A stretch of 64,000 bases of DNA, taken from the IMG/VR virus record IMGVR_UViG_3300023184_005208, positions 2,675 through 66,674 of that record; one strand, written 5' to 3'. Below the pieces are notes generated by a model. That model did no database searches. It was not told where the DNA came from and saw nothing but the letters and a program-made list of their open reading frames with translations. Within the stretch, counting starts at the first letter, position 1; each line of letters opens with the position of its first letter. Below are positions 1 through 64,000 of the stretch, piece after piece. A program made the translations under genes and the position numbers. Source of the stretch: a virus.

Positions 1-365
1 ATGGTAAAGAAACATTTGACTATTACGTTGATAAGTTAGATATGTCTCCAGAAGAAGCGGTGGATAGAACAAAACAACAAGGAAAAGACCCGTCAGGTAA
101 AAAAGACGAGAAATCAAAATATAAGAACGACAAGAACTTTATTGCTAAAATGACAATTTCTGAAATTCAAAAACAGAAAATGATTAAAGTGGTTGAAGAT
201 ATTTTAATGGGTAAAAAGAAAACAGATAATTCTGAAGTTGGTAAAAGAGACGGAAGTGTTGAAGCATCTTCAATGATTAAAAGAAACATTAAGTCAGTTT
301 TAAAACAAGCTGAGAAAGAAGGGTTATCAAAAAAAGATATAATTAAATTGTTAGGAAGTGAATAA
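1..365 (+). CDS. hypothetical protein, 5'-truncated by window edge
   Basis: Frame is open from position 3 (GKETFDYYVDKLDMSPEE...) through the ORF 42..365; the stop overlaps the next start. Confidence 0.7.
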   Translation, partial: GKETFDYYVDKLDMSPEEAVDRTKQQGKDPSGKKDEKSKYKNDKNFIAKMTISEIQKQKMIKVVEDILMGKKKTDNSEVGKRDGSVEASSMIKRNIKSVLKQAEKEGLSKKDIIKLLGSE

Positions 366-834
366 AGATTTATACAATAATCCCAAAGGTGAGATAGAGT
401 TTCCAAAAGACAAACAGGAACATATGAAGAAATGTTTTCATATGGTCAAAGGTGCAAATGAGAATGTTGAGGGATTCAAAAGAAATCAAGAACTTCAAAC
501 TAAGAATTTTATCGATTACAAACAACTTAAAAGGATTAAAAACTTTTTTGATAATTTTAAAGGTAATCATAACGAACCATCTTTTGTATTGAACGGTGGA
601 GTTCTAATGAAAAATTGGGTTAATGATATCTTAAGAAAAATGAGACAAGGATTGGATTTAACCAAAAGAAACAAAGCTGATACTGGAATGCAGAATCAGT
701 ACATAAAGCCACACGAGAAAAAAGATTTTACAAATGTGAGACCTTCTCAGAAACACGCATCTACGCTACAAAAATATGATAGTGCCGTAACTGAGTCTTT
801 AAAAAGAATAAACGAACTAATTTCTAAATTATAA
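358..834 (+). CDS. hypothetical phage protein
   Basis: 158-aa ORF, GTG start overlapping the upstream stop; ends ...VTESLKRINELISKL, a tail seen in other genes here. Confidence 0.7.
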   Translation: MNKDLYNNPKGEIEFPKDKQEHMKKCFHMVKGANENVEGFKRNQELQTKNFIDYKQLKRIKNFFDNFKGNHNEPSFVLNGGVLMKNWVNDILRKMRQGLDLTKRNKADTGMQNQYIKPHEKKDFTNVRPSQKHASTLQKYDSAVTESLKRINELISKL

Positions 835-838
835 AAAC

Positions 839-1132
839 ATGGCACTAGAAATCGCAGTTGATTTAACACAAAATGAACCAAACGCATTGACAGCTATCGC
901 TGACATGGAGAGAGCTAAACTTATTCCAAGAAATGATTACAACGAAGAAGGTAATCCTTATTCATCTGTAAACCGTGATGCGGTTGCTGATGGAGATTCT
1001 ATGGGCAGAGGTACAGGAACTTTCTTGGATGTTTACAATGTAAACGCAGGAACCATCACCGATGTTGTTGAAAGAAAAAGTGAAATTAAAATAAACAAAT
1101 TTAATTCATCAAAACCTTATCCTAACTTTTAA
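839..1132 (+). CDS. hypothetical phage protein (possible virion protein)
   Basis: 97-aa ORF tightly packed in the operon. Confidence 0.65.
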   Translation: MALEIAVDLTQNEPNALTAIADMERAKLIPRNDYNEEGNPYSSVNRDAVADGDSMGRGTGTFLDVYNVNAGTITDVVERKSEIKINKFNSSKPYPNF

Positions 1133-1602
1133 TGAAACTACAACAATCACTTAAACTAGTTATAACCGAAATTGCATCTATGGATAGTATCATCGATGCG
1201 ATTAAAAACAGGCAAAGAGTCGTAATTTATTATGACGGAGACGAACCTGGCGGTAGAGGTATTAGAGAAATCGAACCCGTTTGTTTAGGTGTGAGTAAGT
1301 CAGGGAATAAAGTTTTAAGAGCTTGGGATAATGAAGGAGCCTCTCATACGGCTTATAAAGGAGAACAACCATTACCTGGTTGGAGATTATTTAGATTAGA
1401 CAAAATCTTATCTAATAAGCCGACTGGTGAGGTTTACAATGAAATAAGACCAGGTTATAATTTAAATGGCGACAAAAGTATGGTGAGTGTTATAATAAAC
1501 GCTAAATTTGATAACGTACCTCCACAACAAACCCCACAACCAACACAACAACCACAAGAAACTCAAACTACACCATCTCCAACACCAACCCCACAAACGT
1601 AA
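1132..1602 (+). CDS. stand-alone WYL-domain protein
   Basis: AIKNRQRVVIYY...REIEPVCLG...LRAW...WRLFRLDKI matches the WYL pattern; Q/P/T low-complexity tail. Confidence 0.8.
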   Translation: MKLQQSLKLVITEIASMDSIIDAIKNRQRVVIYYDGDEPGGRGIREIEPVCLGVSKSGNKVLRAWDNEGASHTAYKGEQPLPGWRLFRLDKILSNKPTGEVYNEIRPGYNLNGDKSMVSVIINAKFDNVPPQQTPQPTQQPQETQTTPSPTPTPQT

Positions 1603-1607
1603 TTATT

Positions 1608-2222
1608 ATGGACCAATTAATGTCAAAACTTGTTAACGCCAAAGCTATTATGAACGCAATGGATACTAAACCAAGAACAGCTCAAGGGGGATTACCTCCA
1701 ACATCTTTAGAACAACAATTTGATGTTCCAACTGCAAGATATAATATTCCTCAAGAATTTTTACAGGAACAACCATCACAACAAATGCAACCTTATTTAT
1801 CTCAACTACCAAGAGAGAATACAAAGCCAGTCGGTGTTCCAACTGTTGATGCAATCAAGAACTCAAAGTTACCTGATGAAATCAAAAAGTTAATGATGGA
1901 AAATCCTATTGCACAACCAGCACAACAAACTGCAACATTATCTGACGATTTGATTGAAAAAGCATCAAGATTAATGAGAGAAAATAATACAGGATATGTT
2001 CCTGAATCGGCAAAACCAAAAACAGCTCAAGCCCAACCAACATCTAATACACAAATTGATTATAAGTTAATCAAAAAGATGATTTCTCAAGCGGTTAATG
2101 AAGCATTAGAAGAAAATGGTTTATTAGTTGAAAGTACGGAAAAGTCTAACGAAATGTTCACATTTAAAGTTGGGAAACACATATTTGAAGGTAGAGTAAC
2201 AAAAATCAAAAAAACGTCTTAA
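1608..2222 (+). CDS. hypothetical phage protein
   Basis: 204-aa Q/P-rich ORF in the operon. Confidence 0.65.
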   Translation: MDQLMSKLVNAKAIMNAMDTKPRTAQGGLPPTSLEQQFDVPTARYNIPQEFLQEQPSQQMQPYLSQLPRENTKPVGVPTVDAIKNSKLPDEIKKLMMENPIAQPAQQTATLSDDLIEKASRLMRENNTGYVPESAKPKTAQAQPTSNTQIDYKLIKKMISQAVNEALEENGLLVESTEKSNEMFTFKVGKHIFEGRVTKIKKTS

Positions 2223-2276
2223 CCACTTTTCTTATTTGACATAAAGTATTATATTTTAAAAATAATATAAAAACTA

Positions 2277-3488
2277 ATGTCTAAAATTAATGTACTTGTA
2301 GTCCCATCTGATAAAACAGGAGTGGGCAAATTTAGGTCTGTTGACCCTCACGTTTTTTTACAAAATTTATATCCTGACGATTTTCATATTGACATCATAT
2401 ATGATGTCCCAATGAATAACATGGAGTTTTGGAAAAAATACCAAATTATTGCTTTCCACAGAAGTCTTAATCCTGATTTTGAAGCATCTCACGCATTAAT
2501 TCAAAAACTTAATGAGATGGGTATTGTCACCATTGATGATATCGATGACTACTGGATGCCAACAAAAGAACATCCAATCCATGATGTCATTAGATTTAAT
2601 AAAATCAATGAAAAGATTACCGCAAACCTTAAGGTTGCAAAATATGTAACAACAACTACAACAATCTTTGCGGATGAGATTATGAAATTGAATAAGAATG
2701 TTGTTATTTTCCCTAATGCAATTAACCCTAATGAATCTCAATTTAAAGAACCAACTCCTGAATCTGATAGATTAAGAATTGGTTGGTTAGGTGGTTCTTC
2801 CCACTTGCACGATTTACAATTATTAGACCAATCGTTTAGTAAGTTAACACAATATAAAGATAAATTACAATATGTCTTATGTGGATTTGATACGAGAGGT
2901 AGTGTAACTGAAATTAACCAACAAACAGGTGAACACAAGAAAAGAGATATTCTTCCTCATGAGACTGTTTGGGCTCAATATGAAAGAATATTTACACAAA
3001 ACTATTCTACTGTATCCGAAGATTATAAAAAATATTTAAATGTTTTCTCTCCTGAAGGATACCCAAATGAAATGAACGAACCATATTTGAGGGTGTGGAC
3101 AAGACCTGTCCAATCTTATGCTAAGAATTATTCAAAATTTGATGTATCTTTGGCACCGATTAAAAATCATATCTTTAACAGAATGAAATCTCAATTAAAA
3201 GTGATTGAAGCGGGATTCTATAAGAAAGCGATTATTGCATCTAATTTAGGTCCCTACACAATTGATTTGAAACATTGTTTGGACCACGGTAATTTTGTTG
3301 ATGGTAATGCATTATTAGTCGATGAAAACAGAAACCATTCTGATTGGGCTAAGTTTATTGAGAAGTTAGTTAAGAATCCAAACATGGCAAAAGATATGGG
3401 AGAAAGATTATACGAAACTGTTAAAGACAAGTATGATTTAAATGTTGTAACAAAAGCAAGAGCAGAATTTTATAAATCAATCGTATGA
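2277..3488 (+). CDS. GT-B fold glycosyltransferase (GT4-like)
   Basis: DIDDYW, IGWLGGSSHLHDL, DVSLAPI..HIFNRMKSQLKVIEAG motifs. Confidence 0.85.
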   Translation: MSKINVLVVPSDKTGVGKFRSVDPHVFLQNLYPDDFHIDIIYDVPMNNMEFWKKYQIIAFHRSLNPDFEASHALIQKLNEMGIVTIDDIDDYWMPTKEHPIHDVIRFNKINEKITANLKVAKYVTTTTTIFADEIMKLNKNVVIFPNAINPNESQFKEPTPESDRLRIGWLGGSSHLHDLQLLDQSFSKLTQYKDKLQYVLCGFDTRGSVTEINQQTGEHKKRDILPHETVWAQYERIFTQNYSTVSEDYKKYLNVFSPEGYPNEMNEPYLRVWTRPVQSYAKNYSKFDVSLAPIKNHIFNRMKSQLKVIEAGFYKKAIIASNLGPYTIDLKHCLDHGNFVDGNALLVDENRNHSDWAKFIEKLVKNPNMAKDMGERLYETVKDKYDLNVVTKARAEFYKSIV

Positions 3489-4186
3489 TAAATGTACCAT
3501 TAACAAAGTTTTTATTTTTAGATATTGAAACAGTTGGATGCGAATCCAATTGGGAAAATTTTAAAAAAAATAAAAAAGAACTTTCATTTCAATTTGAACA
3601 TATCCAAGACAATCTTAGAAAAAGATTTCCTGAGGAGGCTGATACCCCTATTGACCAATTGTTTGTTAATAGAGCTGCATTAGTTCCTGAATTCTTAAAG
3701 ATAGTTTGTGTTAGTGTTGCGTTTGTTATGGATGATGGTACCATTAAACTACAATCTTTCCACAGTGAAGATGAAGGTAAATTACTTTTAGACGTTCAAA
3801 AATTATTGAATCGTACAGGTGATTTAGGATTCTTTTTATGTGGCCATAATGTTAAAGGATTTGATATCCCAACATTGGCAAAACGTATGATGATGTACGG
3901 TTTGGAACCACCAAAATTATTACCAAGTTATGATACCAAACCTTGGGAAGTTAAAGCAATTGATACCAAAGACATATGGCAATATGGTGGTTATGGTCAA
4001 TTTGCATCCCTTGAATTGATGTGTGTTTGTATGGGTGTTGAGTCATCTAAGAATACAGAAGTAACAGGTAACAGAGTTCATGAAGCATATTGGATTGATA
4101 AAAATATTGAAGGCATCGTGAAATATTGTGAGAAAGATGTTGTGGTTTTAATAGAATTAATTAAAAAATTAAAAAAACTAAAATGA
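3485..4186 (+). CDS. 3'-5' exonuclease, PolB-exo-like (DEDDy)
   Basis: DIET (ExoI), HNVKGFD (ExoII), YCEKD (ExoIII). Confidence 0.85.
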   Translation: MINVPLTKFLFLDIETVGCESNWENFKKNKKELSFQFEHIQDNLRKRFPEEADTPIDQLFVNRAALVPEFLKIVCVSVAFVMDDGTIKLQSFHSEDEGKLLLDVQKLLNRTGDLGFFLCGHNVKGFDIPTLAKRMMMYGLEPPKLLPSYDTKPWEVKAIDTKDIWQYGGYGQFASLELMCVCMGVESSKNTEVTGNRVHEAYWIDKNIEGIVKYCEKDVVVLIELIKKLKKLK

Positions 4187-4797
4187 GCTTAGAAAACCAA
4201 ATAGACCCTGAAATGATGCAAAACATCATGGAACAATTTGAAAAAATTAAACAACAAGCCGGTATCGAACCTGATGATGAATCAAAAAAAGAAATTGAAG
4301 AATTATTAGGATTTACTATGGAAGAGTTTGATGTGGATATCAACAGAAGATTGAAAACAAGAACTCTCCAAGTTAAAAAAATACACGAAGATGCTGTTGA
4401 CCCATTTTACAATTATGAGTCAGATTCAGGATTTGATTTACATTCTGTAGAAGAAATCACATTAGAACCTCTTGGTAGAGGATTGGTTCCAACAGGATTA
4501 GTATTTGGTATACCTGAGGAATATGAAGTTCAGGTAAGACCTAAAAGCGGATTGGCTCTTAAACAAGGATTAACCGTTTTAAACACACCAGGAACTGTAG
4601 ATGCAGGATATGATGGTGAAATTAAAGTTATTGTTTTTAACACAACAAATAAATCAGTAACCATCAACAAAGGAATGAAAGTGGCTCAAGCCGTTCTTTG
4701 TCCCGTTATATGTGGAAAATACGTTGAAATAGAAATGGTTCAAACAATAACAAAAGGAGAACGTGGGGATAACGGATTTGGGAGCACGGGTATTTAA
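4183..4797 (+). CDS. dut: dUTPase (trimeric) with N-terminal extension
   Basis: SGFDL, RPKSGLA, GTVDAGYDGEI, AQAV, RGDNGFGSTG motifs 1-5. Confidence 0.95.
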   Translation: MSLENQIDPEMMQNIMEQFEKIKQQAGIEPDDESKKEIEELLGFTMEEFDVDINRRLKTRTLQVKKIHEDAVDPFYNYESDSGFDLHSVEEITLEPLGRGLVPTGLVFGIPEEYEVQVRPKSGLALKQGLTVLNTPGTVDAGYDGEIKVIVFNTTNKSVTINKGMKVAQAVLCPVICGKYVEIEMVQTITKGERGDNGFGSTGI

Positions 4798-4810
4798 TAA
4801 AAAATACAAT

Positions 4811-4981
4811 ATGGGAAAGTATTACGAAAATCTTGATGACCTAATTCAGTTAATCAAAAAAGTAGAAAAGAAACATCTTTTAGCTGAGTTTCTTTTAGAA
4901 TGTGTATTAACTGCCAAAATAACTCCCACAAAACCAACTCACGAAATTATTAAAGAAGCTAAGAAAAAATGGTTTAAATAA
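4811..4981 (+). CDS. small hypothetical protein
   Basis: ATG at 4811; stop overlaps the ATG at 4981. Confidence 0.55.
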   Translation: MGKYYENLDDLIQLIKKVEKKHLLAEFLLECVLTAKITPTKPTHEIIKEAKKKWFK

Positions 4982-6609
4982 TGATAACAGTAGGATATTC
5001 AACAAGAACCCCAAACCCTGAATTCACAGAATACTTAAAGAAAAGTTCAGGATTTAAAAAAATTAATGTAATAGAAAAAGTTAATAACGGAGAAAAATCT
5101 TTATCTCAAGTTTATAACGAAATTCTATCCGAGTCAGAAACTGACATAGTTGTATTTTGTCATGACGACATTTACTTTGATACGACAGGTTGGTACCACA
5201 AACTGATGAAACACTTTGATAAAAGTGATTTTGGTATTATCGGTATGGCGGGCACAACCAACATGCCTGCTAGCGGTCAATGGTGGGAAGATAGAAGAAA
5301 GATGGTTGGTATTGTGAACCACGAACACGAAGGTAAAAAATGGGTTTCAAAATATGCCGATGACTTAAATAACAATATTAAGGAAACTATAATGGTTGAT
5401 GGATTATTCTTTGCAGTTAGTAAAGAAAGATTAAAGTCAAACTTTGTCGAAGAGTTCCAAGGGTTCCATTTTTATGATGTTGCATTTTGTTTTGAGAACT
5501 TTCTTAAGGGTACTAAGGTCGGTGTAATAACTAACATTAGAATTACTCACAAATCTATTGGTCAAACTAACCAACAGTGGGAAGATAACAAACAATTATT
5601 TGCCAACAAATATTCTGAGTTTTTGCCAGCAAAAGTCGCTTTCGATAAGAACAGGAAGTTAAAGGTTTTAATCTCCTGTATGTTCTTCAAAACTTTAACA
5701 GGTTCAGAATTATATGTTTATGAACTTGCCAAAGGATTAAAAGCACTTGGCCATAGCGTTACAGTACTTTCTCAAATTGGAGGTCCTTTAACCGATATGG
5801 CAAAAAAATTAGGAATCAAATGTGTTTCATTTGAAGAAGCACCAGGATTTAAACTTGGAGATGGTAAGTGGGGATTCAATTCACCAGAAGGGTTTAAACC
5901 ATCAACTGAGAATGTTTTATACAGAGTATCAGAAGTTGATTTTGATATCATCCATATGCAACATAAACCTGTTGCAGAAAGAATGATTCAATTTTATCCT
6001 GAAATAGATAAGGTATATTCTATACACTCTGAGGTTATTGAATTAGAAGACCCAATCAAACACGAATCAATTAAAAAATACATAGCAATTAGGCCTGAGA
6101 TTAAGGATTATATTGTAAGAAATTTTGAAATACCTGAAGAAGAGATTGAGATAATTTATAATCCTGTGGATAATGAAAAATTTAAACCAGTTAAATCCGA
6201 GGTTAAAGATGCTGTTTTATTTGTTGGTACAATAGATTATCTAAGAAGAGAAGCTATAATGGATTTAATCGACTATACAAAAGATAACAATAAAGAATTG
6301 TGGTTAATGGGAGAAGATAAACAAAATTATTTATCAACCGTTTTAACACAACCCCATGTTAAATATTTTGAATCTGGTTGGAATGTTGAAAAATTAATTA
6401 ACCAATGCACAGAAACTGCAGGAATTCAATTAGGAAGAACCACAATTGAAAGTTGGTTATGTGGAAAACCAAGTTGGATTTATAGAGTTAACTCTTTAGG
6501 TAGTGTTGAATCCAAAGAAAAAACCGAAGTCCCGTCAGATTTAGAAAAATATTATACAACAAATGTTGTAAATCAAATAAAAGAAGAATACAATAAAGTC
6601 CTCTCGTGA
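4981..6609 (+). CDS. two-domain glycosyltransferase (GT-A/GT2-like + GT-B/GT4-like)
   Basis: N-terminal VFCHDDI...VDGLF...FHFYD; C-terminal TGSELYVYELAKGL..GHSV, YNPVD, LFVG. Confidence 0.85.
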   Translation: MITVGYSTRTPNPEFTEYLKKSSGFKKINVIEKVNNGEKSLSQVYNEILSESETDIVVFCHDDIYFDTTGWYHKLMKHFDKSDFGIIGMAGTTNMPASGQWWEDRRKMVGIVNHEHEGKKWVSKYADDLNNNIKETIMVDGLFFAVSKERLKSNFVEEFQGFHFYDVAFCFENFLKGTKVGVITNIRITHKSIGQTNQQWEDNKQLFANKYSEFLPAKVAFDKNRKLKVLISCMFFKTLTGSELYVYELAKGLKALGHSVTVLSQIGGPLTDMAKKLGIKCVSFEEAPGFKLGDGKWGFNSPEGFKPSTENVLYRVSEVDFDIIHMQHKPVAERMIQFYPEIDKVYSIHSEVIELEDPIKHESIKKYIAIRPEIKDYIVRNFEIPEEEIEIIYNPVDNEKFKPVKSEVKDAVLFVGTIDYLRREAIMDLIDYTKDNNKELWLMGEDKQNYLSTVLTQPHVKYFESGWNVEKLINQCTETAGIQLGRTTIESWLCGKPSWIYRVNSLGSVESKEKTEVPSDLEKYYTTNVVNQIKEEYNKVLS

Positions 6610-7316
6610 TAATATTAACAACAACATATAACTGTGCTCCTTATGTGGAAAGGTCTTTGTTAAGTATAATGTCACAAAGATTTAAAGACTTTACGTGTTA
6701 TATTACTGATGACTTATCTACGGATAATACAAGAGAAGTTATTAAAAAAACTATAGAAGGTGACTCAAGATTCATCTTAATAGAAAATCACATCAAATTA
6801 TATCAACCAGGAAATTACGACCAAATTATTAATTGGAGAGCAATACCTGGTGAAGAAATTTGCGTTGAGGTGGATGGTGACGACTGGTTACCTGACCCAA
6901 ATGTTTTTACAAGAATTAATGAAGTTTATCAAGATTCAAATGTTTGGATGACAAGTGGTTCATTCAAATACCACGATGGTAGACCCGGATTTGCAAAAGC
7001 ACCAACACAATTTACCAATATTAGAAAACAAACATTTACCTTATCTCATCTTAGAACTTGGAAGTCTTGGTTATGGAAAAAGATTAAAGAGGAAGATTTA
7101 AAAGATGAGAATGGTAATTATTGGAATGTTGCTGGAGATTTATCATTTATGTTCCCAATGTTTGAAATGTCTGGAGAGGAACATTATAGATTTCTACCTG
7201 AGATAAATTACATTTATAATGAGTCTAACCCCATCAATGACCATAAAGTTAATATGGGAAATGTGGTTAGTACTGTAAACAAAATAAGAAATAAAACCGA
7301 ATACGAAAAATTATGA
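6606..7316 (+). CDS. glycosyltransferase family 2
   Basis: TTYNC..YVERSLLSI.SQ, DDLSTDNT, VDGDDW. Confidence 0.9.
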   Translation: MIILTTTYNCAPYVERSLLSIMSQRFKDFTCYITDDLSTDNTREVIKKTIEGDSRFILIENHIKLYQPGNYDQIINWRAIPGEEICVEVDGDDWLPDPNVFTRINEVYQDSNVWMTSGSFKYHDGRPGFAKAPTQFTNIRKQTFTLSHLRTWKSWLWKKIKEEDLKDENGNYWNVAGDLSFMFPMFEMSGEEHYRFLPEINYIYNESNPINDHKVNMGNVVSTVNKIRNKTEYEKL

Positions 7317-7930
7317 CGCCAAACGAAAAATGGAACGCAGCTAGGGGCGATGACACTTTAATCATTGACTACCCTTTAGATGAAAATTCACAAGTTATTG
7401 AACTAGGTGGATATCATGGATTATGGACAAAAAGAATGTCACAAAAATTTAATTGTAATATTCTAACAATTGAGCCAATTCCAGAATTTTATAACAAGAT
7501 GATAAACGAATTTGATTACTATTTGAAAAATAATAGAGAAAAGATTAAAACGGAAAATTTTGGAATATCCACAGAAGAAAAAGAACTTACGTTCTCTGTT
7601 GATGGTGATGCAACATCTGCACACTTATCATCTTCAAACCAAATTACTATCACTTGTCACACTTTAGAACATTACCTACAAAAACATAACATTGAGAAGG
7701 TTGACCTTTTACAAGTTAATATTGAAGGAGAAGAATATCCTTTATTGGAAGAATGGACTAAGTCAGGAATTATTAATAAGGTAAAATATCTTCAGGTTCA
7801 GTACCACAGATATGGTGAAAACTATGAATCAAGACATAACAACATACAAGAAAGTTTAAAAAACTTAGGATTCAAATTAAGATATGAATTTGATTTTGTA
7901 TGGGAAGCATGGGAAAACACCAACATATAA
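7313..7930 (+). CDS. FkbM-family methyltransferase
   Basis: VIELGGYHG, IEPIP, VDLLQVNIEGEEY. Confidence 0.85.
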   Translation: MTPNEKWNAARGDDTLIIDYPLDENSQVIELGGYHGLWTKRMSQKFNCNILTIEPIPEFYNKMINEFDYYLKNNREKIKTENFGISTEEKELTFSVDGDATSAHLSSSNQITITCHTLEHYLQKHNIEKVDLLQVNIEGEEYPLLEEWTKSGIINKVKYLQVQYHRYGENYESRHNNIQESLKNLGFKLRYEFDFVWEAWENTNI

Positions 7931-7933
7931 TTT

Positions 7934-8752
7934 ATGAGTAACTTAATATCATGCAATTTAATGGGTGGTTTAGGTAATCAAATGTTTCAAGCGGGACACG
8001 CGTTAGCTCAAGGGTGGAAACATAACAGAGAAACTGTTTTCATTCCGAGGTCTTGGACTCCAATGCAAGGTAGAGAGACTTTTCATTACAAAGAAAATAT
8101 TTTTAGGAATTTAAAATTTGTTGACAATATTGACGGATTTACCAAAGTTCATGAAGGACCTTGGGAATTCTCAGAAATAAATCCTGTTGAAGATAATACC
8201 GTGTTTGAAGGTTATTTCCAAAGCGGCAAAAACTTATTAGGATTCAACGATAAGATTAGAGAAACTTTTGGACCGACAGAGCAATTCATATCTGAAATTA
8301 CTCATAAATATCCACAACTTAATCAAGATAATACAGCTTCGATTCATATTAGATTTGGAGATTACAAACAAAATCCGCACATACATCCGAGTGTTTCAAA
8401 AGAATACTTAGACAAAGCATTAGAAATGATTGGTTCATACAGTCATTTATTTTTGTTTGGTGACGATAAAGAATGGTTATCAAACAATTTTACCGGTGAC
8501 AATACCACTCTGGTAAATGAAGATGATTATGTGGATATGTGGATGATGTCTCTTTGTAAAAATAATATAATTCCGAACTCCACATTTTCTTGGTGGAGCG
8601 CATTCCTTAATAAAAACATAAATAAAAAAGTAATAGCACCGTCAATTTGGTTTGGTCCAAGTGGTCCTCAAAAATACTACGATATGTATGAACCTGATTG
8701 GACTAAAATGGACGTAATCTATTCTGACGGTGAATTAAAACCAACGAATTAA
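7934..8752 (+). CDS. alpha-1,2-fucosyltransferase-like (GT11)
   Basis: GGLGNQMFQ, GYFQS, HIRFGDY, NSTFSWW. Confidence 0.92.
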   Translation: MSNLISCNLMGGLGNQMFQAGHALAQGWKHNRETVFIPRSWTPMQGRETFHYKENIFRNLKFVDNIDGFTKVHEGPWEFSEINPVEDNTVFEGYFQSGKNLLGFNDKIRETFGPTEQFISEITHKYPQLNQDNTASIHIRFGDYKQNPHIHPSVSKEYLDKALEMIGSYSHLFLFGDDKEWLSNNFTGDNTTLVNEDDYVDMWMMSLCKNNIIPNSTFSWWSAFLNKNINKKVIAPSIWFGPSGPQKYYDMYEPDWTKMDVIYSDGELKPTN

Positions 8753-8753
8753 T

Positions 8754-9584
8754 ATGAGCGAAAAAATTAAAATTAGAAAAGTTTCCGATTATTGGGGAGA
8801 ACACGATTGTTCTTCTGCAAGAAACTTACCAAAGACATTACAGTGGTTAACAAAAGAAACAAACGAACCTTATGATACAAGTGTTTATGTTGATAACTAC
8901 ATCAGAGATTGGGGATTAAAAGACCCGTCAATGGAAAAGATTGGATGGTTGTTAGAATCTCCACAAATGAATGAAGGAACCATCAAATATATCAAGGAAA
9001 ACTTGGATATGATTAGAGAACATTATAAAATGATTTTTACTTGTATGGATAGTCTTTTAGAACTTGGAGAACCATTTAAATACACAATATCAAATGCGGT
9101 ACCTTGGATATGGCAAGAAAATAGAATGATTCACCCAAAAACTAAATTAGTTAGTATGATTGCATCAAATAAAGGATGGTTACGTGGTCATCAAAACAGA
9201 TTGAATTGGGTTGAAAAATTAAAAGATAAAGTTGATTTATTTGGTTCAGGTAGACCGAATCAATTAAAAGATAAGGAAGATGGATTGAGAGATTATATGT
9301 TTTCAGTTTCAATTGAAAACGACAACTCTCCAGGGTATTTTACAGAAAAATTAACAGACAATTTTGTCATGGGAACTGTACCTGTATATTGGGGTTCAAA
9401 AGAAATTGTTCACAAACATTTTGACCCAACAGGAGTAATCTTCTTAGAAGATGACCCAACATTGTCAACGTTATCTGTTGAAAAATATCAATCGATGATT
9501 CCTGCAATTGAAAGAAATTTCAAATTAGCTCAGGAACTTCCAATTGCGGAAGATTACTTTTTTGAAAAATATTTAAAAAAATGA
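8754..9584 (+). CDS. GT10-like (alpha-1,3/4-fucosyltransferase) protein
   Basis: YMFSVSIEN...YFTEKL.D.F..GTVPVYWG. Confidence 0.85.
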   Translation: MSEKIKIRKVSDYWGEHDCSSARNLPKTLQWLTKETNEPYDTSVYVDNYIRDWGLKDPSMEKIGWLLESPQMNEGTIKYIKENLDMIREHYKMIFTCMDSLLELGEPFKYTISNAVPWIWQENRMIHPKTKLVSMIASNKGWLRGHQNRLNWVEKLKDKVDLFGSGRPNQLKDKEDGLRDYMFSVSIENDNSPGYFTEKLTDNFVMGTVPVYWGSKEIVHKHFDPTGVIFLEDDPTLSTLSVEKYQSMIPAIERNFKLAQELPIAEDYFFEKYLKK

Positions 9585-10408
9585 AGTATCTAATTTTAGG
9601 TTCAGCAGGACAAATTGGCGCAGAACTTTGTGAATTCTTAAAAAAAGGAGGTCACGAAGTTTTAACCTTTGATGTCGAAGATGACCAAATACAAGATTTG
9701 AGAATTAAAGGAATGGTTGACTCTCGTGTAAGTGAGTCAGACTTTGTAATGTTTTTGGCATTTGATGTAGGTGGTTCAAGATACTTAAAAAAGTATCAGC
9801 ACACTTATGATTTTATTGATAACAATGCAAGACTTATGGTACACACATTTCAGGCATTAAAGTCATATAGGAAACCATTTATATTTGCATCATCTCAAAT
9901 GTCTAATATGTCTTATTCTCCTTATGGAGTTGCTAAGGCATTAGGAGAATCGTATACAAGAGCTTTAGGTGGTATCATAGTTAAGTTTTGGAACGTTTAT
10001 GGACCTGAACATAATTTAGAAAAATCTCACGTAATTACTGACTTTATCATTAAAGCTAAAGATTATGGTCATATCACAATGATGACCGATGGAACAGAAG
10101 AAAGACAATTCCTTCATGCTGAAGATTGTTCAAATGCGTTGATGATTTTATCTCAAAAGTATAATGAGATAGACAGAGATAAGGAATTACACATTACAAA
10201 CTTTGAGTGGAATACCATTTTAGATGTCGCAAACATTATAAATGAGGATATTCCTTGTAAAATAACCCCATCAAAAGAAACAGATACAGTTCAATTAAAT
10301 AAAAGAAATGAACCAGACCCATACATTTTAAATTATTGGAAACCGACTATTTCATTAAAAGAGGGAATTAAAAAAATTATAACTCAAATACAAAATGGAA
10401 CTATCTGA
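9581..10408 (+). CDS. NAD-dependent epimerase/dehydratase
   Basis: GSAGQIG, ASS, YGVAK, NVYGP. Confidence 0.9.
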   Translation: MKYLILGSAGQIGAELCEFLKKGGHEVLTFDVEDDQIQDLRIKGMVDSRVSESDFVMFLAFDVGGSRYLKKYQHTYDFIDNNARLMVHTFQALKSYRKPFIFASSQMSNMSYSPYGVAKALGESYTRALGGIIVKFWNVYGPEHNLEKSHVITDFIIKAKDYGHITMMTDGTEERQFLHAEDCSNALMILSQKYNEIDRDKELHITNFEWNTILDVANIINEDIPCKITPSKETDTVQLNKRNEPDPYILNYWKPTISLKEGIKKIITQIQNGTI

Positions 10409-11252
10409 TATATTATCTAACCATTATTACGAACTATATTCCCAAGAAACCAAAACCTACACTTCCAAAAAACATTCGGGACTATATTCAATTTTTAATT
10501 GGATTGTACGCAAAATTGTAATTTTAGAATTGAATGGGTTTCCAGTTGAGCATTTGGAAATAGATTATTATAACCAACAAATTTATGATTTGTTTTTTGA
10601 AAAAAAAGAAGGTAAGCTAGATTTTTCAGATATATCAGATGAAGAGAAAATTTTTTTTATAGAGAAATCAGATACCACAGGTTGGGGATTAGGTGATGAT
10701 GTAAAGTTGTTGAACTTTAAAATAACAAATAAAATTGTAAATAAATTTTTTAACCCCAGTAAGTTAGTATTGGATTGTTACAATAATCTTTTAAAGTCAA
10801 ACAATATTGATTTGAATAACACAATATTTGTTTGGGCTAGAAGTACCGATAAAGGAGGTGAAACAAAATTACCAAGTCTTGAAGCTTATTTAAAGATTAT
10901 TAATTCAATCAATTTATCAGATAAAGAAATATTATTACAGACTGATGATTATAGAGTTTTAAATAGTTTTAAAGGATGTGGTCTCAATCTCAAGACAATT
11001 AAAGAGATTCCAACCTCAGAAACATTAAGAGGATTTCACATGGAAATGTGTGAAATTAGTAACGACACTTTCAAATCAAAATACAAAATAAGCAAAGATG
11101 AATATCTATTACAGATGTATTGTTTATCTTTAATTGCAAAAAATTCATACAAATCAATCCTATATCCAGGAAATCCAACAACATACGTACCGATGATAAA
11201 GGGCTCTTTTGACGATTGTTATTTATTTAAGGACGATAATCAACTATTTTAA
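10395..11252 (+). CDS. hypothetical protein, possible GT-B (NodZ/O-fucosyltransferase-like)
   Basis: VWARSTDK and LLQTDD resemble the HxRxTD / xATD motifs of GT23-like enzymes; cluster context. Confidence 0.5.
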   Translation: MELSDILSNHYYELYSQETKTYTSKKHSGLYSIFNWIVRKIVILELNGFPVEHLEIDYYNQQIYDLFFEKKEGKLDFSDISDEEKIFFIEKSDTTGWGLGDDVKLLNFKITNKIVNKFFNPSKLVLDCYNNLLKSNNIDLNNTIFVWARSTDKGGETKLPSLEAYLKIINSINLSDKEILLQTDDYRVLNSFKGCGLNLKTIKEIPTSETLRGFHMEMCEISNDTFKSKYKISKDEYLLQMYCLSLIAKNSYKSILYPGNPTTYVPMIKGSFDDCYLFKDDNQLF

Positions 11253-11265
11253 TAAAAAAAAAACT

Positions 11266-11901
11266 ATGAAATCATACTCACAGTGCGGACAAGACTTATT
11301 TGTCTATTATCTGAACGAAGGAAAATCAGGTAAATTTTTAGACCTTGGTTGTTCTTTACCAATGAAAATTAACAACACATATCTTTTAGAACTTAATGGA
11401 TGGGATGGAATCTCATTAGACATCCAAGACTTTAATACACAATGGGAACAAAGAAAATGCAAATTTATTCAAGCCGATTGTCTTAATCAAAACTACAACG
11501 AATTACTTAAAGATTATTACGATGACAAAGTAATTGATTATCTAACATTAGATATGGAAGGATGTGGTGACAGATATAAATTACTACAAAAAATTATTGA
11601 GAGTGATTACACATTCAAAATAATCACAATAGAACACGACGCATACCTTGGAGATGAGTTTGTTAATAAAGAACAAATACCACAACGTGAATTGTTAAAA
11701 TCAAAAGGATATCAATTAATTTGTTCTGACGTATCTCACGCAAAGAATCCTGAATTATTCTTTGAAGATTGGTGGGTTAATCCTCAATATTTTGAAGAGT
11801 CTGACCTTGTGTCATGGACCAGCGATAAAACCAGCTGTGATAAAATTTTTGAAAAATTAAATATTGAATATGAAATTGCAAACGAATCAATCGACAGGTA
11901 A
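11266..11901 (+). CDS. FkbM-like methyltransferase
   Basis: SYSQCGQD, FLDLG, NNTYLLE..GWDG, IDYLTLDME, ITIEH, EDWWV. Confidence 0.8.
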   Translation: MKSYSQCGQDLFVYYLNEGKSGKFLDLGCSLPMKINNTYLLELNGWDGISLDIQDFNTQWEQRKCKFIQADCLNQNYNELLKDYYDDKVIDYLTLDMEGCGDRYKLLQKIIESDYTFKIITIEHDAYLGDEFVNKEQIPQRELLKSKGYQLICSDVSHAKNPELFFEDWWVNPQYFEESDLVSWTSDKTSCDKIFEKLNIEYEIANESIDR

Positions 11902-12991
11902 GAAAATAGTTGTGTTAGGGGGAGGTGGATTCATCGGAGGTCACCTCGCAAAAAGATTAAAAGAAGAGGGTAACCACGTTAGAATTTGTGATATTAAAAG
12001 ACATGAACACTTCTATGAAGATGAGATATGTCATGAATTTATTTTAGGGGATTTAACAGACCCTAAGGTCGTAGATTTGGTTATTGAGGAAGGGGTGGAT
12101 GAAGTGTATCAATTAGCTGCTGACATGGGTGGTGCTCTTTATATCTTCACTGGTGAGAACGATGCAAATCTTATGCACAACTCAGCAACTATTAATTTAA
12201 ACGTATCAAGAGAATGTGTTAAGAAAAAAGTTAAGAAAGTATTCTACTCTTCTTCAGCTTGTATGTATCCTGAACACAATCAACTTGACCCATTAAATCC
12301 AAACTGTGAAGAAAGTTCTGCATACCCTGCAAACCCTGATTCAGAATACGGATGGGAAAAGTTATTCTCTGAAAGAGTATTTTTGGCATACCATAGAAAC
12401 TATAAGTTAAATGTAAGAATTGCAAGATTTCATAACATCTTTGGTCCACAAGGTACTTGGAAAGGTGGTAGAGAGAAATCACCAGCAGCAATGTGTAGAA
12501 AGGTTGTTGAAGCCAAAGACGGAGATATCATCGAAGTATGGGGTAATGGTGAACAAACTCGTTCATTCCTTTATGTTGAAGAATGCGTTGAAGCGGTTCT
12601 TAGATTAATGGAATCAGATTTTACCGGACCTGTTAACATTGGAAGTGAAGAAATGGTTACAATTAATCAACTTGCCGAAATGGCAATTAGTATATCAGGA
12701 AAAAACCTATCAATCGAAAATATTGATGGTGAAGAGTTCGTAGAAAAATATGGATTTAAATGTCCTCTTGGTGTTAAAGGAAGAAATTCTGACAATAAAC
12801 TTTATCGTGAAAAAGTTGGGTGGGAGGTTAGTCAACCTCTTTTAACAGGACTTACAAAAACTTTTTTATGGATAAAATCTCAAGTAGATACTTTAGAATT
12901 AGAAACTCCTTGGATTTACGAAAGTCCTGATGGTGGTAAAACAGTGTTTAAGAGAGAGCCTATGTCCACAAAAAGGATAAAAATTAAATAA
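11870..12991 (+). CDS. GDP-mannose 3,5-epimerase-like extended SDR
   Basis: GGGGFIG, LAADMGG, SSACMYPE, YGWEK, RFHNIFGP.GTWKGGREK.PAA.CRK, GRNSDN closely follow plant/bacterial GME. Confidence 0.88.
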   Translation: MKLQTNQSTGKKIVVLGGGGFIGGHLAKRLKEEGNHVRICDIKRHEHFYEDEICHEFILGDLTDPKVVDLVIEEGVDEVYQLAADMGGALYIFTGENDANLMHNSATINLNVSRECVKKKVKKVFYSSSACMYPEHNQLDPLNPNCEESSAYPANPDSEYGWEKLFSERVFLAYHRNYKLNVRIARFHNIFGPQGTWKGGREKSPAAMCRKVVEAKDGDIIEVWGNGEQTRSFLYVEECVEAVLRLMESDFTGPVNIGSEEMVTINQLAEMAISISGKNLSIENIDGEEFVEKYGFKCPLGVKGRNSDNKLYREKVGWEVSQPLLTGLTKTFLWIKSQVDTLELETPWIYESPDGGKTVFKREPMSTKRIKIK

Positions 12992-12997
12992 AAAACC

Positions 12998-13378
12998 ATG
13001 GTATCAGTTCCAGTTAGTATTGGAGAAATGATTGATAAACTATCAATTCTTCAAGTAAAAAAAACTAAAATTTCCGATGAAACAAAATTAGATTTTGTAA
13101 ATAAAGAATTTGAAATTTTATACAATTTATCGTCAGTTTACTTAGACAACGTTGAAATCGAATCACTTTATCATCGATTAGTTGAAATCAATTCATCTCT
13201 TTGGGATGTTGAGGACAAATTAAGAATTATAGAAAAAGAAAAAAGATTTGAAGGTGAGTTTATATCTTTGGCGAGAAAAGTATATTTTACTAATGATGAA
13301 AGATTTAGTTTAAAAAATGAAATCAATTTGCTCACACTCTCAGAAATTAGAGAAGTTAAAGATTACGTAAAATATTAA
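12998..13378 (+). CDS. DUF6165-like protein
   Basis: VPVSIGEMIDKLSIL...LWDVED..R...LARKVYFTNDER...EVK.Y. Confidence 0.7.
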   Translation: MVSVPVSIGEMIDKLSILQVKKTKISDETKLDFVNKEFEILYNLSSVYLDNVEIESLYHRLVEINSSLWDVEDKLRIIEKEKRFEGEFISLARKVYFTNDERFSLKNEINLLTLSEIREVKDYVKY

Positions 13379-13395
13379 CAATTAAAAACAAACGG

Positions 13396-14136
13396 ATGGG
13401 AAAAACAACAAGGAGAGTATCTTCTACTCAACTTTCAAATTTAAACGAAGAAAAAATCGTTAAATCAAAAAAAGAACAAATTTGTTCAATCATAAAAAGA
13501 AAAACAAAACAAAAATTTTTATCGGAAAGTCAAAAAGAATATTATGAAAAATTAGAATCAAATCAAATTACGATTTGTTCGGGACCGGCCGGTGTTGGTA
13601 AAAGTTACATAGCAATGAAAGGAGCGGTTGATTTATTAAGTGACCCAAATACTCCTTATGAAAAAATTATTATTGTACGACCAGCGGTTGAGGCTGAAGA
13701 AAAACTTGGCTCACTTCCCGGTAACGTAGAAGAAAAATTAGACCCATATATTTTTCCATCGTATTATCTATTAAATAAAATTATTGGTAAAGAGACTAGA
13801 GAAAAATTAAAAGATATTGAAGCTATTGAAGTTTTTGCATTAGCATATATGAGAGGTATGAATATTGATAATTCAATTCTTATATTTGAAGAGGCTCAAA
13901 ATTCAACTCCAAGTCAAATGAAGTTGTTATTAACAAGAATTGGATTTAACTCCAAATTTTTTATTTCAGGTGACTTAGAACAATTTGATAGACATAAAGA
14001 TAAAACACAAACAGGACTTTGGGATGCCATGAAAAAATTCAGAGATTTACCAAGTGTTGGTGTACACGAATTTGGTGACGGTGATGTTGTTAGAAACCCA
14101 CTTATTACACAAATTTTAAAAAGATACGAAGAATGA
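13396..14136 (+). CDS. phoH: PhoH-family ATPase
   Basis: GPAGVGKS, RPAVEA.EKLGSLPG, LAYMRG, EEAQN, GD..Q.D, VVRNPL. Confidence 0.93.
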   Translation: MGKTTRRVSSTQLSNLNEEKIVKSKKEQICSIIKRKTKQKFLSESQKEYYEKLESNQITICSGPAGVGKSYIAMKGAVDLLSDPNTPYEKIIIVRPAVEAEEKLGSLPGNVEEKLDPYIFPSYYLLNKIIGKETREKLKDIEAIEVFALAYMRGMNIDNSILIFEEAQNSTPSQMKLLLTRIGFNSKFFISGDLEQFDRHKDKTQTGLWDAMKKFRDLPSVGVHEFGDGDVVRNPLITQILKRYEE

Positions 14137-14744
14137 AAATAGGAATAGAAATTAATGGGATATTAAGGGATACTTTAAAAAAAATCCAACAAGAATATGA
14201 AAAATGGTATCTTAACGAAAATTGGAAAGAAATGAAATTTGTTGAAGATGAAAAGGATATTGAAAGAAAAGTTATTTCTGAAGTAAGTTCTTTAAATCTA
14301 AATAATCATTTAGTTTTTAAAAATGAAGATGAGGTATACGATTTTCTCTACAAAGAACACACAATGGAAATTTTTGGTCATGCTAGCTCTGTAGAATATA
14401 GCGGAATGAATGATTTAAATGATTTTTACACTGAGATGAGGGACAATCACGATATTATTATTGTTTCTGATGAAATTGGAAAATCAAAACCTGCTTCATT
14501 GTTTTTCTTGGCAAAATTTGGTTGCTTAGTTGAACAGGTTAAATTTTATAGCGAAAGTACAATTAATTCACTTTGGGACTCCGTAGACATTTTACTTACC
14601 GCTAATCCTAATCTATTATTAAATCATCCTAAAAATAAAAAGTTAATCAAATACGAAACATTTTATAACAAGGACATAAAAAATGAGTATTCAATTTCAA
14701 CACTGAAAGAACTCAAAACTAAAATTGAAGAATTAAATGATTAA
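14133..14744 (+). CDS. HAD-fold 5'-nucleotidase-like protein with degenerate motif I
   Basis: MKIGIEINGILRD resembles IGIDIDGVLRD but lacks the catalytic Asp residues. Confidence 0.55.
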   Translation: MKIGIEINGILRDTLKKIQQEYEKWYLNENWKEMKFVEDEKDIERKVISEVSSLNLNNHLVFKNEDEVYDFLYKEHTMEIFGHASSVEYSGMNDLNDFYTEMRDNHDIIIVSDEIGKSKPASLFFLAKFGCLVEQVKFYSESTINSLWDSVDILLTANPNLLLNHPKNKKLIKYETFYNKDIKNEYSISTLKELKTKIEELND

Positions 14745-15018
14745 AGTACTTGGAGAAAATTACTACGTTGATTTGGATGAAATTGAAAATTACTTAGACA
14801 TGACAGATGACTCACCAACTGAAACAATCACTGGTGGTACTGAGACAAAAATTAACATTATCAAATTTGAAATGGTTAAGATGATGTTAGATACTGTTCT
14901 AACAGAACAGGAGGATTTGGATGACAAATTAGGTATGAAAGGGGCAGCCAACACAAGTATTCCGTTCAGAATTGCATTCAACAGTTTATTAAATAAAAAA
15001 CTTATCAATCATTATTAA
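14737..15018 (+). CDS. hypothetical phage protein
   Basis: 93-aa ORF overlapping its neighbours. Confidence 0.65.
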   Translation: MIKVLGENYYVDLDEIENYLDMTDDSPTETITGGTETKINIIKFEMVKMMLDTVLTEQEDLDDKLGMKGAANTSIPFRIAFNSLLNKKLINHY

Positions 15019-15019
15019 T

Positions 15020-16075
15020 ATGGGAAATTTAGCACAAGAAAAAGTTTTAGAGTCAATAAAAACTTTAAGAGAAAAAAAAGCGAGAATTTATTTATTCGCA
15101 CAAGACACTAAAGGAAATGCAAAAGCATCTGTAAAATACATTTATGATGTTGCATTAACTTTAAAAAGAGGTGGATTCAATCCAATAATTTTACACGAAA
15201 AAAATGACTATGCCGGTGTAGAATCTTGGTTAGGAAATGAATACATGAGTGAAATACCTCACCAATCAATCGAAGGACAAAATTTAGAAATAAGTCCTGA
15301 AGATTTTTTAATCCTACCTGAAATTTTTGGGTACGTTATGGACCAAGTAAAAACATTACCATGTGCCAAAATTGTTTTAACACAATCATACGCATACTTG
15401 TTAGAAACTTTACAACCAGGACAAACATGGGCACAATTTGGATTTTACAAGTGTATCACAACTAACAACAAACAAAAAGAATACATTGAAAGAGTAATGA
15501 GACAATCATCTTTTGATATATTAACACCTTACATATCAGAAAATTTCACCCCAAGAAAATTACCTGCAATGCCAATTGTTGCTGTTCACACAAGAGAACA
15601 AAGCGATGCGATTAATTTAATTAAAACGTTTTATTTAAAATTCCCTCAATACAGATGGTTTACATTTAGAGATATGAGAGGATTATCTGAAAAAGAATTT
15701 TCTAAAGCATTAAAAGAATGTTTTATGAGCGTTTGGATTGACGATAAATGTGGGCATGGTACATTCCCATTAGAATCTATGGCATGTAACGTACCTTGTT
15801 TAGGTAAAATTCCTGACTTATCTCCTGAGTGGATGAATGAAGATAATGGAGTTTGGGTTACAGATTTAACTATGATGGCTGACTATATTGCAGATTTTAT
15901 TCAAAATTGGTTAGAAGATAATATTAAACCTGATTTATACGAAAACATGCAAAAAACAGCTAAAGATTTTATGAATAAACAAGAATTTGATTCTAAAGTA
16001 ATCTCATTATTCGAAGGTTATTTAAATACAAGAGCAGATTCATTTGAACAACAAATATCAAAAACAGAAGAATAA
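15020..16075 (+). CDS. GT-B glycosyltransferase-like protein
   Basis: LILPE, GHGTFPLESMACNVP donor-binding motif. Confidence 0.75.
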   Translation: MGNLAQEKVLESIKTLREKKARIYLFAQDTKGNAKASVKYIYDVALTLKRGGFNPIILHEKNDYAGVESWLGNEYMSEIPHQSIEGQNLEISPEDFLILPEIFGYVMDQVKTLPCAKIVLTQSYAYLLETLQPGQTWAQFGFYKCITTNNKQKEYIERVMRQSSFDILTPYISENFTPRKLPAMPIVAVHTREQSDAINLIKTFYLKFPQYRWFTFRDMRGLSEKEFSKALKECFMSVWIDDKCGHGTFPLESMACNVPCLGKIPDLSPEWMNEDNGVWVTDLTMMADYIADFIQNWLEDNIKPDLYENMQKTAKDFMNKQEFDSKVISLFEGYLNTRADSFEQQISKTEE

Positions 16076-16076
16076 T

Positions 16077-16883
16077 ATGAGTAATAAATTATCAGTATCC
16101 GTTATACTACCGTTAAAATCATCTAAAGCAAAAAACTTTGATGAGTATTTTGAAAAGGCAATCACGTCATTAAAATCCCAACAAACTCAAATTGAGGAAC
16201 TTGTTATTGTACACACTCAAGAAGAAAGTTTAGTTACATTACTAAACTCTTACGACTTTGGTGATTTAAATGTTGTCAAATTAGTTTGGGATAAAGAACC
16301 TAACTACTCATCTCAAGTTAACTATGGTGTTGAGAAAGCTAAAGGAACATGGGTTTCATTTTTTGAATTTGATGATGAATACGCATCAATTTGGTTTAAA
16401 AATGTTGCAATGTACATTGAGTCATACCCTGAAGTACAAGTATTTTTACCTGTTGTGGTTGACACAGATGAAAAAACAACTTTTGTTGGTTTTACAAATG
16501 AAGCCACTTTCGCAGCAAACTTTACCCAAGAAATGGGAGTGTTAACTAACGAAACATTACATGACTATCAAAATTTCCAAACAGCTGGTTCGGTAATTAA
16601 AAAATCAGTAATTGAAGATTTTGGAGGATTTAAAAGTTCAATAAAATTAACATTTGTTTATGAATTTTTACTAAGGTTAACATACAATTCAGTATCAGTA
16701 ATGACAATTCCAAGATTGGCATACAAACACACTAATTTAAGAGAAGGTTCAATATTTTGGAATTATAAAAACAGTGAGCCTAAAATGTTAGAAGACGAGG
16801 TTAAGTTTTGGGTGGCGACTGCAAAAAAAGAATATTTTTTCACTGACGACAGAGTCATAAAATATCAATCAGAAAATGCATAA
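16077..16883 (+). CDS. glycosyltransferase family 2-like
   Basis: VSVILP, KAITSL..Q, VNYGVEKAKG.WVSFFEFDD. Confidence 0.8.
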   Translation: MSNKLSVSVILPLKSSKAKNFDEYFEKAITSLKSQQTQIEELVIVHTQEESLVTLLNSYDFGDLNVVKLVWDKEPNYSSQVNYGVEKAKGTWVSFFEFDDEYASIWFKNVAMYIESYPEVQVFLPVVVDTDEKTTFVGFTNEATFAANFTQEMGVLTNETLHDYQNFQTAGSVIKKSVIEDFGGFKSSIKLTFVYEFLLRLTYNSVSVMTIPRLAYKHTNLREGSIFWNYKNSEPKMLEDEVKFWVATAKKEYFFTDDRVIKYQSENA

Positions 16884-17629
16884 TGTCAGAAACAATCTCT
16901 GCAACTACAGAAGATGTTTCGTCAAAAAAAAGAGGAAGGAAAGCGGTTAATTTAAATTATTTTGATGTCAGAGAAGAAACAGCGGTAAGAAACTTTTTAA
17001 TTGCTGAATCTTCGCACGAAAAAAATAAAATTTATAATGAATTTCTAAGAGCACCTCTAGATAAGATGATTTCATCTATCATTAGACGTTACAAACTATA
17101 TCGTAAAGATATGGACTTCAATGAAATTCATTGTGATACTCATTCGTTCTTAATGACCAAGGTCGATAAGTTCAAACCAGATAAAAATAAAAAAGCATAT
17201 TCCTATTTTGGTACAATATGTAAAAATTATCTGATGGGTCAAATTATTAAAGACCAAAAAGAAACTAACAGAAAAATATCCTACGAAGACATTTCTTCAA
17301 GTTTAGAAGAAAGACCTGACATGAGTTATAGAATTGATGAGGATATTGTTGAAAGTGATGTTATAATAAACAAATATTTACAAGAACTTAAAGAATTCAT
17401 TGAAAATGAAAATTTAAATGATAACGAAAGAAAATTAGGATATGCGTTAATTGATTTATTCGATAACTACCAAACAATATTTTCAGGTGCTGATAATAAC
17501 AAATTTAATAAAAATGTTATTTTATTATCACTAAGAGAAATGACTAATTTGAGTACTAAAGAAATTAGAAGTTCTATTAAAAGATTTAAAAAATTATACA
17601 TCGTAATTCAAACTAGGATGAAAAATTAA
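16883..17629 (+). CDS. late-transcription sigma factor (T4 gp55-like)
   Basis: KFKPDK.KKAYSYFGTICKNYL resembles the gp55 region-2 motif (AFAYFTQIC.NAF). Confidence 0.7.
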   Translation: MSETISATTEDVSSKKRGRKAVNLNYFDVREETAVRNFLIAESSHEKNKIYNEFLRAPLDKMISSIIRRYKLYRKDMDFNEIHCDTHSFLMTKVDKFKPDKNKKAYSYFGTICKNYLMGQIIKDQKETNRKISYEDISSSLEERPDMSYRIDEDIVESDVIINKYLQELKEFIENENLNDNERKLGYALIDLFDNYQTIFSGADNNKFNKNVILLSLREMTNLSTKEIRSSIKRFKKLYIVIQTRMKN

Positions 17630-17649
17630 TAAAAAAAGTATTTATTGAT

Positions 17650-18015
17650 ATGCCTAGACCACAAAGAAAAGAAATTAATTTTAGTAAAGAATCAATTCTA
17701 TCACTCATGCAAGAAATTTATAATGAGTTAGTAGAACAAAGAAATACTGCAATAAGAATCCAAAATAAAATGTTGACCATGTTAAAGGATGCTTCTGACA
17801 TGACAACTATTGGACCTGTAATTGAAAAACAACAAAAGATTGTTAACGACTGTGTTGAAAAGAAATTAAGTCTTTCAAAATTACAATCAAGTATTTGGGA
17901 AAAATCAAACAGCAATGTTGAATCTTTTACTCTATCGGACTTAGATGATGACTTAATCCAAAATCTAATAGATAAAGATGTTTCAAATGAGGAACAAAGT
18001 TATAAATTAAAATAA
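17650..18015 (+). CDS. hypothetical coiled-coil protein
   Basis: 121-aa ORF preceded by TATTTAT. Confidence 0.7.
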   Translation: MPRPQRKEINFSKESILSLMQEIYNELVEQRNTAIRIQNKMLTMLKDASDMTTIGPVIEKQQKIVNDCVEKKLSLSKLQSSIWEKSNSNVESFTLSDLDDDLIQNLIDKDVSNEEQSYKLK

Positions 18016-18016
18016 G

Positions 18017-20128
18017 ATGCCGAGTCCTGATTTATCACAAGGTTGGTTAGATGTTGGTAGTCAATTAGATGCTATTAAAGATTACAATGCAACATCTCAA
18101 GCAGAAAAAACTTTAAGAAGCCAAGCAGCAAATTCGGCATCCCAAGCCACTGCAAAAATTTCAAAATCTTTAAATAGTATTGCCGACAAACAAAAAAGGT
18201 TTCAAAGAGACGCACCAACGTCTATGGATGAACTTTTAAATTTGTTTGGTAAAACAAATGGACAAGGACCTGAATCATTCAAATATCTTAGAAAAAAATT
18301 TTTAGAGGCTTCGGTTAAAATTGAACCTGAAGTTAAAAATATCATTTCAAAAAACGCACTTAAGGCGTTAGGTTGTTCTCAACAACAAACTTTCAAAGGA
18401 TTTAGTAAATCCCAATACAACCAAATTGGGTCAATGCAACAACTTCCTGTTCAACAAGGAATTTATATTCCAGTACAAAGTTTGGATTTTTTTGGTAACT
18501 TAAAAAACGCTCCAGATACTCCTGTAGGTAAAGCGTATTACGAACATTCGGACCCATCTACAAGTGAAAAGTTTAAACCTTATGGAGGAGATATTGCATA
18601 CCCAATGAATAAGGAATTATATCAAAGAATGGATGCCACAAATGTTAACAGGTCTTACAAACAAGAATACGGTAAAGTTTATAAAGGAAGTTCAGGACAA
18701 GATTTATTCGACATTCAATATACTAAAACAAATGAAAACGGAGTTTCAGGTGATTATTACAGAGTAATATTATTAGATAGAGAAGATAATACTACATCGG
18801 GAACAACATCTGGAAATACTGTTGGTGCAACTTTAAATACTGTTGGCCCGTTTCTAAACGATTATTTTTCAACCATTAACATGGTTGATTCTTCTGATAT
18901 TGGAATGCAAATTGTAAATTTACTTTCCGGTGCCTTAAACACACAAGCCAAACTTGGTCCTGCAGATATTGGAAACCAATCTTCTTTTTTCTTAATTGCC
19001 CAAAGAATTTTAGGTCTTTGTTTTGATAGTAGAAAACAAATTGATGTTAGTGGAATTTCCAAAGTTGCAGAACTTGATGGTGTTGATGATGAGTTTTTTA
19101 AATTTACAGAATCTGATTTAAGAAATATTAATTCAACAATCAATAATGTTCAGAATGGTGTTATGGAATTTATAGATTGTGACAATATTAAACTTCCTGT
19201 AGATTATCAAAATTTAACTCAAGAATTAGGAACATTTAGAGCCGAACAATCAGGATTAACTTCAGAACAAAAAGTTGCGGGTTTAGAAAAAATAATAGAT
19301 AGCATTTCTCAAAACCCTTCATGGAGTTTATACGTACCTGCAAATTTTAATGTCAGTGTTTCAATCAACACAAGTGTATTAAAAAAAATACCTTTAGCCG
19401 TTGCCGCAAGTGCTCTTTCACCAAAAACGTTATTACCAATTTTCACAATGTTATCGGTATTAGAAACAAGTGCAAAAAACAATATCAATCAAGCAATTAC
19501 ATCTGCAAATACACAAATTGCATCAGGTAATACTGTTGGTGGAGATGTTAACAATGTAGTTAATAATGGTGTGGATTTTTTAAATAAATTCAGAACTTTC
19601 AACATCAATGTTATTTCAGAAATCGGTGCGGTTTATTTGAAAGCATTATTTGAAATTCTAAAAAAAGATATAATAAATCTTTTATCAATTATTATTCAAG
19701 ACATAACCAAAAATCAAATTACACAAAGATACGCAATCATATTAAGACTTGTTCAACTTGCACTTACAATTGCTCAATTAGTTAAAGATTATAGAGAATG
19801 TAAATCTTTACTGGATGACATACAAGCCTTACTAAGATTGATTAACGGATTACCAATTAAAAGACCTAAGATACCTTCATTCTTAATGCCGTTCACAGAA
19901 TTTCTACCTGGTAGTGACCCAAGTAGGTCCAGTGTTAACACCCTTCAATTCTTACAAAAAATAGGTGTACCAACAGGAACTTTACCTGATGGTTCTCCTA
20001 ATATTATGAATTTATTTGATAAGGCGGGAAAACAAGGTACCGCAAAAGAAGAAACTGAAAATGGAGTTTCCGATGCTGAGGTATGGACACCACTTGGTGT
20101 TATACCTGTTTTTAATAAGAAAAGATAA
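18017..20128 (+). CDS. large hypothetical protein, probable baseplate/tail-associated
   Basis: 703-aa ORF upstream of the gp5-like gene. Confidence 0.6.
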   Translation: MPSPDLSQGWLDVGSQLDAIKDYNATSQAEKTLRSQAANSASQATAKISKSLNSIADKQKRFQRDAPTSMDELLNLFGKTNGQGPESFKYLRKKFLEASVKIEPEVKNIISKNALKALGCSQQQTFKGFSKSQYNQIGSMQQLPVQQGIYIPVQSLDFFGNLKNAPDTPVGKAYYEHSDPSTSEKFKPYGGDIAYPMNKELYQRMDATNVNRSYKQEYGKVYKGSSGQDLFDIQYTKTNENGVSGDYYRVILLDREDNTTSGTTSGNTVGATLNTVGPFLNDYFSTINMVDSSDIGMQIVNLLSGALNTQAKLGPADIGNQSSFFLIAQRILGLCFDSRKQIDVSGISKVAELDGVDDEFFKFTESDLRNINSTINNVQNGVMEFIDCDNIKLPVDYQNLTQELGTFRAEQSGLTSEQKVAGLEKIIDSISQNPSWSLYVPANFNVSVSINTSVLKKIPLAVAASALSPKTLLPIFTMLSVLETSAKNNINQAITSANTQIASGNTVGGDVNNVVNNGVDFLNKFRTFNINVISEIGAVYLKALFEILKKDIINLLSIIIQDITKNQITQRYAIILRLVQLALTIAQLVKDYRECKSLLDDIQALLRLINGLPIKRPKIPSFLMPFTEFLPGSDPSRSSVNTLQFLQKIGVPTGTLPDGSPNIMNLFDKAGKQGTAKEETENGVSDAEVWTPLGVIPVFNKKR

Positions 20129-20129
20129 T

Positions 20130-20333
20130 ATGACTCAAGAACAACTAATTAAAATAATTGAAGAACAAAAAGATTTAAAAAATTTACCTAATAGTAATTT
20201 AGTTCAAATGATGGATTTATTATCATTAGAGTTTGAGGACGTTAAGAAAAATTTAATATCAATGACTTTTCATTTAGATAAAGTTGAGGAGTTGTATAAT
20301 AATTCATTAAAAGAATTTCAAAATAGAGCATAA
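20130..20333 (+). CDS. small hypothetical protein
   Basis: ATG 1 nt after the upstream stop; TAATG coupling to the next gene. Confidence 0.65.
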   Translation: MTQEQLIKIIEEQKDLKNLPNSNLVQMMDLLSLEFEDVKKNLISMTFHLDKVEELYNNSLKEFQNRA

Positions 20334-21862
20334 TGGGTAATAATTTATTTTATCAATGTTTAGTATTAGACACCAATGACCCTTTAATGTTGGGTAGAAT
20401 TAGAGGTACTCTAATAACAGACAACTATGCAGATATTATCAGAAGCTTTGACGACCCACCATGGGATGAAGTAAAAGATGCGTGGACTGAAAGAGACCCT
20501 TTTATCTTCAATCCTTTATTGCCATATTTTATTTACCAAGTACCAAAAGTAAAAGAATTAGTACAGATTATGTATTTGAATAATGATTTCAAATATCAGA
20601 ACCAATACTATGTTCAAAATACTTTCTATTCACCAACTTCATCGTTCTTTCAATTTAATGAGGGTGGTAATAAGTTTACGGGTACGGGTATGCAAATAAA
20701 AAGCCCAAAACCTCTTAAAGAAAAAACAAGTGGTATATTAACTGAAAAGGGTGTTCATAAAGGTGTATTCCCTGAACCAGGTGATAATGCCATTTTAGGT
20801 AGAGGTAGTGCCGATTTAATTGTTAAAGAAAATGAAGTCTTATTAAGAGCCGGTAAATTCCAAGGAGAATCTCTTCAGCCAAATATAGTTCCTGTTGCAA
20901 ACCAGCAAAGAGGATATCTTCAACTTACAAGATTCCCAAGTGTTAAAATTCCATTGGAACCTAAGAAGTATATTGAGATTGAAGAAAAAGTTTTATTGGT
21001 GAAATACCTAATGGAATGGACAATTATCAATCCTGAAAACGCTGAAGACAAATTTGCCGGCACAGTTTATCTATATCAACTTAAACCTGACATTTCGATA
21101 AACACACAAAATTTAACATTAGGTGCGCCTATTAATGAAAATTTAAAAGTATTGGTGGCAACTGAAGAATTTTTTGGGTTAAGCACTGTTGAAACAGTTA
21201 ATTTTATTAATCTGTTTATACAAGCATGTAATAGTAAATTTATTACCAAATCAGGGACTCAATTATTCTCATCTCAAACAACGGATAGATTTCCAATTTT
21301 TTACAGACCAAATAATTTAACATATTCTTACATCAACCCTTCATCAAATAGAAATACTAAAAGCCAAGAATTTACCAATATTTCAAATATCTTTTCAAAG
21401 ATAAAATTGAATCCGCCACTTAAACAAGCTGGTTACGGATTGATTTATAAATTAGATACTGTTGGTACCCCAATGGATACAAAGACAGTTATAGTTCCCC
21501 AATCAAAATATTTCCCCAACCCACAAACATTTGGTGCACTTGGTGCGGATAAGGTATTCTTATTGTCCAATCAAACGGCAATACCGGGAAAGAGAAAGAT
21601 TAATTTTGACGATACGTTATATGGTATTTCAAACGATAAGTTCTCTGACGATATTATTCCAAACACATCGAGCATGGTTAGAGGTGAGGAGTTATTAGAA
21701 TTGATTAATTTGATTACAAGATTCTTATTAACACACACTCACGCATATCCTGGATTACCTCCAGTTCCCGTTACACAAGACGGAACATCATCCACAGATA
21801 TACTCACAGAACTACAAAATGCGGTGACAAAAGTTTTAAATGAGAATATCCGTCTTAATTGA
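20333..21862 (+). CDS. baseplate hub/central spike (gp5/VgrG-like)
   Basis: N-terminal DTNDPLMLGRIR OB-fold motif; C-terminal THTHAYPG (HxH apex motif). Confidence 0.7.
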   Translation: MGNNLFYQCLVLDTNDPLMLGRIRGTLITDNYADIIRSFDDPPWDEVKDAWTERDPFIFNPLLPYFIYQVPKVKELVQIMYLNNDFKYQNQYYVQNTFYSPTSSFFQFNEGGNKFTGTGMQIKSPKPLKEKTSGILTEKGVHKGVFPEPGDNAILGRGSADLIVKENEVLLRAGKFQGESLQPNIVPVANQQRGYLQLTRFPSVKIPLEPKKYIEIEEKVLLVKYLMEWTIINPENAEDKFAGTVYLYQLKPDISINTQNLTLGAPINENLKVLVATEEFFGLSTVETVNFINLFIQACNSKFITKSGTQLFSSQTTDRFPIFYRPNNLTYSYINPSSNRNTKSQEFTNISNIFSKIKLNPPLKQAGYGLIYKLDTVGTPMDTKTVIVPQSKYFPNPQTFGALGADKVFLLSNQTAIPGKRKINFDDTLYGISNDKFSDDIIPNTSSMVRGEELLELINLITRFLLTHTHAYPGLPPVPVTQDGTSSTDILTELQNAVTKVLNENIRLN

Positions 21863-21882
21863 TATTTATTGAAAAAGATTAA

Positions 21883-24213
21883 ATGTCAATTTTAAGGTCA
21901 TACATAGATAAGAATAATACCATTACATCAAACTCATATGTAAACACAGCGAGAAATCCAGTTGTGGAACTGAATTTTGGTGCATCGGATTATGTAATTC
22001 CGAACTACGGATACACAAGATACATCTTCGATTTAGACTTGGTTCAACTGAGACAAGACATTGCATCAGGAGTTATATCAACAGGATGTACTTCAGCAAT
22101 GACCCATACTCTTCAAATGACCAACACGTCTTCATTTGATAATGAATTACTTAATACTTTTATGTCCAATGAAAGAAGAAGAGCAACTTCATTCGACTTA
22201 ATTTTATTCAGAATACCTGAAAGTTGTAATCCAGTTCCCGCACAATCATCATATACTCAAACAGTAAAATATACTTATCCAAATGCAGTATTTGCCGAAA
22301 CATGGGGAACATACACAACAGGATTTATTGCATCTCAAGGATATAGTTCAGATAATATAATATATGCAGAAGGAATTTGTTCTGATGATGTTGACGGACC
22401 AACATTTACAGGTGTAAATAATATTGGTGAATTTCCTGAATCAATGAATACATTTCTTGGGCCATTTATGTCTGGAGGATTAGCGGGTTATCCGTTTGTT
22501 GGAAGTGTTGGTTTAGGAGCATGGGCAAGCCATGTTACAAATACAGGAACATTGTTTATTTCAAGTATGCCACACATAGGAATTACCGAAGATGGAGATG
22601 TTGGTTACATGTATCGTAGAGGTCAAGGAAATTATCTTTCAAATACTTGTGGAGCCGTTGCTGGAGCTGTTAATTGGGTTACAGGTTCAACTCAAGCTCC
22701 AGAATATACTGGTTTTACTGAAGGAGGGAATTACGAATTTTATACACTTACAAATATATTATGGGAATATAAATCTACTTTAACAGGTATGACTTATGGT
22801 CAACAAATGAAATTTGCAACAGATACTATTAGAGATGCTGCAGAACAATTTATTATTGAAAACTTACCGTCTTCAGTTACCGCACAAACATCTAATAATG
22901 TTTATTTTTGTAATGGTATTTTTATTAATACCGATGATGGTAGCGAAGCTTATGTCGATATTAATAGATTTAAAAGATATAATACAAGCGCAAATACATG
23001 GACAGATTTAACTTCAATATATTTAAGTGGATTAACCGCAGCAACTCCAGTACAAACATGTATCTCAAATCCACAATTTTGGGATGAGGGTGTAGGTTAT
23101 GATTATAATGATTTTAACATTGCCAAGAATAGTGCCATAGGTGGTTCAGTACCACTTACTTATGTGGATAGCAGAGCCTTCTCAACAAGACCTTCAAACT
23201 GGTATCAAACAACAACAATAGATGAATGGTCACAACCAGGAATCTACAACAACAAAAATGAAGGGTTGGTTAACTTTTCAGGTTTAACTATTGTTGCAAG
23301 ACAACACTTTGATTTAGGAAACGAAGACCTTGATATGGATATGACTGATGAGATTAATGGTATCCTTGACGGTTCTATCACTGGCGTTACAGGGTGGGGT
23401 TTGGCTTACTTACCTCAGATTGAAAACATAACAGGTTTAACTGACAGTTATAGTGTAGCATTTTTCTCAAAATACACACAAACATTCTATCAACCATACC
23501 TATTAACAAACTATGATGACTTAATTAAAGATGATAGAAATCAATTTTTAAAAAACCAAGTTAATAAATTATACCTTTATGTTTATCAAAATGGTGATTT
23601 GGTTAATTTAGACATGGACCCTTATGTTAGAATCGAAGATGCTAATGGTTTGGCATTATCAGGAATGAGTTCATTATCAACTTGTTTAAGAACTAAAGGT
23701 GTTTATGAAGTTGTCGTACCTAATGGATTTTCAGGGTATCCAACCCCTTGTATGTTCTATGATGTTTGGTCAGGATTGACTATCAATGGAGAATGTATTC
23801 CAAACATACAAAATCAATTCATATTACAACCATATAAAGCAGGTATTCAAATTGGAACTGTGTCTCAAGAACCTGAAATATTTGGATTTAATTTCTATGG
23901 TATACAGCAGAACGAACAAATTTTAAATAGTGATATTAGAAAAGTTGGTGTTACGATTAAACAAGCTTATACAGGTCAACAAGTTCTTTTAAACGTTTCA
24001 TCTTTTTATAGGGTATATGTTAAAGAAGGAACTACCGAAGTTCAAGTTCAAGATTGGACTCCATTAAACAGAACACCAAATCAATATTATTTTATATTTG
24101 ACATGAGAGATAAGATTCCAAACCAATATTATGTTGATATTCAAGTGAATAGTAGCGGTACTAAAGATACTTATAAACAACAATTAACATTTAACATCGT
24201 AAATAAAAAATGA
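21883..24213 (+). CDS. probable virion structural protein with an inserted LCIB/theta-carbonic-anhydrase-like domain
   Basis: Flanks look like phage structural protein (WDEGVGYDY, T/S-G rich); residues ~125-370 contain ICSDD, GGLAGYPFVG..G..A.ASH, PHIGI..G..G...RRGQ, TCGA. Confidence 0.75.
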   Translation: MSILRSYIDKNNTITSNSYVNTARNPVVELNFGASDYVIPNYGYTRYIFDLDLVQLRQDIASGVISTGCTSAMTHTLQMTNTSSFDNELLNTFMSNERRRATSFDLILFRIPESCNPVPAQSSYTQTVKYTYPNAVFAETWGTYTTGFIASQGYSSDNIIYAEGICSDDVDGPTFTGVNNIGEFPESMNTFLGPFMSGGLAGYPFVGSVGLGAWASHVTNTGTLFISSMPHIGITEDGDVGYMYRRGQGNYLSNTCGAVAGAVNWVTGSTQAPEYTGFTEGGNYEFYTLTNILWEYKSTLTGMTYGQQMKFATDTIRDAAEQFIIENLPSSVTAQTSNNVYFCNGIFINTDDGSEAYVDINRFKRYNTSANTWTDLTSIYLSGLTAATPVQTCISNPQFWDEGVGYDYNDFNIAKNSAIGGSVPLTYVDSRAFSTRPSNWYQTTTIDEWSQPGIYNNKNEGLVNFSGLTIVARQHFDLGNEDLDMDMTDEINGILDGSITGVTGWGLAYLPQIENITGLTDSYSVAFFSKYTQTFYQPYLLTNYDDLIKDDRNQFLKNQVNKLYLYVYQNGDLVNLDMDPYVRIEDANGLALSGMSSLSTCLRTKGVYEVVVPNGFSGYPTPCMFYDVWSGLTINGECIPNIQNQFILQPYKAGIQIGTVSQEPEIFGFNFYGIQQNEQILNSDIRKVGVTIKQAYTGQQVLLNVSSFYRVYVKEGTTEVQVQDWTPLNRTPNQYYFIFDMRDKIPNQYYVDIQVNSSGTKDTYKQQLTFNIVNKK

Positions 24214-24689
24214 GTAAAGTAATTAAACTAACAGAAAAAGACATCAACCTTTTAGTAAAAAAGGTTTTAAAAGAGCAAGAACAAGTAAACTATATGTTCT
24301 TCAGTAATTTAGAGCAAATAAAAAGACAATGTGAAATGATGTTGGAAATGGATGCAAACATGCTTGACGATATCATTCAGAATGGTCACGATTGGGCGGA
24401 TGACCATATTACCGAAGCCAAAACTAACATTGACCAAGTTTTTGATTTCTTCAAAAATAAAATGAGTGAAGAATCTGAATATGTTGATTATGAAGATGTA
24501 GAAGAAAATTCATTATCTGAAGGTAGAAAAAAAACAGGAACAAAACTTTGTGCAAGAGGTAAAGCAGCCGCTAAATCAAAATTTAAAGTTTGGCCCTCCG
24601 CATATGGAAATGGGTTTGCCGTTCAAGTATGTCAAGGCAAAATAAAAGGATTAGACGGAAAAAAACATTGTTCAGGCGCATATTGTTAA
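24210..24689 (+). CDS. hypothetical protein, probable head-packaged
   Basis: MSKVIKLTE..I..LVKKVLKE propeptide-like start; basic C-terminal Cys module. Confidence 0.7.
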   Translation: MSKVIKLTEKDINLLVKKVLKEQEQVNYMFFSNLEQIKRQCEMMLEMDANMLDDIIQNGHDWADDHITEAKTNIDQVFDFFKNKMSEESEYVDYEDVEENSLSEGRKKTGTKLCARGKAAAKSKFKVWPSAYGNGFAVQVCQGKIKGLDGKKHCSGAYC

Positions 24690-24716
24690 TTCAAGAAAGT
24701 TATTTATATTTGTGGT

Positions 24717-25118
24717 ATGAACCCAAATGAAAATTCAGGAATTTTATTTAGAATATTTTTATATCTAAAAAACAAATTTGACCCAAAACCTCCTGTTGCT
24801 GAAGAAGTCCAAACATGTACTCAAATTTTATTAAAGGTATTAGATTACGAGAATACCGAGTTAACATACACACCTGTATCCAATAAAAGATTTATTGTTA
24901 ATGATGAGAGAGGTATGGCAATTACTATTGAAAATAGAGTTGTTCACATCATTAATCACATATACAGTTATAGCATATACATGGAGGATAACGATTGTTA
25001 TGGAAAAATTTTGAAAAAATTTGACGAAGTTTCTGAAAAGAAAAAAAGTGAATTAGAAGAAAAAATTACAACTAATATCAAACATTCATTAAATAAAATT
25101 TTAGAGGGACTCTCTTAA
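24717..25118 (+). CDS. hypothetical protein
   Basis: 133-aa ORF behind TATATTTG (24705-24712). Confidence 0.65.
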   Translation: MNPNENSGILFRIFLYLKNKFDPKPPVAEEVQTCTQILLKVLDYENTELTYTPVSNKRFIVNDERGMAITIENRVVHIINHIYSYSIYMEDNDCYGKILKKFDEVSEKKKSELEEKITTNIKHSLNKILEGLS

Positions 25119-25802
25119 CACTTTTCTAATCAAATCTTTTATTGATTCGTTCTTAGGTTCATAATGAGTCATCTTAGGCTTATTACCCGTACCTGATTTT
25201 GAATGCGTTTTCTCAGCTTTTCTTTTTTGTTGACAAGCAGATTTTTTTTGTGAGGCAGACATTTTAGATGCAACACCAACACCTCTACATTTTGGATAAC
25301 CCTTATCACTGGCTTCAGGTCTTCCACAAGGAGGGTGTTTACCATTTTTATCTTTACGGCAAATATTAACCCATGGACCTGCAGGTTGTTTACTACCTTT
25401 TGGTTTTTTCTTAGTACCAAACCACACAGCCAAATCCTCTTTCAGAAAATCTTCTTTAATTGGTCCTACAGCTTGTTTTATAACTTTTTCAGGACTTTCA
25501 ACATCGGCAATATTACTACCATCCTCGTCATTTTGACCTGTATAAAATTGTTTTAAATATTGGTCTAATTTAGATAATTTTTCAGTTCTTTTTTCAATCT
25601 TGGCTCTTTGTTTAGGAGTTTCTTTAAAATCACCATCAGCCTCCTCATATGCCAGTTCTGCATTAATATAATCATATACGGGAATATTAAAAGGCGCTAA
25701 TTGGTTTTCTTCCCAATATTCAGGTGCTAACACAATAGGAACTTTAAAATGTCCCGATGAACCTGCACCCGTTGCTTCTTTTATTTGTTTTTTAGTAATC
25801 AT
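25101..25802 (-). CDS. hypothetical protein with basic Cys-containing C-terminal module
   Basis: ATG at 25802 (MITKKQIKE); W..IC...PCGR...YPKCR module. Confidence 0.7.
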   Translation of the reverse strand: MITKKQIKEATGAGSSGHFKVPIVLAPEYWEENQLAPFNIPVYDYINAELAYEEADGDFKETPKQRAKIEKRTEKLSKLDQYLKQFYTGQNDEDGSNIADVESPEKVIKQAVGPIKEDFLKEDLAVWFGTKKKPKGSKQPAGPWVNICRKDKNGKHPPCGRPEASDKGYPKCRGVGVASKMSASQKKSACQQKRKAEKTHSKSGTGNKPKMTHYEPKNESIKDLIRKVLRESL

Positions 25803-25830
25803 GATTATCTTAGTATAAATATCTAACATT

Positions 25831-26043
25831 ATGAATATAGAACAAGGGGAATTTCTTTTTGAATCAATTAAATATCAAAGTCCTGAAGATGTTGAAAAAT
25901 TCATCGAATCAATAGACACGGCTCAGTCTTTCTATGTTTTAACTAAGGCGTTAGAACTGGCTTACTCCAGAGGGGTCTATTCTCTTCAAGAATCGGAGAT
26001 ATTATCCAAGTCAATAAGAATACTCACAAAAAACTTAAAGTAA
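25831..26043 (+). CDS. small hypothetical protein
   Basis: 70-aa ORF followed by a terminator. Confidence 0.65.
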   Translation: MNIEQGEFLFESIKYQSPEDVEKFIESIDTAQSFYVLTKALELAYSRGVYSLQESEILSKSIRILTKNLK

Positions 26044-26044
26044 T

Positions 26045-26074
26045 AAAAAAAGGACCTCACGGGGTCCTTTTTTT
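26045..26074. terminator. bidirectional intrinsic terminator
   Basis: A-tract-GGACCTC-ACG-GGGTCC-T-tract between convergent genes. Confidence 0.85.
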
Positions 26075-26077
26075 ATT

Positions 26078-26917
26078 TTATAATTTATTTCCACAAGACG
26101 GACAGAACTTATAGTTTGATTTCATCTTGGTTCCACATTCTGTACAATATTGTCTGATTTCTTCAACATTAATATTTTTTGTACTCGTTGGTTGAATCTT
26201 AAATTTAATTGTGTGAGATGTGTGATAATAAAATTGTTCATATGAGTTGGTGAAAGTTTGATTAGATTGTTTACCCTTTTCAATCCTACCTGTTTCAATT
26301 GACTTACTTTTCTTCTTTAGTGAATTAGGTTTACCACTCAACAACGTTTTTGATGTGTCAAATTTACTTCTAAAAGTATCTGAACTAACAGAACTTGTAA
26401 AAATCGCATTTGAAGTATTGTAAGTTGTTGTAGTTGTATTATATCCCACTCCTCCTGTGGTACTAATTGTTGTACCAAATTGTGGAATATAATCATTAGT
26501 ACGACTTCCATAAACTATACCACTACCATAGTTAGTTCTATTAGAAATAAGAAAATTATTATTAACTTCTTGTTCATCGTAGAACTCAACTAATACATCC
26601 CCATTTAAATCAATTGCAGACCTATTTTCAGACGTGTCTTTTACTTTATAGGTACTGAACTCAAACTTGTTATTAGAGTCAAGGAAACGTTCTAGAAACA
26701 CTCTCTGACCTGGTCTTAATACAACACCACTTGTGGAAATGTATTCACCATTCAATTTGATTTTACAGAGAACCGATTTTTGTTTTGGATTATGGATTTC
26801 GAATTCGAAGTTGTCTTTATCGTTAAGGAAGACAACGTGTCCATTATAGACTTTTAAACGGGACTTTTTCTTTGTGATGTGCGCAGTCGGTTTGCCCACT
26901 TGTGTTGCGTAATTCAT
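26078..26917 (-). CDS. hypothetical protein with C-terminal zinc ribbon
   Basis: YCTECG...KFCPSCG. Confidence 0.75.
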   Translation of the reverse strand: MNYATQVGKPTAHITKKKSRLKVYNGHVVFLNDKDNFEFEIHNPKQKSVLCKIKLNGEYISTSGVVLRPGQRVFLERFLDSNNKFEFSTYKVKDTSENRSAIDLNGDVLVEFYDEQEVNNNFLISNRTNYGSGIVYGSRTNDYIPQFGTTISTTGGVGYNTTTTTYNTSNAIFTSSVSSDTFRSKFDTSKTLLSGKPNSLKKKSKSIETGRIEKGKQSNQTFTNSYEQFYYHTSHTIKFKIQPTSTKNINVEEIRQYCTECGTKMKSNYKFCPSCGNKL

Positions 26918-27042
26918 GTTTTTTAATTTTATATTAGCTTATGACTACGTTACCAATACCTTTATATCCGTGAATACTCTACAGCTTGTTATGGCTGGGG
27001 ACTGATAAACTAAAATCTAAAAATAATTATACAAAAAAATAT

Positions 27043-27074
27043 TTTGTAGAAAACAAACTTTTTTATTATCTTTG
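27043..27074 (+). promoter_or_regulatory. Bacteroidota sigmaA-type promoter
   Basis: TTTG-N20-TATCTTTG upstream of ATG 27089. Confidence 0.7.
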
Positions 27075-27088
27075 TAAAAAATACAAAA

Positions 27089-27469
27089 ATGGGAAAATTT
27101 TTAATATACTTGTTTGTTTTGTTATTGTCATTAAAATCATATGGACAAAAAGTAGTATATGTTCTTGGACAGGATGACAAATCAAAAATTACCATGATGA
27201 CATCTGAGGAACTTTGGATGTATGCTGAATGTATTACCGCAATCGGTAAAGAAAAAGAAATTCTCAATTGGGCATCTGAAGATATTTGTAATTTAATAAG
27301 AAAGAACCCAACACATTTCAATTCTCAAGTAGTATCCATTGATTCTAAACAACAAAGATTGAACATCAGACCTCAAAAAGGAGAAACAAACTTAGGTTCT
27401 GAAAAATTAGTTTTAATCATTAAACGTGATAAAAAGAATTCTATAATAAATTTGTTAGTACTTTATTGA
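27089..27469 (+). CDS. secreted hypothetical protein
   Basis: N-terminal signal peptide ending SYG/Q. Confidence 0.65.
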   Translation: MGKFLIYLFVLLLSLKSYGQKVVYVLGQDDKSKITMMTSEELWMYAECITAIGKEKEILNWASEDICNLIRKNPTHFNSQVVSIDSKQQRLNIRPQKGETNLGSEKLVLIIKRDKKNSIINLLVLY

Positions 27470-28743
27470 TTACCCTTACTCTTCTTATACTGCTCTAATT
27501 CTTTTTGTCGAGAATTTCCGACGCCGTGGAGATTTGCAAACTCTGTCCAAGGTTTATTATTGTATGCTTTGTAGTTTCTAAACAACTCGAGTTGGTCGTT
27601 TGGAATTCGTAGAATGCCATCTCCCCCAACAAATTTGTACAACTCATATATTGTATCAATTGAATAATTTGAACTAGCATCCAATTTCAATTTAAATGGT
27701 TGAACTCTTGGTTTTGGTTCTTCTCCCTTAGGATTATCAGCTCCAGCTGTAGTTATAGGTTCACCACATTTAGTTAATTTTAATAATGTTACTGGTGGGT
27801 TAGCATTTGACATTCTTTTACCTCCTGTAGTAATAAATGTTCCTGGTAATAAAACTTGACCATTATCACTAACTATGGTAATATGTGCTGGGTCACTATG
27901 ACAATCCCTCAACGCACAGTTGTATGTTATAATAATTTCTTCAGGATTTTTTTCCAATATTTGTTGTTTTTGTTGAGCACTTACAACAAGTTTGAAACTT
28001 ACAGATGGACCACTAACTTCTCGGCCATAAAAATTATTTAAATTAATTTGTGGGTCACCTTTTTCATTTGTTAAAAGTATTCCGTTAGCCCACATGTTAA
28101 ACACTGCGTCATTACATTTATGACACTTTCTTTCATCAACATTTGGTATACACCATTCTTGTCTATAATCAACAAGAACACTAAAACCTAATTCACAAAT
28201 TTCTTTTTCATTTTCTCCGCTACCAACTATATTAAAACTAACGTATTGGTATTGAGTATATTTTGGGTCGTTTGCTAAATTTTTGATTTGTTCAGGTGTT
28301 GCATTTTTTTGACGATTCCATTCAGGTCCTTGCGCACCTAAATTTTTCATTTCAACAGTAATGTTTGCAGGTAATTTAGATGCCAGATAATTTTTCATTT
28401 CTTGACCTCTCAATTCAGATAACTGTCCAGATTCCAAACCAACTCCTCTATTCGGAACTTTTGATTCTGAAGACTCTATTTCTAATTTTATTTGTTGGTT
28501 CTTTGGAAAATTTTTTACATAGTCCAATAATTGTTGAACGACACCATCCACTTCAGCCTTGTTGAATTCCTTATACTTACCACTCGGGAAAGTATTATTT
28601 GGTAGAGTGAACTTCTTCGGTTCTAATTTATCTACAACAATTTTTTGTTCATTAACCAAATATTGATTTTTTGTTGCACTTTCATGCATCATCAATATTC
28701 TTTTTGCTTCGTCTGTAGAAATATTCCAATTTTGCTTAATCAT
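27463..28743 (-). CDS. hypothetical protein, probable head-packaged
   Basis: RILMMHE...YLVNEQ propeptide-like start; TATTTAT 4 nt upstream. Confidence 0.7.
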   Translation of the reverse strand: MIKQNWNISTDEAKRILMMHESATKNQYLVNEQKIVVDKLEPKKFTLPNNTFPSGKYKEFNKAEVDGVVQQLLDYVKNFPKNQQIKLEIESSESKVPNRGVGLESGQLSELRGQEMKNYLASKLPANITVEMKNLGAQGPEWNRQKNATPEQIKNLANDPKYTQYQYVSFNIVGSGENEKEICELGFSVLVDYRQEWCIPNVDERKCHKCNDAVFNMWANGILLTNEKGDPQINLNNFYGREVSGPSVSFKLVVSAQQKQQILEKNPEEIIITYNCALRDCHSDPAHITIVSDNGQVLLPGTFITTGGKRMSNANPPVTLLKLTKCGEPITTAGADNPKGEEPKPRVQPFKLKLDASSNYSIDTIYELYKFVGGDGILRIPNDQLELFRNYKAYNNKPWTEFANLHGVGNSRQKELEQYKKSKGNQ

Positions 28744-28764
28744 AGTAATAAATATATTGAGCAT

Positions 28765-28794
28765 AAAAAAAGGTCCCTTGTGAGGACCTTTTTT
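28765..28794. terminator. intrinsic terminator downstream of major capsid gene
   Basis: A7-GGTCCCT-TGTG-AGGACC-T6 inverted repeat. Confidence 0.85.
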
Positions 28795-28812
28795 GTATTT
28801 TTAAAGAATAGA

Positions 28813-30630
28813 TTATCTCAATTCTTTTAAGTCGAATGTTCTTACGCCATCAACTGTAATTCTACCGTAGAATCTGTTGTTCACCATCTTCTTAGCGTAT
28901 CTAGTCATGATACCTTTGATTGGTGTGAAGTTGAACGGATTGTACATTGTAGGTGTAAGTTGTAATGGAACGTATGGTGCGTAGATGTAACCTGTATCTA
29001 ACAAAGAAGTTCCTTTGTGTCCCATTAACACTTGGTTTGGTGGGAAGTAAGGGTCTCTGTAAACTTGGTATCTACCAGCTAATGTACCAACTCTTTCAAT
29101 ACCCATGTTGTATTGGTCTTGTTCAGGAGCTGCATTTGAAACGTGGAAATACTCCAAGTCATCAAAGATAGCACTGATTTCAGAAGAAACAACTATCCAG
29201 TTAGCACCACCTCTTAAAGTAGACTTATGGATTTGTGCAGAAATTTGGTTGATTGCTGTGATTAACGTTTGGTTCCAGTCTTTTTGTGTGTAAGGTTGTG
29301 CCGAACCACCAAGTCTCTTCCATCCGTTGTAATCCCAACGTAAGTTCCAAGCCGCGCCTTTTCTCAAATCTCTTAAGATTTCTCTATCGATTTCTGCAGC
29401 AACTTGCTCAGATAATAATGCTGTTAATTCAGCTTCAGCGTCGATGTTGTGGAATGCCGCAACGTCTTGAGCCATTTCAGGAGACCATTGTGCTCTTAAT
29501 TTTCTTTCAGTTACAGAAACTGTTACTGATAATAAGTCAAATGAAACCTCACCGATTCTATCTTCAAATTCTAAGTTCTTATAGATTCTATAAGTTGCAG
29601 AGAACGCGTTGTTAGACGCTGTAGAAGAAGAGAATGTAGAACCTGTGTAACCGTCCATAGAACCGCCACAAGTAATACATACTGGTACTTGTAAATCAAC
29701 TTCCAAATAGATGAATCCGTTTACATCACAAATGTCGTCATATTGACCACCGTCTGTTAATGAGTTAGGGAAAACTAAATTTTGGTTATTGTTACCGTAT
29801 TGAACGATACCTTTACCATATCTTTGAGTTACAACTCTGAATAAGTAAGGACCACCGCCCGCTGTTGTTGTGTTTGTAGAAACACCATTGATTGTTAAAT
29901 CAGCTAAGAAAGCTTCAGTATCCATTGGGTTACCATCTGGACCAACTAATTTACCTGCCGCGCTTGACGCAAAACCTGTCATGATAACTAATACTTTTCT
30001 GTAATCAGTTAAAGCATAAGCAGCTGGGTCTAAGTTTAACGTTGCACTATTCCATTGTGCCGTAACACAAGAAGTAACTGCAGATGTGATAGAACTAAAT
30101 TGTCCTTTAGAATAGTCATATAAACCTGGAGGGTCTAATGCTGGTTCATTACCTTCATAAAACTTGTCATAAAGGTCTCTACCGTCATTGTAGTTATAAC
30201 CACTGTTTGGAGTTTGGTCCGCAGCTGCGTTTGGTGCTCCGTAAGGTGCGTAGTGAATACCGGTGCTGCTATTTTCAAAACCACCTGTTTCATACTGTTG
30301 AATGTTAGGTACAAAGTAGAATAATTTACCAATTGGTAAGTTCATTGCTTGTACTGAAACGATATCGTTTGCTAATAATTTAGAGAATACTCTTCTAACG
30401 ATAGGGAAAACCACTGTTTCAAATGCACCTGTATCAGATGAAGTTGATGCTTCATTGATTAAAAATGATGCTTGGTTTTCGTAAAGTTGAGCTACGTTTT
30501 CTCTCATGTGACCTTTAAGACCTTCTAAAAAGCCCAATTTGTCCCATTTGTTGATTGTATCTTCTTTGATAACTTTAAGGTGCTTAAGACCGATGTTACC
30601 AACAAGACCTGATTCTAATAATGCTCCCAT
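28813..30630 (-). CDS. major capsid protein (T4 gp23-like)
   Basis: FPIVRRVF..LLANDIVSVQAM, RKLRAQWSPE.AQD....HNIDAEAEL, GYIYAPYVPL, GIMTRYA. Confidence 0.97.
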   Translation of the reverse strand: MGALLESGLVGNIGLKHLKVIKEDTINKWDKLGFLEGLKGHMRENVAQLYENQASFLINEASTSSDTGAFETVVFPIVRRVFSKLLANDIVSVQAMNLPIGKLFYFVPNIQQYETGGFENSSTGIHYAPYGAPNAAADQTPNSGYNYNDGRDLYDKFYEGNEPALDPPGLYDYSKGQFSSITSAVTSCVTAQWNSATLNLDPAAYALTDYRKVLVIMTGFASSAAGKLVGPDGNPMDTEAFLADLTINGVSTNTTTAGGGPYLFRVVTQRYGKGIVQYGNNNQNLVFPNSLTDGGQYDDICDVNGFIYLEVDLQVPVCITCGGSMDGYTGSTFSSSTASNNAFSATYRIYKNLEFEDRIGEVSFDLLSVTVSVTERKLRAQWSPEMAQDVAAFHNIDAEAELTALLSEQVAAEIDREILRDLRKGAAWNLRWDYNGWKRLGGSAQPYTQKDWNQTLITAINQISAQIHKSTLRGGANWIVVSSEISAIFDDLEYFHVSNAAPEQDQYNMGIERVGTLAGRYQVYRDPYFPPNQVLMGHKGTSLLDTGYIYAPYVPLQLTPTMYNPFNFTPIKGIMTRYAKKMVNNRFYGRITVDGVRTFDLKELR

Positions 30631-30669
30631 TTTAAAATATTTGTTTTTTTTATTTATTTTTTATTAATC

Positions 30670-32307
30670 TTATAACTTAGACATTAAATCTTTAATTCTT
30701 AAAAATTGTGGATTTTCATATGTCTTAGACTCAATTAGATTAACTGATGAACCTGTAGAAACTTGTTTGTTTAATTTTGTTTCAACTGATTCAGTAATTG
30801 ATTGTGTGTCACCTTTAGATAATTCGTCTTTAATTGATTTATAAAGATTTTTTGATTCTTTTAATGTCTCAACTCCGTCGAATCTTCTTAGGATGTTTAT
30901 TTTTTCTTTTTTAGTTGTTGAATGTTCTGTGAACAATCTTGTAGCGTAAGCTAAGTTCGAATTGAATATAGCAACTTCATTTAATTTTTCTCTGAAAATA
31001 TTTAATGCTTTTCTATACTCTTCGTTCTTTTCTCTCAACATACTAACTTCTGCTTCTGTAGATTCTACTTTAACACCATTTTTACCATAAACGTAATTTC
31101 TGTTGTTAGATATACCTTTTCTTAAACCTCTACCTTCTTTTGAACCATTACCATAAGTTCTTGCCGCTTCTTTAGTTTCTGTTTTTTCGTAGTCTTTAAA
31201 GTGACCATCTTTCGTGCCAGCTTTCTTTTCTACTCCATCAACTTTTGAACGTTTGAATTCATCTTTTTTTGAACCATAACTTTCTTTTGTTTCAGCTTTA
31301 ACAACTTTAGATTTTCCTTCCATGTTAGCACCTTTCTTATATTCGAATTTTGCTTTACCAGTACCTACTGATTTAGGACCTTCTTTTTTGTCCTCTTTAA
31401 ATCCACCTGCAGCTTTATTTTTGTAAGTGAATTTAGGTCCTGAGCCAATTCCAACACCTTTAGGTTTAACTGTTGATTTACCTTCTCTAACCGCTCTTTT
31501 GTGGTTATAAGATTCGTCAATAGATTCTTCGTCATCGTCATCATCAGATTCGTCTAACTCTTCGTCTTCATCATCTGATTCCATCATTTCGTCTTCATCA
31601 TCTGATTCCATCATTTCATCGTCATCCGATTCCATCATTTCATCTTCGTCTTCATCATCTAAATAAATTTCGTAAACAACTTCATCATCATCTGATTCCA
31701 TCATTTCGTCATCATCTGATTCAACATCGTCGATGTCTACCTCTGATGTATCTCCGTTTTTAGAGAAAATTGCGTCAATTACGTCTTGTACTGACTCGTC
31801 TGTTTCTGTTTGGTTCATAATTTCGTCTGTTTCATTCATGTTTATTTCATCTTCTTCAGACTCACCAAGCTTTACTAAGTATTCTGTATCAGCGTCGTTG
31901 TCTGTTAAGTGAATGTCTTCACCATCTTTTTTAACGATGATTCCGTCTTCTTCACCCATAGCCTTGAACACTTTAAGAATTTCTTCGTCAGATGCGTCAG
32001 TCAAATCTATAGGACTTTCGTCCTCAGAATCCATATCAATGTCTGTATCAACATCCATATCCATATCTTCTGTGTCGTTATCAACATCCATATCAACGTC
32101 CATATCCACATCATCTGTGTTTTCGTCGTCTTCTATGTCTGCATCTAAATCAACCTCGTCTTGTTCAGAAAGAGATTCTTTTACTAATTGATTGATTTCT
32201 TCTTTCATTGTAGAATGAAGTATTCCTTTTGCATTTTCGGCGATAGCTTCTTCAACATTTCTCATTTGAATAAGTGCCTCTTGTACTAATGATTTTTTTT
32301 CTTGCAT
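30670..32307 (-). CDS. prohead core/scaffold protein (gp22-like position)
   Basis: Highly acidic coiled coil directly upstream of the major capsid gene; LNEVAIFNSNLAYATRLF. Confidence 0.8.
   Translation of the reverse strand: MQEKKSLVQEALIQMRNVEEAIAENAKGILHSTMKEEINQLVKESLSEQDEVDLDADIEDDENTDDVDMDVDMDVDNDTEDMDMDVDTDIDMDSEDESPIDLTDASDEEILKVFKAMGEEDGIIVKKDGEDIHLTDNDADTEYLVKLGESEEDEINMNETDEIMNQTETDESVQDVIDAIFSKNGDTSEVDIDDVESDDDEMMESDDDEVVYEIYLDDEDEDEMMESDDDEMMESDDEDEMMESDDEDEELDESDDDDDEESIDESYNHKRAVREGKSTVKPKGVGIGSGPKFTYKNKAAGGFKEDKKEGPKSVGTGKAKFEYKKGANMEGKSKVVKAETKESYGSKKDEFKRSKVDGVEKKAGTKDGHFKDYEKTETKEAARTYGNGSKEGRGLRKGISNNRNYVYGKNGVKVESTEAEVSMLREKNEEYRKALNIFREKLNEVAIFNSNLAYATRLFTEHSTTKKEKINILRRFDGVETLKESKNLYKSIKDELSKGDTQSITESVETKLNKQVSTGSSVNLIESKTYENPQFLRIKDLMSKL
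31540..31722 (-). repeat. imperfect 21-24-nt tandem repeat encoding (D)EMMESDD(D/E)
   Basis: Four EMMESDD units (gattccatcatttc) visible in the scaffold gene. Confidence 0.85.
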
Positions 32308-32365
32308 TAAAAAATTATTTAATTTAACTAATAAATAGTGTCAAAACTAAAAAAAGTAGGTTTTA

Positions 32366-32695
32366 TTAAACTACCACGTAAGATTTTTCTTGTAAACTCA
32401 TTCCAACACAAGTTTTTCCTGTTTGAGAGTTAATCCAAGTTTGTAGTGTATTATAATTTGTATCAAATACATAATAAAATGAATTTGTATTTGTCGTATC
32501 TGATAAAAGAGTAACTGTATAACAATTATTTGTAGTATCATCATTAATAACAATTTCCCCTCTAAACACATTTATACCGATAAGTCCTAAACCAGTTCCT
32601 TCACAATAGGCTAAACAAGAAGACCATGAAGGTGCGTTTATTAATTTACTTACATTTACAGTAGGACTAGCTGAAAGTGAAACTTGAAAATTCAT
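32366..32695 (-). CDS. hypothetical protein
   Basis: 109-aa ORF preceded by TATTTAT. Confidence 0.6.
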   Translation of the reverse strand: MNFQVSLSASPTVNVSKLINAPSWSSCLAYCEGTGLGLIGINVFRGEIVINDDTTNNCYTVTLLSDTTNTNSFYYVFDTNYNTLQTWINSQTGKTCVGMSLQEKSYVVV

Positions 32696-32725
32696 AATAT
32701 TTTATTTCATAAATATCTACCAAAT

Positions 32726-32752
32726 AAAAAAAGTGGTCGATTGACCACTTTT
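32726..32752. terminator. intrinsic terminator
   Basis: AAAAAAAGTGGTC-GATT-GACCACTTTTT. Confidence 0.8.
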
Positions 32753-32758
32753 ATTTAA

Positions 32759-32971
32759 TTACTTTTCAATTACTTCATCGATTTTACTTTCAGATACCGA
32801 AGTTATTCTCCAATCGTGTGTGAATCCTTCGTACTTTGTTGTAACTTTCGCTTCAACATCTGTTACTGAAAAACCTTTAACAAGTTTTTCTTCTCTGATT
32901 TTTTTAATCTTGCCTGAATTCTCATCAGGTAAATCGTACTGAATTTTTGCTACAAAATACTTTTCGTCCAT
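32759..32971 (-). CDS. DUF4494-like protein (Bacteroidota family)
   Basis: YFVAKIQY...GKIKKIREEKLVKGFSVTDVEAKV...ESKIDEV. Confidence 0.7.
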   Translation of the reverse strand: MDEKYFVAKIQYDLPDENSGKIKKIREEKLVKGFSVTDVEAKVTTKYEGFTHDWRITSVSESKIDEVIEK

Positions 32972-32977
32972 GTTTAA

Positions 32978-33694
32978 TTATTTTCCTAAAAAATCGTTTA
33001 ATTTTTTCATTAAGTCAACTGATTTCTCAGCAAACTGATTTGTTTCTTTACGATTTCTTTCCTCATCTAAGTTTTCTTCATAATTGTTTCTATCTTCAGG
33101 ATTTGAAAATAGGTAAGCCCCCGGTGTTGATGGTGATGATACTAAGTCAAAACAAATTAATTCAAAATCATCTTGTACCTCATTTCTTTCTCCAACTTTT
33201 TTAAGAGAGCCAACACCTCTTGATGAAACTCCCATAGTAACACCCTGTCTCATTAAGTTTGCGGCAATATCCCCTTTTGTTGAGACGATTCCGCTTTCGT
33301 GAAATCCTGGTGATGTTAATAATTTAAGTTTTCCCATTAGGATATTTTTATCCCACCAAATATCTGTAATGATGTGAGATACTCTATCTAAGTCAATGAG
33401 TGATGATTCAGGGTGATTTAACTCTGAAGTTGATAGACCCTTTGCAATTGTTTTTTTATAATTTTCGGCTTCTCTTTGTAATATCCTTTTAGGATAAAAT
33501 CTACCGTTTCTATTTGGTGTGTCATATTTTTGTAGAACAGCATAAAATTCAAAAGGATTTTTCCAATCCATCTTTGCAGATTCTTGTAAAACATATGAGT
33601 TATGTATGTCTTTAGGAGAAACATATCCTGCATCCATTTCGACCAAGATACCATGTCCAAGCTCACTCGCTTCTAATATTCTAAGATTTTTCAT
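32978..33694 (-). CDS. prohead core protease (T4 gp21-like)
   Basis: NRNGRFYP, ELNHP (His), GVSSRGVGS (Ser), FDLVSSPSTPGA. Confidence 0.95.
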   Translation of the reverse strand: MKNLRILEASELGHGILVEMDAGYVSPKDIHNSYVLQESAKMDWKNPFEFYAVLQKYDTPNRNGRFYPKRILQREAENYKKTIAKGLSTSELNHPESSLIDLDRVSHIITDIWWDKNILMGKLKLLTSPGFHESGIVSTKGDIAANLMRQGVTMGVSSRGVGSLKKVGERNEVQDDFELICFDLVSSPSTPGAYLFSNPEDRNNYEENLDEERNRKETNQFAEKSVDLMKKLNDFLGK

Positions 33695-33733
33695 CAAGGT
33701 TTTTAAAATAAATATCTAATAATGGATAGTTTA

Positions 33734-34171
33734 TTAATTAGTTTCTTTTTTTGATGTTGAAAAATCAAAATATTTGTTTTCATTAATATTATTTTTAAAG
33801 ATGTTTTTTACAATTTTTTTAATAGATTCTTTAATTTCGTAAGATTTAAAATCTAATTCTATATTTGTGTAGAGATTAACTTCTAAGTTAAAGAATGATT
33901 TTTTTCCATGAGATATTCCACTTGTTCGTAAATCTAAATCTACAATACTTTTTTCTTGGAAAATTTCAGTCGTTATTGAATTATAAACGGAGTGCTTTAT
34001 TTCTCTACTTAAATTACAAACAACCCTGTTCCAATTGTCGTGTTCAAATTTAGGTGTTACCCATGATTGTATGTTTATGTAGATAGATTTTAAATTTTTA
34101 GAATCCACAGTCCCGTAGGTCGATTTGATAGGATTATAAAGATTCAACTTTACACTTTTTCCTTTTTTCAT
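33734..34171 (-). CDS. hypothetical phage protein
   Basis: 145-aa ORF in the head module. Confidence 0.7.
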   Translation of the reverse strand: MKKGKSVKLNLYNPIKSTYGTVDSKNLKSIYINIQSWVTPKFEHDNWNRVVCNLSREIKHSVYNSITTEIFQEKSIVDLDLRTSGISHGKKSFFNLEVNLYTNIELDFKSYEIKESIKKIVKNIFKNNINENKYFDFSTSKKETN

Positions 34172-34263
34172 TAATTTTCATATTATTCGGTTTATTTATT
34201 ATAAAAATAAGACATATAAATCCGATAGTCAAAATTTTTGAAAAAAAACAGATATTTTATAAT

Positions 34264-34449
34264 ATGTTAATAGTTGAAATTAAAAATGGAGAGAACATAG
34301 AAAAATCTCTAAAATCTCTAAAGTCCAAAGTCATCAAAACAAAACAAAATCAGATTTTGTTTGCGAGAAAGGAGTTCAAAAAAAAATCGGTCTTAAAAAG
34401 AACCGAAATTTTAAAAGCGAAATATATTCAAAGAAAAAAATTAAATTGA
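34264..34449 (+). CDS. rpsU: 30S ribosomal protein bS21 (Bacteroidota type)
   Basis: MLIVEIKNGENIEKSLK..K.K..KT......RKEF.K.SV..R....KA.Y54IQ. Confidence 0.9.
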   Translation: MLIVEIKNGENIEKSLKSLKSKVIKTKQNQILFARKEFKKKSVLKRTEILKAKYIQRKKLN

Positions 34450-35136
34450 GTTTTCTAAGTTCTTTAATTTTAAGAAATTAAGTTGGTCAAACTTTTCATT
34501 TTTAATTCTATCGATTGTTTCTGAAATTTTTGTTTTTACCTCAAACTCTTTTTCGTTTTCTAAGATAACATTTAATTTAATAATTGTACTCTCTCTAAGT
34601 GTCTCAAATTTTGTTTCTAAAGTTTTTGTATCTTCAGAAATAATTTGGAAAAATTCTTTTTTATCATTCTCACTTAAAGTTTCAATATAATTTCTTAGAG
34701 TTTGATTGGCAATATTAACCATAGACTTAATAGGAATATTAATAGATTCTTTTACGGTTTTCTTTTCGGAAGTTAAAATATTAATAATAGTTTTCTTGGC
34801 AGAAACTCTCTCAGATAAATTGATTTTATTTAAATAAACTAAAGTATCGATGTCTGAATATTCGTTTACCGACTCAGAAAGTGTTTTAGGTAATTTGATG
34901 CTTTCCAATAATTTTTGAATAAGATTTACTCCCTCTTCTAAATATTCTTTAGCATCTGACTCGGATAATCCTTGAGGTGTACTTAATTGGTCGTATAATG
35001 AGTAAATTTTTGACATAGATTTATTACTCAATACGTTATGTTTGAATTCTCTTAAAGATTTCTTGAATTCCCCCTCGTTCTTATAGGATTCAATTAAACT
35101 GTTTTCAATTATGGATTTTATTTGCCCGAAAGTCAT
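34441..35136 (-). CDS. hypothetical head-module protein
   Basis: 231-aa ORF downstream of portal. Confidence 0.7.
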   Translation of the reverse strand: MTFGQIKSIIENSLIESYKNEGEFKKSLREFKHNVLSNKSMSKIYSLYDQLSTPQGLSESDAKEYLEEGVNLIQKLLESIKLPKTLSESVNEYSDIDTLVYLNKINLSERVSAKKTIINILTSEKKTVKESINIPIKSMVNIANQTLRNYIETLSENDKKEFFQIISEDTKTLETKFETLRESTIIKLNVILENEKEFEVKTKISETIDRIKNEKFDQLNFLKLKNLENSI

Positions 35137-35159
35137 TTTTAATGGTTTTCATATAAATA

Positions 35160-37010
35160 TTATGAATCTAACAACTTATCAAGTTCTTTTGAAATTTCTC
35201 CCAAAGATTCTTGACCCTGACCTAAATCTAAAAACAATTTACCCTCAATTAAGTTGTTTTCAACTAAAATGTTAAGATTATCCATTCTAGATTCTGGTGT
35301 TACTTCCCCTCCTTCTGCCGGTGGTGGTACTGTTTCTTCTCCTGCCGGTGCCGGTGGTGGTTCTGTTCCTAAATCACCACCTCCCAAATCACCTCCACCT
35401 AAATCACCTCCTGGTGCTGGTGGTGGAGTTGCTGTTGATGCCGCAGGCGCTGTTCCACCCGAAGTAGAACCATATAACTTATCTATGTTGTCAAATATTC
35501 CTGTTTTTGTAATAACTGTTGGAGTTGCTTTAAGTTCTTCACCAACTGCTCTTTCAATTCTTTGTTGTTGTAAATCCAATCTAATTTCTTCATCAGACCA
35601 ACCAAAGATATGTTTCTTAGCCCAAGTAGATGAAGTCGCTTGAATACCGTTTCCTGGGTCTGCAACCAAATCTTTGTAAAGAAGAACTTTTTCTTTCCAA
35701 ACATCAATCTTTAACAAATCAGCTTGAGTAGATGGGTTTGTTAAACCTAATGTAAAGTTAGAAAGTTCATCTTCAAATCCCAATAAGAATAGATGCACAA
35801 TAGCAATCTTATTAAGTTCTTGAATCATGCTCTTTTGGATTCTATTAATCGTACGAGCAAATCTAATATCTTGTAACGATAAGTTTTTACCGTCACCAAC
35901 CACTTCTTCAAACCCTAAAAATGCTTTAGGTACACGAAGAGCTGTTAATAATTTCTTTTGAATATATTCAATATCCGCAATTTCAGATAAGTTAGTGGCA
36001 CCTGGTAAAGTTGTAATTGGGTCAGGAGCCGCTGGGTCTCTTACAGGAATGAAATAATCTTGGTCAACAGCCATTTGGTTGAATCTCATATCTACATTAC
36101 CTGTCTTACTATCAACAATTTGTTCTCTTTTGAATTTGTTTGCAACACGTTGTACATATGCTTCAACATCATCGTCATTCATATTTCCAACGAATACTTT
36201 GAACATTCTTCTCTCAGGAGCTCTTGATGTACGATAAATCAACATCGCATCTTCTGATAATAAAAGTTGTTTCCAAATTCTTCTTGCTTTTTCCAACATA
36301 GAAGTACCATAAGGAAGTTTTCTATCATCACCTAATAATCTAAAGTGAGCAATTTCCCATGACTGAAATGTCATGTTCTTATTCTTCCAAGTGAATTCTA
36401 ATGCTTTTGGCTTTTCGGGTTTTTCAACGTTAACTGTAATTTTAGCACTTGCACCCGCTTCGTGTCTTTCAATTTCAATTGTTGGTAATTGTTGGCATCC
36501 AACAATACCTTTTTCAGGGTCAAGTTTTAAGTAAACAAAGTTATCACCATACTTACAAGTGTTTCTTGTCCACATTGGTAAGTTGGTGTTAATATCTAAA
36601 GAATTGTTAAACAAATCCGCTAATACAGATTTAATACGTTTTGATTCCGAATAAATTTGTAAAATAAAACCATCTTCATTTGTTGTTGTTGATTCCTCAG
36701 AGTAAATGTCTAAAGCGGCTGAAATCTCAGGAGTATACTCCATTGATTCATAATCATACTGAGCTGAAAGTCTTGTAGGTTCATAGTACATTGCCTGAGA
36801 ATACATGTTATTCTCAACCTTTGCCCATTGACCTGATAAATAAAATGTTTGTTGTGCTTGTAACTTTTCTTTCTCGTATTCATCTCGACTTGTTGTACGT
36901 AACAACTCCTTCTTATCAAATTTGAAAGTAGGGTAATCTTGATTCAGTAAAGAATTTGGACCAAACGTTTTGGACAAACGTTGCCAAACGGTCAGATTTT
37001 GTTCGCTCAT
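35160..37010 (-). CDS. portal protein (T4 gp20-like)
   Basis: PEISAALDIY.EE, QLLLSEDAMLIYR.SRAPERR.F.V.VGN, ITTLPGA.NL, ALRVPK. Confidence 0.96.
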   Translation of the reverse strand: MSEQNLTVWQRLSKTFGPNSLLNQDYPTFKFDKKELLRTTSRDEYEKEKLQAQQTFYLSGQWAKVENNMYSQAMYYEPTRLSAQYDYESMEYTPEISAALDIYSEESTTTNEDGFILQIYSESKRIKSVLADLFNNSLDINTNLPMWTRNTCKYGDNFVYLKLDPEKGIVGCQQLPTIEIERHEAGASAKITVNVEKPEKPKALEFTWKNKNMTFQSWEIAHFRLLGDDRKLPYGTSMLEKARRIWKQLLLSEDAMLIYRTSRAPERRMFKVFVGNMNDDDVEAYVQRVANKFKREQIVDSKTGNVDMRFNQMAVDQDYFIPVRDPAAPDPITTLPGATNLSEIADIEYIQKKLLTALRVPKAFLGFEEVVGDGKNLSLQDIRFARTINRIQKSMIQELNKIAIVHLFLLGFEDELSNFTLGLTNPSTQADLLKIDVWKEKVLLYKDLVADPGNGIQATSSTWAKKHIFGWSDEEIRLDLQQQRIERAVGEELKATPTVITKTGIFDNIDKLYGSTSGGTAPAASTATPPPAPGGDLGGGDLGGGDLGTEPPPAPAGEETVPPPAEGGEVTPESRMDNLNILVENNLIEGKLFLDLGQGQESLGEISKELDKLLDS

Positions 37011-37048
37011 GGTATAATTTTAACTCGTTTCTTTAATAATATAAATAG

Positions 37049-38809
37049 TTATTTAGTCCCAAATAACCACCCATATTCTTGATAGTCCTTTTTAGACGGA
37101 CCAGAACTATATTGTCGACTATCCCTACCCATTTGAGGAACCATAGGATTAAAGAATTCAGAAGAATTTCTATTTTCTGTTACAGTTGTTGCCCACGAAT
37201 TTAACATTGCTTTAGTATGATTAACAACTTTAGTTAAAGATTGAAAAGATTTTTCCGCAACATAAATTGCCATTGAAATACCCATAATGCAGTCATCGTG
37301 ATGATTTTTTTGATGGTCGGGTCTACCATTAATGTAAATAAAAGTATTCATTTCATTATACAATCTATGAGAATAGATTTTAAAATCATGTCTTGCAGCC
37401 TCCTCTAACGAGGCAATAATTTGTACCCTTTTATTATTGAAATTAATACCGGGTATTTTTTCGTTCATCTTAGGGTCATACTTCCATTTATTACTTGTAT
37501 CAACATTATCAACATACATACCCCCCTGATAACCCATCTCTTGCATTTTTCTTGCTGTTGCAACACCCATACCACCTGTTAAATCCACAACGCAATATGC
37601 GTTATACATACTTCCCCACTTGTAGGCAATCTCTGCAGTAATGTCTGGTGGGACTTTTCCGACGTATTCAAGGACTTGTTCCCTTGTATCGAAGTCGATT
37701 ATTTGAATACAACTAAAGTCCTCAGAATCACCTCTAGATACGTCTACACCCATAACATACTTGTGACCGTTCTCAGGTTCTTTAAAAATCCACAAAGAAC
37801 CACCCATCATTTTGGCTAATGGTTCTCTTAATTGGTTTTTGGAGATGTTCTGCATTAATTCAGAATCAAATACGTTATCACCCGAACCCAAGAAGTTACA
37901 TTCCAACTCCTGAGCCACCTTTCTTCTATCAAACTTCAATTTTTTAACCATCCCCTCAAACCAAGCCGAACATGGTTTATATCCTTGGTCAATATATGAA
38001 GTTACTATTGAGTGGTCTCTTTCATATGGATTTTCAATTGATAAATCAACCACAATATCCTTTGGGTAATCTTCCCTATTCAATAAAAAGTGGACTAAAT
38101 CATTTGTTTTAACCATATACAAATCTCTTGTATATCTTGGGTCACGATGCCAATACATTTCAGAAATTTTAAAATCATTCATGTTTCTTAACGCTTGGTC
38201 ATAAATTTCATAATAAATCGCATCGTATCCGTTTGGTGTAGATACAACAATAACCTTACCACCCGTAGATAGTGAGGCCATACACGCTGACCAAAAATCT
38301 CCATCCGCCTCAATGAACGCCGCCTCATCAAAAATAAGGATAGTTGGAGTATAACCTCTCAAGGCATCCTTTGATGTTGCAACTGCTTTAACTTCACAGT
38401 CATTAGTAAGTTTGAAGTGTCTTTGTGCGTTTTTATCGGGTGAAAATCCAACACCAACCCAAGATGGCCATTGTTCTGTAAAACTTCTAATTTTGTTAGC
38501 CATCTCCACAGAGGTATCTAACTTGTTGGCAATAATTAGAATTTTTTCTGGCTTTTGTTTTTTAGCAAATACAAGTTTTTTTGATGCCCATGCGGCTGTA
38601 ACTGTTGATACACCCGCCTGACGATATTTTAATGCAATGTTTTCATTAAAATTATCGTAATCTTCAATAAGACTAACTTGGTCAGGGAATAAATCTAATG
38701 GGACGTATTTTGATACGGTATTATCGTATGTCTGTAAATAAGTACGAAGTGCATAAGGCGTGTTCCTCATACACTTCGTTACTTCTATAATTAATTGTTC
38801 TTTAGTCAC
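37049..38809 (-). CDS. terminase large subunit
   Basis: KYRQAGVST Walker A variant, LIFDEAAF Walker B, STPNG, QELEC.FLG, GVDVSRG, HDDCIM. Confidence 0.96.
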   Translation of the reverse strand: MTKEQLIIEVTKCMRNTPYALRTYLQTYDNTVSKYVPLDLFPDQVSLIEDYDNFNENIALKYRQAGVSTVTAAWASKKLVFAKKQKPEKILIIANKLDTSVEMANKIRSFTEQWPSWVGVGFSPDKNAQRHFKLTNDCEVKAVATSKDALRGYTPTILIFDEAAFIEADGDFWSACMASLSTGGKVIVVSTPNGYDAIYYEIYDQALRNMNDFKISEMYWHRDPRYTRDLYMVKTNDLVHFLLNREDYPKDIVVDLSIENPYERDHSIVTSYIDQGYKPCSAWFEGMVKKLKFDRRKVAQELECNFLGSGDNVFDSELMQNISKNQLREPLAKMMGGSLWIFKEPENGHKYVMGVDVSRGDSEDFSCIQIIDFDTREQVLEYVGKVPPDITAEIAYKWGSMYNAYCVVDLTGGMGVATARKMQEMGYQGGMYVDNVDTSNKWKYDPKMNEKIPGINFNNKRVQIIASLEEAARHDFKIYSHRLYNEMNTFIYINGRPDHQKNHHDDCIMGISMAIYVAEKSFQSLTKVVNHTKAMLNSWATTVTENRNSSEFFNPMVPQMGRDSRQYSSGPSKKDYQEYGWLFGTK

Positions 38810-38815
38810 AAATCG

Positions 38816-40138
38816 TTATTTGGGTCTTGATATCCCCAAACTACCTAAGAAATCATCCAATCCTTCATCGTCATCTTCGTCATCGTTATCTTCGTCAGAA
38901 TCAATATTTTCTTCTTTATAATTTTCAAATTCATCCTTCATATTTATCGCTTCTTTCATGATTTCTTCAAATCTTGAAGTAGCTTTTTTTACTTTGGATT
39001 CATCTTCTGCGATGGCGTTTCCTACGATTTCCAAGAATTCTTGAGCTGGTATTTGGTATAACAAGATATGGAACCAGTTTATTAGACCTTTGTTTGATTC
39101 ATCAAACATTGAGTCTGGTAGAGCATGTCTAAGTTTTTCTACAATTTCAGGCCCTATTCTTAATTGCATTGGCTCGTTTGATAAAACATCAACTTGACCT
39201 TGTACTTTTTTACGCATTCCAGCGTCTTTTGGTAAACCGTGTCTACCTTTTGCTTCTTCGAATCCTTTAATTAATTCGTGACATAAGATAGGGAATATTA
39301 AACCTATTGCTGTTATTTTTGTATCTGGAGAATCACCTGTCTCTTCTTCACCTTCTCCACCTTCTTCACCCTCTTCTTCATCGGCATTACTTAATTTTAC
39401 TTTACCCGCAACACCTTGACCTGTTTGACTCATCATTTCAATCATTTGTTCCATCGTAAAATACATGAAATCATTGATTGCCATAATTCCTAAATAATCC
39501 CCATAAAGAGATGGGTCTATTTCATCTAATCTTGCCTTAACATCAGGTTTTTGAAAAAGATAATGTCCTTTTTTTGCTGCACCTTGAATGATAGCATTGA
39601 TAATATTTCTTTTATGTTTTTCTAACTCTAATTGTTCCTCGTCTGTTAAATCCTCAACATCAAATGATGGAATTTCAAGTTCTTCTTTTTCATCATCCTC
39701 TTCTTCTTCGTCATCATCTTTGTCAGGAGTATATCTAAAATCATCAGTTTGCGGTTGTTCTCCTAATTGGGCAACAATTTGAAATTGGCCTTCGGGTACT
39801 TCGGCTTCTTCTAATGAAGATTCTATAGCCAACTGCTCAAGTTCATCCTTATGAGCGGCCTCAATTGACATAATACTTCTAAGTTTGCCCATCATCTCAC
39901 TATAAATCATCCCTTGAACTTGTTGAGAACTAATATTTCTATTACCTACAACTTCTTTTAATTTATCAGCGACTTTACCAAATCTTTGACTTACTAATCT
40001 TTGTACGTCTGCAGGTCCTTTTTTCAAAGCAGGATTTTGAGCGTATAAATTCTCAGGACTAGCCAATTTTCTTTCTAAACTTGGGTCCATTCTTTCCCTT
40101 CTTCCACCGTAATCTATTTGTTCTTGTATTTTAGCCAT
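38816..40138 (-). CDS. hypothetical acidic protein
   Basis: 440-aa ORF; KRNIINAIIQGAAKKGH; ILCHELIKG. Confidence 0.7.
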   Translation of the reverse strand: MAKIQEQIDYGGRRERMDPSLERKLASPENLYAQNPALKKGPADVQRLVSQRFGKVADKLKEVVGNRNISSQQVQGMIYSEMMGKLRSIMSIEAAHKDELEQLAIESSLEEAEVPEGQFQIVAQLGEQPQTDDFRYTPDKDDDEEEEDDEKEELEIPSFDVEDLTDEEQLELEKHKRNIINAIIQGAAKKGHYLFQKPDVKARLDEIDPSLYGDYLGIMAINDFMYFTMEQMIEMMSQTGQGVAGKVKLSNADEEEGEEGGEGEEETGDSPDTKITAIGLIFPILCHELIKGFEEAKGRHGLPKDAGMRKKVQGQVDVLSNEPMQLRIGPEIVEKLRHALPDSMFDESNKGLINWFHILLYQIPAQEFLEIVGNAIAEDESKVKKATSRFEEIMKEAINMKDEFENYKEENIDSDEDNDDEDDDEGLDDFLGSLGISRPK

Positions 40139-40142
40139 TTCC

Positions 40143-41018
40143 TTATTTTTCTAATAATTTAATAATAACATCAATCACCTCTTCCTTTGCATCTTCAGGA
40201 GAAACTTTTTTAGCCTTTGGTGCTGGATTCTCATTTGGATTTGGATTTTTAAACGGACTTGGTGGTTTTTGTGGTTTTGTTCCAGGTTTTCCTGGTTTTG
40301 TTGTCGGCGATGTTTTTGGTTTTGACGGTGCCGTAGATGGAGATTGTTCACCAACTTCAGATTTAGTCTTTACCGATTTTGTTTTTCCCCAACCTTGTAA
40401 GTGTTTTGTTGCGAAGTTTTCACTTTCACTAAGGTATTTTACTAAATCACCTTTAGTAATTCTTGGTTGTAAATTTCTTTCTACGATATTCATAATTTGA
40501 GCTTCAAGAAACAAAGATACGGGATTTTTTCCTTCCGATAATTGTTTTTCTACAGCTTTCACACATCTTTGCCATTTTCTTGACTTTTTTGGTCCCACTT
40601 GAGAATGACAGATAGACCACGGGTTTGGTTTTTGTTTACTCTCAAACATACCCATACCATCATCTTCATTTCCAAATCCATCATCAGAACCAGGACCTAC
40701 TTGTTTTGGGTCTTGAGTTTCAGTATCTTTATTTGGGTCTACAGTTACTTCTTCCTCTTCACCTAATTCAGATTCATTTGGAGTTGCAACAACATCACCT
40801 GTTGGGGTTTTCTTTACATTATATCCTTTTGGTGCTGGAGGTAAATTTCCGCCCTCTTGTCCAACTTTATAACTTTTTTTAGAAGGCATTTCTTGAACTT
40901 GTTCTGATAAGAATAATTTTGTGTGTAGAACATTAATCTGAGATTCAGTTAATTTGGAAACAGTTTTAGCTGTCATTCCTTTATCAATAAGTTGAAGGGC
41001 TTTTTTACTAATTTTCAT
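40143..41018 (-). CDS. hypothetical protein with P/K-rich segment
   Basis: 291-aa ORF; NPWSIC..C module; many L-x-E sites. Confidence 0.7.
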   Translation of the reverse strand: MKISKKALQLIDKGMTAKTVSKLTESQINVLHTKLFLSEQVQEMPSKKSYKVGQEGGNLPPAPKGYNVKKTPTGDVVATPNESELGEEEEVTVDPNKDTETQDPKQVGPGSDDGFGNEDDGMGMFESKQKPNPWSICHSQVGPKKSRKWQRCVKAVEKQLSEGKNPVSLFLEAQIMNIVERNLQPRITKGDLVKYLSESENFATKHLQGWGKTKSVKTKSEVGEQSPSTAPSKPKTSPTTKPGKPGTKPQKPPSPFKNPNPNENPAPKAKKVSPEDAKEEVIDVIIKLLEK

Positions 41019-41403
41019 ATACTACTTTCTTTTCAAATTCTAATATCAAATCTCTTTCGTAGAGTTTGTCCTTTATTTTTTGTTCTTCTTCACCAAATCT
41101 AAAAACCAATCTTTTTTGACCTTCAGATTCTTCGGTTTCCCAGGCTAAAGCGACAACATCATCCATCGCATCTATCATACAAAAAAAATCGGAGTTCTGA
41201 ATCAAATCTAATTTTATATCAGTATTTCTCAGAACTCCTACCTTCTTAATATATTTCAATTCAGGAGGAGTTGGATAACCATTTGATGGCTTACTTTCCC
41301 AAAACTCTCCCCAAACATCCTTCTCATCAGAAAAAATAAACTCGTAAAGATTGTCTCCTTTATAATTTGGACCTAAACCGTTTACGTAGATTAAATAACT
41401 CAT
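41008..41403 (-). CDS. hypothetical phage protein
   Basis: 131-aa ORF overlapping neighbours. Confidence 0.7.
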   Translation of the reverse strand: MSYLIYVNGLGPNYKGDNLYEFIFSDEKDVWGEFWESKPSNGYPTPPELKYIKKVGVLRNTDIKLDLIQNSDFFCMIDAMDDVVALAWETEESEGQKRLVFRFGEEEQKIKDKLYERDLILEFEKKVVYEN

Positions 41404-42635
41404 AGTACGAATCCTTCAGGTGAAATCTTTTTTTGTTTACCTTTATTTTCGAACACCAAGTTTTTCTTATTTGTTATTCCAACAAAAGAATAATTGTAAT
41501 TTTCTTCTAAAAATTTCTTAGCCGCCAATTCTTGTTCAATAGTTTCAGTTAATTTAATAACCGATTCCATTTTCTTTTTAACGTCTGATTTAATTTTTAC
41601 TTCTTTTTGTGCCTTTCTTTCAGCAGATTCTTGAAGTTCTTGTTTTGTAACTTCAAAATATTTTGAAATAACTTTGTCAACTTTAGATTCTTTGAAAATA
41701 CTATCCATGATTGCTCCGTTACCAGGTTCCATTCCTGTCATGTCTTCACCACCTTCAACTGGAACGTCCATATCAGCTTGGATATCTTCAACTTCAGAAT
41801 CATCGGTCATATCTTCTCCACCTAAATCTTCAGTATCTTCTTCAAATTTAGATAAGATATCTTCTTTATCTTCCTCAGATAAATTTTTCAACTCTAAAGA
41901 CGATAAAACCATATTGATAACGTATTTGATATTTTCAGAAGTCATTCCTTCTTCATTATCCAATACTCTAATTTTTTGTGTTAATTTACCAGTTAATTTT
42001 TGAATTGTTTTGAAAGTAACTTTTTCTTCGTGACCTGCTCCCATTTCATCATTAACATCAACGTTTACGTCTTCGCCATCAACATCAGCATTCATATCAA
42101 CATTCATATCATCAACACCTGCTTCCATTCCCATCTCATCACCTGCTGGTGGAACATCGTCTCCAACCGGAGAAGGAGGAAGTTCTGGTGAAGGAACTGC
42201 TGGCGGTTCTGCTGGCGGTGCCGCAGGAACTTCAGCTTCAGGAGCTGGTGCCGGCTTTGGTAATTTTAATGTGAATTTTTTTTGTTCACCAAATAAAGAA
42301 GTTTCTTCTTCATGTTCGTTAACTCTATTAACTTCTTTAGTTAATAAATTTAATCTCTTAAGGGCTTGAGAATACGAAGAATAGTATTTTCTATTTTTCA
42401 TTGGCTCAATATAATCAACATCAGATTCATTGATATTTTTCTTAATGATGTACCCCATCTTTTCTTTAACGATTTGGTATTGATTACCATCTACAAGATT
42501 AATAGAATATTCTGAACGAGATGTCTCATTAATATTCGTAGGAATAACTTCGTTAAAACGAGCAATTTCCATCATTCTTTTTATCTTATCTTGACCTTGA
42601 AGTTTTTCACTTCCTATTGGTTTTAAGTCTGCCAT
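41400..42635 (-). CDS. hypothetical acidic head-associated protein
   Basis: 411-aa ORF with P-rich and D/E-rich linkers. Confidence 0.7.
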   Translation of the reverse strand: MADLKPIGSEKLQGQDKIKRMMEIARFNEVIPTNINETSRSEYSINLVDGNQYQIVKEKMGYIIKKNINESDVDYIEPMKNRKYYSSYSQALKRLNLLTKEVNRVNEHEEETSLFGEQKKFTLKLPKPAPAPEAEVPAAPPAEPPAVPSPELPPSPVGDDVPPAGDEMGMEAGVDDMNVDMNADVDGEDVNVDVNDEMGAGHEEKVTFKTIQKLTGKLTQKIRVLDNEEGMTSENIKYVINMVLSSLELKNLSEEDKEDILSKFEEDTEDLGGEDMTDDSEVEDIQADMDVPVEGGEDMTGMEPGNGAIMDSIFKESKVDKVISKYFEVTKQELQESAERKAQKEVKIKSDVKKKMESVIKLTETIEQELAAKKFLEENYNYSFVGITNKKNLVFENKGKQKKISPEGFVL

Positions 42636-42655
42636 ATTCTTAGTATTGATTTGTT

Positions 42656-43501
42656 TTAATTATTTAATCCGTATTGACCTCCAAGTGAGATTGCGTTTAA
42701 TTGAACTACCTGTACTGTCCCTCCATCACTTGTGTCTGAAACATATAATGCGTAAGGTACTGTTGAACCCGAAGGTAATGTTCCTCCACTGAATGAACCT
42801 AACATAGCCGCAGTATATTCATAAAGTTCGTTTACTGATATACCTGTATAGAATGGAGTTGGACTTGGTGTTGGTGTTTGAGTAGGAGTTGCCGCAGGTG
42901 TACCTGTTTGAGTTGGTGTTTGAGTTTTTGTGACAGTTGGTGTTGGAGTTACTCCTGCTGTTCCTGTTTGTGTTGTAGTTACGCTTGGTGTTGGTGTTTT
43001 TGTTGGTGTCACATTTGGTGTTCCTGTTTGTGTTGTAGTTACGCTTGGTGTTGGTGTATTAGTTGCTGTTTTAGTTACGCTTGGTGTGTTTGTTGTAGTT
43101 ACAGTTGGTGTGTTAGTTGGTGTTTTAGTTATTGTATTAGTTGGTGTCTGTGTCTGTGTTGCAGTATTTGTTGGTGTTTGAGTTGGAGTTGAAGTTTTAG
43201 TTGTTGTTACGCTTGGTGTTGGAGTTTTTGTTGGAGTTGTGGTAACTGTGGGTGTTGGAGTTACAACAGCCAAACAAGCAACACAATCTCCATAATTTGA
43301 AGACATGTAACTTACTAAATCAATCCCGTCAGCAATTTCCGCGGTATCTAAAATCTCATAACAACCTTCTGTGGTTGCTCCTGTAAATCTTAAAAAATAG
43401 TTTCCACCAACAACTGGTGAACTAACACTAGTATTGAAATCGACATTTATCGCTGGTCCGCCGCCAGTACAAGGTTGTATAAGATATGTTACTAAGGCCA
43501 T
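42656..43501 (-). CDS. Thr/Pro-rich mucin-like virion surface protein
   Basis: About 140 aa of TPT(P/K/N/Q)T repeats after a Cys-containing N-domain (CTG...C..C). Confidence 0.75.
42856..43262 (-). repeat. low-complexity tandem repeats encoding PT/TPT
   Basis: A ~39-nt segment (tgttcctgtttgtgttgtagttacgcttggtgttggtgt) repeats at a 60-nt period (~42959 and ~43019). Confidence 0.85.
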
Positions 43502-43536
43502 CTATTTTTTCTTTATAAATATATGATTATACCTAA

Positions 43537-44289
43537 TTATTTATGAATTTCCTGAATTTGTGTTTCTACAGATAACTCTTTATCCTTAATTTTGGTTTTT
43601 TCATCAAAAAGTTTTTCAATGTGTCCTGACCTTCTTAAAAATTTGAAGACCAAGTTCTCATAGGAAAACTCACCATCTTTATCCAATCCTGATTGTCTAT
43701 AATCTTTTAACTTATCTTTTAAGGATTTTAATTTTTCGGCATTACCTTCAGATTTCGCATCTTTAATTGTATCATCAATCTTATCTGTCCAATTCTTTAT
43801 CTTCTGAGTTAAAACAGACATGTCAATATTCTTGTGTGTTTTTGATGGTACATGAACCCACTCATCGTTCATAATAGAATATACACCGTCACTATGAGCC
43901 TCATCTTTAACACCCTGAGCATAAAGCTCAACATCATACCCATATATCTTTATATTATGTTTGTCGTTGAAAAGTTTCTTTTTTAAATCAAAAAGTTCTT
44001 TATAAAGTTCTTCTTGTTTTCCGTATCTTTCCATATCAACTATGACGTGTAAATCAAAGTCTGAATATTCAGACCAATTAAAGTTAGCTAATGACCCCAT
44101 TAGATAAATGTCTTCCACAAAAACGTCATCTCCCAAATCATCAATAAACACCTCAGCAATATGCATAAGAGCCTTTCTCACTTTTGGAACCATGGTCGTT
44201 TTTTTTGGGTCTTCGGAATTCTCCCAAACTTTTGGATTAAGAGTTTCTTTAACTGAAAAACTATCAAGTATTTTTTGGTACTTACTCAT
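43537..44289 (-). CDS. Pol-beta-superfamily nucleotidyltransferase
   Basis: LMGSLANFNWSEYSDFDLH (GS..DxD) and a third acidic residue in VELY. Confidence 0.8.
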   Translation of the reverse strand: MSKYQKILDSFSVKETLNPKVWENSEDPKKTTMVPKVRKALMHIAEVFIDDLGDDVFVEDIYLMGSLANFNWSEYSDFDLHVIVDMERYGKQEELYKELFDLKKKLFNDKHNIKIYGYDVELYAQGVKDEAHSDGVYSIMNDEWVHVPSKTHKNIDMSVLTQKIKNWTDKIDDTIKDAKSEGNAEKLKSLKDKLKDYRQSGLDKDGEFSYENLVFKFLRRSGHIEKLFDEKTKIKDKELSVETQIQEIHK

Positions 44290-44310
44290 TATCAATAAAT
44301 ACTACAATAC

Positions 44311-44553
44311 CTATAGTTTTTTGTATTGATACTTTTTTGCAATATCTGTTGTAAAATATTTTCCTTGTGATTCAGATAATCTGAATCTTGTGTAAATTTG
44401 GTGAGGCACATTTTCGTATTCGTATTTGGTTTTGTTGTTAAATTCAACTACCAATTTTTTTGTGTCAGTATTATATTCTGTTTTTGTAATATTAGAAGAT
44501 TTAACTTCATTAATAATCGTCGTTCCCGATATTATCTCTTTCGTTATTGCCAT
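44311..44553 (-). CDS. KTSC-domain protein
   Basis: VKSSNI....Y.....L.VEF.....YEY.NVP..IY..F..SES.GKYF...I. Confidence 0.88.
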   Translation of the reverse strand: MAITKEIISGTTIINEVKSSNITKTEYNTDTKKLVVEFNNKTKYEYENVPHQIYTRFRLSESQGKYFTTDIAKKYQYKKL

Positions 44554-44845
44554 TTTCTTTAAGTGGGGTTATTTCATCAATTTTATTTAATAACGGCTGA
44601 ATGTATTTAGTTAACTCACCATGGTGTATTTCAAAACCATAATCCTTAATTTGTTTAAATAAAGCATTTTTCTTGTTAATAAACTTTTCACGTAATGTCA
44701 TCATCTTAATCGTAGGTTGCATAACCCTCTCCAATTGTTCTTGACTAAATCCCTCCTCTTGTAAATGAGTTCTTAACTCAAGATAATTGTCTAAAAGTTC
44801 TCTCAAGGTTAAACTATTCTCCAAAAATTTTTCATATGGTTTCAT
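44510..44845 (-). CDS. hypothetical protein
   Basis: ATG at 44845 (MKPYEKFLE). Confidence 0.6.
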   Translation of the reverse strand: MKPYEKFLENSLTLRELLDNYLELRTHLQEEGFSQEQLERVMQPTIKMMTLREKFINKKNALFKQIKDYGFEIHHGELTKYIQPLLNKIDEITPLKENGNNERDNIGNDDY

Positions 44846-44855
44846 ATTTATAAAT

Positions 44856-45410
44856 ATGGAAGCAACACAAACATTTATCAATCATGGTATGATGGACCAT
44901 ACCAAAATATTAAAAATTATTGAAGACAATAATTTGGATTGGGATGAATACACTGCCAGACAAGAAATATTCGCCCCACACTATTACACTAAATCAATAC
45001 CAATTATTTTCAATAAAAATTTAAATTTTAATTTTTTTAAAATTGAGCCAACAAATCTTTATCCTTTATTTGAAAATGAAATTTTAGAAATTGAACATAT
45101 TATTAATAAAAGTACAAATGAAGATGGTAAAATAATAAGAGTATTACTTGTTAAATTACCATCAAAAAAATCAATTTTTCCTCATGTCGATGGAAGTAAA
45201 ACTTTATCTCTTTGTAGAAGAATACACATACCAATACAAACAAATGAAAATTGTTTCTTTATTGTTGGCGGTGATAAAAGAAATTTAAAATTGGGTGAAA
45301 TGTGGGAGATTAATAATGATAAACAAATGCATTCCGTTGATAATTTAGGAGAATCTGACAGAATTCATTTAATTGTTGATTGGGTTCAAGTATCTTTATT
45401 AGAATCATAA
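44856..45410 (+). CDS. aspartyl/asparaginyl beta-hydroxylase-like 2OG-Fe(II) oxygenase
   Basis: IFPHVD, RIHIPI.TN, GE.WEINN...HSV.N....RIHLIVD. Confidence 0.85.
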   Translation: MEATQTFINHGMMDHTKILKIIEDNNLDWDEYTARQEIFAPHYYTKSIPIIFNKNLNFNFFKIEPTNLYPLFENEILEIEHIINKSTNEDGKIIRVLLVKLPSKKSIFPHVDGSKTLSLCRRIHIPIQTNENCFFIVGGDKRNLKLGEMWEINNDKQMHSVDNLGESDRIHLIVDWVQVSLLES

Positions 45411-45424
45411 TATTATTCATTTTT

Positions 45425-46090
45425 ATGTTAGTCTGTTCAGAAAAAAAAATCATCACATTACTTCCACCCAAAACCGCATCTACTTCAATTCAGATGGCTA
45501 TGGGTAAAAGTGGAATTAGATTTGATTCGGGAATAAAAATTTTAGATTATCCAATTCATCATTTAAAATTATCCGAGTTATGTGAGTACCATGGTTTAAC
45601 TGATATTCAAGATTATACAATTTTACAATTTACAAAAAACCCATACTATCGATTTGTCTCATCTTATTTCCATTTAATGAGGCTTTCGCACAAAGTTTTA
45701 ACAAGTTTTGATAGTATGGAATTTAAAGAATTTACAAATCATTTAAATAAATCAAAACTATCGGACAATTTTATAAAAACATTTTTTGGCGATGATTCAG
45801 GATATTATGAAAATTTAAAATTTAAAAAAAATTGGTCTGGAGTTAGAATGTTTGAAGAACAGTTTAGTTGGAATGATTTGAATGCTAAAATCCACTATTT
45901 TAAAATAGAAGATGTATCAAATGACATGACACCAGTTTCTAAATTATTAGATTGTAATACAATTGTTTTACAAACATTTAATAAAAACCCAAAAGAGGTT
46001 GATTACAATTCTTTATTAGATGATGAGTGTATGGAAATAATTCATAATAATTTTGTGAATGATTTTGAAATTTTAAATTATGAACAATAA
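45425..46090 (+). CDS. sulfotransferase family 2-like protein
   Basis: PKTASTSI (5'-PSB) and KNPY.RFVSSY (3'-PB), DF..LNY. Confidence 0.8.
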   Translation: MLVCSEKKIITLLPPKTASTSIQMAMGKSGIRFDSGIKILDYPIHHLKLSELCEYHGLTDIQDYTILQFTKNPYYRFVSSYFHLMRLSHKVLTSFDSMEFKEFTNHLNKSKLSDNFIKTFFGDDSGYYENLKFKKNWSGVRMFEEQFSWNDLNAKIHYFKIEDVSNDMTPVSKLLDCNTIVLQTFNKNPKEVDYNSLLDDECMEIIHNNFVNDFEILNYEQ

Positions 46091-46700
46091 TTCTTGTAAT
46101 ATAACTCACATATCAGATACGCACGGCTATCATCAAAAAATTAAATTGGAAGGAGGAGATATTTTAGTCCATTCTGGAGATATTTTAGATTTTAAAGAAA
46201 AAATATCAATTGAAAAAACCGTTGAGTGGCTCAATAAAACACCATATGAATATAAAATACTTGTTTTAGGTAACCACGATGAAGAATTATTAAAATTTAA
46301 TCTACCTGATAAAATAATTCTTTTGAATAATGAACTAATCAATATTTTTAACATTAAATTTTATGGGTTATCTGCGACCTTACAAGAAATTACTAACAAA
46401 TATTTTGGTGAGTTGAATGAATTAGAAATAAAAAATGAGTTTAGAGATGAAAATTTTGACATTTTGATTACTCACGGACCTCCTAAAGGTATACTTGACT
46501 ATAAATTTAATAATAGTATTGGGTCGGTGAGTTTACTAAATTATGTAAAAAATCATAAACCAAAATACCATTTGTTTGGTCATGCTCATCATTTGAAGGG
46601 TACATATAATGATGGGTCAACTACGTTTTCAAATGCATCTATTGTTTACATGCTTGGAAAAGAAATAGTTAATGGGGTTCCATACAATTTCAAATTTTAA
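46080..46700 (+). CDS. metallophosphoesterase
   Basis: SDTHG, HSGD, GNHD, THGPP, FGHAH. Confidence 0.9.
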   Translation: MNNNSCNITHISDTHGYHQKIKLEGGDILVHSGDILDFKEKISIEKTVEWLNKTPYEYKILVLGNHDEELLKFNLPDKIILLNNELINIFNIKFYGLSATLQEITNKYFGELNELEIKNEFRDENFDILITHGPPKGILDYKFNNSIGSVSLLNYVKNHKPKYHLFGHAHHLKGTYNDGSTTFSNASIVYMLGKEIVNGVPYNFKF

Positions 46701-46726
46701 AAAACCCCCACATAAAGTGAGGGTTA
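46699..46726. terminator. probable terminator between convergent genes
   Basis: AACCCCCAC-ATAAA-GTGAGGGTT. Confidence 0.6.
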
Positions 46727-46730
46727 ATTT

Positions 46731-47117
46731 TTAAAGGAGACTTACTCTCTTTTTTTCTTGTTTTTTGAAGTTTGGAACAAATACGGTTAAAAGACCGTCT
46801 TCTATTGTTGCCTCTACTGAGTTAGGGTCGTAACCTTCACCAATATTAAATTTCTTAGATATTGTTTTGGTTCTTGATTCTCCCTCCATTTTATATGTTC
46901 TTTCTCCTTCAATGTGTAAAGTACCATTTTCCATTTCTACTTTTAAGTTTGATTTGTTAAATCCTGGTGCTTCAAAGAAAAGGTAAGCTCCGTCATTGGT
47001 GTAATCAATGTCGTATTTCTCGTCAGTATCTTTCACCGATGTTCTTTTATAATACTGATAAGTTGGTGTGTCCCCAAAGAACTTTTCAAATAATTCATTT
47101 GCGTTTCTGTAAATCAT
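46731..47117 (-). CDS. small heat-shock protein (Hsp20/alpha-crystallin)
   Basis: EAPGF.K..L.VE.E.G.L.IEGER...ATIEDGLLTV.VP. Confidence 0.9.
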   Translation of the reverse strand: MIYRNANELFEKFFGDTPTYQYYKRTSVKDTDEKYDIDYTNDGAYLFFEAPGFNKSNLKVEMENGTLHIEGERTYKMEGESRTKTISKKFNIGEGYDPNSVEATIEDGLLTVFVPNFKKQEKKRVSLL

Positions 47118-47161
47118 AATTCTTATTTTTTGTTTTAATTTATTTTATTACCTTTACATAA

Positions 47162-47176
47162 TCAAGTTATGTGCCA
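47162..47176 (-). promoter_or_regulatory. putative sigma54 (-24/-12) promoter of hsp20
   Basis: Minus strand TGGCAC-ATAAC-TTGA, ~45 nt upstream of the ATG. Confidence 0.55.
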
Positions 47177-47267
47177 CCACAAATATACTGAAATTTTTTC
47201 AGTCCTCCAAATACAAATACGACAATATGTCAGTTAAAAAAATAATTAATGACAATTTGACAATATA

Positions 47268-47299
47268 TTTGGCAGTGTATAAAATTTGATACATCTTTG
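47268..47299 (+). promoter_or_regulatory. Bacteroidota-type promoter of clp gene
   Basis: TTTG-N20-CATCTTTG (one mismatch to TAnnTTTG). Confidence 0.55.
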
Positions 47300-47315
47300 T
47301 AAAAATTAATAACCT

Positions 47316-49328
47316 ATGAACGACTTAATGGACGACGACGACAAAATGATGAGTAAGAAACAAAAACAATCCGACAGTTCTACACCAGTTTTAGATAACT
47401 TTAGTAGAGACCTAAACAAACTTGCCGAGGCTGGTAAATTAGACCCAGTTATTGGTAGAGACCGAGAAATCATAAGAATCGCTCAGATTCTATCTCGTAG
47501 AAAAAAGAATAACCCTATTATCATAGGTGAACCTGGTTGTGGTAAGACCGCAATCGTAGAAGGTTTAGCAATGAAAATTGTAAGTGGAGAATGTCCAAAA
47601 AATCTTTTGGATAAAAGAATCGTAAACCTTGATTTAACTTCAGTAGTTGCTGGTACAAAATACCGTGGTCAATTTGAAGAAAGAATGAAAGTTATTATTG
47701 AAGAACTTCATGCAAATCCTAATATCATCATATTCATCGATGAAATCCATACCCTTGTTGGTTCAGGTAACTCTTCAGGTTCTATGGATGGTTCAAACAT
47801 TTTCAAACCAGCATTATCTCGTGGTGAACTTCAATGTATTGGAGCAACTACTCTTGATGAGTTCCGTAAGAATATTGAGAAGGACGGAGCATTAGAGCGT
47901 AGATTCCAAAAGGTAATTGTTGACCCGTCTTCGGTACAAGAGACAATCGAAATTCTAAAGAATGTTCGTGATAAGTATGAATCCTATCACAAAGTAACAT
48001 ACTCAGATGAGGTTATTGAGACTTGTGTTAAGTTGGCGGACAGATATATCACCGACCGTGAGTTCCCTGATAAAGCGTTTGATATTATGGATGAAGTTGG
48101 AGCTCGTATGCAAACAGAAGTTAAAATCCCTGAGGCTATTGAAGTATTGAAGAAAGCTGCGGCTGAAATCAAACAACAAAAGTTGGATGTGGTTAAAAAA
48201 CAAAACTACGAGCAAGCGGCTGAATTACGTGACAAGGAAAAGAAAGTGTTAACCAAACTTGAAAATGAAAAATCCAAGTTTGAAGAACAACAATCAAAAG
48301 ACAAGAAAATAATTTCTCTTGAAAACGTCTATGATGTTGTTTCTAACATGACTAAAATTCCTGTAAACAAAATGAGCCTTGATGATGCAAAGGCATTAAT
48401 CAACTTGGACAAAGAGTTAATTGGTAAGGTTATCGGTCAAGACGCCGCAGTTATCAAGATTGCAAAATCAATCAAGAGAAACCGTTTAGGTATCAAAGAC
48501 CCAAATCGTCCAATTGGTTCATTCGTGTTCTTAGGTTCAACAGGTGTCGGTAAGACTCACTTGGCCAAACAATTGGCTAAGGAGATGTTCGGTTCCGAAG
48601 ATTCACTTATCCGTGTGGATATGTCTGAATACCAAGAGAAACACAGCATTTCCAAATTGGTAGGAGCCCCTCCAGGTTATGTAGGATATGAAGAAGGTGG
48701 ACAATTAACCGAGAAAGTTAAGAACAAACCATACTCAGTTATCTTATTTGATGAGGTGGAAAAAGCGCACAAAGATGTGTTCACAATCTTACTTCAAATC
48801 TTAGATGATGGTTACGCAACCGATAGTTTAGGTAGAAAGATTAACTTCAAGAATACCTTAATTATCTTAACCTCAAACTTGGGTGTTAAGAAATTACAAG
48901 ACTTTGGTACAGGTATTGGATTCTCAAACAACACCTACGCTAACGAAGAAGCTAAGAAACAAGTATTGATGAAGGAGATGAAAAATTTCTTCTCTCCTGA
49001 GTTCCTAAATCGTATTGATGACACTATTGTCTTCAACTCGTTAACTCCTGAAGACATCAAAAAAATCACCGAAATCGAATTGAAGAAATTGGTGAATCGT
49101 TTAAATGATATTAAATACAAAATCACTTATGACGATACTTTAGTTGATTATTTAGCTAAAGTAGGATTTGATGAGATGTACGGAGCAAGACCGCTGAAGA
49201 GAGCAATCCAAGACAAAGTTGAGGACTTGTTATCTGAAGAAGTCTTAACAGGTAAAATGATTGAAGGTAAATCTTACTTCATTAAAGTAGACAATGAAGA
49301 GATTAAGGTTACCAAGAAAGGAAAGTAA
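47316..49328 (+). CDS. clpC: ClpC-like double-AAA+ ATPase lacking the N-terminal domain
   Basis: GEPGCGKT, FIDEIH, UVR-like QNYEQAAELRD, GSTGVGKT, LFDEVEKAH, IGF loop, GARPLKR. Confidence 0.9.
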   Translation: MNDLMDDDDKMMSKKQKQSDSSTPVLDNFSRDLNKLAEAGKLDPVIGRDREIIRIAQILSRRKKNNPIIIGEPGCGKTAIVEGLAMKIVSGECPKNLLDKRIVNLDLTSVVAGTKYRGQFEERMKVIIEELHANPNIIIFIDEIHTLVGSGNSSGSMDGSNIFKPALSRGELQCIGATTLDEFRKNIEKDGALERRFQKVIVDPSSVQETIEILKNVRDKYESYHKVTYSDEVIETCVKLADRYITDREFPDKAFDIMDEVGARMQTEVKIPEAIEVLKKAAAEIKQQKLDVVKKQNYEQAAELRDKEKKVLTKLENEKSKFEEQQSKDKKIISLENVYDVVSNMTKIPVNKMSLDDAKALINLDKELIGKVIGQDAAVIKIAKSIKRNRLGIKDPNRPIGSFVFLGSTGVGKTHLAKQLAKEMFGSEDSLIRVDMSEYQEKHSISKLVGAPPGYVGYEEGGQLTEKVKNKPYSVILFDEVEKAHKDVFTILLQILDDGYATDSLGRKINFKNTLIILTSNLGVKKLQDFGTGIGFSNNTYANEEAKKQVLMKEMKNFFSPEFLNRIDDTIVFNSLTPEDIKKITEIELKKLVNRLNDIKYKITYDDTLVDYLAKVGFDEMYGARPLKRAIQDKVEDLLSEEVLTGKMIEGKSYFIKVDNEEIKVTKKGK

Positions 49329-49331
49329 AAC

Positions 49332-49359
49332 AAAACCCTCACAGAAATGTGGGGGTTTG
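49332..49359 (+). terminator. intrinsic terminator
   Basis: AAACCCTCACA-GAAA-TGTGGGGGTTT. Confidence 0.75.
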
Positions 49360-49374
49360 TTGTATTTATACTTA

Positions 49375-50016
49375 ATGAAGGATTTAATAAAAAAATATTT
49401 ACTGGAACAGGAACAACAATCAAATCTAGATAGAGTCACTGATTCTTTTGGTAGGATTATTCCTGAAAAAGTCTTAGGGAAAGTAAAAGAATTTGTTAAA
49501 TCTTACATTCAAGAAAAAGGTTATACTGTAAAGTTTTTAAATTCTTGTTCAACAGGATTTAATGGTGTTAGAACTCAAAAACAAATAATAATTTGTGCCC
49601 CAACTTTAATGGGTACATTTGGTGACTTTATTTACACAATATTTCACGAATTAAGGCACGAAGAACAAATGACTTCTCTTAAAATGAAAAATCCTTTTGT
49701 TGACATGGATTTAAATGATTTTGAAAAATTAAATGAACATTATTGGAGAATGGAAATGGATGCGGACCAATTTGCAAAAAATATGGTTGCAAAATTAGTT
49801 TTAAAACTGAATATACCTTTAGAAGAATCAAAAGAATATTTTAAATTATCCCATCATATTGAAAATTATCAATACGCAAGTAATATGGTAAAAAAATATA
49901 TTCAACATTTAGTAATGGACATCATTCGCATGAAAAAGGATGGTGTTGAATTCAATGACATCCAAGACCATCCTATTGTTAAAAGACATTTAGATAAGTT
50001 AGAAAATTTTATTTAA
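49375..50016 (+). CDS. HExxH metallopeptidase-like protein
   Basis: IFHELRHEEQ ... EMDAD.FA; N-terminal LIKKYLLEQ. Confidence 0.65.
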   Translation: MKDLIKKYLLEQEQQSNLDRVTDSFGRIIPEKVLGKVKEFVKSYIQEKGYTVKFLNSCSTGFNGVRTQKQIIICAPTLMGTFGDFIYTIFHELRHEEQMTSLKMKNPFVDMDLNDFEKLNEHYWRMEMDADQFAKNMVAKLVLKLNIPLEESKEYFKLSHHIENYQYASNMVKKYIQHLVMDIIRMKKDGVEFNDIQDHPIVKRHLDKLENFI

Positions 50017-50855
50017 AAAATACTTCTACTTCTCCAATCATATTGTACCGCTTTTTTATAATGTAATTTATATCCAAGATTCTCAATCATTTTTCTACCC
50101 ATATTAATTCCGTTAAATACGTCATCAATAACAACATATTCATTTGCAGTATGGTAGTTATAATATCCAATTGAAAAATTAACACACTGAAAATCAAATT
50201 TTCCTCTTAACGCATATACGTCAGTATAAGGGTGAACCATATATTGCATATCCTCATTAACCATTCCTTCAGTTAATACTTGGTCAACTTTTTCAAAAAA
50301 TTCAGAATCTCTGTCAAATAAAACTTGACCAAAACATTTTTCAGTAATCATCCAATTTTCAGGTGCATCGAATTGAATACCGTACCCAACGTTTGTAAAA
50401 AATTCCTCCTTAGCTTTCATTGAGCCGTGACATCCTGTTTCTTCAGAAACAAAAAAAGCGGCTTTTAAATAAGGTAATTCTTTTAATAAAGTAAGACAGG
50501 CAAATACACCGGCTTTATCATCACCACCAATTCCTGTTGGTAATCCAAAGTCATTATATGCTTTGTAAGATAATTTAACCTCTCCTTGAGTATTTGGTAA
50601 CATTTCTTCACGAATGTTAATCGTGTCGATATTGTGTACTGTGTCAGTGTGAGCAATCACACATGGAAAATAAAAGTCAGGAGCAATTAATGGAGATTCT
50701 TGTTTAATTGCATAAACATTTTTATGTTCGTCAACAAAGTGTTCAATATTGTTTTCAGTTAACCAATTAACAAGGTATTGAACCATTAGGTCCTCTTGGT
50801 ATGTTTTGGTTGGTACGCTCAAAACTTCTTTAAGTAATTCTAGATTTTGTGTCAT
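50013..50855 (-). CDS. M20/M28-family peptidase
   Basis: AHTDTVH, IGGDDKAG, EETGC.GS, FD, YHT..E. Confidence 0.85.
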   Translation of the reverse strand: MTQNLELLKEVLSVPTKTYQEDLMVQYLVNWLTENNIEHFVDEHKNVYAIKQESPLIAPDFYFPCVIAHTDTVHNIDTINIREEMLPNTQGEVKLSYKAYNDFGLPTGIGGDDKAGVFACLTLLKELPYLKAAFFVSEETGCHGSMKAKEEFFTNVGYGIQFDAPENWMITEKCFGQVLFDRDSEFFEKVDQVLTEGMVNEDMQYMVHPYTDVYALRGKFDFQCVNFSIGYYNYHTANEYVVIDDVFNGINMGRKMIENLGYKLHYKKAVQYDWRSRSIF

Positions 50856-50859
50856 ACCA

Positions 50860-50891
50860 CAAAGATAGTGATATTATTCCGAATCACCAAA
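50860..50891 (-). promoter_or_regulatory. Bacteroidota sigmaA-type promoter
   Basis: Minus strand TTTG-N20-TATCTTTG upstream of ATG 50855. Confidence 0.7.
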
Positions 50892-52688
50892 TATATCAAA
50901 AAGTTCTGGTTGATACAAAAGATTTTGGAAACCTTCCTCACTTACTTTGATTCTTTTAGTCCCTTTAAACCTTGTATTAAGCTCAATAACAATTTTCATA
51001 TCATCTCTATCAAAATTAATAATTTTGAAGTTAATTTCTTTATCTTTTGGTAAAGTGTGCCAAGTATTAATTTTGTATTTAGACTCTATTCTTTTTCTAA
51101 AATCAAGAAAATCTTGAACATTATTGTCCGATTCCAATTTTTCTATAATGTTATCTAATTCACGACCTGCATTCCTATTAAAAGATATACTATCAAAATT
51201 TTTATCATCTTGGAATTCATAAGTGTTTTCATACCATCCACCCAATCTTCCTGTCCCATTAAATTCTACAATTCTATTGAACAGAGATATTGCATCTATT
51301 TTTTGGATATTCAACCTCACAGCCCACATTAATAGATTTGCTGCTGTGGTATTTAGTTCATCATACGGTCTTTTAATAGAAAACCCAATTGATTCAAAAT
51401 AATTTTGCATCTCTTTAGAAATACTTTCTTTAGCTGTGGTCATCATTTCATTTTCTTTCTCACTATGATATTCACCTAAAATATAATCCATTTGTTTTTC
51501 AAATAAATCCAATAATTTTTTAGACAATTCTATCCTATAATCCTCATCTTCTATATTATATTCTTTGTCAGGTATAATAATCGACGCAATTTGTTTAAGT
51601 TTTTCATTATTTTCTCTGTCAAATTCTGGATAGACACTATATCCGTCTTTGAAATCACTCTCAACTTGATACGAGTCCATAAAATCATAATCCGAGTAAT
51701 AGCTGTTTATCACGTTTAAAAACCAAACATCATCATCACTTAAATCCATCGCATTATAAACTTTTTCATCCTCTTTAAAGTCTATTGTTATAACACTTTG
51801 ACCTAATGGGTCTCCAACTCTAACATCCAAAATTGCATCATCAGAATCTTCTAAATCTCTTGATGAAACTTTCCCTCTAACAAAATCTCTTAATGTTTTC
51901 AAAAACTTACCAGCTCCCACCAATTCATCAATTAAATCATCCTGATTAGGAAATGATTCCCTTAAAGTCTCAATACTAAGTTCTTTATCAGCGGCATCAT
52001 AAACTACTTTTGTTCCGTCATTTTTATCAACATGTAATGCAAGTTTCAAACCAGTTTTTTTATTCAAGAAATAATATAAACTTCCTTTTGCAATATATTG
52101 TCTGAAATAATGAGATGATTCTTTTGTTGTGGTACACCATTTTGTATTGGCACCATAATAACAAGAAGCTGCATATGTGTTTGGTTTAACCACCAAAACA
52201 TCATCATCCTCATATAACTTTTCAGATTGATTCTTTAATTCTTTTTCAATCTCACTTTTGGTTTTTCTATTATCGACCACATCCATCAGTTCTTCCAAGA
52301 AAGCAGGATTAGTATATTGATTAATATCCTTAGGATTATCGGCAAGATTATTAATGTTATCAAAAACACCATGTCTTGCTCGATATTTGGTTTCCGTATT
52401 CCAAATATCATCAGAAGTAATCTTATTAATGTTATTATGAAACCAAGGAATTATCTGATAAAAGACATCGTAAATGGCGGTAGATTGGTCGTAATTTAAT
52501 CCACCATTAGGTCCACTTAATTCAGGAATAATCTTTTCTACTTGACGGGCAATATAATCTACATACTTGTACCCCGTAGGGTCAACATTTAACATTCGGT
52601 CAATAAAAGGACCATCATGCTCAAATTTACTTTTGAGCCTTTTGGCAATATCCTCTTTCTTACCTTCTATTAGTATTATCTTCGACAT
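50874..52688 (-). CDS. hypothetical protein (paralog of 57498..58988)
   Basis: ILIEGKKED start; KLYEDDD.LVVKP.TYAASCYYGANTKWCTT. Confidence 0.75.
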   Translation of the reverse strand: MSKIILIEGKKEDIAKRLKSKFEHDGPFIDRMLNVDPTGYKYVDYIARQVEKIIPELSGPNGGLNYDQSTAIYDVFYQIIPWFHNNINKITSDDIWNTETKYRARHGVFDNINNLADNPKDINQYTNPAFLEELMDVVDNRKTKSEIEKELKNQSEKLYEDDDVLVVKPNTYAASCYYGANTKWCTTTKESSHYFRQYIAKGSLYYFLNKKTGLKLALHVDKNDGTKVVYDAADKELSIETLRESFPNQDDLIDELVGAGKFLKTLRDFVRGKVSSRDLEDSDDAILDVRVGDPLGQSVITIDFKEDEKVYNAMDLSDDDVWFLNVINSYYSDYDFMDSYQVESDFKDGYSVYPEFDRENNEKLKQIASIIIPDKEYNIEDEDYRIELSKKLLDLFEKQMDYILGEYHSEKENEMMTTAKESISKEMQNYFESIGFSIKRPYDELNTTAANLLMWAVRLNIQKIDAISLFNRIVEFNGTGRLGGWYENTYEFQDDKNFDSISFNRNAGRELDNIIEKLESDNNVQDFLDFRKRIESKYKINTWHTLPKDKEINFKIINFDRDDMKIVIELNTRFKGTKRIKVSEEGFQNLLYQPELFDIFGDSE

Positions 52689-52726
52689 CTCTTTATAAAT
52701 ACCAATAAATCTTTTATAATTTACTT

Positions 52727-53488
52727 ATGAAAACAATAGAAGAATCAATTCAAATGGTCAAAAATTTTGACTTTAAGAATGCCACTCAAAAGGAAATTGA
52801 GGACGCTATTCCAACTTTCGGTATGAACAATGAGTTTCCGTTGGAGATGCCTAAAGAGTTTCAAGAGTATATGGGTTGGGGTATCAAAACATGGCAATAC
52901 CCAAGTCAAATTAGTAAACTCCTATATTTTTTAAAAGATAAAAACATCAACTCTTACTTAGAAATTGGATGTAGGTGGGGAGGAACTTTTATTCTTATAA
53001 ATGAACTTCTTAGAAAATACAACCCTTCATTAGAGGCTCATTGTGTAGACTATATTCCGGCATCAGATATTTTAGACATTTATCAAAACAAATTTGAAGG
53101 TAATAGATTTTACTATCATCAAATTGAGTCATTTTCACCATATCTATTCACGAGAATGTATGGAGATGTTAATGTCCCAAAACCTCAAACAGACTTAGTT
53201 TTTATTGATGGGTGTCATACATATTTCTGTATACAAGAAGATTATCACAGAGCACTATTCTTAGGCGCAAAATATATCATATTTCACGATATTGTTAGTT
53301 CGTCTTCGATTAGTTCTAAACTGTCTTGGGAGAATATCAAAAAGAAACATAAAAAAGTTTATGAATTCACAGACCAATATGAATCAGTAAATGGTACTTT
53401 TATGGGTATTGGTGTTATTGAAATTGATAAAGAGGACGATTGTTTTCCTCACTTCAATGAATATTATCCAAAGTTCTTTGGAGAATAA
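52727..53488 (+). CDS. class I SAM-dependent methyltransferase (Methyltransf_24-like)
   Basis: YLEIGC..GGT, DLVFIDG.HTY, IIFHDI. Confidence 0.85.
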   Translation: MKTIEESIQMVKNFDFKNATQKEIEDAIPTFGMNNEFPLEMPKEFQEYMGWGIKTWQYPSQISKLLYFLKDKNINSYLEIGCRWGGTFILINELLRKYNPSLEAHCVDYIPASDILDIYQNKFEGNRFYYHQIESFSPYLFTRMYGDVNVPKPQTDLVFIDGCHTYFCIQEDYHRALFLGAKYIIFHDIVSSSSISSKLSWENIKKKHKKVYEFTDQYESVNGTFMGIGVIEIDKEDDCFPHFNEYYPKFFGE

Positions 53489-53508
53489 CATATTTATTCT
53501 TATCTTTG
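53477..53508 (+). promoter_or_regulatory. Bacteroidota sigmaA-type promoter of tmRNA
   Basis: TTTG-N20-TATCTTTG. Confidence 0.7.
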
Positions 53509-53527
53509 TTTCAGTTCTTTAAAATAT

Positions 53528-53926
53528 GGGGGTGCCCTGGATTTGATTGCGATAATTAGGGTACGCAGGCACGTAGTCAGAATTCATCTATGACTTAAAT
53601 CTATGGTGAAAGATTTCAAATGGCAAAACTTTTGCTAAAATGGCTACTTTAGGTTTAACTAGAGAAGCTGTTGTTGTTGGTGCTTAATTAGTACAGAACA
53701 GCGTTCGGGTCGGTTAGGACATATAACCTAGGAACAGAAGTCCAATATAGGGGTCACAGGTCAGAGCTCCTTTAAAATAACTCTGAGACCAAGTTGTTTA
53801 CAGGTAAGTTTCTCACATATATCAAACCTGATATTTCGTAACATTGAGAACCGATGTTGTACTAAACGTGTAGTCTGTTTATGTTAATATTGTAAGACAA
53901 GGGTTCGATTCCCTTCACCTCCACCA
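53528..53926 (+). ncRNA. ssrA: tmRNA
   Basis: 5' GGGGGTG pairs with 3' CACCTCC-A-CCA (G3:U alanine identity); T-arm AAGGG-TTCGATT-CCCTT; internal tag ORF 53622-53687 ending GA-stop. Confidence 0.93.
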
Positions 53927-53935
53927 CTTTTTTAT

Positions 53936-54319
53936 ATGGGTACTGATTGTAATATATGTAGTAACAAATGTTTTGGAATACCAGGACATCACGGTAGTTG
54001 TTGTACGATTGAGGATAGAAATTATATCATCGGTCCTCACCCTGATGCTGACGAATTTATGGAAATTTTATCTAAAAAATTAGGTAGAGAAATTGAAAGG
54101 GAAGAAATATTTGTTGAATTTGAAGAAGGTAAAAATCTTTTTCCTGATAAATCTACTTGGCAAAATCCTGGTTCATATCCAGCATTTAGAGTTGATTTTT
54201 TCAACCCAAGAAAACCTTGTATATTCTATAATACAAAGATAAAGGCTTGTGGAATATACGACATTAGACCTCAAACTTGTAGAAATTATGAGTGTGAATA
54301 TTTGACTCAAAACACGTAA
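53936..54319 (+). CDS. YkgJ/CxxCxxCC putative Fe-S/zinc protein
   Basis: C..C...C......GSCC ... CIFY......CGIYDIRP.TCR.YEC. Confidence 0.85.
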   Translation: MGTDCNICSNKCFGIPGHHGSCCTIEDRNYIIGPHPDADEFMEILSKKLGREIEREEIFVEFEEGKNLFPDKSTWQNPGSYPAFRVDFFNPRKPCIFYNTKIKACGIYDIRPQTCRNYECEYLTQNT

Positions 54320-54396
54320 CAATTTGATTTGTTAATGTTTTATTAATATCTTTATAACAAATTGAAAATACTTATAGACAGGTGAAAAAATCTTTT

Positions 54397-54453
54397 ATGA
54401 ACTATTACCAAACAAAAACAACATATCAAAATTTTAATAATCTAGTCCCGTAG
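54397..54453 (+). CDS. putative leader peptide MNYYQTKTTYQNFNNLVP
   Basis: 18-codon ORF whose last codons and stop lie in the 5' arm of a terminator hairpin ahead of the receptor gene. Confidence 0.4.
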   Translation: MNYYQTKTTYQNFNNLVP

Positions 54454-54475
54454 GCCCCTGTCTTCGGGATTTTTT
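54445..54475 (+). terminator. terminator/attenuator hairpin in leader of TonB receptor
   Basis: GTCCCG-T-AGGC/loop/GTCT-T-CGGGAT followed by a T-run. Confidence 0.6.
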
Positions 54476-54501
54476 ATTTATAAACAACTAAACAAAAAAA
54501 C

Positions 54502-57051
54502 ATGAAAAAAACGGTAATTTTAACCTTAGGGTTAATGTTGACAGCGTTTTCATCCTTCGCACAAATTACAGGAAGGGTCGTTGACGCTACAACAAAAGAG
54601 GTATTGGCAGGTGCAACTGTTGGTACTGAAAAATCAAATGTTACAACTGGATTAGATGGAACATTTGAATTAAAAACTGTGAAAGCAGGTGAAAAACTTA
54701 ATGTATCTTTTATCGGATATAAGAACATTGTAATCACCGCAAAAGACGGAATTGTTATTGAATTATCTTCAACATCAATTGGTCTTAAGGAAGTATCAGT
54801 TATCGCTTCTTATGGTATTGACAGAAAAACACCAGCTGCTATCTCATCAGTAAAAGGTAGATACACTGTTGAAAATTTAGGTTCTCAAGAATTACCTGAA
54901 TTGTTAAAAATCACACCTTCGGCTTTTATTACGAAAGGTGGTGGTGGTGTTGGTGATTCTCGTATCAATATTAGAGGATTTGACCAAAAGAACGTTGCAA
55001 TTTTAATTAACGGTATTCCAGTAAACGATATGGAATCAGGTTGGGTTTATTTCTCAAACTGGGCAGGTATCGGTGATGCGTTAAAACAAATGCAAGTTCA
55101 AAGAGGTTTAGGAGCATCAAAATTAGCAATTCAATCAGTTGGTGGTACAATGAATATCATTACAAAAACAACTGATGCTGAAAAAGGAGCTTCATTCCAA
55201 CAATCTTTAACAGATTTTGGTTTAAGTAAATCAGTATTGTCTTATTCAACAGGTAACACTAAGAAAGGAGCATTTTCTTTTGTAGGTAGTACCACACAAG
55301 GTAATGGTTATGTTGAAGGTACTTACACAAAGGCTTATTCTTATTTCTTATCTTATGCTAAAGATTTAGGTTTAAATCATAAATTACAAATCATTGCATT
55401 AGGTGCACCTCAAGAACACGGACAACGTAGTTCTCGTTTAACACCCGCAGAATTTGACAAATATGGTGTAAAATACAATAAAGATTTGTATTTGTTAAAC
55501 GGTGAGTTGAAAAACATCAATATCAACTATTATCACAAACCAATTTTCCAAATTAATGATTATTGGACAATCAATAAAACAACAACATTAACAACATCTT
55601 TTTACGGTTCAATTGGACACGGTGGTGGTAGTGGTGCTATCGGTTCTTACGATGGTACTAAAGTTCTTAGAGACGCTCAAGGTCATTTAACAATGGACCC
55701 ACAAGTTGCTCTAAACGCAGCTTCTACAACTGGTTCTAAGTATGGTATTAGAAACTCAATCAACAATCATAGTTGGTATGGTGTATTATCTACATTAAAC
55801 AAAGATTTATCTAAAACATTAAACCTAACGTTAGGTGTTGATGGTAGAACTTATGTAGGAACTCACTTTAGAGAAATGAGAAATTTAATTGGTGGTTCTT
55901 ATTACAAAGATATATTCAATACTGCTGCAACAGTTGATGCAAATGCTAGTGATTTTATTAATATCAATAAAGTAACTCCAACTAACAATCGTATCGCTTA
56001 CGATAACGACGGTTTAGTTAAGTACGCAGGTACTTTTGGACAATTAGAATACTCTAAAGATAAATTATCAGCGTTCGTACAAGGTGCTATTTCTAACACA
56101 TCTTACCAAAGAGCTGATAGATACTACGCAAATGCAGTAGAACATTTATCTGAAAAAGTTAATATCACAGGATACAATTACAAAGGTGGTTTCAACTATA
56201 ACTTAACTGACAATCACAACGTATTTGTTAATGCTGGTCAATATAGTAGAGCACCTTATTTCAGTTTCATCTTCAACGGAGCTTCTCCTTCATCCGCAAC
56301 CGCAATCAATAGTGGTAACGCGGTGAATGATAACATCAAAAATGAACAAGCAACCGCAGTTGAGGTTGGTTATGGTTTCAGAAGTAAGTCGTTTAGAATT
56401 AAAGCTAACGCATATTACACTGATTTCAAAAATCGTTCTTTAACTTCTCCACTATTAACAAATGCTGATGGTACTCAATACAGAGCATTAATTGTTGGAC
56501 AAGGTGCAACACACAAAGGTGTTGAAATGGAAGCAGAATTAAAAGTATCTAAGAAATTAGATGTTAACGCATTTGCATCATTTGGTGATTGGAAATGGAA
56601 AGGAAACGCTTCTGCAACAATCCATGACGATATCAAAAATACAGATGTTAAAACATCAATCTTTTCTGACGGTTTATTCGTAGGTGACCAACCTCAAACA
56701 CAAGTAGGTGGTTACGCTAGATACCAATTAACTAAAAGAATAGATTTATCTGCAATTTATACTTTCAATGACAAGTATTACGCATACTATGACCCCACTT
56801 CAAGAACAAACGCAGCTGTAACAGCTCAACCTTATAAGTTGGATTCTTATGGTATCACTGATGCAAGAATTGGATATAAATGTAAAGTAGGTAAATTCCC
56901 AGTACACGTTCAATATCAAGTATACAACGTATTTGATACTAACTATTGGGCTGAAGCTAACGACGCTGGTGGTACATCAGTTGGTGTGTTAGGAACAGGA
57001 TACAAAGGTTGGGGTAGAAACTCTAACGTAAGTGTCAAAATTAACTTCTAA
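54502..57051 (+). CDS. TonB-dependent outer-membrane receptor (Bacteroidota type)
   Basis: Signal peptide ending FA/Q, CarboxypepD_reg-like domain (ITGRVVD...LAGATV...SFIGY), plug (INIRGF...LINGIP...GGTMNIITK), beta-barrel ending in Phe. Confidence 0.93.
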   Translation: MKKTVILTLGLMLTAFSSFAQITGRVVDATTKEVLAGATVGTEKSNVTTGLDGTFELKTVKAGEKLNVSFIGYKNIVITAKDGIVIELSSTSIGLKEVSVIASYGIDRKTPAAISSVKGRYTVENLGSQELPELLKITPSAFITKGGGGVGDSRINIRGFDQKNVAILINGIPVNDMESGWVYFSNWAGIGDALKQMQVQRGLGASKLAIQSVGGTMNIITKTTDAEKGASFQQSLTDFGLSKSVLSYSTGNTKKGAFSFVGSTTQGNGYVEGTYTKAYSYFLSYAKDLGLNHKLQIIALGAPQEHGQRSSRLTPAEFDKYGVKYNKDLYLLNGELKNININYYHKPIFQINDYWTINKTTTLTTSFYGSIGHGGGSGAIGSYDGTKVLRDAQGHLTMDPQVALNAASTTGSKYGIRNSINNHSWYGVLSTLNKDLSKTLNLTLGVDGRTYVGTHFREMRNLIGGSYYKDIFNTAATVDANASDFININKVTPTNNRIAYDNDGLVKYAGTFGQLEYSKDKLSAFVQGAISNTSYQRADRYYANAVEHLSEKVNITGYNYKGGFNYNLTDNHNVFVNAGQYSRAPYFSFIFNGASPSSATAINSGNAVNDNIKNEQATAVEVGYGFRSKSFRIKANAYYTDFKNRSLTSPLLTNADGTQYRALIVGQGATHKGVEMEAELKVSKKLDVNAFASFGDWKWKGNASATIHDDIKNTDVKTSIFSDGLFVGDQPQTQVGGYARYQLTKRIDLSAIYTFNDKYYAYYDPTSRTNAAVTAQPYKLDSYGITDARIGYKCKVGKFPVHVQYQVYNVFDTNYWAEANDAGGTSVGVLGTGYKGWGRNSNVSVKINF

Positions 57052-57072
57052 TTTAAAATAGAAATTATAATT

Positions 57073-57102
57073 AAAACCCTCATCTTCAGATGGGGGTTTT
57101 TT
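57073..57102 (+). terminator. intrinsic terminator
   Basis: AAAACCCTCATCT-TC-AGATGGGGGTTTT-T-run. Confidence 0.85.
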
Positions 57103-57131
57103 TATCTCAAATTTTTACTATATTTGAGACA

Positions 57132-57482
57132 ATGAACAGAATTTATATTGGGTTATTCATTTTTGTAGCCTACACCGTATCACAAGTTTTTACGTTTTAC
57201 CAATTACAGGGACACCTGTGGAATAAATGGATTAAAGATAACCCACTTTTAATGACCATCCTTGGACTACCCATCGGTTATGTGGTTATATTAGCTAGCA
57301 GACAAATGGTTGAACTGTGGGGTGGGCAAACGTGGCCAAATAGGATTATAGGGTTTTGTCTCGGAGTCATTGTTTTTTGTTTAATGTCTTGGTTCATGTT
57401 AAAAGAACCTGTTACTGTTAAAACATCAGTTTGTCTTTTATTAAGTTTTGTTATTCTTGGAATCCAATTGTTTTGGAAATAA
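57132..57482 (+). CDS. four-helix membrane protein (DMT/SMR-like)
   Basis: Four hydrophobic segments, LKEP motif; preceded by TATATTTG (57119-57126). Confidence 0.65.
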   Translation: MNRIYIGLFIFVAYTVSQVFTFYQLQGHLWNKWIKDNPLLMTILGLPIGYVVILASRQMVELWGGQTWPNRIIGFCLGVIVFCLMSWFMLKEPVTVKTSVCLLLSFVILGIQLFWK

Positions 57483-57497
57483 AAGGTATTTATGAAT

Positions 57498-58988
57498 ATG
57501 AAATTCATGGGTATCTTATTAAAGGAGGGTCGTAAAGAAGATTTAAAGAAAAAATATTCAACAAAGTTTAATGAAGAAGACTTAGACTTTATTTTGAATA
57601 TTTCCGATTTAAAAGATTTTAATCACAAGTACACTGATTTTGTATTAAAAAATACAGATGGAGATGGTGAATTAGATACTGATGAATTAGAACACCTTGT
57701 AGGTCTTATAAAAGATTTTGATAAATATTCAAGCCAATTTCCTAAGAAGGATATCAATCAATATGTATCATTAAATGAACTTGAAAAAGTAATTCTTTAC
57801 ATTAGGGGAAAAAACAAAGAAAAGGAATTAGAAGGTCAAGCAAAAAAGATTTACGAAAAAGGTGACTTTGTAGTTATTCAACCAAAAACTGAAGCCGCTT
57901 CTTGTAAATACGGTTCAAATACAAAGTGGTGTGTTACATCAAAAGGGTCAGGTCACTTTGGTAAATACACCGCAGGTCGTCAAAGATTATATTTCATAAT
58001 TAACAAAGCCAAGTCCACAAACAAAAATTACTCAAAAGTTGCAATTCATTTTGATGATGGTGGAGAACCAAGATATTGGGATTCTCAAGATTCGCCTATG
58101 AGTCAAAGAGAAGTTGATGTGTTTGAATACGCATTTTCCGATATGATTGAGTCAATTAAAAATGACTATAAAAAATATGCGGGGTCAATGACTGATAAGT
58201 TTTTAACTCAGGCGTTTGATTCTATAGGTGAAAATTCCGCAGAAAGTAGAAATTATTTGAATTCAACTTATAATTTAGCAACATATATTACAGGATTTCA
58301 AAATAACCATGGTTTGGGATTTGGTCATTCGGAAGCTCTTTTATCAATATCATTAAATTCATATGTTGGAGACAATAAATTAATTGACGCATATAGACTT
58401 TTTATTACGTACAAATCTAAAGATGAAAAAACATTTACCGCAAGTATAGGATTTATGGGTGATGATGATGTAAAAGGAGATGACATTGAGGACCTTGGTC
58501 TTGAAAATTGGGGAATAGATGTGACATATAATATTGGTAGAACTCCATTAGAAACCGCTGAAGGTGTTAGAAGACACATTGCACAAAGAGTGTTGGACCA
58601 TATCGTAACTAACCCTCAACTTGTTCAAAAGATTGCAGGAACATCCAAAGTTTGGAGACCGAAATCAGGATATACCTTCGGGAAAAACAAAGGGTTAATT
58701 AAAAAATTAGTTGATTATTTAGATACGGGTGCAATAGGTACTAAGTTAGACTTTATGGAATCCATAGGAAAATTTAAAACAAAAATTGTTAACGGTAAAA
58801 AACTATATGCTCACCAAGGTAGTGATAATTACTTACCATCAGTTAATTTTAGAGGCCAATATTCAACGTTCTTTGCCGCAGCGAAATTAGCTGGAATTCT
58901 AGGATATAGGAAAGTCGGTAAAGAATTTTTGTTAGTTAAAGGTCCTAATTTTGATGCTTTTAAATCCGGTGAACTTAAAGCTCTTTAG
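57498..58988 (+). CDS. hypothetical protein (paralog of 50874..52688)
   Basis: LLKEGRKED start; KDINQY; KIYEKGD.VVIQP.TEAASCKYGSNTKWCVT. Confidence 0.75.
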   Translation: MKFMGILLKEGRKEDLKKKYSTKFNEEDLDFILNISDLKDFNHKYTDFVLKNTDGDGELDTDELEHLVGLIKDFDKYSSQFPKKDINQYVSLNELEKVILYIRGKNKEKELEGQAKKIYEKGDFVVIQPKTEAASCKYGSNTKWCVTSKGSGHFGKYTAGRQRLYFIINKAKSTNKNYSKVAIHFDDGGEPRYWDSQDSPMSQREVDVFEYAFSDMIESIKNDYKKYAGSMTDKFLTQAFDSIGENSAESRNYLNSTYNLATYITGFQNNHGLGFGHSEALLSISLNSYVGDNKLIDAYRLFITYKSKDEKTFTASIGFMGDDDVKGDDIEDLGLENWGIDVTYNIGRTPLETAEGVRRHIAQRVLDHIVTNPQLVQKIAGTSKVWRPKSGYTFGKNKGLIKKLVDYLDTGAIGTKLDFMESIGKFKTKIVNGKKLYAHQGSDNYLPSVNFRGQYSTFFAAAKLAGILGYRKVGKEFLLVKGPNFDAFKSGELKAL

Positions 58989-59199
58989 ATAACTTGCGAA
59001 AGTAGATATACAATCCAAAGAATAGTCCCGCAATACAATACAAAACGAAGTTCGCTTTCCATAAACTTCCTGTCAGTAATATTAGGGAATACTGAACGGC
59101 ATCGAACCCAAATGGATTGAAAAACAACGCCAACATTAAAAATATTTGAGAGAGATTGTCTTGAAACGTTCTTCTCCACGTTTGTCTGTTTATCGCCAT
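58975..59199 (-). CDS. small two-helix membrane protein
   Basis: Two hydrophobic helices around FFNPFGFDA. Confidence 0.55.
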   Translation of the reverse strand: MAINRQTWRRTFQDNLSQIFLMLALFFNPFGFDAVQYSLILLTGSLWKANFVLYCIAGLFFGLYIYFRKLSKEL

Positions 59200-59278
59200 C
59201 TTCCATGTTCCCTCGTTTAAATTTTAGGTCAAAAATTGACATTGTAATATTCAAATAAATATCATATCTTTGTATTCT

Positions 59279-59899
59279 ATGAAAGTTATATTTTTAGATA
59301 ATGATGGAGTAATCTGTTTATCAAATAATTGGGGGGGTCGTACAAAAAAATGGGCGAAACATCGCTCCGCAAATCCTGAGTCAAGTAATTTACTCAGAGA
59401 AGCTCCCGTTGATGTAAGATTTGATGATTTTGATAAGAAATCTATTAAAATTTTAAATGAAATCTTAGAAGAAACAGGAGCAGAGATTGTAGTATCTTCT
59501 GATTGGAGATTTCATGCAACTTTAGAAGAATTAGGTGAATATTACGAATCCCAAGGAATCTCAAAAAAACCAATCGGATTTACCAAAAAGTTAGGCCAAT
59601 TTCAAAGACCTGAAAACTTCCCATGGTCTCGTCAGTGGGATTTAGAACAGTCAAGGTCCTTAGAGATACTTCAATACCTTAAAGACAATCCAGAGGTCAC
59701 AGAATGGGTTGCAGTAGATGATTTGAATATGGGAATACCACAGACTCACGAGAGTTGGGGTGAAATGGAAATGGATTGGGGTTTGACCAATTTTGTACTC
59801 ACACCAAAAAGTAGTGAAGGGATTAAACAAACAGGAATTAAAGATAAGATTATAAAAATTTTAAACGATGTCAAAGATAACGACAAAGGTGATAGTTAA
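59279..59899 (+). CDS. HAD domain protein (Swiss Army Knife RNA-repair type)
   Basis: IFLDNDGV, IVVSSDWR, WVAVDD; preceded by TATCTTTG (59265-59272). Confidence 0.8.
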   Translation: MKVIFLDNDGVICLSNNWGGRTKKWAKHRSANPESSNLLREAPVDVRFDDFDKKSIKILNEILEETGAEIVVSSDWRFHATLEELGEYYESQGISKKPIGFTKKLGQFQRPENFPWSRQWDLEQSRSLEILQYLKDNPEVTEWVAVDDLNMGIPQTHESWGEMEMDWGLTNFVLTPKSSEGIKQTGIKDKIIKILNDVKDNDKGDS

Positions 59900-60059
59900 G
59901 AATAGATATTCAGGAGTTGCTCCTGAAGGATTTGTTTTACTCCATGAAAAGACAATTCAAGATTTACAAAATTTTGAAATTTGGAAAGAGTGGAAAAATA
60001 ATATTATTGAATTAGATTTAAATAACAGAATTGAGATGGAAGAAAGTAAAAAATCTTAA
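59868..60059 (+). CDS. small hypothetical protein
   Basis: 63-aa ORF; FEIWKEWK. Confidence 0.5.
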   Translation: MSKITTKVIVKNRYSGVAPEGFVLLHEKTIQDLQNFEIWKEWKNNIIELDLNNRIEMEESKKS

Positions 60060-60161
60060 GTTTCAAAACCGGTCAAACTGGCGGTAATCGTCTGCAGCGA
60101 TGAAAGGAAGTGCACTCCGAGGTATAACATCCCGTCAGTCCCTGACCACATTAAAAATATT

Positions 60162-60344
60162 ATGAAAAGATTATACAGACAAAACGGTAACATGATTGGT
60201 GGTGTTTGTGGTGGTATTGCTAATTTTGCCGAATTAGATAAGACAATCGTTAGATTGTTATTTGCAGCATTAATTTTTACCCCATTCCCAATCATCACAA
60301 TCTACATCCTTGCATGGATTATAACCCCATCAGAAAAAATATGA
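60162..60344 (+). CDS. PspC-domain protein
   Basis: MKRLYR....MIGGVCGGIA......TIVRLLF.......IYILAWIITP. Confidence 0.9.
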   Translation: MKRLYRQNGNMIGGVCGGIANFAELDKTIVRLLFAALIFTPFPIITIYILAWIITPSEKI

Positions 60345-60727
60345 AAGTAACAAAAAACCCCACCTTATTTGTGGACATAGACGGTACTATTGTAAAGTAC
60401 CGTAAATTTAGTGAATTAGCCACAGCCGTATTGACACCCATTCAAGATGTAATTGATTATGTTAATGACCATTATAATTCAGGTTCCGTGATAATTATTA
60501 CTACAGCACGTCCTTCGAGTTATGAATTGATGACCAAACAAGAACTTGAAAAGTTAGGTGTTAAGTATCATCAGATAGTTATGGATTGTGGAAGGGGTAC
60601 AAGAGTCGTTTTAAACGATATGGACCCTGAGAATCCAATTGAAAGGGCTGTTGGAATAAACTTTATTAGAGATGGTGGATTCGAACCAATAGGTGGAGTC
60701 CCTGAGATTAAATCGTATGAGTTATAA
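60341..60727 (+). CDS. small HAD-superfamily phosphatase
   Basis: FVDIDGTI, IITTAR, LND. Confidence 0.8.
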   Translation: MKVTKNPTLFVDIDGTIVKYRKFSELATAVLTPIQDVIDYVNDHYNSGSVIIITTARPSSYELMTKQELEKLGVKYHQIVMDCGRGTRVVLNDMDPENPIERAVGINFIRDGGFEPIGGVPEIKSYEL

Positions 60728-61055
60728 AGTATCACCAAAAAGACACATAGCTAAAACAGTAAGCTATAGAGTTGTTAGCACAGGAATTGGATTTGCAATT
60801 ATGTGGTGGGCAACAGGAAGTATTAAATTAGGAGCTGCATTTGGATTAGCTGAACTTGTTTACAAACCAATCCAATATTATATCCATGAAAGAGTGTGGT
60901 ATAGATGGATTAAGTTTGGTCTAATTGAAGATAAGAAACCAAAACCTAAAAAGGTTCAATTAAACGAAGTTCAATCAGAACCAATTGTTAAAGAACCTGT
61001 TCAAACACCTCAGTCAACAGGAAAAAAAGTATTAAACTATTCATCCAATAGATAA
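60717..61055 (+). CDS. DUF2061-like membrane protein
   Basis: RHIAKTVSYR......YYIHERVW. Confidence 0.75.
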   Translation: MSYKVSPKRHIAKTVSYRVVSTGIGFAIMWWATGSIKLGAAFGLAELVYKPIQYYIHERVWYRWIKFGLIEDKKPKPKKVQLNEVQSEPIVKEPVQTPQSTGKKVLNYSSNR

Positions 61056-61077
61056 ACCGAGTTACCTCGGTTTTTTT
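61054..61077 (+). terminator. intrinsic terminator
   Basis: AAACCGAG-TTAC-CTCGGTTTTTT. Confidence 0.85.
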
Positions 61078-61102
61078 ATTTTATAAAGTATTTATCAATA
61101 AT

Positions 61103-62353
61103 ATGAATGAAGATATTAAAGATATAATTCAATCTTTTGATTTAATGCTTGGTGATAATAAATCTGTTGTTAACGAAGTCGCTCTTATTTCACCATTAGA
61201 CCAAACATCAGTTAATTCAGGATTCGGTGCAAGGTGGGGTAAAACACATAATGGTGTTGATTTGGCCGCCAATGCAACAGAGGTTAAATCACCCGCAGAT
61301 GGTGTTGTAGAAGTTGGTGCAATCAAAAATGACGATTGTGGCGGTACAATTATTATTAATCACGCTGGTGGATTCAAAACAGGTTTTTGCCACATGCAAA
61401 AAATTAGTGTAAATCCAGGTGATAACGTTAAACAAGGAGATGTTATAGGTATTAGTGGTGGAGGTAAAAATGATGTCGGACATGGTAGAAGCGATGGCAG
61501 ACATTTACATTTCACACTTAGAAAAGATGGTAAGTTAGTTAATCCAATAGACTATATCGATAAGAGTGGTGTAATCATGACAGGTGACGTTCCTCAATCA
61601 ACAACAAGTGGTGATACTACAAATGATGGTACAAATGATAGTAATGCAACAGCATCAAAAACCAAAAAAAATAGTGATGATGTTTTTGGTGTTAGAAATT
61701 TAGACCCTAATGATATAATGGTTAAAAAGGCTAGAGAAATGGCAACCCAATTCGGACTTAGCGAACAAAAAATTTACGGTACTTTTGGAGATAGATTATC
61801 AGATAGATTTGGTAGTATTATCATACCAGCAAGAAATAATAGTGAAATAAAATCCCCTGTGGACGGAATTATTTATGTTGGACATGCAGATTCTAACTGT
61901 AAGAACCAAGTATCAATTGAACATAATATAGAGGGCAAAAGATATTTCTTACAGTTTTGTAATATCACAAAACCTAACATTAAAAATGGTAGAGCAATAT
62001 CTAAAGGAGCATCTTTAGGAAAAACATCTGATGATGTTAAAGTGTCGTTATTTGATTCAGGGTGGAATAGAAAAGATTTGTTATCAATGATGAATAAAGA
62101 AATTAAACCAACTGTTAAATCAACCGTTAAATCTAAAAAAGAAAAAAATAAAAAAGAAAAAAATAAAAAAGAACCGATGAAATACTATGACCCCACAATA
62201 CCATTTATCTTTAAAAAAATACATGATATGATTCCATCTATGACTAAAAATAAAAAAGATGAGGAACCAAAAATTTCAAATTTCTTTAGTAAATACGGAC
62301 TAACTGGAAAAAAAATTGACGAAAACATAGAAAGAATCAAAAAGTTATTATAA
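61103..62353 (+). CDS. M23-family peptidase (one intact and one degenerate M23 domain)
   Basis: HNGVD, CHM, GRHLHF; second SPVDG...IEH domain lacks the Zn ligands. Confidence 0.85.
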   Translation: MNEDIKDIIQSFDLMLGDNKSVVNEVALISPLDQTSVNSGFGARWGKTHNGVDLAANATEVKSPADGVVEVGAIKNDDCGGTIIINHAGGFKTGFCHMQKISVNPGDNVKQGDVIGISGGGKNDVGHGRSDGRHLHFTLRKDGKLVNPIDYIDKSGVIMTGDVPQSTTSGDTTNDGTNDSNATASKTKKNSDDVFGVRNLDPNDIMVKKAREMATQFGLSEQKIYGTFGDRLSDRFGSIIIPARNNSEIKSPVDGIIYVGHADSNCKNQVSIEHNIEGKRYFLQFCNITKPNIKNGRAISKGASLGKTSDDVKVSLFDSGWNRKDLLSMMNKEIKPTVKSTVKSKKEKNKKEKNKKEPMKYYDPTIPFIFKKIHDMIPSMTKNKKDEEPKISNFFSKYGLTGKKIDENIERIKKLL

Positions 62354-62354
62354 T

Positions 62355-62382
62355 AAAAAACCCATCATTTAGATGGGTTTTT
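62355..62382. terminator. bidirectional terminator
   Basis: AAAAACCCATC-ATTTA-GATGGGTTTT between convergent genes. Confidence 0.8.
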
Positions 62383-62386
62383 CTTT

Positions 62387-63010
62387 TTAAATATTAACAA
62401 ATAATTCGTCTTGTGTCTTTCTTACTTTTTTATAATTTTGATAATCATCTGTGTCATCTCTATACCCTAAGGCGCAAACTACAACAGAAGTTGTATCGGT
62501 CAAACCTAAAATTTCATCGTATTGAGTTCTGTCAAAACCTTCCATAGGACAAGTATCAACATCAATCACTGCAGCAGTATTCAATAAGAACCCTAAGGCG
62601 ATATAAATTTGCTTATCAATCCAAGAAGATTTTTGAATCTCATCTAAAGAGTTGATAGTACCTTTCATCATTGCTTCAAATTGAACTAACCTTTCTTTTG
62701 GAACACCTCTTGTATTCACAATGTTTTCAATAAATGAATCCACATCAGATTCGTTGACTTCTTTTTTTCTTGTAAAAACTGCAAGTATTGATGAATCGGT
62801 AATTTGAGATTGTCCCCATGATGCCGCTTTTAATTTTTCTCTAATTTCAGGGTTCTTTACAAAAACAACTTGAAATGGTTGTAAACCGTAAGATGTTGGT
62901 GCAAATTGAATAGCTTGTTTTAAAACATCCATTTTACTCTCTGAGAGATTAACGCCTGAATTAAATTTTTTGGTCGCATATCTCCAACTTAATTTTTCTA
63001 TAATGTTCAT
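62387..63010 (-). CDS. nitroreductase (NfsB-like NAD(P)H oxidoreductase)
   Basis: WRYATKKF, APTSYGLQPF, DTCPMEGFD, ALGYR. Confidence 0.92.
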   Translation of the reverse strand: MNIIEKLSWRYATKKFNSGVNLSESKMDVLKQAIQFAPTSYGLQPFQVVFVKNPEIREKLKAASWGQSQITDSSILAVFTRKKEVNESDVDSFIENIVNTRGVPKERLVQFEAMMKGTINSLDEIQKSSWIDKQIYIALGFLLNTAAVIDVDTCPMEGFDRTQYDEILGLTDTTSVVVCALGYRDDTDDYQNYKKVRKTQDELFVNI

Positions 63011-63035
63011 AATTTCTTTTTTTTTAAATATAACA

Positions 63036-63067
63036 AAAAACCCCCAATATATCAAATATTGGGGGTT
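63036..63067 (-). terminator. intrinsic terminator
   Basis: AACCCCCAATAT...ATATTGGGGGTT with A-tract on the left. Confidence 0.75.
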
Positions 63068-63089
63068 AGTTTCTTTACAGAGAGTTATA

Positions 63090-63269
63090 TTATTTAACTT
63101 CTGCCGCTTTAGGAGCTTCAGCTTTTGCTGAATCTACAGAAACAACTGTAGAATCTACTTTAGTTGAATCAGCTACAACAGCAGTTGAATCAGTCTTTAC
63201 CTCAGTTGATGTTCCTGTTCCACAAGATGCCAATGCAACGATTGACAAAATAGCTAGGATTTTTTTCAT
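63090..63269 (-). CDS. small lipoprotein, not in the ORF track
   Basis: MKKILAILSIVALAS-C lipobox then GTGTSTEVKTDSTAVVADSTKVDSTVVSVDSAKAEAPKAAEVK (59 aa). Confidence 0.8.
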   Translation of the reverse strand: MKKILAILSIVALASCGTGTSTEVKTDSTAVVADSTKVDSTVVSVDSAKAEAPKAAEVK

Positions 63270-63368
63270 GTTTTTTTCTTTTTTTTGGTTAATGTTTAAA
63301 TAACTTTAATAGACTATAAATATACAACAAACTATCCAATTAGTCAATTTTTATATTTAATTATTTTG

Positions 63369-63456
63369 CGGAGAGTGCTGGATTTGAACCAGCGGTACCC
63401 TTTAGAGGTACGACAGTTTAGCAAACTGTTGGATTAAACCGCTCTCCCAACTCTCC
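63369..63456 (-). tRNA. tRNA-Ser(GCT)
   Basis: GGAGAGT/ACTCTCC acceptor, ACAGT-TTGCTAA-ACTGT anticodon arm, long variable arm, GGTTCAAATCC. Confidence 0.93.
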
Positions 63457-63689
63457 TAACTTATAATGTTTATTTCACTTTCAGTTTCAATAACAACCCT
63501 TGCACCACAACTTAAAATAGGTTTTTCATCACCAAAACCACAATAAGTAATTTTACTTGGTCCTAAAATTTCAACCTCATTACAATAAGTGTTCTTTCTC
63601 CCCTGTTTTATGGTGATTACAGGTAAGTTAGTCCCTTTAATCTTATTTGACCTTATATGGTGTTGATTTACGTGTATTTTAGTTTTCAT
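63456..63689 (-). CDS. small hypothetical phage protein
   Basis: MKTKIHVNQH.IRSN...PILSCGARVVIET (77 aa) between tRNAs. Confidence 0.75.
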   Translation of the reverse strand: MKTKIHVNQHHIRSNKIKGTNLPVITIKQGRKNTYCNEVEILGPSKITYCGFGDEKPILSCGARVVIETESEINIIS

Positions 63690-63691
63690 TG

Positions 63692-63765
63692 TTGGAGTAG
63701 GTGGACTCGAACCACCGACATTCACCGTATCAGGATGACGCTCTAACCAACTGAGCTATACTCCA
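63692..63765 (-). tRNA. tRNA-Ile(GAT)
   Basis: TGGAGTA/TACTCCA, TAGCTCAGTTGGTTAGAGC, loop CTGATAC, GGTTCGAGTCC. Confidence 0.92.
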
Positions 63766-63773
63766 ATAAAATA

Positions 63774-63890
63774 AGGTAGAAGCACCCAAAAGGGGTTTGG
63801 CCTCGGGTTACATCACGTATAGGAGCCCTGTGCTCCAACCCCGATATTGTGCGACGGCCGCATCAGTTTCTACTGAATCCTTCTCTACCT
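63774..63890 (-). ncRNA. unclassified structured RNA in tRNA array
   Basis: Closing stem AGGTAGA/TCTACCT plus four internal helices; GC-rich; no ORF. Confidence 0.6.
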
Positions 63891-63895
63891 CATTG

Positions 63896-63967
63896 TGTGA
63901 CTAGAGAGAATCGAACTCTCACATGAAGCGCCACAAGCTTCCGCCCTACCATTAGGCTATAGCCACC
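63896..63967 (-). tRNA. tRNA-His(GTG)
   Basis: G-1 GTGGCTA/TAGTCAC, GAAGC-TTGTGGC-GCTTC, GAGAG-TTCGATT-CTCTC. Confidence 0.92.
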
Positions 63968-63972
63968 ATGTG

Positions 63973-64000
63973 TTGCGGTGAGAAGAATTGAACTTCTGAC
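63973..64000 (-). tRNA. 3' part of a tRNA (cut by window edge; identity unknown)
   Basis: T-arm AGAAG-TTCAATT-CTTCT followed by CACCGCA-A. Confidence 0.75.

Follow-up and report, generated by a model that had tools for sequence, protein, structure and literature searches.

An uncultured giant lake-water phage carries a 776-codon gene in which a complete carbonic anhydrase domain of the LCIB/theta type occupies the position of a short loop in a conserved late protein, here called the carrier. The gene lies in a 64,000-nucleotide stretch of viral DNA (positions 2,675 to 66,674 of IMG/VR record IMGVR_UViG_3300023184_005208), referred to below as the window, and its features are listed in Table 1. 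It is probably best regarded as an allele of a ~500-aa all-beta carrier whose gene, in a clade of T4-like freshwater phages of ~310-330 kb, directly follows one for a putative central spike; in this allele the whole beta-carbonic-anhydrase domain takes the place of the 8-residue loop after LFRIP (aa 112). The account that we favor, at slightly better than even confidence, is that of a mobile nested LCIB carbonic anhydrase on a spike-adjacent late protein, likely carried by the virion.

Table 1. Coordinates in the window of the carrier gene, its nested LCIB domain and the adjoining upstream features.
Feature	Position	Strand	Remarks
509-aa upstream gene, putative central-spike protein	20333..21862	+	directly precedes the carrier gene in 11/11 loci (L165-L175)
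Start-proximal motif TATTTATT	21863..21870	+	ends 12 nt before the carrier ATG
776-aa ORF, carrier protein with nested LCIB domain	21883..24213	+	
Carrier N-terminal part, aa 1-112, last residues LFRIP	21883..22218	+	
Inserted segment, aa 113-396 (ESCNP...QTCISN)	22219..23070	+	by alignment against insert-less alleles
Cys115, N-terminal bracket cysteine	22225..22227	+	
Pfam LCIB_C_CA match, aa 149-364	22327..22974	+	
C166-S167-D168, putative first zinc ligand, Ser and catalytic Asp	22378..22386	+	aligned to PtLCIB4 C46-S47-D48
H217	22531..22533	+	aligned to PtLCIB4 H88
H231, putative second zinc ligand	22573..22575	+	aligned to PtLCIB4 H102
R244-R245	22612..22617	+	aligned to PtLCIB4 R116-R117
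C256, putative third zinc ligand	22648..22650	+	aligned to PtLCIB4 C126
Cys393, C-terminal bracket cysteine	23059..23061	+	
Carrier C-terminal part, aa 397-776, all-beta, Ig/FN3-like sandwiches	23071..24213	+	from the model of an insert-less orthologue

Membership of the insert in the LCIB family was suggested by an earlier sequence-only reading and is well established. The Pfam profile LCIB_C_CA (PF18599) matches the 776-aa product with an E-value of 5e-33 and 114.7 bits against a cut-off of 25, spanning profile positions 15-220 of 223, and a six-frame search of the whole record scores 118.1 bits; no antisense ORF of at least 80 aa is present across the gene. A phmmer search of the PDB matched eight distinct sequences, all of them LCIB-family proteins, with 6kfs (4.6e-15) and PtLCIB4 of 5b5y (6.4e-12) as the best. 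The AlphaFold model has pLDDT values of 88-98 across aa 121-385 and low values at the junction residues, and with Foldseek it superimposes on PtLCIB4 (5b5y; E 2e-16, TM 0.85-0.86, rmsd 3.5), on 6kfs (TM 0.85, rmsd 2.9), and on the Chlamydomonas proteins LCIC (TM 0.71) and LCIB (TM 0.70). The profile search and structure prediction that the same reading had proposed as checks thus both return LCIB, and by profile, fold, and ligands the insert is a complete LCIB/theta-type carbonic anhydrase domain.

The active site is intact. C166, D168, H231, and C256 stand where they had been claimed to stand, and each active-site residue of PtLCIB4 – including S47, H88, and the R116-R117 pair – has an identical counterpart in the insert (Table 1). 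We take PtLCIB4 C46, H102, and C126 to be Cys-His-Cys zinc ligands, and the roles of S47 and H88 are likewise assumed; these roles and the ligand numbering were cross-checked against PDB mutant names and rows. The residues following the first Cys read ICSDDV in the window, LCSDEV in wild-type PtLCIB4, and LCRDEV in the row of its S47R mutant; Arg at this position is reported (Jin et al. 2016) to be the state of the inactive LCIB and LCIC. For the Cys-His-Cys assignment we used the general statement on zinc ligation by beta-carbonic anhydrases in section 4 of PMC5876011. Among 68 LCIB-bearing rows, C166, H231, and C256 are each conserved in 67, and D168 and R245 in all 68; H217 is invariant in the 23-sequence alignment A2. 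The insert is also under purifying selection, with a dN/dS of 0.115 (window versus L001).

That the domain sits inside another protein is apparent from alleles that lack it. Among 120 orthologues listed, 116 are 499-512 aa long and without PF18599, and four carry it; among carriers in viral contigs, 80 of 80 are insert-less (80 kept out of 170 confirmed). The insert-less proteins read LFRIP, KTSGDTGN, and then PQFWDEGVGYDY, giving the overall pattern LFRIP-KTSGDTGN-PQFWDEG, and in the window 284 residues (aa 113-396) stand in for the 8-residue loop KTSGDTGN, a net gain of 276 aa. The N- and C-terminal flanks together are 98.6% identical to those of the insert-less orthologues P0006 and P0007. 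Alignment therefore identifies the domain as a true nested insertion in a carrier loop, and the carbonic anhydrase cassette, on the same comparison, as present in some strains and absent from near-identical ones. The sequence-only reading had inferred that a block was inserted into a loop, interrupting LFRIP / QFWDEGVGYDY, and had called for an alignment with orthologues; the 116 insert-less proteins confirm both the interruption and the loop. Its block of 22240-23060 (aa 120-393) was correctly placed but with inexact ends, the replaced segment being aa 113-396 (nt 22219-23070).

The block had further been noted to lie between two cysteines, and this holds for 5/5 full-length insert forms, in which both Cys115 and Cys393 are present; the N-terminally truncated P0005 was excluded from this count. 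Cys115 has no equivalent in the insert-less carriers or in the stand-alone LCIB proteins described below. The two new cysteines may staple the domain at its base, as a disulfide clasp.

An origin of the fusion as an assembly chimera or frame artefact can be dismissed with near certainty. Logan contigs from X1, X3, X4, and X5 – four runs from four studies – span both insert junctions, in agreement with the earlier premise that the assembly is not chimeric, and the X1 contig covers 21882-23415 with 0 differences, X1 being possibly the source run. Four further protein clusters (P0002-P0005) share this nested architecture, as does a 779-aa open frame of a second viral record (G001); relative to the window, their inserts diverge by 2-17%. 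A search of the same samples for the insert-less allele, as a clean joint skipping the inserted segment, gave one weak joint only (22095 to 23188, in one contig, side 22, from X4), which we set aside. None of the runs listed as holding the locus is an RNA data set.

Close relatives of the insert occur as free phage proteins. Phages of the same clade whose carrier is insert-less, such as G005 and G036, encode stand-alone LCIB proteins of 336-361 aa (P0123 is another), whose catalytic domain is 50-69% identical to the insert. These begin with an N-terminal ‘handle’ of ~65 aa that the window lacks (0 HMM matches), and their genes are separate and about 25-33 kb from the carrier gene, whereas the window domain is covalently nested in the carrier. 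Of the stand-alone phage proteins the insert retains the complete catalytic domain and the Pro-rich linker but not the handle, which also occurs on nine non-LCIB ORFs of up to 916 aa. In the domain tree the four insert sequences group as a single clade (SH-aLRT 99) that falls within the stand-alone phage LCIBs, P0123 being the nearest (69% identity). On this tree the insert has a single origin in the handle-LCIB genes that related phages carry separately, and in the course of that capture the handle was lost and the linker kept. More widely, relatives of the insert account for 87 of 119 pattern matches in viral contigs versus 1 of 46 in 185,579 species genomes, a distribution that assigns the insert to an LCIB branch found almost only in viral contigs. 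As to whether insert-bearing phages lack the stand-alone gene, in G005 that gene comes after a 733-aa gene, and both insert-bearing records end just past the homologue of the 733-aa gene (~116 nt after its stop in G000 and ~21 nt in G001). The last 33 codons of G000 are unlike the start of a handle-LCIB gene; as G036 has three small intervening ORFs, this does not count as evidence of absence.

After its capture the insert has, on tree and divergence evidence, spread between carrier alleles. A tree of the flanks only, built from 77 of 200 carriers (five insert-bearers, every third other carrier, and the nearest neighbors of the insert-bearers, with P0005 again left out because of its truncation), requires at least four changes for the insert-bearing alleles, and the starred branches force all four. 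The nearest flank relative of each insert-bearer is insert-less. Between P0001 and P0002 the flanks are 87.1% identical and the insert 98.2%, and dS is 0.43 in the insert versus 1.77 and 1.47 in the flanks. Two complete relatives are without any LCIB, and the function is therefore dispensable. The cassette is both dispensable and mobile, and has moved between diverged carrier alleles probably by homologous recombination via their conserved flanks.

Structure prediction suggests that the insert pairs with itself. Three homodimer runs gave ipSAE values of 0.92, 0.92, and 0.94 versus 0.00 for the best control, with contact agreement of at least 88% and partner pLDDT of at least 91. A calibration set put 20 of 30 solved homomers and 1 of 23 monomers at or above the mark. 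The predicted interface comprises insert residues 55-58, 104-105, and 133-137, which are active-site residues and include H217, and involves neither terminus. The pass may stem from the model's memory of, or likeness to, solved LCIB dimers. If the pairing is of the beta-carbonic-anhydrase type, two active sites would form only when inserts of two neighboring carrier subunits come together.

The carrier is harder to place. It has no match in Pfam, PHROGs, NCBIfam, or PDB sequences, and neither the whole protein nor the insert has a tblastn match in 50,697 GenBank phage records. Modelling of the carrier was of low confidence (mean pLDDT 61.5 and 63), particularly for the N-terminal half, whose fold it barely tests. 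Searches of the PDB with Foldseek and a wide VIA-align search return generic Ig/FN3/CBM-like sandwiches only (best VIA Z 10.2, aa 388-498). Against BFVD the best two matches are uncharacterised viral proteins, one labelled Myoviridae sp. (TM 0.5 and 0.4), and the remaining ones are generic FN3 ‘virion structural’ proteins at TM 0.2 or less. CBM96 is the nearest named ESM Atlas cluster, but bears that name in only 14% of its members; it was not adopted as the carrier's identity and is kept as a lead.

Gene order gives a mixed picture. A head module (Gp23, portal, S77 protease, and TerL) lies 3-15 kb downstream of the carrier in the window. In G003, a complete relative, the carrier (131.7 kb) stands apart from recognised baseplate and tail genes, with Baseplate_J 84 kb away at 47.9 kb and a sheath-like gene at 77.2 kb. 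No GPW_gp25 profile match was obtained in the whole record. The proposal that the carrier is a virion protein of the baseplate or tail is consequently not borne out by these searches, with their generic Ig/FN3-like sandwiches and the distant Baseplate_J gene of G003. Carriers as little as 39% identical still follow a spike-like gene. The upstream 509-aa protein is the sole candidate for Phage_base_V (PF04717) in the 66.7-kb record, at aa 7-26 with an E-value of 0.0997 and 9.4 bits, below the cut-off of 23.8, and its nearest named ESM-Atlas cluster is Phage_base_V (score 0.91, 176 shared features). It has no Pfam (eight homologues), PHROG, NCBIfam, PDB sequence, or PDB profile match, and the 703-aa gene upstream no Pfam, PHROG, NCBIfam, or PDB match, in searches that included an 8-sequence profile. 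The description of the 509-aa product as a ‘gp5-like spike’ has these two weak leads behind it, and we call it a putative central-spike protein.

The motif ahead of the carrier start (Table 1) belongs to a set of 23 TATTTATW sites in the window, 17 of which are followed within 30 nt by an ATG that starts an ORF of at least 80 aa; over 1000 draws of random positions the mean was 1.85 and the highest value 7. The raw count of 23 is not above that of shuffles (mean 25.6), and it is only the position relative to starts that is non-random. The motif also marks the starts of the portal (37010) and prohead protease (33694) genes, and a TonB-receptor gene is likewise preceded by it, so that it is not specific to virion genes. 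Other cargo of host type in the window includes this TonB receptor, a ClpB-like ATPase, and a large glycosyltransferase block. The nearest GenBank relatives of the major capsid protein (MCP), at 41-43% identity, are an uncultured 484-kb phage, Microcystis phage Mel-JY01, and Flavobacterium phages; the TonB receptor has a CarboxypepD_reg domain and may point to a Bacteroidota host.

The domain is most likely an ordinary zinc-hydroxide carbonic anhydrase, interconverting CO2 + H2O and HCO3- + H+. Chlamydomonas LCIB and LCIC have a full site and yet show no activity in vitro, according to two papers (PMC5876011 section 16; PMC9614477 section 17), and site conservation is therefore no proof of catalysis. 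The insert could accordingly be a non-catalytic structural or binding module – a dimerising clamp across carrier subunits, or a ligand-binding knob – with a purely structural zinc site; the strong predicted homodimer would provide a cross-link, the bracket cysteines and loop position fit a decorative knob, and a role as a structural barrier has been proposed for the Chlamydomonas proteins (PMC5876011 section 16). We regard this as improbable, given that Ser167 is found where the S47R mutant row of PtLCIB4 has Arg (reportedly the inactive state) and that the non-ligand residues H217, R244-R245, and D168 are invariant or nearly so, as expected for catalysis but not for a clamp. A different reaction of the same fold is a far more distant prospect: some beta-carbonic-anhydrase-fold enzymes are COS or CS2 hydrolases, which is the sole support for such a role, and against it the closest solved relatives are all LCIB-family and the site equals that of PtLCIB4 residue for residue.

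A separate question is where the enzyme would act. The carrier might not be a virion component at all, being instead an intracellular or envelope-directed late protein whose carbonic anhydrase is an auxiliary metabolic enzyme of the infected cell, for instance by providing the bicarbonate that carboxylations and nucleotide synthesis require when a ~320-kb genome is replicated. Such a role would accord with the host-type cargo elsewhere in the window, with the separation of the carrier from recognised baseplate genes in G003, and with alpha, beta, and gamma viral carbonic anhydrases reported as auxiliary genes in the preprint 10.64898/2026.01.21.700432. A soluble enzyme, however, has no evident need for nesting in a 500-aa multi-Ig-like protein, nor for fusion, in relatives, to a modular handle that is shared with non-LCIB ORFs; the pair of added cysteines hints at an oxidising environment outside the cell, and the gene stands between a spike-like gene and the head module. 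We consider the intracellular role unlikely. The preferred account of a particle-borne enzyme follows from the domain being covalently built into a multi-Ig-like late protein adjoining the spike gene, which makes carriage on the phage particle most likely; it would then equilibrate CO2, bicarbonate, and protons while the phage adsorbs or enters, at the surface or envelope of its host. Its fullest form – particles bearing working carbonic anhydrase dimers on the spike-adjacent protein, acting at the host surface or envelope, from a cassette traded among strains – is more tentative, and we rate it as conceivable but doubtful. On that form, local CO2/HCO3-/H+ disequilibria would be collapsed during adsorption or entry, with possible effects on surface pH or mineral layers or on host inorganic-carbon handling, and the plug-in cassette would be exchanged among co-circulating strains, alternating with the docked ‘handle’ version of the same enzyme. 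The sensing or pH role at the host surface that the sequence-only reading raised is likewise conjectural. A carbonic anhydrase merely speeds an equilibrium, and its benefit outside the cell is not obvious.

To our knowledge, the phage enzymes so far described from virions act by cutting polymers such as peptidoglycan, capsules, and LPS. With a carbonic anhydrase in a late spike-adjacent protein, the chemistry at the phage-host interface would be of a different kind and, if true, this would be the first known virion-borne enzyme with a small inorganic substrate instead of a cell-wall polymer. The locus is also a natural experiment, with near-identical phages that differ in the cassette and relatives with a separate handle-tagged enzyme, so that one function is found in three architectures within a single clade. 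No sequence-level hint so far points more strongly than the nested form to physical mounting of the widespread phage-only LCIB branch on a larger assembly, as opposed to a free metabolic enzyme. The compact LCIB-type domain is evidently tolerant of tethering at both ends, which is of interest for engineering CO2-concentrating mechanisms or display scaffolds.

Enzyme domains within phage tail or baseplate proteins are familiar from the T4 gp5 lysozyme domain and tail-spike depolymerases, which are likewise embedded in a structural-type protein by or within the spike module; these cut cell-wall or capsule polymers, whereas a carbonic anhydrase has no polymer substrate, and the carrier is only a candidate virion protein. 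Viruses are also reported to encode alpha-, beta-, and gamma-class carbonic anhydrases, which (10.64898/2026.01.21.700432) are free-standing genes of other classes read as metabolic cargo, neither LCIB-type nor nested. Among the papers listed by literature searches there is no description of an LCIB-type carbonic anhydrase in a phage, in line with the earlier remark that such a fusion had not been described. The solved proteins PtLCIB4/PtLCIB3 of Phaeodactylum tricornutum (theta-CA; 5b5y), 6kfs, and 9vzj share the Pfam family and fold of the insert at just 21-24% sequence identity, and PtLCIB4 aligns with it at the zinc ligands, the Asp, the Arg pair, the second His, and the Ser next to the first Cys. 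Chlamydomonas LCIB and LCIC (5k5w, 5b5x) have the same family and fold (TM 0.70-0.71) but less similar sequences (E 0.0014 and 0.0077), and they reportedly have Arg after the first Cys, where the window has Ser. PtLCIB4/PtLCIB3, 6kfs, and 9vzj are free proteins, whereas the insert, a putative enzyme, is nested in the loop of a 500-aa phage protein and bracketed by two cysteines.

The 776-aa product of one gene in the window – an enlarged form of a conserved late protein of about 500 residues, here called the carrier – had been proposed by a sequence-only reading to contain a carbonic anhydrase domain of the LCIB/theta class. This holds up well: Pfam LCIB_C_CA matches residues 149-364 (E 5e-33), a sequence search of the PDB returned eight LCIB-family entries and nothing else, the predicted fold agrees, and the Cys-His-Cys set and accompanying Asp are kept. 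The strand opposite the reading frame has no ORF of 80 aa or more. An AlphaFold2 model of the whole protein, built on a 96-row mixed alignment, has pLDDT 88-98 for residues 121-385 and is poor elsewhere; Foldseek places these residues on PtLCIB4, an LCIB-family carbonic anhydrase of the diatom Phaeodactylum tricornutum (PDB 5b5y), with E 2e-16, TM 0.85-0.86 and rmsd 3.5 Å, and gives TM 0.85 for 6kfs, 0.71 for LCIC and 0.70 for LCIB. With residue numbering carried over via HMMER alignments to wild-type PtLCIB4 and an S47R mutant row, C46-S47-D48, H88, H102, R116-R117 and C126 of PtLCIB4 correspond to C166-S167-D168, H217, H231, R244-R245 and C256 in the window. In a wide alignment with 68 LCIB-bearing rows, D168 and R245 are conserved in all 68 and C166, H231 and C256 each in 67. 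The residue after the first Cys is Ser in the window and in wild-type PtLCIB4 and Arg in the mutant row; Arg at this position is reportedly the state in the inactive Chlamydomonas LCIB/LCIC. All testable features place the domain in the LCIB family.

Features of the window and contigs bridging the insert junctions
Feature	Position (nt)	Strand	Details
Glycosyltransferase run with epimerase/dehydratase gene	2277-16883		
248-aa ORF	16883-17629		
TATTTATW sites	17639-63322		23 sites
Spike-like gene	20333-21862		509 aa
Insert-bearing carrier ORF	21883..24213	+	776 aa
Insert	22219-23070		aa 113-396
AATCCA, first junction	22228-22233		Asn-Pro
AATCCA, second junction	23068-23073		Asn-Pro
Head module: Gp23	28.8-38.8 kb	-	E 5.6e-71
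Head module: T4-type portal	28.8-38.8 kb	-	4e-76
Head module: T4-type large terminase	28.8-38.8 kb	-	1.1e-13
Head module: S77 prohead protease	28.8-38.8 kb	-	1.3e-23
ClpB/ClpC-like ATPase	47316-49328		double AAA
TonB-dependent receptor	54502-57051		full
tRNAs	63368-63966		Ser, Ile, His
X1 contig	21882-23415		0 differences; possibly source run
X3 contigs	21600-22771 and 22774-23135		
X4 contigs	21882-22353 and 22992-24074		
X5 contigs	22108-22258 and 22967-23159		

A search of 5.8 billion proteins with the carrier gave 2298 matches among 8000 candidates scored; among the 120 matches listed, 116 are 499-512 aa long and lack PF18599, and four (P0002-P0005) have it. In alignment the short carriers read LFRIP KTSGDTGN PQFWDEGVGYDY, and at the same place the window reads LFRIP ESCNP...(284 aa)...VQTCISN PQFWDEG, a net gain of 276 aa that is exactly 776 minus 500. 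The insert is absent from all 80 IMG/VR carriers kept of 170 confirmed genes; a further viral record, G001, bears it in a 779-aa open frame. Alignment with insert-less orthologues therefore confirms the loop insertion between LFRIP and QFWDEG that had been suspected, and the two bracketing cysteines are likewise real: Cys115 and Cys393 flank the insert in all five full-length insert forms, and are absent from insert-less carriers and from stand-alone LCIB proteins. AATCCA stands at both junctions, and insert-less alleles have a single AACCCA at the junction site; the repeat could be microhomology used in capture, or chance. The possibility that the nested gene is an assembly chimera was rejected because independently built Logan contigs from four sequencing runs in four studies (X1, X3, X4 and X5) bridge both junctions.

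Used alone as a query, the insert found 279 proteins; the 120 matches listed all have PF18599, are 294-402 aa long, and show 49-69% identity over 92-95% of the insert. These stand-alone LCIB proteins have an additional N-terminal module of about 65 aa (the handle) and then a Pro-rich linker, and the insert spans from this linker to their C-terminus. Relatives are encoded by 87 of 119 pattern matches on viral contigs and by one of 46 in prokaryotes (one genome per species, 185,579 species), the latter on a 1.5-kb MAG contig; the stand-alone relatives are phage proteins. Exhaustive HMMER searching of 1.84 billion representatives gave 703 relatives at E <= 1e-3 and only 26 at E <= 1e-30, and tblastn of the whole protein and of the insert found no match in 50,697 GenBank phage records. 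The four insert domains group together (SH-aLRT 99) in a 79-row tree, as a single clade within the handle-bearing phage proteins and closest to the stand-alone protein P0123. This nesting points to a single capture in which the handle was lost. An HMM of the handle has no match in the window and found 57 ORFs in the fetched loci, 48 with LCIB and nine without (80-916 aa), lending partial support to the handle as a module shared between different proteins. The LCIB-less handle ORFs occur in loci L006, L007, L010, L011, L036 and L041, some directly beside an LCIB gene.

Three architectures coexist among these phages. In two complete relatives (326 and 309 kb) the carrier lacks the insert and LCIB is missing altogether; in G005 and G036 a carrier without the insert, sharing 83-84% identity with the insert-less query orthologue P0020, is accompanied by a stand-alone LCIB gene; and the nested form is present in G001 and in G000, the record holding the window. 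Remoter phages (carrier 39-62% identical) likewise combine an insert-less carrier with stand-alone LCIB, and a carrier is also seen in three of five and eight of 26 stand-alone-LCIB records, most of which are fragments. For each insert-bearing allele the nearest relative by flanks is insert-less (98.6, 97.5, 94.5 and 87.8% identity), and inserts are closer than their flanks (P0001 vs P0002, 98.2% in the insert and 87.1% in the flanks). The insert label requires at least four changes on a 77-row flank-only tree, and starred branches force every one of them. For the window against L001, dS is 0.43 in the insert and 1.77 and 1.47 in the flanks, and the insert dN/dS is 0.115. Taken together, these identities, tree and rates indicate that the cassette moved between already diverged carrier alleles via recombination through conserved flanks, and that the insert is under purifying selection. 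GC3 is 0.12 in the insert (22219-23076) against 0.30 and 0.21 in the N- and C-terminal flanks, respectively, with similar total GC for insert and flanks (0.34, 0.34 and 0.32). To the left of the window, both insert-bearing records (G000:1-120, L177; G001:1-60, L176) end within about 120 nt past the stop of a 733-aa-gene homologue, and in G005 the stand-alone LCIB gene begins exactly after the 733-aa gene, where G000 and G001 break off; this shared end may be fortuitous, or the assemblies may have broken at a variable or repetitive site.

The source virus is a T4-like phage with a T4-type head module (Table) and a GC content of about 32%. Its record is 66,674 bp long, with a CheckV completeness of 16%; related records sharing these genes, with an estimated completeness of 100%, are as long as 309 and 326 kb, which makes this a jumbo-phage clade. 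The gene is held by lake and freshwater metagenome runs (20 rows, 11 studies, two possibly the source). The phage also encodes a TonB-dependent receptor with a CarboxypepD_reg N-domain, a ClpB/ClpC-like double-AAA ATPase and three tRNAs. The 248-aa ORF, which is followed by the spike-like and carrier genes, is immediately preceded by a long glycosyltransferase run (GT2, GT4 and GT10-like) with an NAD-dependent epimerase/dehydratase gene; glycosyltransferases also adjoin stand-alone LCIB genes of other phages (L023, L041). A weak match to the sigma-70 family (TIGR02937, E 0.0011, below cut-off) makes this ORF a possible phage sigma factor.

No library searched yielded a named relative for the carrier. 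An insert-less orthologue is modelled as all-beta (mean pLDDT 61.5), with confident Ig/FN3-like sandwiches at residues 270-370 and 400-500, and the insertion point falls at the end of a strand at residues 100-113. Fold searches returned generic sandwiches only: TM was at most 0.33 against the PDB with Foldseek, VIA gave Z of at most 10.2 for residues 388-498 only, and the best BFVD hits were a pair of uncharacterised viral proteins (TM 0.5 and 0.4), of which one bears the label Myoviridae sp. TATTTATW occurs no more often than by chance (23 sites; shuffles 25.6), but its placement is non-random: at 17 of the 23 sites an ATG opening an ORF of at least 80 aa follows within 30 nt (random-position control: mean 1.85, maximum 7). 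In this phage group the motif probably serves as a promoter-like element.

We consider it moderately probable that the carrier is located on the virion. Its gene is always directly 3′ of a 430-509-aa gene whose N-terminus gives the sole Phage_base_V candidate in the record (E 0.0997, 9.4 bits, below cut-off) and whose product has Phage_base_V as its nearest named ESM-Atlas cluster (score 0.91). The 509-aa upstream protein also ends in an H-x-H (HTHAYPGLPP, residues 468-470) with both His invariant in eight homologues (26-64% identity), a motif that presumably resembles the iron-binding spike tips of P2 gpV and phi92 gp138. A particle protein is further favoured by the adjoining head module, by the two added cysteines, which suit an extracellular protein, and by TATTTATW at the start of the gene, common to the portal and prohead protease genes; against this, TATTTATW also precedes the TonB-receptor gene, in G003, a complete relative, the carrier is separated from Baseplate_J by 84 kb and from a sheath-like gene by 54 kb, and gp25 has no match in the 66,674-bp record.

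Beta-class carbonic anhydrases are described in PMC5876011 as tending towards dimers. Modelled with zinc, two insert copies are predicted to associate (ipSAE 0.92, 0.92 and 0.94; best control 0.00), with contact agreement of at least 88% and partner pLDDT of at least 91, a result that reads as conserved likeness, not proof of binding, because LCIB dimers have already been solved. In the method's calibration, 20 of 30 solved homomers and one of 23 monomers attained its pass mark, counts made rough by the custom alignment and riding ligand. The predicted interface (insert residues 55-58, 104-105 and 133-137, or S167-D170, S216-H217 and R245-N249) includes active-site residues and neither insert terminus, making tethering at both ends compatible with pairing. 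We read the module as a probable zinc-hydroxide carbonic anhydrase, competent once the inserts of two neighbouring carriers pair. The chance that the insert is catalytically active seems slightly better than even; Chlamydomonas LCIB/LCIC, with the same site, are described as inactive in vitro, and PtLCIB3 and PtLCIB4 as active (PMC5876011; PMC9614477).

Alpha, beta and gamma carbonic anhydrases have been reported as viral auxiliary genes (10.64898/2026.01.21.700432), and our literature search turned up no description of a phage enzyme of the LCIB type. LCIB proteins of diatoms and algae are free enzymes of CO2-concentrating mechanisms, whereas the LCIB domain of the window is nested in the carrier. 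Besides these viral and algal enzymes, the closest known systems are the stand-alone handle-LCIB phage proteins and enzyme domains embedded in phage tail proteins. What is new is the architecture, an LCIB domain nested in a conserved spike-adjacent protein, and the way it behaves in populations, where one origin was succeeded by cassette-like spread and a single clade holds three alternative architectures.

Follow-up and report, generated by a model that had tools for sequence, protein, structure and literature searches.

The gene for the TonB-dependent receptor in this phage fragment is preceded by a leader that contains an intrinsic terminator and a short open reading frame (ORF) overlapping it, and both elements recur in relatives of the locus. 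We tentatively favor a reading in which this leader terminator is passed by polymerases coming from a probable promoter at positions 54323–54354, with the ribosome that terminates on the short ORF as the likeliest aid to their passage. The leader looks like one of an ordinary attenuator type, and not like the specific switch that had first been proposed for it. As it stands, the finding is ordinary and modest, and brings no surprise. If real, it would give a first outline of the way in which a large phage sets the amount or timing of the host-like outer-membrane transporter that it carries, and would add a leader ORF–terminator unit from a phylum without Shine–Dalgarno-paired starts, in which attenuators are little studied; clues to leader-peptide attenuators in flavobacterial amino-acid operons are reported in PMC9723704.

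Genomic setting and layout of the leader

The window (the whole stretch of 64,000 nt analyzed here, to which all unlabeled positions refer) makes up most of a 66.7-kb IMG/VR virus record that was judged 16% complete, has a GC content of ~32%, and is a fragment of a large Bacteroidota-type phage from freshwater. A phage-borne tmRNA gene (53528–53926, +; Rfam RF00023, 91.1 bits versus a gathering score of 47) is followed by a YkgJ-like ORF of 127 aa with a CxxCxxCC domain (53936–54319, +; Pfam PF03692, 24.1 bits versus a cut-off of 23) and, after a spacer of 182 nt from the ykgJ-like stop codon to the ATG, by the receptor gene (54502–57051, +), whose 849-aa product contains CarboxypepD_reg-like, Plug, and barrel domains in Pfam. 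A terminator is located 3′ of the receptor gene (57075–57103, +), and three tRNAs are also encoded in the window. Among cultured phages, the DNA of the leader and of the tmRNA region was unmatched, and the receptor reached an identity of at most 36%. Assembled contigs from two public runs of RNA libraries represent mainly the tmRNA, which is heavily covered, and conserved parts of the receptor, and are, like the contigs from two DNA runs, uninformative on transcript ends and read-through; one RNA-library contig spans 54224–54382. Several further features were observed around the locus. The ykgJ-like ORF begins only 10 nt past the tmRNA 3′ end, with a T6 run in between. The tmRNA–receptor block is flanked by proteins of 604 aa (50874–52688, −) and 498 aa (57492–58988, +) of unknown function, both of which match PHROG families 17056 and 28193 at residues ~120–250 and are likely paralogues. 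Near the receptor (47316–49328, 59270–60727, and 61103–62353), a ClpB-like double AAA+ protein, two HAD/PNKP-type RNA-repair-like phosphatase ORFs, and an M23 peptidase are encoded.

Directly past the ykgJ-like gene lies a candidate Bacteroidota sigma-A promoter (54323–54354, +), a relaxed motif match composed of a −33 TTTG, a 20-nt spacer, and the −7 box TATCTTTA, in which the last base is A instead of G. Its spacing and TATCTTT core equal those of the strict matches before the tmRNA and genes 27089 and 50855 (−), and transcription from it is predicted to start at ~54359. The strict motif (TTTG-N19–21-TAnnTTTG) has eight matches in the window, five of them just upstream of the tmRNA (53477–53508, +, for the tmRNA itself) or of genes; the relaxed form has 26 matches, many within genes. 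When TTG is taken as the −33 element, extra matches appear 4–6 nt before the ATGs at 24717 and 59279. The Bacteroidota −7 box is located at −12 to −5 according to PMC9723704, and genes with a 4-nt gap between box and ATG would therefore be leaderless. At 24683–24719 (+) and 50890–50853 (−), the −7 boxes stop exactly 4 nt before the ATG (TATATTTG or TATCTTTG, TGGT, ATG), an arrangement that would imply leaderless mRNAs for the 133-aa and 280-aa genes concerned.

The putative intrinsic terminator (54444–54475, +) was folded with RNAfold into an outer stem of seven pairs (54444–54450 with 54465–54471), a 1 × 1 mismatch, an inner stem of four pairs (54452–54455 with 54460–54463), and a 4-nt loop, with an energy of −12.5 to −13.1 kcal/mol (−13.1 kcal/mol on its own). 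The first-pass annotation had described a hairpin of TCCCG (54446–54450) and CGGGA (54465–54469) with a T-run, 26 nt before the receptor ATG (54502); all of these are present, the T-run being T6 (54470–54475), and the hairpin is larger than described by virtue of its 7 + 4 pairs. A GC-rich hairpin directly before a T-run on the transcribed strand is what is predicted at 54444–54475, as for an intrinsic terminator, and the whole 149-nt leader has a folding z of −2.0. Gene ends in the window are marked by short GC-rich hairpins and T-runs, and the element is of the same style. The six other intergenic terminators that follow an ORF of at least 70 aa start 2–23 nt past its stop codon; the hairpin at 54444 starts 125 nt past the ykgJ stop codon, yet overlaps the stop codon of the short ORF. 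A further hairpin with a T-run (63067–63035, −) is located ~300 nt beyond a tRNA gene. As a separate observation, one DNA run contains a relative whose contig meets the window sequence at 54466 and, before this position, carries the 5′ half of a hairpin with a different inner stem; it is a natural variant in which the structure is kept and the sequence changed.

The short ORF, predicted at 54397–54453 (+), encodes 18 codons (MNYYQTKTTYQNFNNLVP) followed by TAG (54451–54453), and ends inside the 5′ arm of the terminator just as had been claimed for it, with the stop codon beginning 7 nt into the hairpin. The ORF would be five codons longer if read from an in-frame GTG at 54382. The bases before its ATG are TTTT, at a place where most genes of the window have an A-rich context, a point that, like the relaxed form of the promoter match, counts against the favored reading. 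The probable order of the leader is a host-type promoter (start at ~54359), a 38-nt untranslated stretch, the 18-codon ORF, the intrinsic terminator, 26 A-rich nt, and the receptor ATG. Since no sigma-A promoter motif follows the terminator, we infer that the receptor mRNA is made by polymerases reading through it; judged from these motifs, read-through of the leader terminator is the most likely source of receptor transcripts.

Recurrence of the hairpin and short ORF in receptor relatives

Relatives of the receptor were drawn from viral contigs, genomes, and metagenomes, in which 242 loci had a tblastn match; an upstream hairpin and T-run could be scored in 217 of them and in the window (218 in total). 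Sixty of the 218 loci have a hairpin and T-run within 110 nt at −6 kcal/mol or better, and most receptor-upstream hairpins come directly after a long upstream ORF. A tree of 18 chosen receptors contains a fully supported phage clade of seven members, in which L006 branches first, followed by L005 and L178, and then by the group (window, (L110, (L003, L004))). Four of the seven (window, L003, L006, and L178) have a hairpin and T-run starting 30–42 nt upstream of the receptor ATG, with energies of −12.4 to −15.4 kcal/mol; these four span the deepest split of the clade, and their upstream genes differ.

At the foot of the hairpin, a short ORF of 13–24 codons ends in three of these four members. 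The window has its hairpin 32 nt upstream of the ATG, with the ykgJ-like gene upstream and the 18-codon foot ORF; L003 has it 42 nt upstream, with a 60-aa PspC-like ORF upstream and a foot ORF of 24 codons (15 from the second ATG); and L006 has it 30 nt upstream, with a divergent upstream gene and a foot ORF of 13 codons. In L178 (hairpin 38 nt upstream), the foot is occupied by an ordinary 60-aa ORF. Hairpin and foot ORF are both absent from L004 and L005, in which the upstream gene reaches within 35–55 nt of the ATG, and from L110, in which the upstream gene is divergent; the leader is therefore dispensable, and its absence from L004, the sister of L003, means that it is easily lost. Beyond this clade, a 15-codon ORF and a hairpin follow a divergent gene in L106, a member of another clade, and L100/L180 have a 34-codon ORF running through the hairpin. 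The stop codon of the short ORF lies 6 nt (L006), 9 nt (L003), or 16 nt (L106) before the hairpin, and past the hairpin in L100. Leader alignment with RNAalifold among the relatives gave no predicted pairs, the leaders being too divergent, and hence no formal count of covariation.

The probability of such an ORF arising by chance was estimated from shuffled sequences. In shuffles of the window, an ATG-initiated ORF of at least 13 codons ends near the hairpin in 21% of cases, or in 36% under a wider criterion, and the 18-codon ORF alone is therefore not unusual. Per-locus shuffles gave 8–24% for an ORF of at least 13 codons near the hairpin, and 19–38% under the wider criterion that admits L100. 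All five hairpins that are set apart from a long upstream gene have a short ORF; the product of the per-locus chances is 0.0017, for a criterion set after looking, with L100/L180 (identical results) counted once and with window, L003, and L006 sharing descent.

The main rival to a ribosome-aided leader terminator is that the terminator is a plain one, leaks constitutively, and shields the receptor gene against transcription from the tmRNA, ykgJ, and leader promoters. The short ORF would then either be incidental or form a micro-gene of its own, to which the terminator belongs, and nothing would be sensed; we regard this as possible, if somewhat doubtful. Terminators are found 0–35 nt before the next ATG elsewhere in the window, at 27463 (−), 32366 (−), 61103, and 62387 (−), and a hairpin with a T-run at −8 kcal/mol or better lies within 60 nt of the receptor in 12 of 76 viral, 9 of 74 genome, and 20 of 67 metagenome loci, usually directly after a long ORF. 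The 60-aa ORF that takes the position of the short ORF in L178 is consistent with a simple arrangement of gene and terminator and counts against an attenuator, as does the lack of the leader in three of the seven clade members, and each short ORF is compatible with chance when taken singly (8–38% of shuffles). Since a stop codon near a hairpin is the normal layout of gene and terminator, the geometry itself is not diagnostic. A plain terminator is, however, at odds with the gap of 125 nt from the ykgJ stop codon, which is an outlier against the 2–23 nt seen elsewhere, and with the promoter-like site inside that gap. It also leaves unexplained why the hairpin is kept in L006 and L106, where the upstream gene is divergent and the hairpin therefore cannot terminate it, and why short ORFs occur at every one of the stand-apart hairpins.

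The divergent upstream genes of L006 and L106 likewise weaken the alternative put forward in the first-pass annotation itself, that the hairpin simply ends the ykgJ transcript and the receptor has a separate downstream promoter, and so does the outcome of the motif scan, in which no TAnnTTT (−7) box was found in the A-rich 26-nt stretch from the T-run to the receptor ATG (54476–54501, +). A related alternative is a promoter of a kind not recognized by the motif, for example for a phage RNA polymerase, located in or just after the T-run, with the hairpin only ending upstream transcripts. The T-run and the A-rich stretch, ending with TAAAC or similar, are alike in all seven clade members including the hairpin-less L004 and L005, as such a promoter would predict; however, an A-rich translation start region, which is typical of Bacteroidota, accounts for this conservation equally well. 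TATAAAC, considered as a phage promoter motif, was rejected, with 12 occurrences in the window on both strands and only this one at a gene start. We therefore regard a promoter at this place, which the −7 box scan also speaks against, as very unlikely.

Some observations on more distant or adjoining loci may be recorded here. The leader of L003 is preceded by the 60-aa PspC-like ORF (L003 2633–2815), which is of a small membrane type, and in the window an ORF ending just before 60314 has a similar C-terminal sequence (~60250–60313). In the L152–L177 group, a distant metagenome clade whose receptor is 33–36% identical to that of the window, a near-identical hairpin is kept (for example, L155 2941–3001), 1–23 nt past an upstream ORF of ~300 aa and 17–21 nt before the receptor ATG; it is another terminator pressed against a receptor gene. 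In L108 (1–120) and L142 (2600–2720), a tandem 8-nt unit (TGAAACAC) is present upstream of the receptor homologue.

Short ORF and proposed read-through of the terminator

In the favored reading, that of a leader terminator passed with the aid of the ribosome, the hairpin would be an attenuator by which expression of the receptor is lowered or gated and, with less support, the short ORF would be translated. Since its stop codon is inside the 5′ arm, this arm and the loop would be covered by a ribosome that completes the ORF; when close behind the polymerase, such a ribosome could thereby prevent the hairpin from forming and favor read-through. Slow or absent translation of the short ORF would lead to termination, and no antiterminator helix would be needed for read-through of this kind.

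The peptides encoded by the short ORFs have only a loose likeness, M-x-Y-Y near the start and Y-x-N-F later. Examined for a cluster of regulatory codons, they contain Tyr at 13 of 66 residues versus 5.2 expected, in a post hoc test and for an amino acid with no known link to a TonB receptor; Tyr and Asn together account for 24 of the 66 residues, all encoded by NAY codons. The second ATG of the L003 ORF lies 4 nt past the end of a promoter match, the same gap as in window genes 24717 and 50855 (−), which would imply a leaderless mRNA for the 15-codon form. This 4-nt gap, the Tyr enrichment, and the recurrence of the ORF are suggestive of its translation. In a stronger version, a clade of large freshwater Bacteroidota phages would share a genuine leader peptide, conserved and rich in Tyr and Asn, as the product of the short ORF, and the speed of its decoding would set read-through into the receptor gene. 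This version is in our estimate very improbable; if true, it would tie transporter production to the translation state of the host, for example to the charging or modification of NAY-reading tRNAs. A queuosine link to the NAY-rich peptide was considered and dropped, as no TGT-family gene occurs in five related phage records, all of which are fragments.

The layout of promoter, ~115 nt, terminator, and gene also suits a unit that produces a ~115-nt short RNA, where a phage-made factor lets the polymerase pass at a set time of infection, or where the RNA itself acts as a small RNA. The lambda Q protein acts at the terminator after PR′, and large phages time their gene expression. Such a short RNA or phage factor is nevertheless an unlikely explanation: neither a candidate factor nor a conserved RNA element came to light, the leaders are barely alignable between relatives, and the 66.7-kb record contains no second copy of the leader.

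Proposed antiterminator pairing and known attenuators

The first-pass interpretation of the leader is partly supported. Its general claim that an attenuator controls the receptor agrees with the presence of a terminator between the promoter-like site and the receptor gene and with the recurrence of hairpin and short ORF, whereas the antiterminator, the Pro-stop ending, and a ligand-binding RNA, on which the specific switch was built, are unsupported. In that switch, AGACAGG (54376–54382, +), the proposed antiterminator arm, would pair with CCTGTCT (54457–54463) to the exclusion of the terminator, the choice being set by ribosome arrest at the Pro-stop or by a ligand. The two segments are indeed exact complements, and chance seldom yields a perfect complement of at least 7 nt between the hairpin and the 88-nt leader, such a complement having arisen in 15 of 2000 dinucleotide shuffles. 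The AGACAGG element is present in the window only, however, and the pairing that conservation would require is lost in the relatives: the longest complement is 4 nt in L003, L006, L106, and L100, a length reached by 74–100% of shuffles, and the AGACAGG stretch is replaced in L006, whose hairpin aligns with that of the window.

The fold energies do not favor the pairing either. With the long-range pairing forced, the RNA reaches −13.1 kcal/mol, 6.3 kcal/mol worse than the terminator fold (−19.4 kcal/mol), and the pair probability is 0.0007. Only before the 3′ outer arm has been transcribed does the pairing give the fold of lowest energy, at −8.4 to −8.7 kcal/mol for RNA ending at 54463–54464; RNA ending at 54455, before CCTGTCT emerges, folds at −6.6 kcal/mol. 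The leader was said not to resemble the TPP, cobalamin, or SAM riboswitch consensus, and this holds, an Rfam scan of the window at gathering scores having matched only the tmRNA and tRNAs; a permissive Rfam scan of 54250–54560 gave only sub-threshold matches of 12–25 bits with best E-values of 0.14–0.4. The expected conservation of a Val-Pro-stop ending was not borne out, the endings being VP, YE, EK, and IS in the window, L003, L006, and L106, respectively, with Pro-stop confined to the window; the Pro codon is most simply a by-product of the stem, that is, the GC-rich 5′ arm read in frame. Altogether, the switch as proposed has very little probability in our judgment.

TnaC, an arrest peptide with conserved arrest residues and a Pro-stop, shares with the window a Pro codon directly before the stop codon. 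It differs from the present peptides in that their ending is unconserved among relatives, that Trp and Asp are lacking and the Pro codon is part of a GC-rich stem, and that termination is intrinsic here and not Rho-dependent. The second precedent invoked, CruR, is not comparable as described in PMC9426467. There, an upstream ORF precedes the gene for the TonB-dependent transporter bfrG in Bordetella and transcription terminates between the two, a layout shared with the present locus; CruR, however, belongs to the DUF2946 proteins and has at least 142 residues, a signal peptide, a CXXC motif, a RAPP arrest motif at residues 139–142, and Rho-dependent termination, in contrast to an 18-residue peptide without Cys or RAPP and an intrinsic terminator.

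Attenuators of the trp/his type have in common with the leader a promoter-proximal short ORF followed by an intrinsic terminator before a structural gene, the promoter here being a relaxed match. They differ in that the leader has no conserved antiterminator helix and no run of codons linked to the product, and that it precedes a transporter gene in a phage and not a biosynthetic operon. In pyrBI-type attenuation, the leader ORF overlaps the terminator, and the ribosome translating it keeps the hairpin from forming. The present leaders differ from this type in having no evident U-rich pause region or nucleotide-sensing logic, and in the position of the stop codon 9–16 nt before the hairpin in L003 and L106; they share with it a short ORF that ends inside the hairpin (window) or runs through it (L100), an arrangement that requires no antiterminator.

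What the first reader, a model, noticed from the sequence alone, without database searches (positions are those of the whole stretch)
63774..63890. Unknown 117-nt multi-stem RNA embedded in the tRNA array
Seen (minus strand): AGGTAGAG...TTCTACCT closing stem; hairpin TCAGT-AGAA-ACTGA; GGCC/GGCC stacked on TCGGG/CCCGA enclosing GGAGC-ACAGG-GCTCC; hairpin ACCC-CTTTT-GGGT. It is GC-rich in an AT-rich genome and is spaced like a tRNA between tRNA-His and tRNA-Ile, but has no T-loop (TTCRA) or normal anticodon arm. Inference: a processed stable RNA, such as a tRNA mimic, an anticodon-nuclease decoy or a Y-RNA-like species.
Basis: partly seen in the sequence, partly recalled or inferred. Interest (0 to 1): 0.7.

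Follow-up and report, generated by a model that had tools for sequence, protein, structure and literature searches.

The report
New conserved phage tRNA-cluster RNA
The stretch between tRNA-His and tRNA-Ile is a real, strongly conserved, folded non-coding RNA of a family not in Rfam, found in the tRNA gene clusters of uncultured phages; what it does is still unknown.

Summary
Window 63770-63894 (minus strand) folds into a closed four-way junction: P1, hairpin P2, long arm P3, hairpin P4. It is as GC-rich as the flanking tRNAs. No Rfam family matches at E<=10, and ARAGORN calls no tRNA there.

Homologs:
- Near-identical copies lie in 17 further contigs. They are 97.5-100% identical while neighbouring genes fall to 65-80%.
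- Four diverged lineages exist: L083/L085, L086, L084 and L082. Two are GC-rich phages.

Structure support: P1, P2, the base and tip of P3, and P4 covary. On the model-fitted alignment 19 of 42 pairs change on both sides. On an independent MAFFT/RNAalifold alignment 11 of 34 do. A roughly 38-nt core inside P3 hardly changes.

Context:
- In two clades the RNA sits 4-5 nt upstream of tRNA-Ile(GAU).
- It follows either tRNA-His or a terminator plus a Bacteroidota-type promoter that would start transcription at its first bases.
- Elsewhere it stands free near tRNA genes.
- Contigs from RNA libraries of four studies span it.

Best reading: a stable RNA cut out by tRNA-processing enzymes, analogous to but not homologous with T4 species 1 and 2 RNAs, acting through the P3 core. 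The tRNA-mimic, decoy and Y-RNA ideas are unsupported. Function is inferred only.

The parts
63770..63894 (-). Whole RNA element: a closed multi-helix junction of 125 nt. It is the best hit of covariance models R1 and R2.
   Evidence: R1 scores 151.3 bits, E 6.8e-30. RNAalifold consensus. Covariation.
63883..63894 (-). P1, 5' strand (AAUGAGGUAGAG).
   Evidence: 8 of 12 P1 pairs change on both sides among lineages. The outer 3 pairs are broken in the promoter-type variants.
63770..63781 (-). P1, 3' strand (UUCUACCUUAUU).
   Evidence: 63773 reads U in the window and C in L004 and in one RNA-library contig, turning G.U into G-C.
63860..63879 (-). P2 hairpin: G..UCAGU-AGAA-ACUGA..C.
   Evidence: 5 of 6 pairs change on both sides. 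Loop AGAA is kept in the main clade, L086 and L083, but not in L084.
63799..63859 (-). P3 long arm: variable base helix GGCC/GGCC, nearly invariant internal region, variable tip hairpin.
63839..63855 (-). 5' half of the conserved core: GUCGCA-N-AAUAUCGGGG.
   Evidence: Kept in all 5 lineages apart from the N position, G to A at the 4th base in L086, and the last G in L082. This half was not part of the search pattern.
63822..63836 (-). Tip hairpin of P3: GGAGC-ACAGG-GCUCC.
   Evidence: 3 of 5 pairs change on both sides. Loop and length differ by lineage.
63803..63823 (-). 3' half of the conserved core: CCUAUACGUGAUGUAACCCGA.
   Evidence: Identical in all 5 lineages. However, 18 of its 21 nt were the search pattern, so that identity is partly by construction.
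63784..63796 (-). P4 hairpin: ACCC-CUUUU-GGGU.
   Evidence: The loop is 5, 6 or 7 nt in the main clade. L083 has a 30-nt insertion. 1 of 4 pairs covaries.
63766..63769 (-). 4-nt U/A linker to tRNA-Ile. Inferred to be the RNase P leader.
   Evidence: Sequence. The linker UUAUU is the same in the L083 clade. The processing role is inferred.
63691..63765 (-). tRNA-Ile(GAU), the constant downstream partner in two clades.
63895..63966 (-). tRNA-His(GUG), the upstream neighbour in the window type only.

Best explanation
This is the gene of a small structured non-coding RNA belonging to a previously uncatalogued family found in uncultured phages, mostly inside or beside their tRNA gene clusters.

Proposed working:
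- It is transcribed on the tRNA strand, either as part of the array transcript (window type, directly after tRNA-His) or from its own Bacteroidota-type promoter.
- Its 3' end is made when RNase P cuts at the 5' end of the tRNA-Ile that follows 4-5 nt later.
- In the window type its 5' end is made by 3' processing of tRNA-His.
- The 8-12 bp terminal helix P1 then closes the molecule and should make it stable.
- The variable helices P1, P2, P4 and the tip of P3 act as scaffold. The nearly invariant core of about 38 nt in arm P3 is the working part. It most likely binds a partner conserved across bacterial phyla: a protein or RNA of the translation or RNA-processing machinery.

Shown: the RNA-level structure, the selection on it, the strand, the genomic linkage, and its presence in RNA libraries.
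Inferred: the processing route, the stability, and action in trans through P3.
For: Real and selected:
- Besides the window, the element lies in 4 viral contigs (L004, L008, L017, L025) and in 15 of the 23 metagenome pattern matches; the other 8 were chance matches in coding DNA.
- Two of those metagenome contigs have the same length as a viral one (L059 as L008, L064 as L025). That leaves 17 further contigs.
- In these copies the element is 97.5-100% identical and tRNA-Ile 98.7-100%. tRNA-Ser is 86.5-98.9%, the lipoprotein gene 78-98% and the M23 peptidase gene 65-83%.

Diverged homologs: the last viral scan gave 9 stretches, 4 known and 5 new. R1 hit all 5: L086 at 103 bits, L083 and L085 at 92.9, L084 at 43.4, and L082 at 22.4 for the P3 arm only.

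Structure:
- On the model-fitted alignment of 10 rows, 97.6% of cells pair and 19 of 42 pairs change on both sides. 0 of 500 shuffles reach this, and slid controls give 1-4 pairs.
- An independent MAFFT plus RNAalifold run on 6 rows recovers the same helices, with 11 of 34 pairs compensatory.
- Constant G.U pairs, such as the last P1 pair in 9 of 9 rows, and the weaker plus-strand fold point to the minus strand.

Linkage:
- The element is always just upstream of tRNA-Ile(GAU) in the main clade and in L083/L085.
- L045, a close relative, lacks both the element and tRNA-Ile.
- In 7 of 7 loci examined where no tRNA precedes the element, TAnnTTTG ends 2-6 nt before it, after a terminator-like hairpin. 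The motif's meaning is taken from a passage of PMC7366714.
- L082 and L086 carry the element within about 0.7 kb of tRNA genes on the same strand.

RNA libraries: contigs of 4 metatranscriptome runs from 4 studies cover it at 99-100% identity and bridge it to tRNA-His (X3, X5) and to tRNA-Ile (X1, X2, X5).

Precedent: the T4 record annotates rnaC and rnaD as small stable RNAs at the end of its tRNA cluster. A passage of PMC2330249 says one primary transcript is the precursor of the eight tRNAs and of species I and II RNAs.
Against: - No discrete transcript, end or abundance was shown. The RNA-library data are assembled contigs, and DNA carry-over cannot be excluded.
- No partner was identified. 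The only protein family shared between the GC-rich record G015 and the AT-rich records is a T4-type large terminase.
- Effective diversity is only 5 lineages, and 7 of the 10 rows in A3 are near-identical.
- A3 was fitted to the model.
- The 3' half of the core was the search pattern, so its invariance is biased.
- L086 and L084 have no adjacent tRNA, so tRNA-linked processing cannot be the general route.
- L086 lies in a 180-nt gap between two same-strand ORFs, which would also fit a cis-acting mRNA element.
Confidence: 0.5

Rival explanations
1. It is a cis-acting leader or spacer module. The structured 5' leader of tRNA-Ile insulates the folding of neighbouring tRNAs and positions the RNase P and RNase Z sites. 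It has no role of its own after release.
For: The spacing to tRNA-Ile is fixed, with the same UUAUU linker in two clades. Four other spacers of the same arrays also fold with closing stems, at z of -3.0 to -3.3. The Arg-Leu spacer differs between L017, L066 and L045 but keeps a closing stem.
Against: A mere insulator would not need 117 nt kept at 97.5-100% while neighbouring genes drop to 65%. Nor would it need a core kept between AT-rich and GC-rich phages. L086 and L084 have no adjacent tRNA. Relatives with a similar tRNA-Ile do without the element: L070-L079, 10 of 10.
Confidence: 0.17
2. It is a self-cleaving ribozyme of a new class. Its catalytic core is the invariant P3 internal region, and it helps to cut the tRNA-array transcript.
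For: The pattern of an invariant core with freely covarying peripheral helices and optional extra stems matches what small ribozymes show. Phage tRNA genes are known to be flanked by HDV-like theta ribozymes (abstract and passages of PMC10879173).
Against: No hit to any Rfam ribozyme family at E<=10 on the window copy or at E<=5 on four diverged copies. My own HDV-like double-pseudoknot descriptor, written from recall, found 0 arrangements. No cleavage evidence exists: no joints or pile-ups of ends, which contigs could not show anyway.
Confidence: 0.1
3. It is a ligand-sensing aptamer (riboswitch-like) that controls the downstream tRNA-Ile, orf77 and tRNA-Ser unit, or downstream ORFs.
For: In promoter-type copies it is the first transcribed element. 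In L086 it lies directly upstream of a 592-aa ORF. The core is conserved across hosts of different GC content.
Against: No expression platform is visible, neither a competing terminator nor start-site sequestration. Downstream genes differ in every lineage. In the window type it is internal to a tRNA array.
Confidence: 0.07
4. It is a tRNA-shaped mimic or decoy, or a decayed tRNA gene.
For: In the window copy it is a four-way junction with an 8-12 bp closing helix, spaced like a tRNA. An RNA-repair-type HAD domain gene (HAD_SAK_2) lies 4 kb away.
Against: The four-way shape is not kept: L083 and L084 are five-way. P4, the would-be T arm, is the least conserved part. ARAGORN and the Rfam tRNA model give nothing. 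The conserved part is an internal region of P3, not a loop of anticodon type.
Confidence: 0.08
5. It is a DNA-level element, such as a miniature inverted-repeat insertion or a homing or recombination site, whose terminal inverted repeat only looks like an RNA stem.
For: Spacer modules in these arrays come and go between close relatives. The Tyr-Met module is absent in L004 and L025. The element plus Ile and Ser is absent in L045.
Against: There is one copy per record in 9 of 9 records that have it and one in the window's own record. Compensatory changes occur in four internal helices, not only the terminal one. G.U pairs make it strand-specific.
Confidence: 0.03

Closest known systems
Phage T4 species 1 (rnaC, 139 nt) and species 2 (rnaD, 119 nt) small stable RNAs
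   Same: Both are non-tRNA RNAs of about 120-140 nt, encoded within or at the end of the tRNA cluster of a T4-type phage, on the tRNA strand, a few nt from a tRNA. They are made from the same precursor as the tRNAs (passage of PMC2330249). The window phage has T4-type portal, major capsid and terminase genes. Function is unknown in both cases; for T4 that is recalled.
   Different: There is no detectable homology: R1 finds nothing in the T4 tRNA region L046. T4 rnaC ends in a canonical T-arm, CCGGGUUCGAAUCCCGG, and this RNA has none. rnaD does not fold better than shuffles, z = -0.83.
ncRNAs matured through a neighbouring tRNA or tRNA-like structure (MALAT1/NEAT1 with mascRNA; bacterial tRNA-operon spacers that act as sRNA sponges)
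   Same: The idea is that RNase P cleavage at a downstream tRNA defines the 3' end of a functional upstream RNA. The MALAT1/NEAT1 use of the tRNA-processing machinery is taken from the abstract of PMC12941219 in a search listing. The bacterial sponge example is recalled.
   Different: Processing was not shown here. Two of the five lineages have no tRNA next to the element.
HDV-like theta ribozymes next to phage tRNAs
   Same: They are small structured RNAs directly adjacent to tRNA genes of uncultured phages (PMC10879173, abstract and passages).
   Different: The fold is a nested junction, not a double pseudoknot. This RNA is twice the size. There is no Rfam HDV-type hit. The authors' descriptor is in a supplement I could not see.
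Bacterial Y-RNA-like YrlA
   Same: Similar size, a closing helix formed by the two ends, and a multi-branched body.
   Different: The Rfam YrlA model does not hit the element. It has no T-arm module. No Ro/TROVE gene is in the record.

Membership tests
tRNA (Rfam RF00005 / ARAGORN) | Cloverleaf with a 7-bp acceptor stem, D arm, anticodon arm with a 7-nt loop, and a T arm with the conserved T loop | tested here: not met
   ARAGORN calls only Ser, Ile and His. RF00005 gives no match over 63766-63894 even at E<=10. P4 has a 4-bp stem with a 5-7 nt variable loop.
Any Rfam 15 family (4227 models, including hammerhead, twister, twister-sister, pistol, hatchet, hairpin, HDV, SRP, 6S, 5S, YrlA, riboswitches) | A covariance-model match | tested here: not met
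   No match over the element at gathering score or at E<=10. None in L017 at E<=0.1. None on the element strand in four diverged copies at E<=5. The only overlap is a sub-threshold His_leader match on the opposite strand of L092, 32.5 bits against a gathering score of 49.
T4 species 1 / species 2 RNA | Sequence or structure homology to T4 rnaC or rnaD | tested here: not met
   R1 search of T4 66000-78000 (L046) gives no hit at E<=10. The folds differ.
T4 species 1 / species 2 RNA | Encoded in a phage tRNA cluster, on the same strand, a few nt from a tRNA | tested here: met
T4 species 1 / species 2 RNA | Accumulates as a discrete stable RNA processed from the tRNA precursor | not testable with these tools
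   Only contigs of RNA libraries were available. They bridge the element to both tRNAs but show no ends.
HDV-like / theta ribozyme | Nested double pseudoknot (P1, P1.1, P2, P3, P4) with a catalytic C in J4/2, cleaving at its own 5' end | tested here: not met
   My own descriptor, written from recall, found 0 arrangements in 220 nt spanning the tRNA-His 3' end to tRNA-Ile. The authors' descriptor is in a closed supplement.
Y RNA / YrlA | Ro-binding closing helix, tRNA-like module with a T arm, and a Ro (TROVE) gene in the genome | tested here: not met
   No YrlA model hit on the element. No T-arm. No TROVE match in the 66.7-kb record, which is only about 16% of the genome.
Structured ncRNA family in general | Homologs in several lineages with compensatory base changes in the proposed helices | tested here: met
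   19 of 42 pairs on A3, 0 of 500 shuffles, slid controls 1-4. 11 of 34 pairs on the independent alignment A4.

The most novel reading that the evidence does not exclude
The invariant P3 core, about 38 nt and kept between T4-type jumbo phages of Bacteroidota and unrelated GC-rich phages, is the active site of a new functional RNA class carried by phages. It could be a new self-cleaving or processing ribozyme, or an RNA that docks onto a universal cell component. One speculative version is tRNA-elbow docking through a double T-loop-like module. The core contains UGUAA, which fits the 'UG..A' pattern, and the P2 loop AGAAA fits 'AG..A'. Both patterns are named in a passage of PMC3664808. The P2 loop is kept in only 3 of 5 lineages.
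Probability: 0.15. Interest if true: 0.85.

Novelty: new variant of a known kind. Interest (0 to 1): 0.6.

Why it matters
Phage tRNA clusters have been known since T4 to encode extra small stable RNAs whose purpose has never been explained. This element is a second, unrelated example, and it comes with what the T4 RNAs lack:
- homologs in several phage lineages;
- clear covariation;
- a sharply defined invariant core that points to where the function sits.

That makes the old question of why phages carry non-tRNA RNAs among their tRNAs open to experiment. One could mutate or transplant a 38-nt module and look for its partner.

The same arrays hold at least four more structured spacers. Jumbo-phage tRNA arrays may therefore be a rich and unexplored source of RNA genes.

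Tried and rejected
- Rfam at permissive thresholds, on the window and on diverged copies: nothing.
- Cultured phages by blastn: only the tRNA parts matched, or chance 22-24 nt matches at E about 4.
- Prokaryote genome contigs by a degenerate pattern: 2 chance hits.
- Exact-word and degenerate scans from the P2 side found only near-identical copies. Only the scan from the 3' core reached diverged ones.
- R1 and R2 over other phage records. R1: 0 of 10 searched, 2 not held. R2: 0 of 23 records not already known to hold it, 1 not held.
- The other array spacers are not detectable relatives of this RNA (R1 on L017).
- Anchoring on the tRNA-Ile anticodon arm gave 10 further phage loci, none with the element.
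- Search for a shared partner protein among five records: only the terminase is shared with G015, and one exonuclease-like protein with G017.
- Ro and RtcB are not in the window's record.
- HDV-like descriptor: 0 hits.
- Read laying: window 62400-63300 (coding genes) had no high-identity cover in the four RNA runs. The boundary of X2 record 13 at 63890, with 48 unlike letters upstream, could not be read further.
- TAnnTTTG is not enriched in the window as a whole: 121 matches against 106 +/- 10 expected. Only its fixed position before the element counts.
- Literature searches for a described equivalent found none. The library lacks most subscription journals, so this is not proof that it is unpublished.
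- The search of earlier findings was not open.

Full report
**Where the window lies.** The window is bases 2675-66674 of a 66,674-nt IMG/VR virus record, and the window's end is the contig's end. CheckV rates the record 16% complete, so it is a fragment of a very large phage. The window carries T4-type portal (Gp20), major capsid (Gp23) and large terminase genes. It also carries a tmRNA gene, a ClpB-like ATPase, a TonB-dependent receptor and a HAD_SAK_2 RNA-repair-type domain protein. The last 650 nt hold tRNA-Ser(GCU), tRNA-Ile(GAU) and tRNA-His(GUG), all on the minus strand. Relatives show that this is the tail of an array of 22 tRNA genes (L017 and L067).

**The observation.**
- The 117-nt stretch folds to -44.9 kcal/mol, z = -3.12, as a four-way junction.
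- The opposite strand is weaker, z = -1.72.
- With the few flanking bases, the closing helix grows to 12 bp and fills the whole 129-nt spacer, leaving a 4-nt linker to tRNA-Ile: -49.3 kcal/mol, z = -4.37, 0 of 200 shuffles as good.
- GC is about 0.5 in a 0.32 genome.
- No tRNA is called there.
- No Rfam family matches, even at E<=10.

**Close homologs and selection.**
- Pattern scans found the element in four other viral contigs.
- They also found it in 15 of 23 metagenome matches; the other 8 were chance matches in coding DNA.
- Two metagenome contigs have the same length as a viral one and are probably the same record. That gives 17 further contigs and seven sequence variants.
- Across them the element is 97.5-100% identical, like tRNA-Ile. 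The neighbouring lipoprotein, orf77 and M23-peptidase genes fall to 78%, 88% and 65%.
- The few differences are loop-length changes in P4, or G-C to G.U changes in stems.

**Context.**
- In every main-clade copy the element ends 4-5 nt before tRNA-Ile(GAU). The upstream neighbour varies.
- In the window type, tRNA-His precedes it.
- In the other type, a DUF5856 (Dps-like) gene precedes it, followed by a terminator-like hairpin and then a TAnnTTTG motif that ends 2 nt before the first column of the element alignment A2.
- TAnnTTTG at -7, with TTTG near -33, is the Bacteroidota primary promoter consensus (passage of PMC7366714).
This is inferred.
- It fits the finding that the three outermost P1 pairs are broken in exactly those copies.
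- A close relative, L045, whose array ends at tRNA-His, lacks the element, tRNA-Ile and tRNA-Ser together.
- Ten phage loci with the same tRNA-Ile anticodon arm, L070-L079, have no element.

**Diverged homologs.** The last viral scan used 18 nt from the 3' side of arm P3. It returned five new loci, and model R1 hit all of them.
- L083/L085 keep the order Dps-like gene, terminator, promoter, element, UUAUU, tRNA-Ile, tRNA-Ser. Their P1, P2 and tRNA-Ile sequences differ, and P4 is enlarged.
- L086 is an AT-rich jumbo phage related to the window phage. It has the element alone between two ORFs, about 0.7 kb from a tRNA group.
- L084 (60% GC) and L082 (54% GC; record 96% complete) are different phages.
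- L084 folds as a five-way junction with a new closing helix, GAGAGUG/CACUCUC.
- In L082 the P3 arm sits in a larger branched fold closed by a 10-bp helix, about 0.4 kb after tRNA-Arg.
- What all five lineages share is the inside of P3: GUCGCA-N-AAUAUCGGG(G), then a variable hairpin, then (C)CUAUACGUGAUGUAACCCGA.
- The 3' strand's invariance is partly by construction, because it was the search pattern. The 5' strand's is not.

**Covariation.**
- On the model-fitted alignment A3 (10 rows), 97.6% of cells pair and 19 of 42 pairs change on both sides. By helix: P1 8 of 12, P2 5 of 6, P3 base 2, P3 tip 3, P4 1.
- 0 of 500 shuffles reach these values, and sliding the partners leaves 1-4 pairs.
- An alignment made without the model (MAFFT, RNAalifold; 6 rows) finds the same helices, with 11 of 34 pairs compensatory.
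- The middle of P3 never varies, so its pairing is open. The MFE alternative has one A.C cell, in L086.
- Caveats: there are only five independent lineages, and A3 leans towards the model.

**RNA evidence.** Nine RNA runs held part of the 701-nt query. Laying four of them, from four studies, gave contigs 99-100% identical to the window:
- X1: 63683-63873.
- X2: 63725-63890.
- X3: 63787-63942.
- X5: 63724-63915.

These bridge the element to tRNA-Ile and to tRNA-His. One carries the same G.U to G-C change as L004, at 63773. Because these are contigs, they show presence in RNA libraries and co-linearity. They do not show ends, strand or abundance.

**What it is not.**
- Not a tRNA.
- Not any Rfam family.
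- Not homologous to T4 rnaC or rnaD.
- Not an HDV-like fold by my own recalled descriptor.
- Not YrlA-like. No Ro or RtcB gene is in the record, though the record is incomplete.
- Not a repeated mobile element: one copy per record.
- Not a conserved cloverleaf mimic, because the number of arms varies and P4 is the least conserved part.

**Mechanism.** I commit to the following, at about 0.5.
- It is a discrete stable RNA released from tRNA-operon transcripts by the tRNA-processing enzymes, closed by P1.
- It acts in trans through the invariant P3 module on a partner conserved across host phyla.
- Only the gene, its structure, its selection and its linkage are shown. [quoted passage not shown]
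- Rivals, in order: cis-acting leader or insulator (0.17); new self-cleaving ribozyme (0.10); tRNA mimic, decoy or decayed tRNA (0.08); ligand-sensing aptamer (0.07); DNA-level element (0.03).

**Novelty and limits.**
- The kind is known: extra small RNAs in phage tRNA clusters. This family is not in Rfam 15.
- My four literature searches found no description of it. The library is incomplete and supplements were closed.

Noticed in passing
L017 4353-4449, 4845-4939, 6560-6666 (also L008, L067, L053, L066, L045): Three other inter-tRNA spacers of the same arrays (Arg-Leu, Glu-Val, Tyr-Met) fold into closed multi-branch structures at z of -3.0 to -3.3. They are GC-richer than the genome and are not detectable relatives of the studied RNA. 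The Arg-Leu spacer differs between L017, L066 and L045 but keeps a closing stem. The Tyr-Met module is absent in L004 and L025, where the gap is 6 nt.
   Followed up: partly
L017 6331-6476; L004, L025, L045, L051, L061, L062 after tRNA-Trp: A 129-146 nt element always follows tRNA-Trp, whatever tRNA comes next (Tyr, Gln or Met). Its ends are conserved (GGUUGAU.GGGAA ... GUAAUGCC.AUCAUAAAAGG.G..GUCCAC...CCAUCUUC.CCUUUCC) and its middle is variable. There was no Rfam hit in L017 at E<=0.1. It is a possible second new RNA family.
   Followed up: partly
window 63456-63689 (-): A 234-nt insertion with a 77-aa ORF (PHROG 8676, unknown function, no Pfam match) lies between tRNA-Ile and tRNA-Ser in the window, L025 and the promoter-type relatives. 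In L004, L008, L017, L053 and L067 the two tRNAs are 3 nt apart.
   Followed up: partly
window 53528-53926 (+): A phage-encoded tmRNA gene (Rfam 91.1 bits), with a TATCTTTG motif about 20 nt upstream (53501-53508). Relatives L025 and L052 also carry a tmRNA.
   Followed up: no
window 54502-57051, 47316-49328, 59270-59899, 62387-63055: The phage fragment carries host-like genes: a TonB-dependent receptor with CarboxypepD_reg and Plug domains, a ClpB-type double AAA ATPase, a HAD_SAK_2 (RNA-repair-associated) protein, and a nitroreductase.
   Followed up: no
L017 6136-6256 (also L045, L057, L061, L053, L025): The 121-nt gap between tRNA-Cys and tRNA-Trp holds a conserved ORF of about 39 aa, rich in lysine (MRKKQIDQMVKAIKK...). 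It is a protein gene inside the tRNA array rather than an RNA element.
   Followed up: no
L024 2117-2293 and L028 3329-3505: An unrelated phage has a 147-nt inter-tRNA spacer closed by a perfect 19-bp inverted repeat. Closed structured spacers in phage tRNA arrays are therefore not limited to this clade.
   Followed up: no
L053 1573-1654: ARAGORN reports an 82-nt tRNA with a two-base anticodon (tRNA-???, 'tg') in a relative's array.
   Followed up: no
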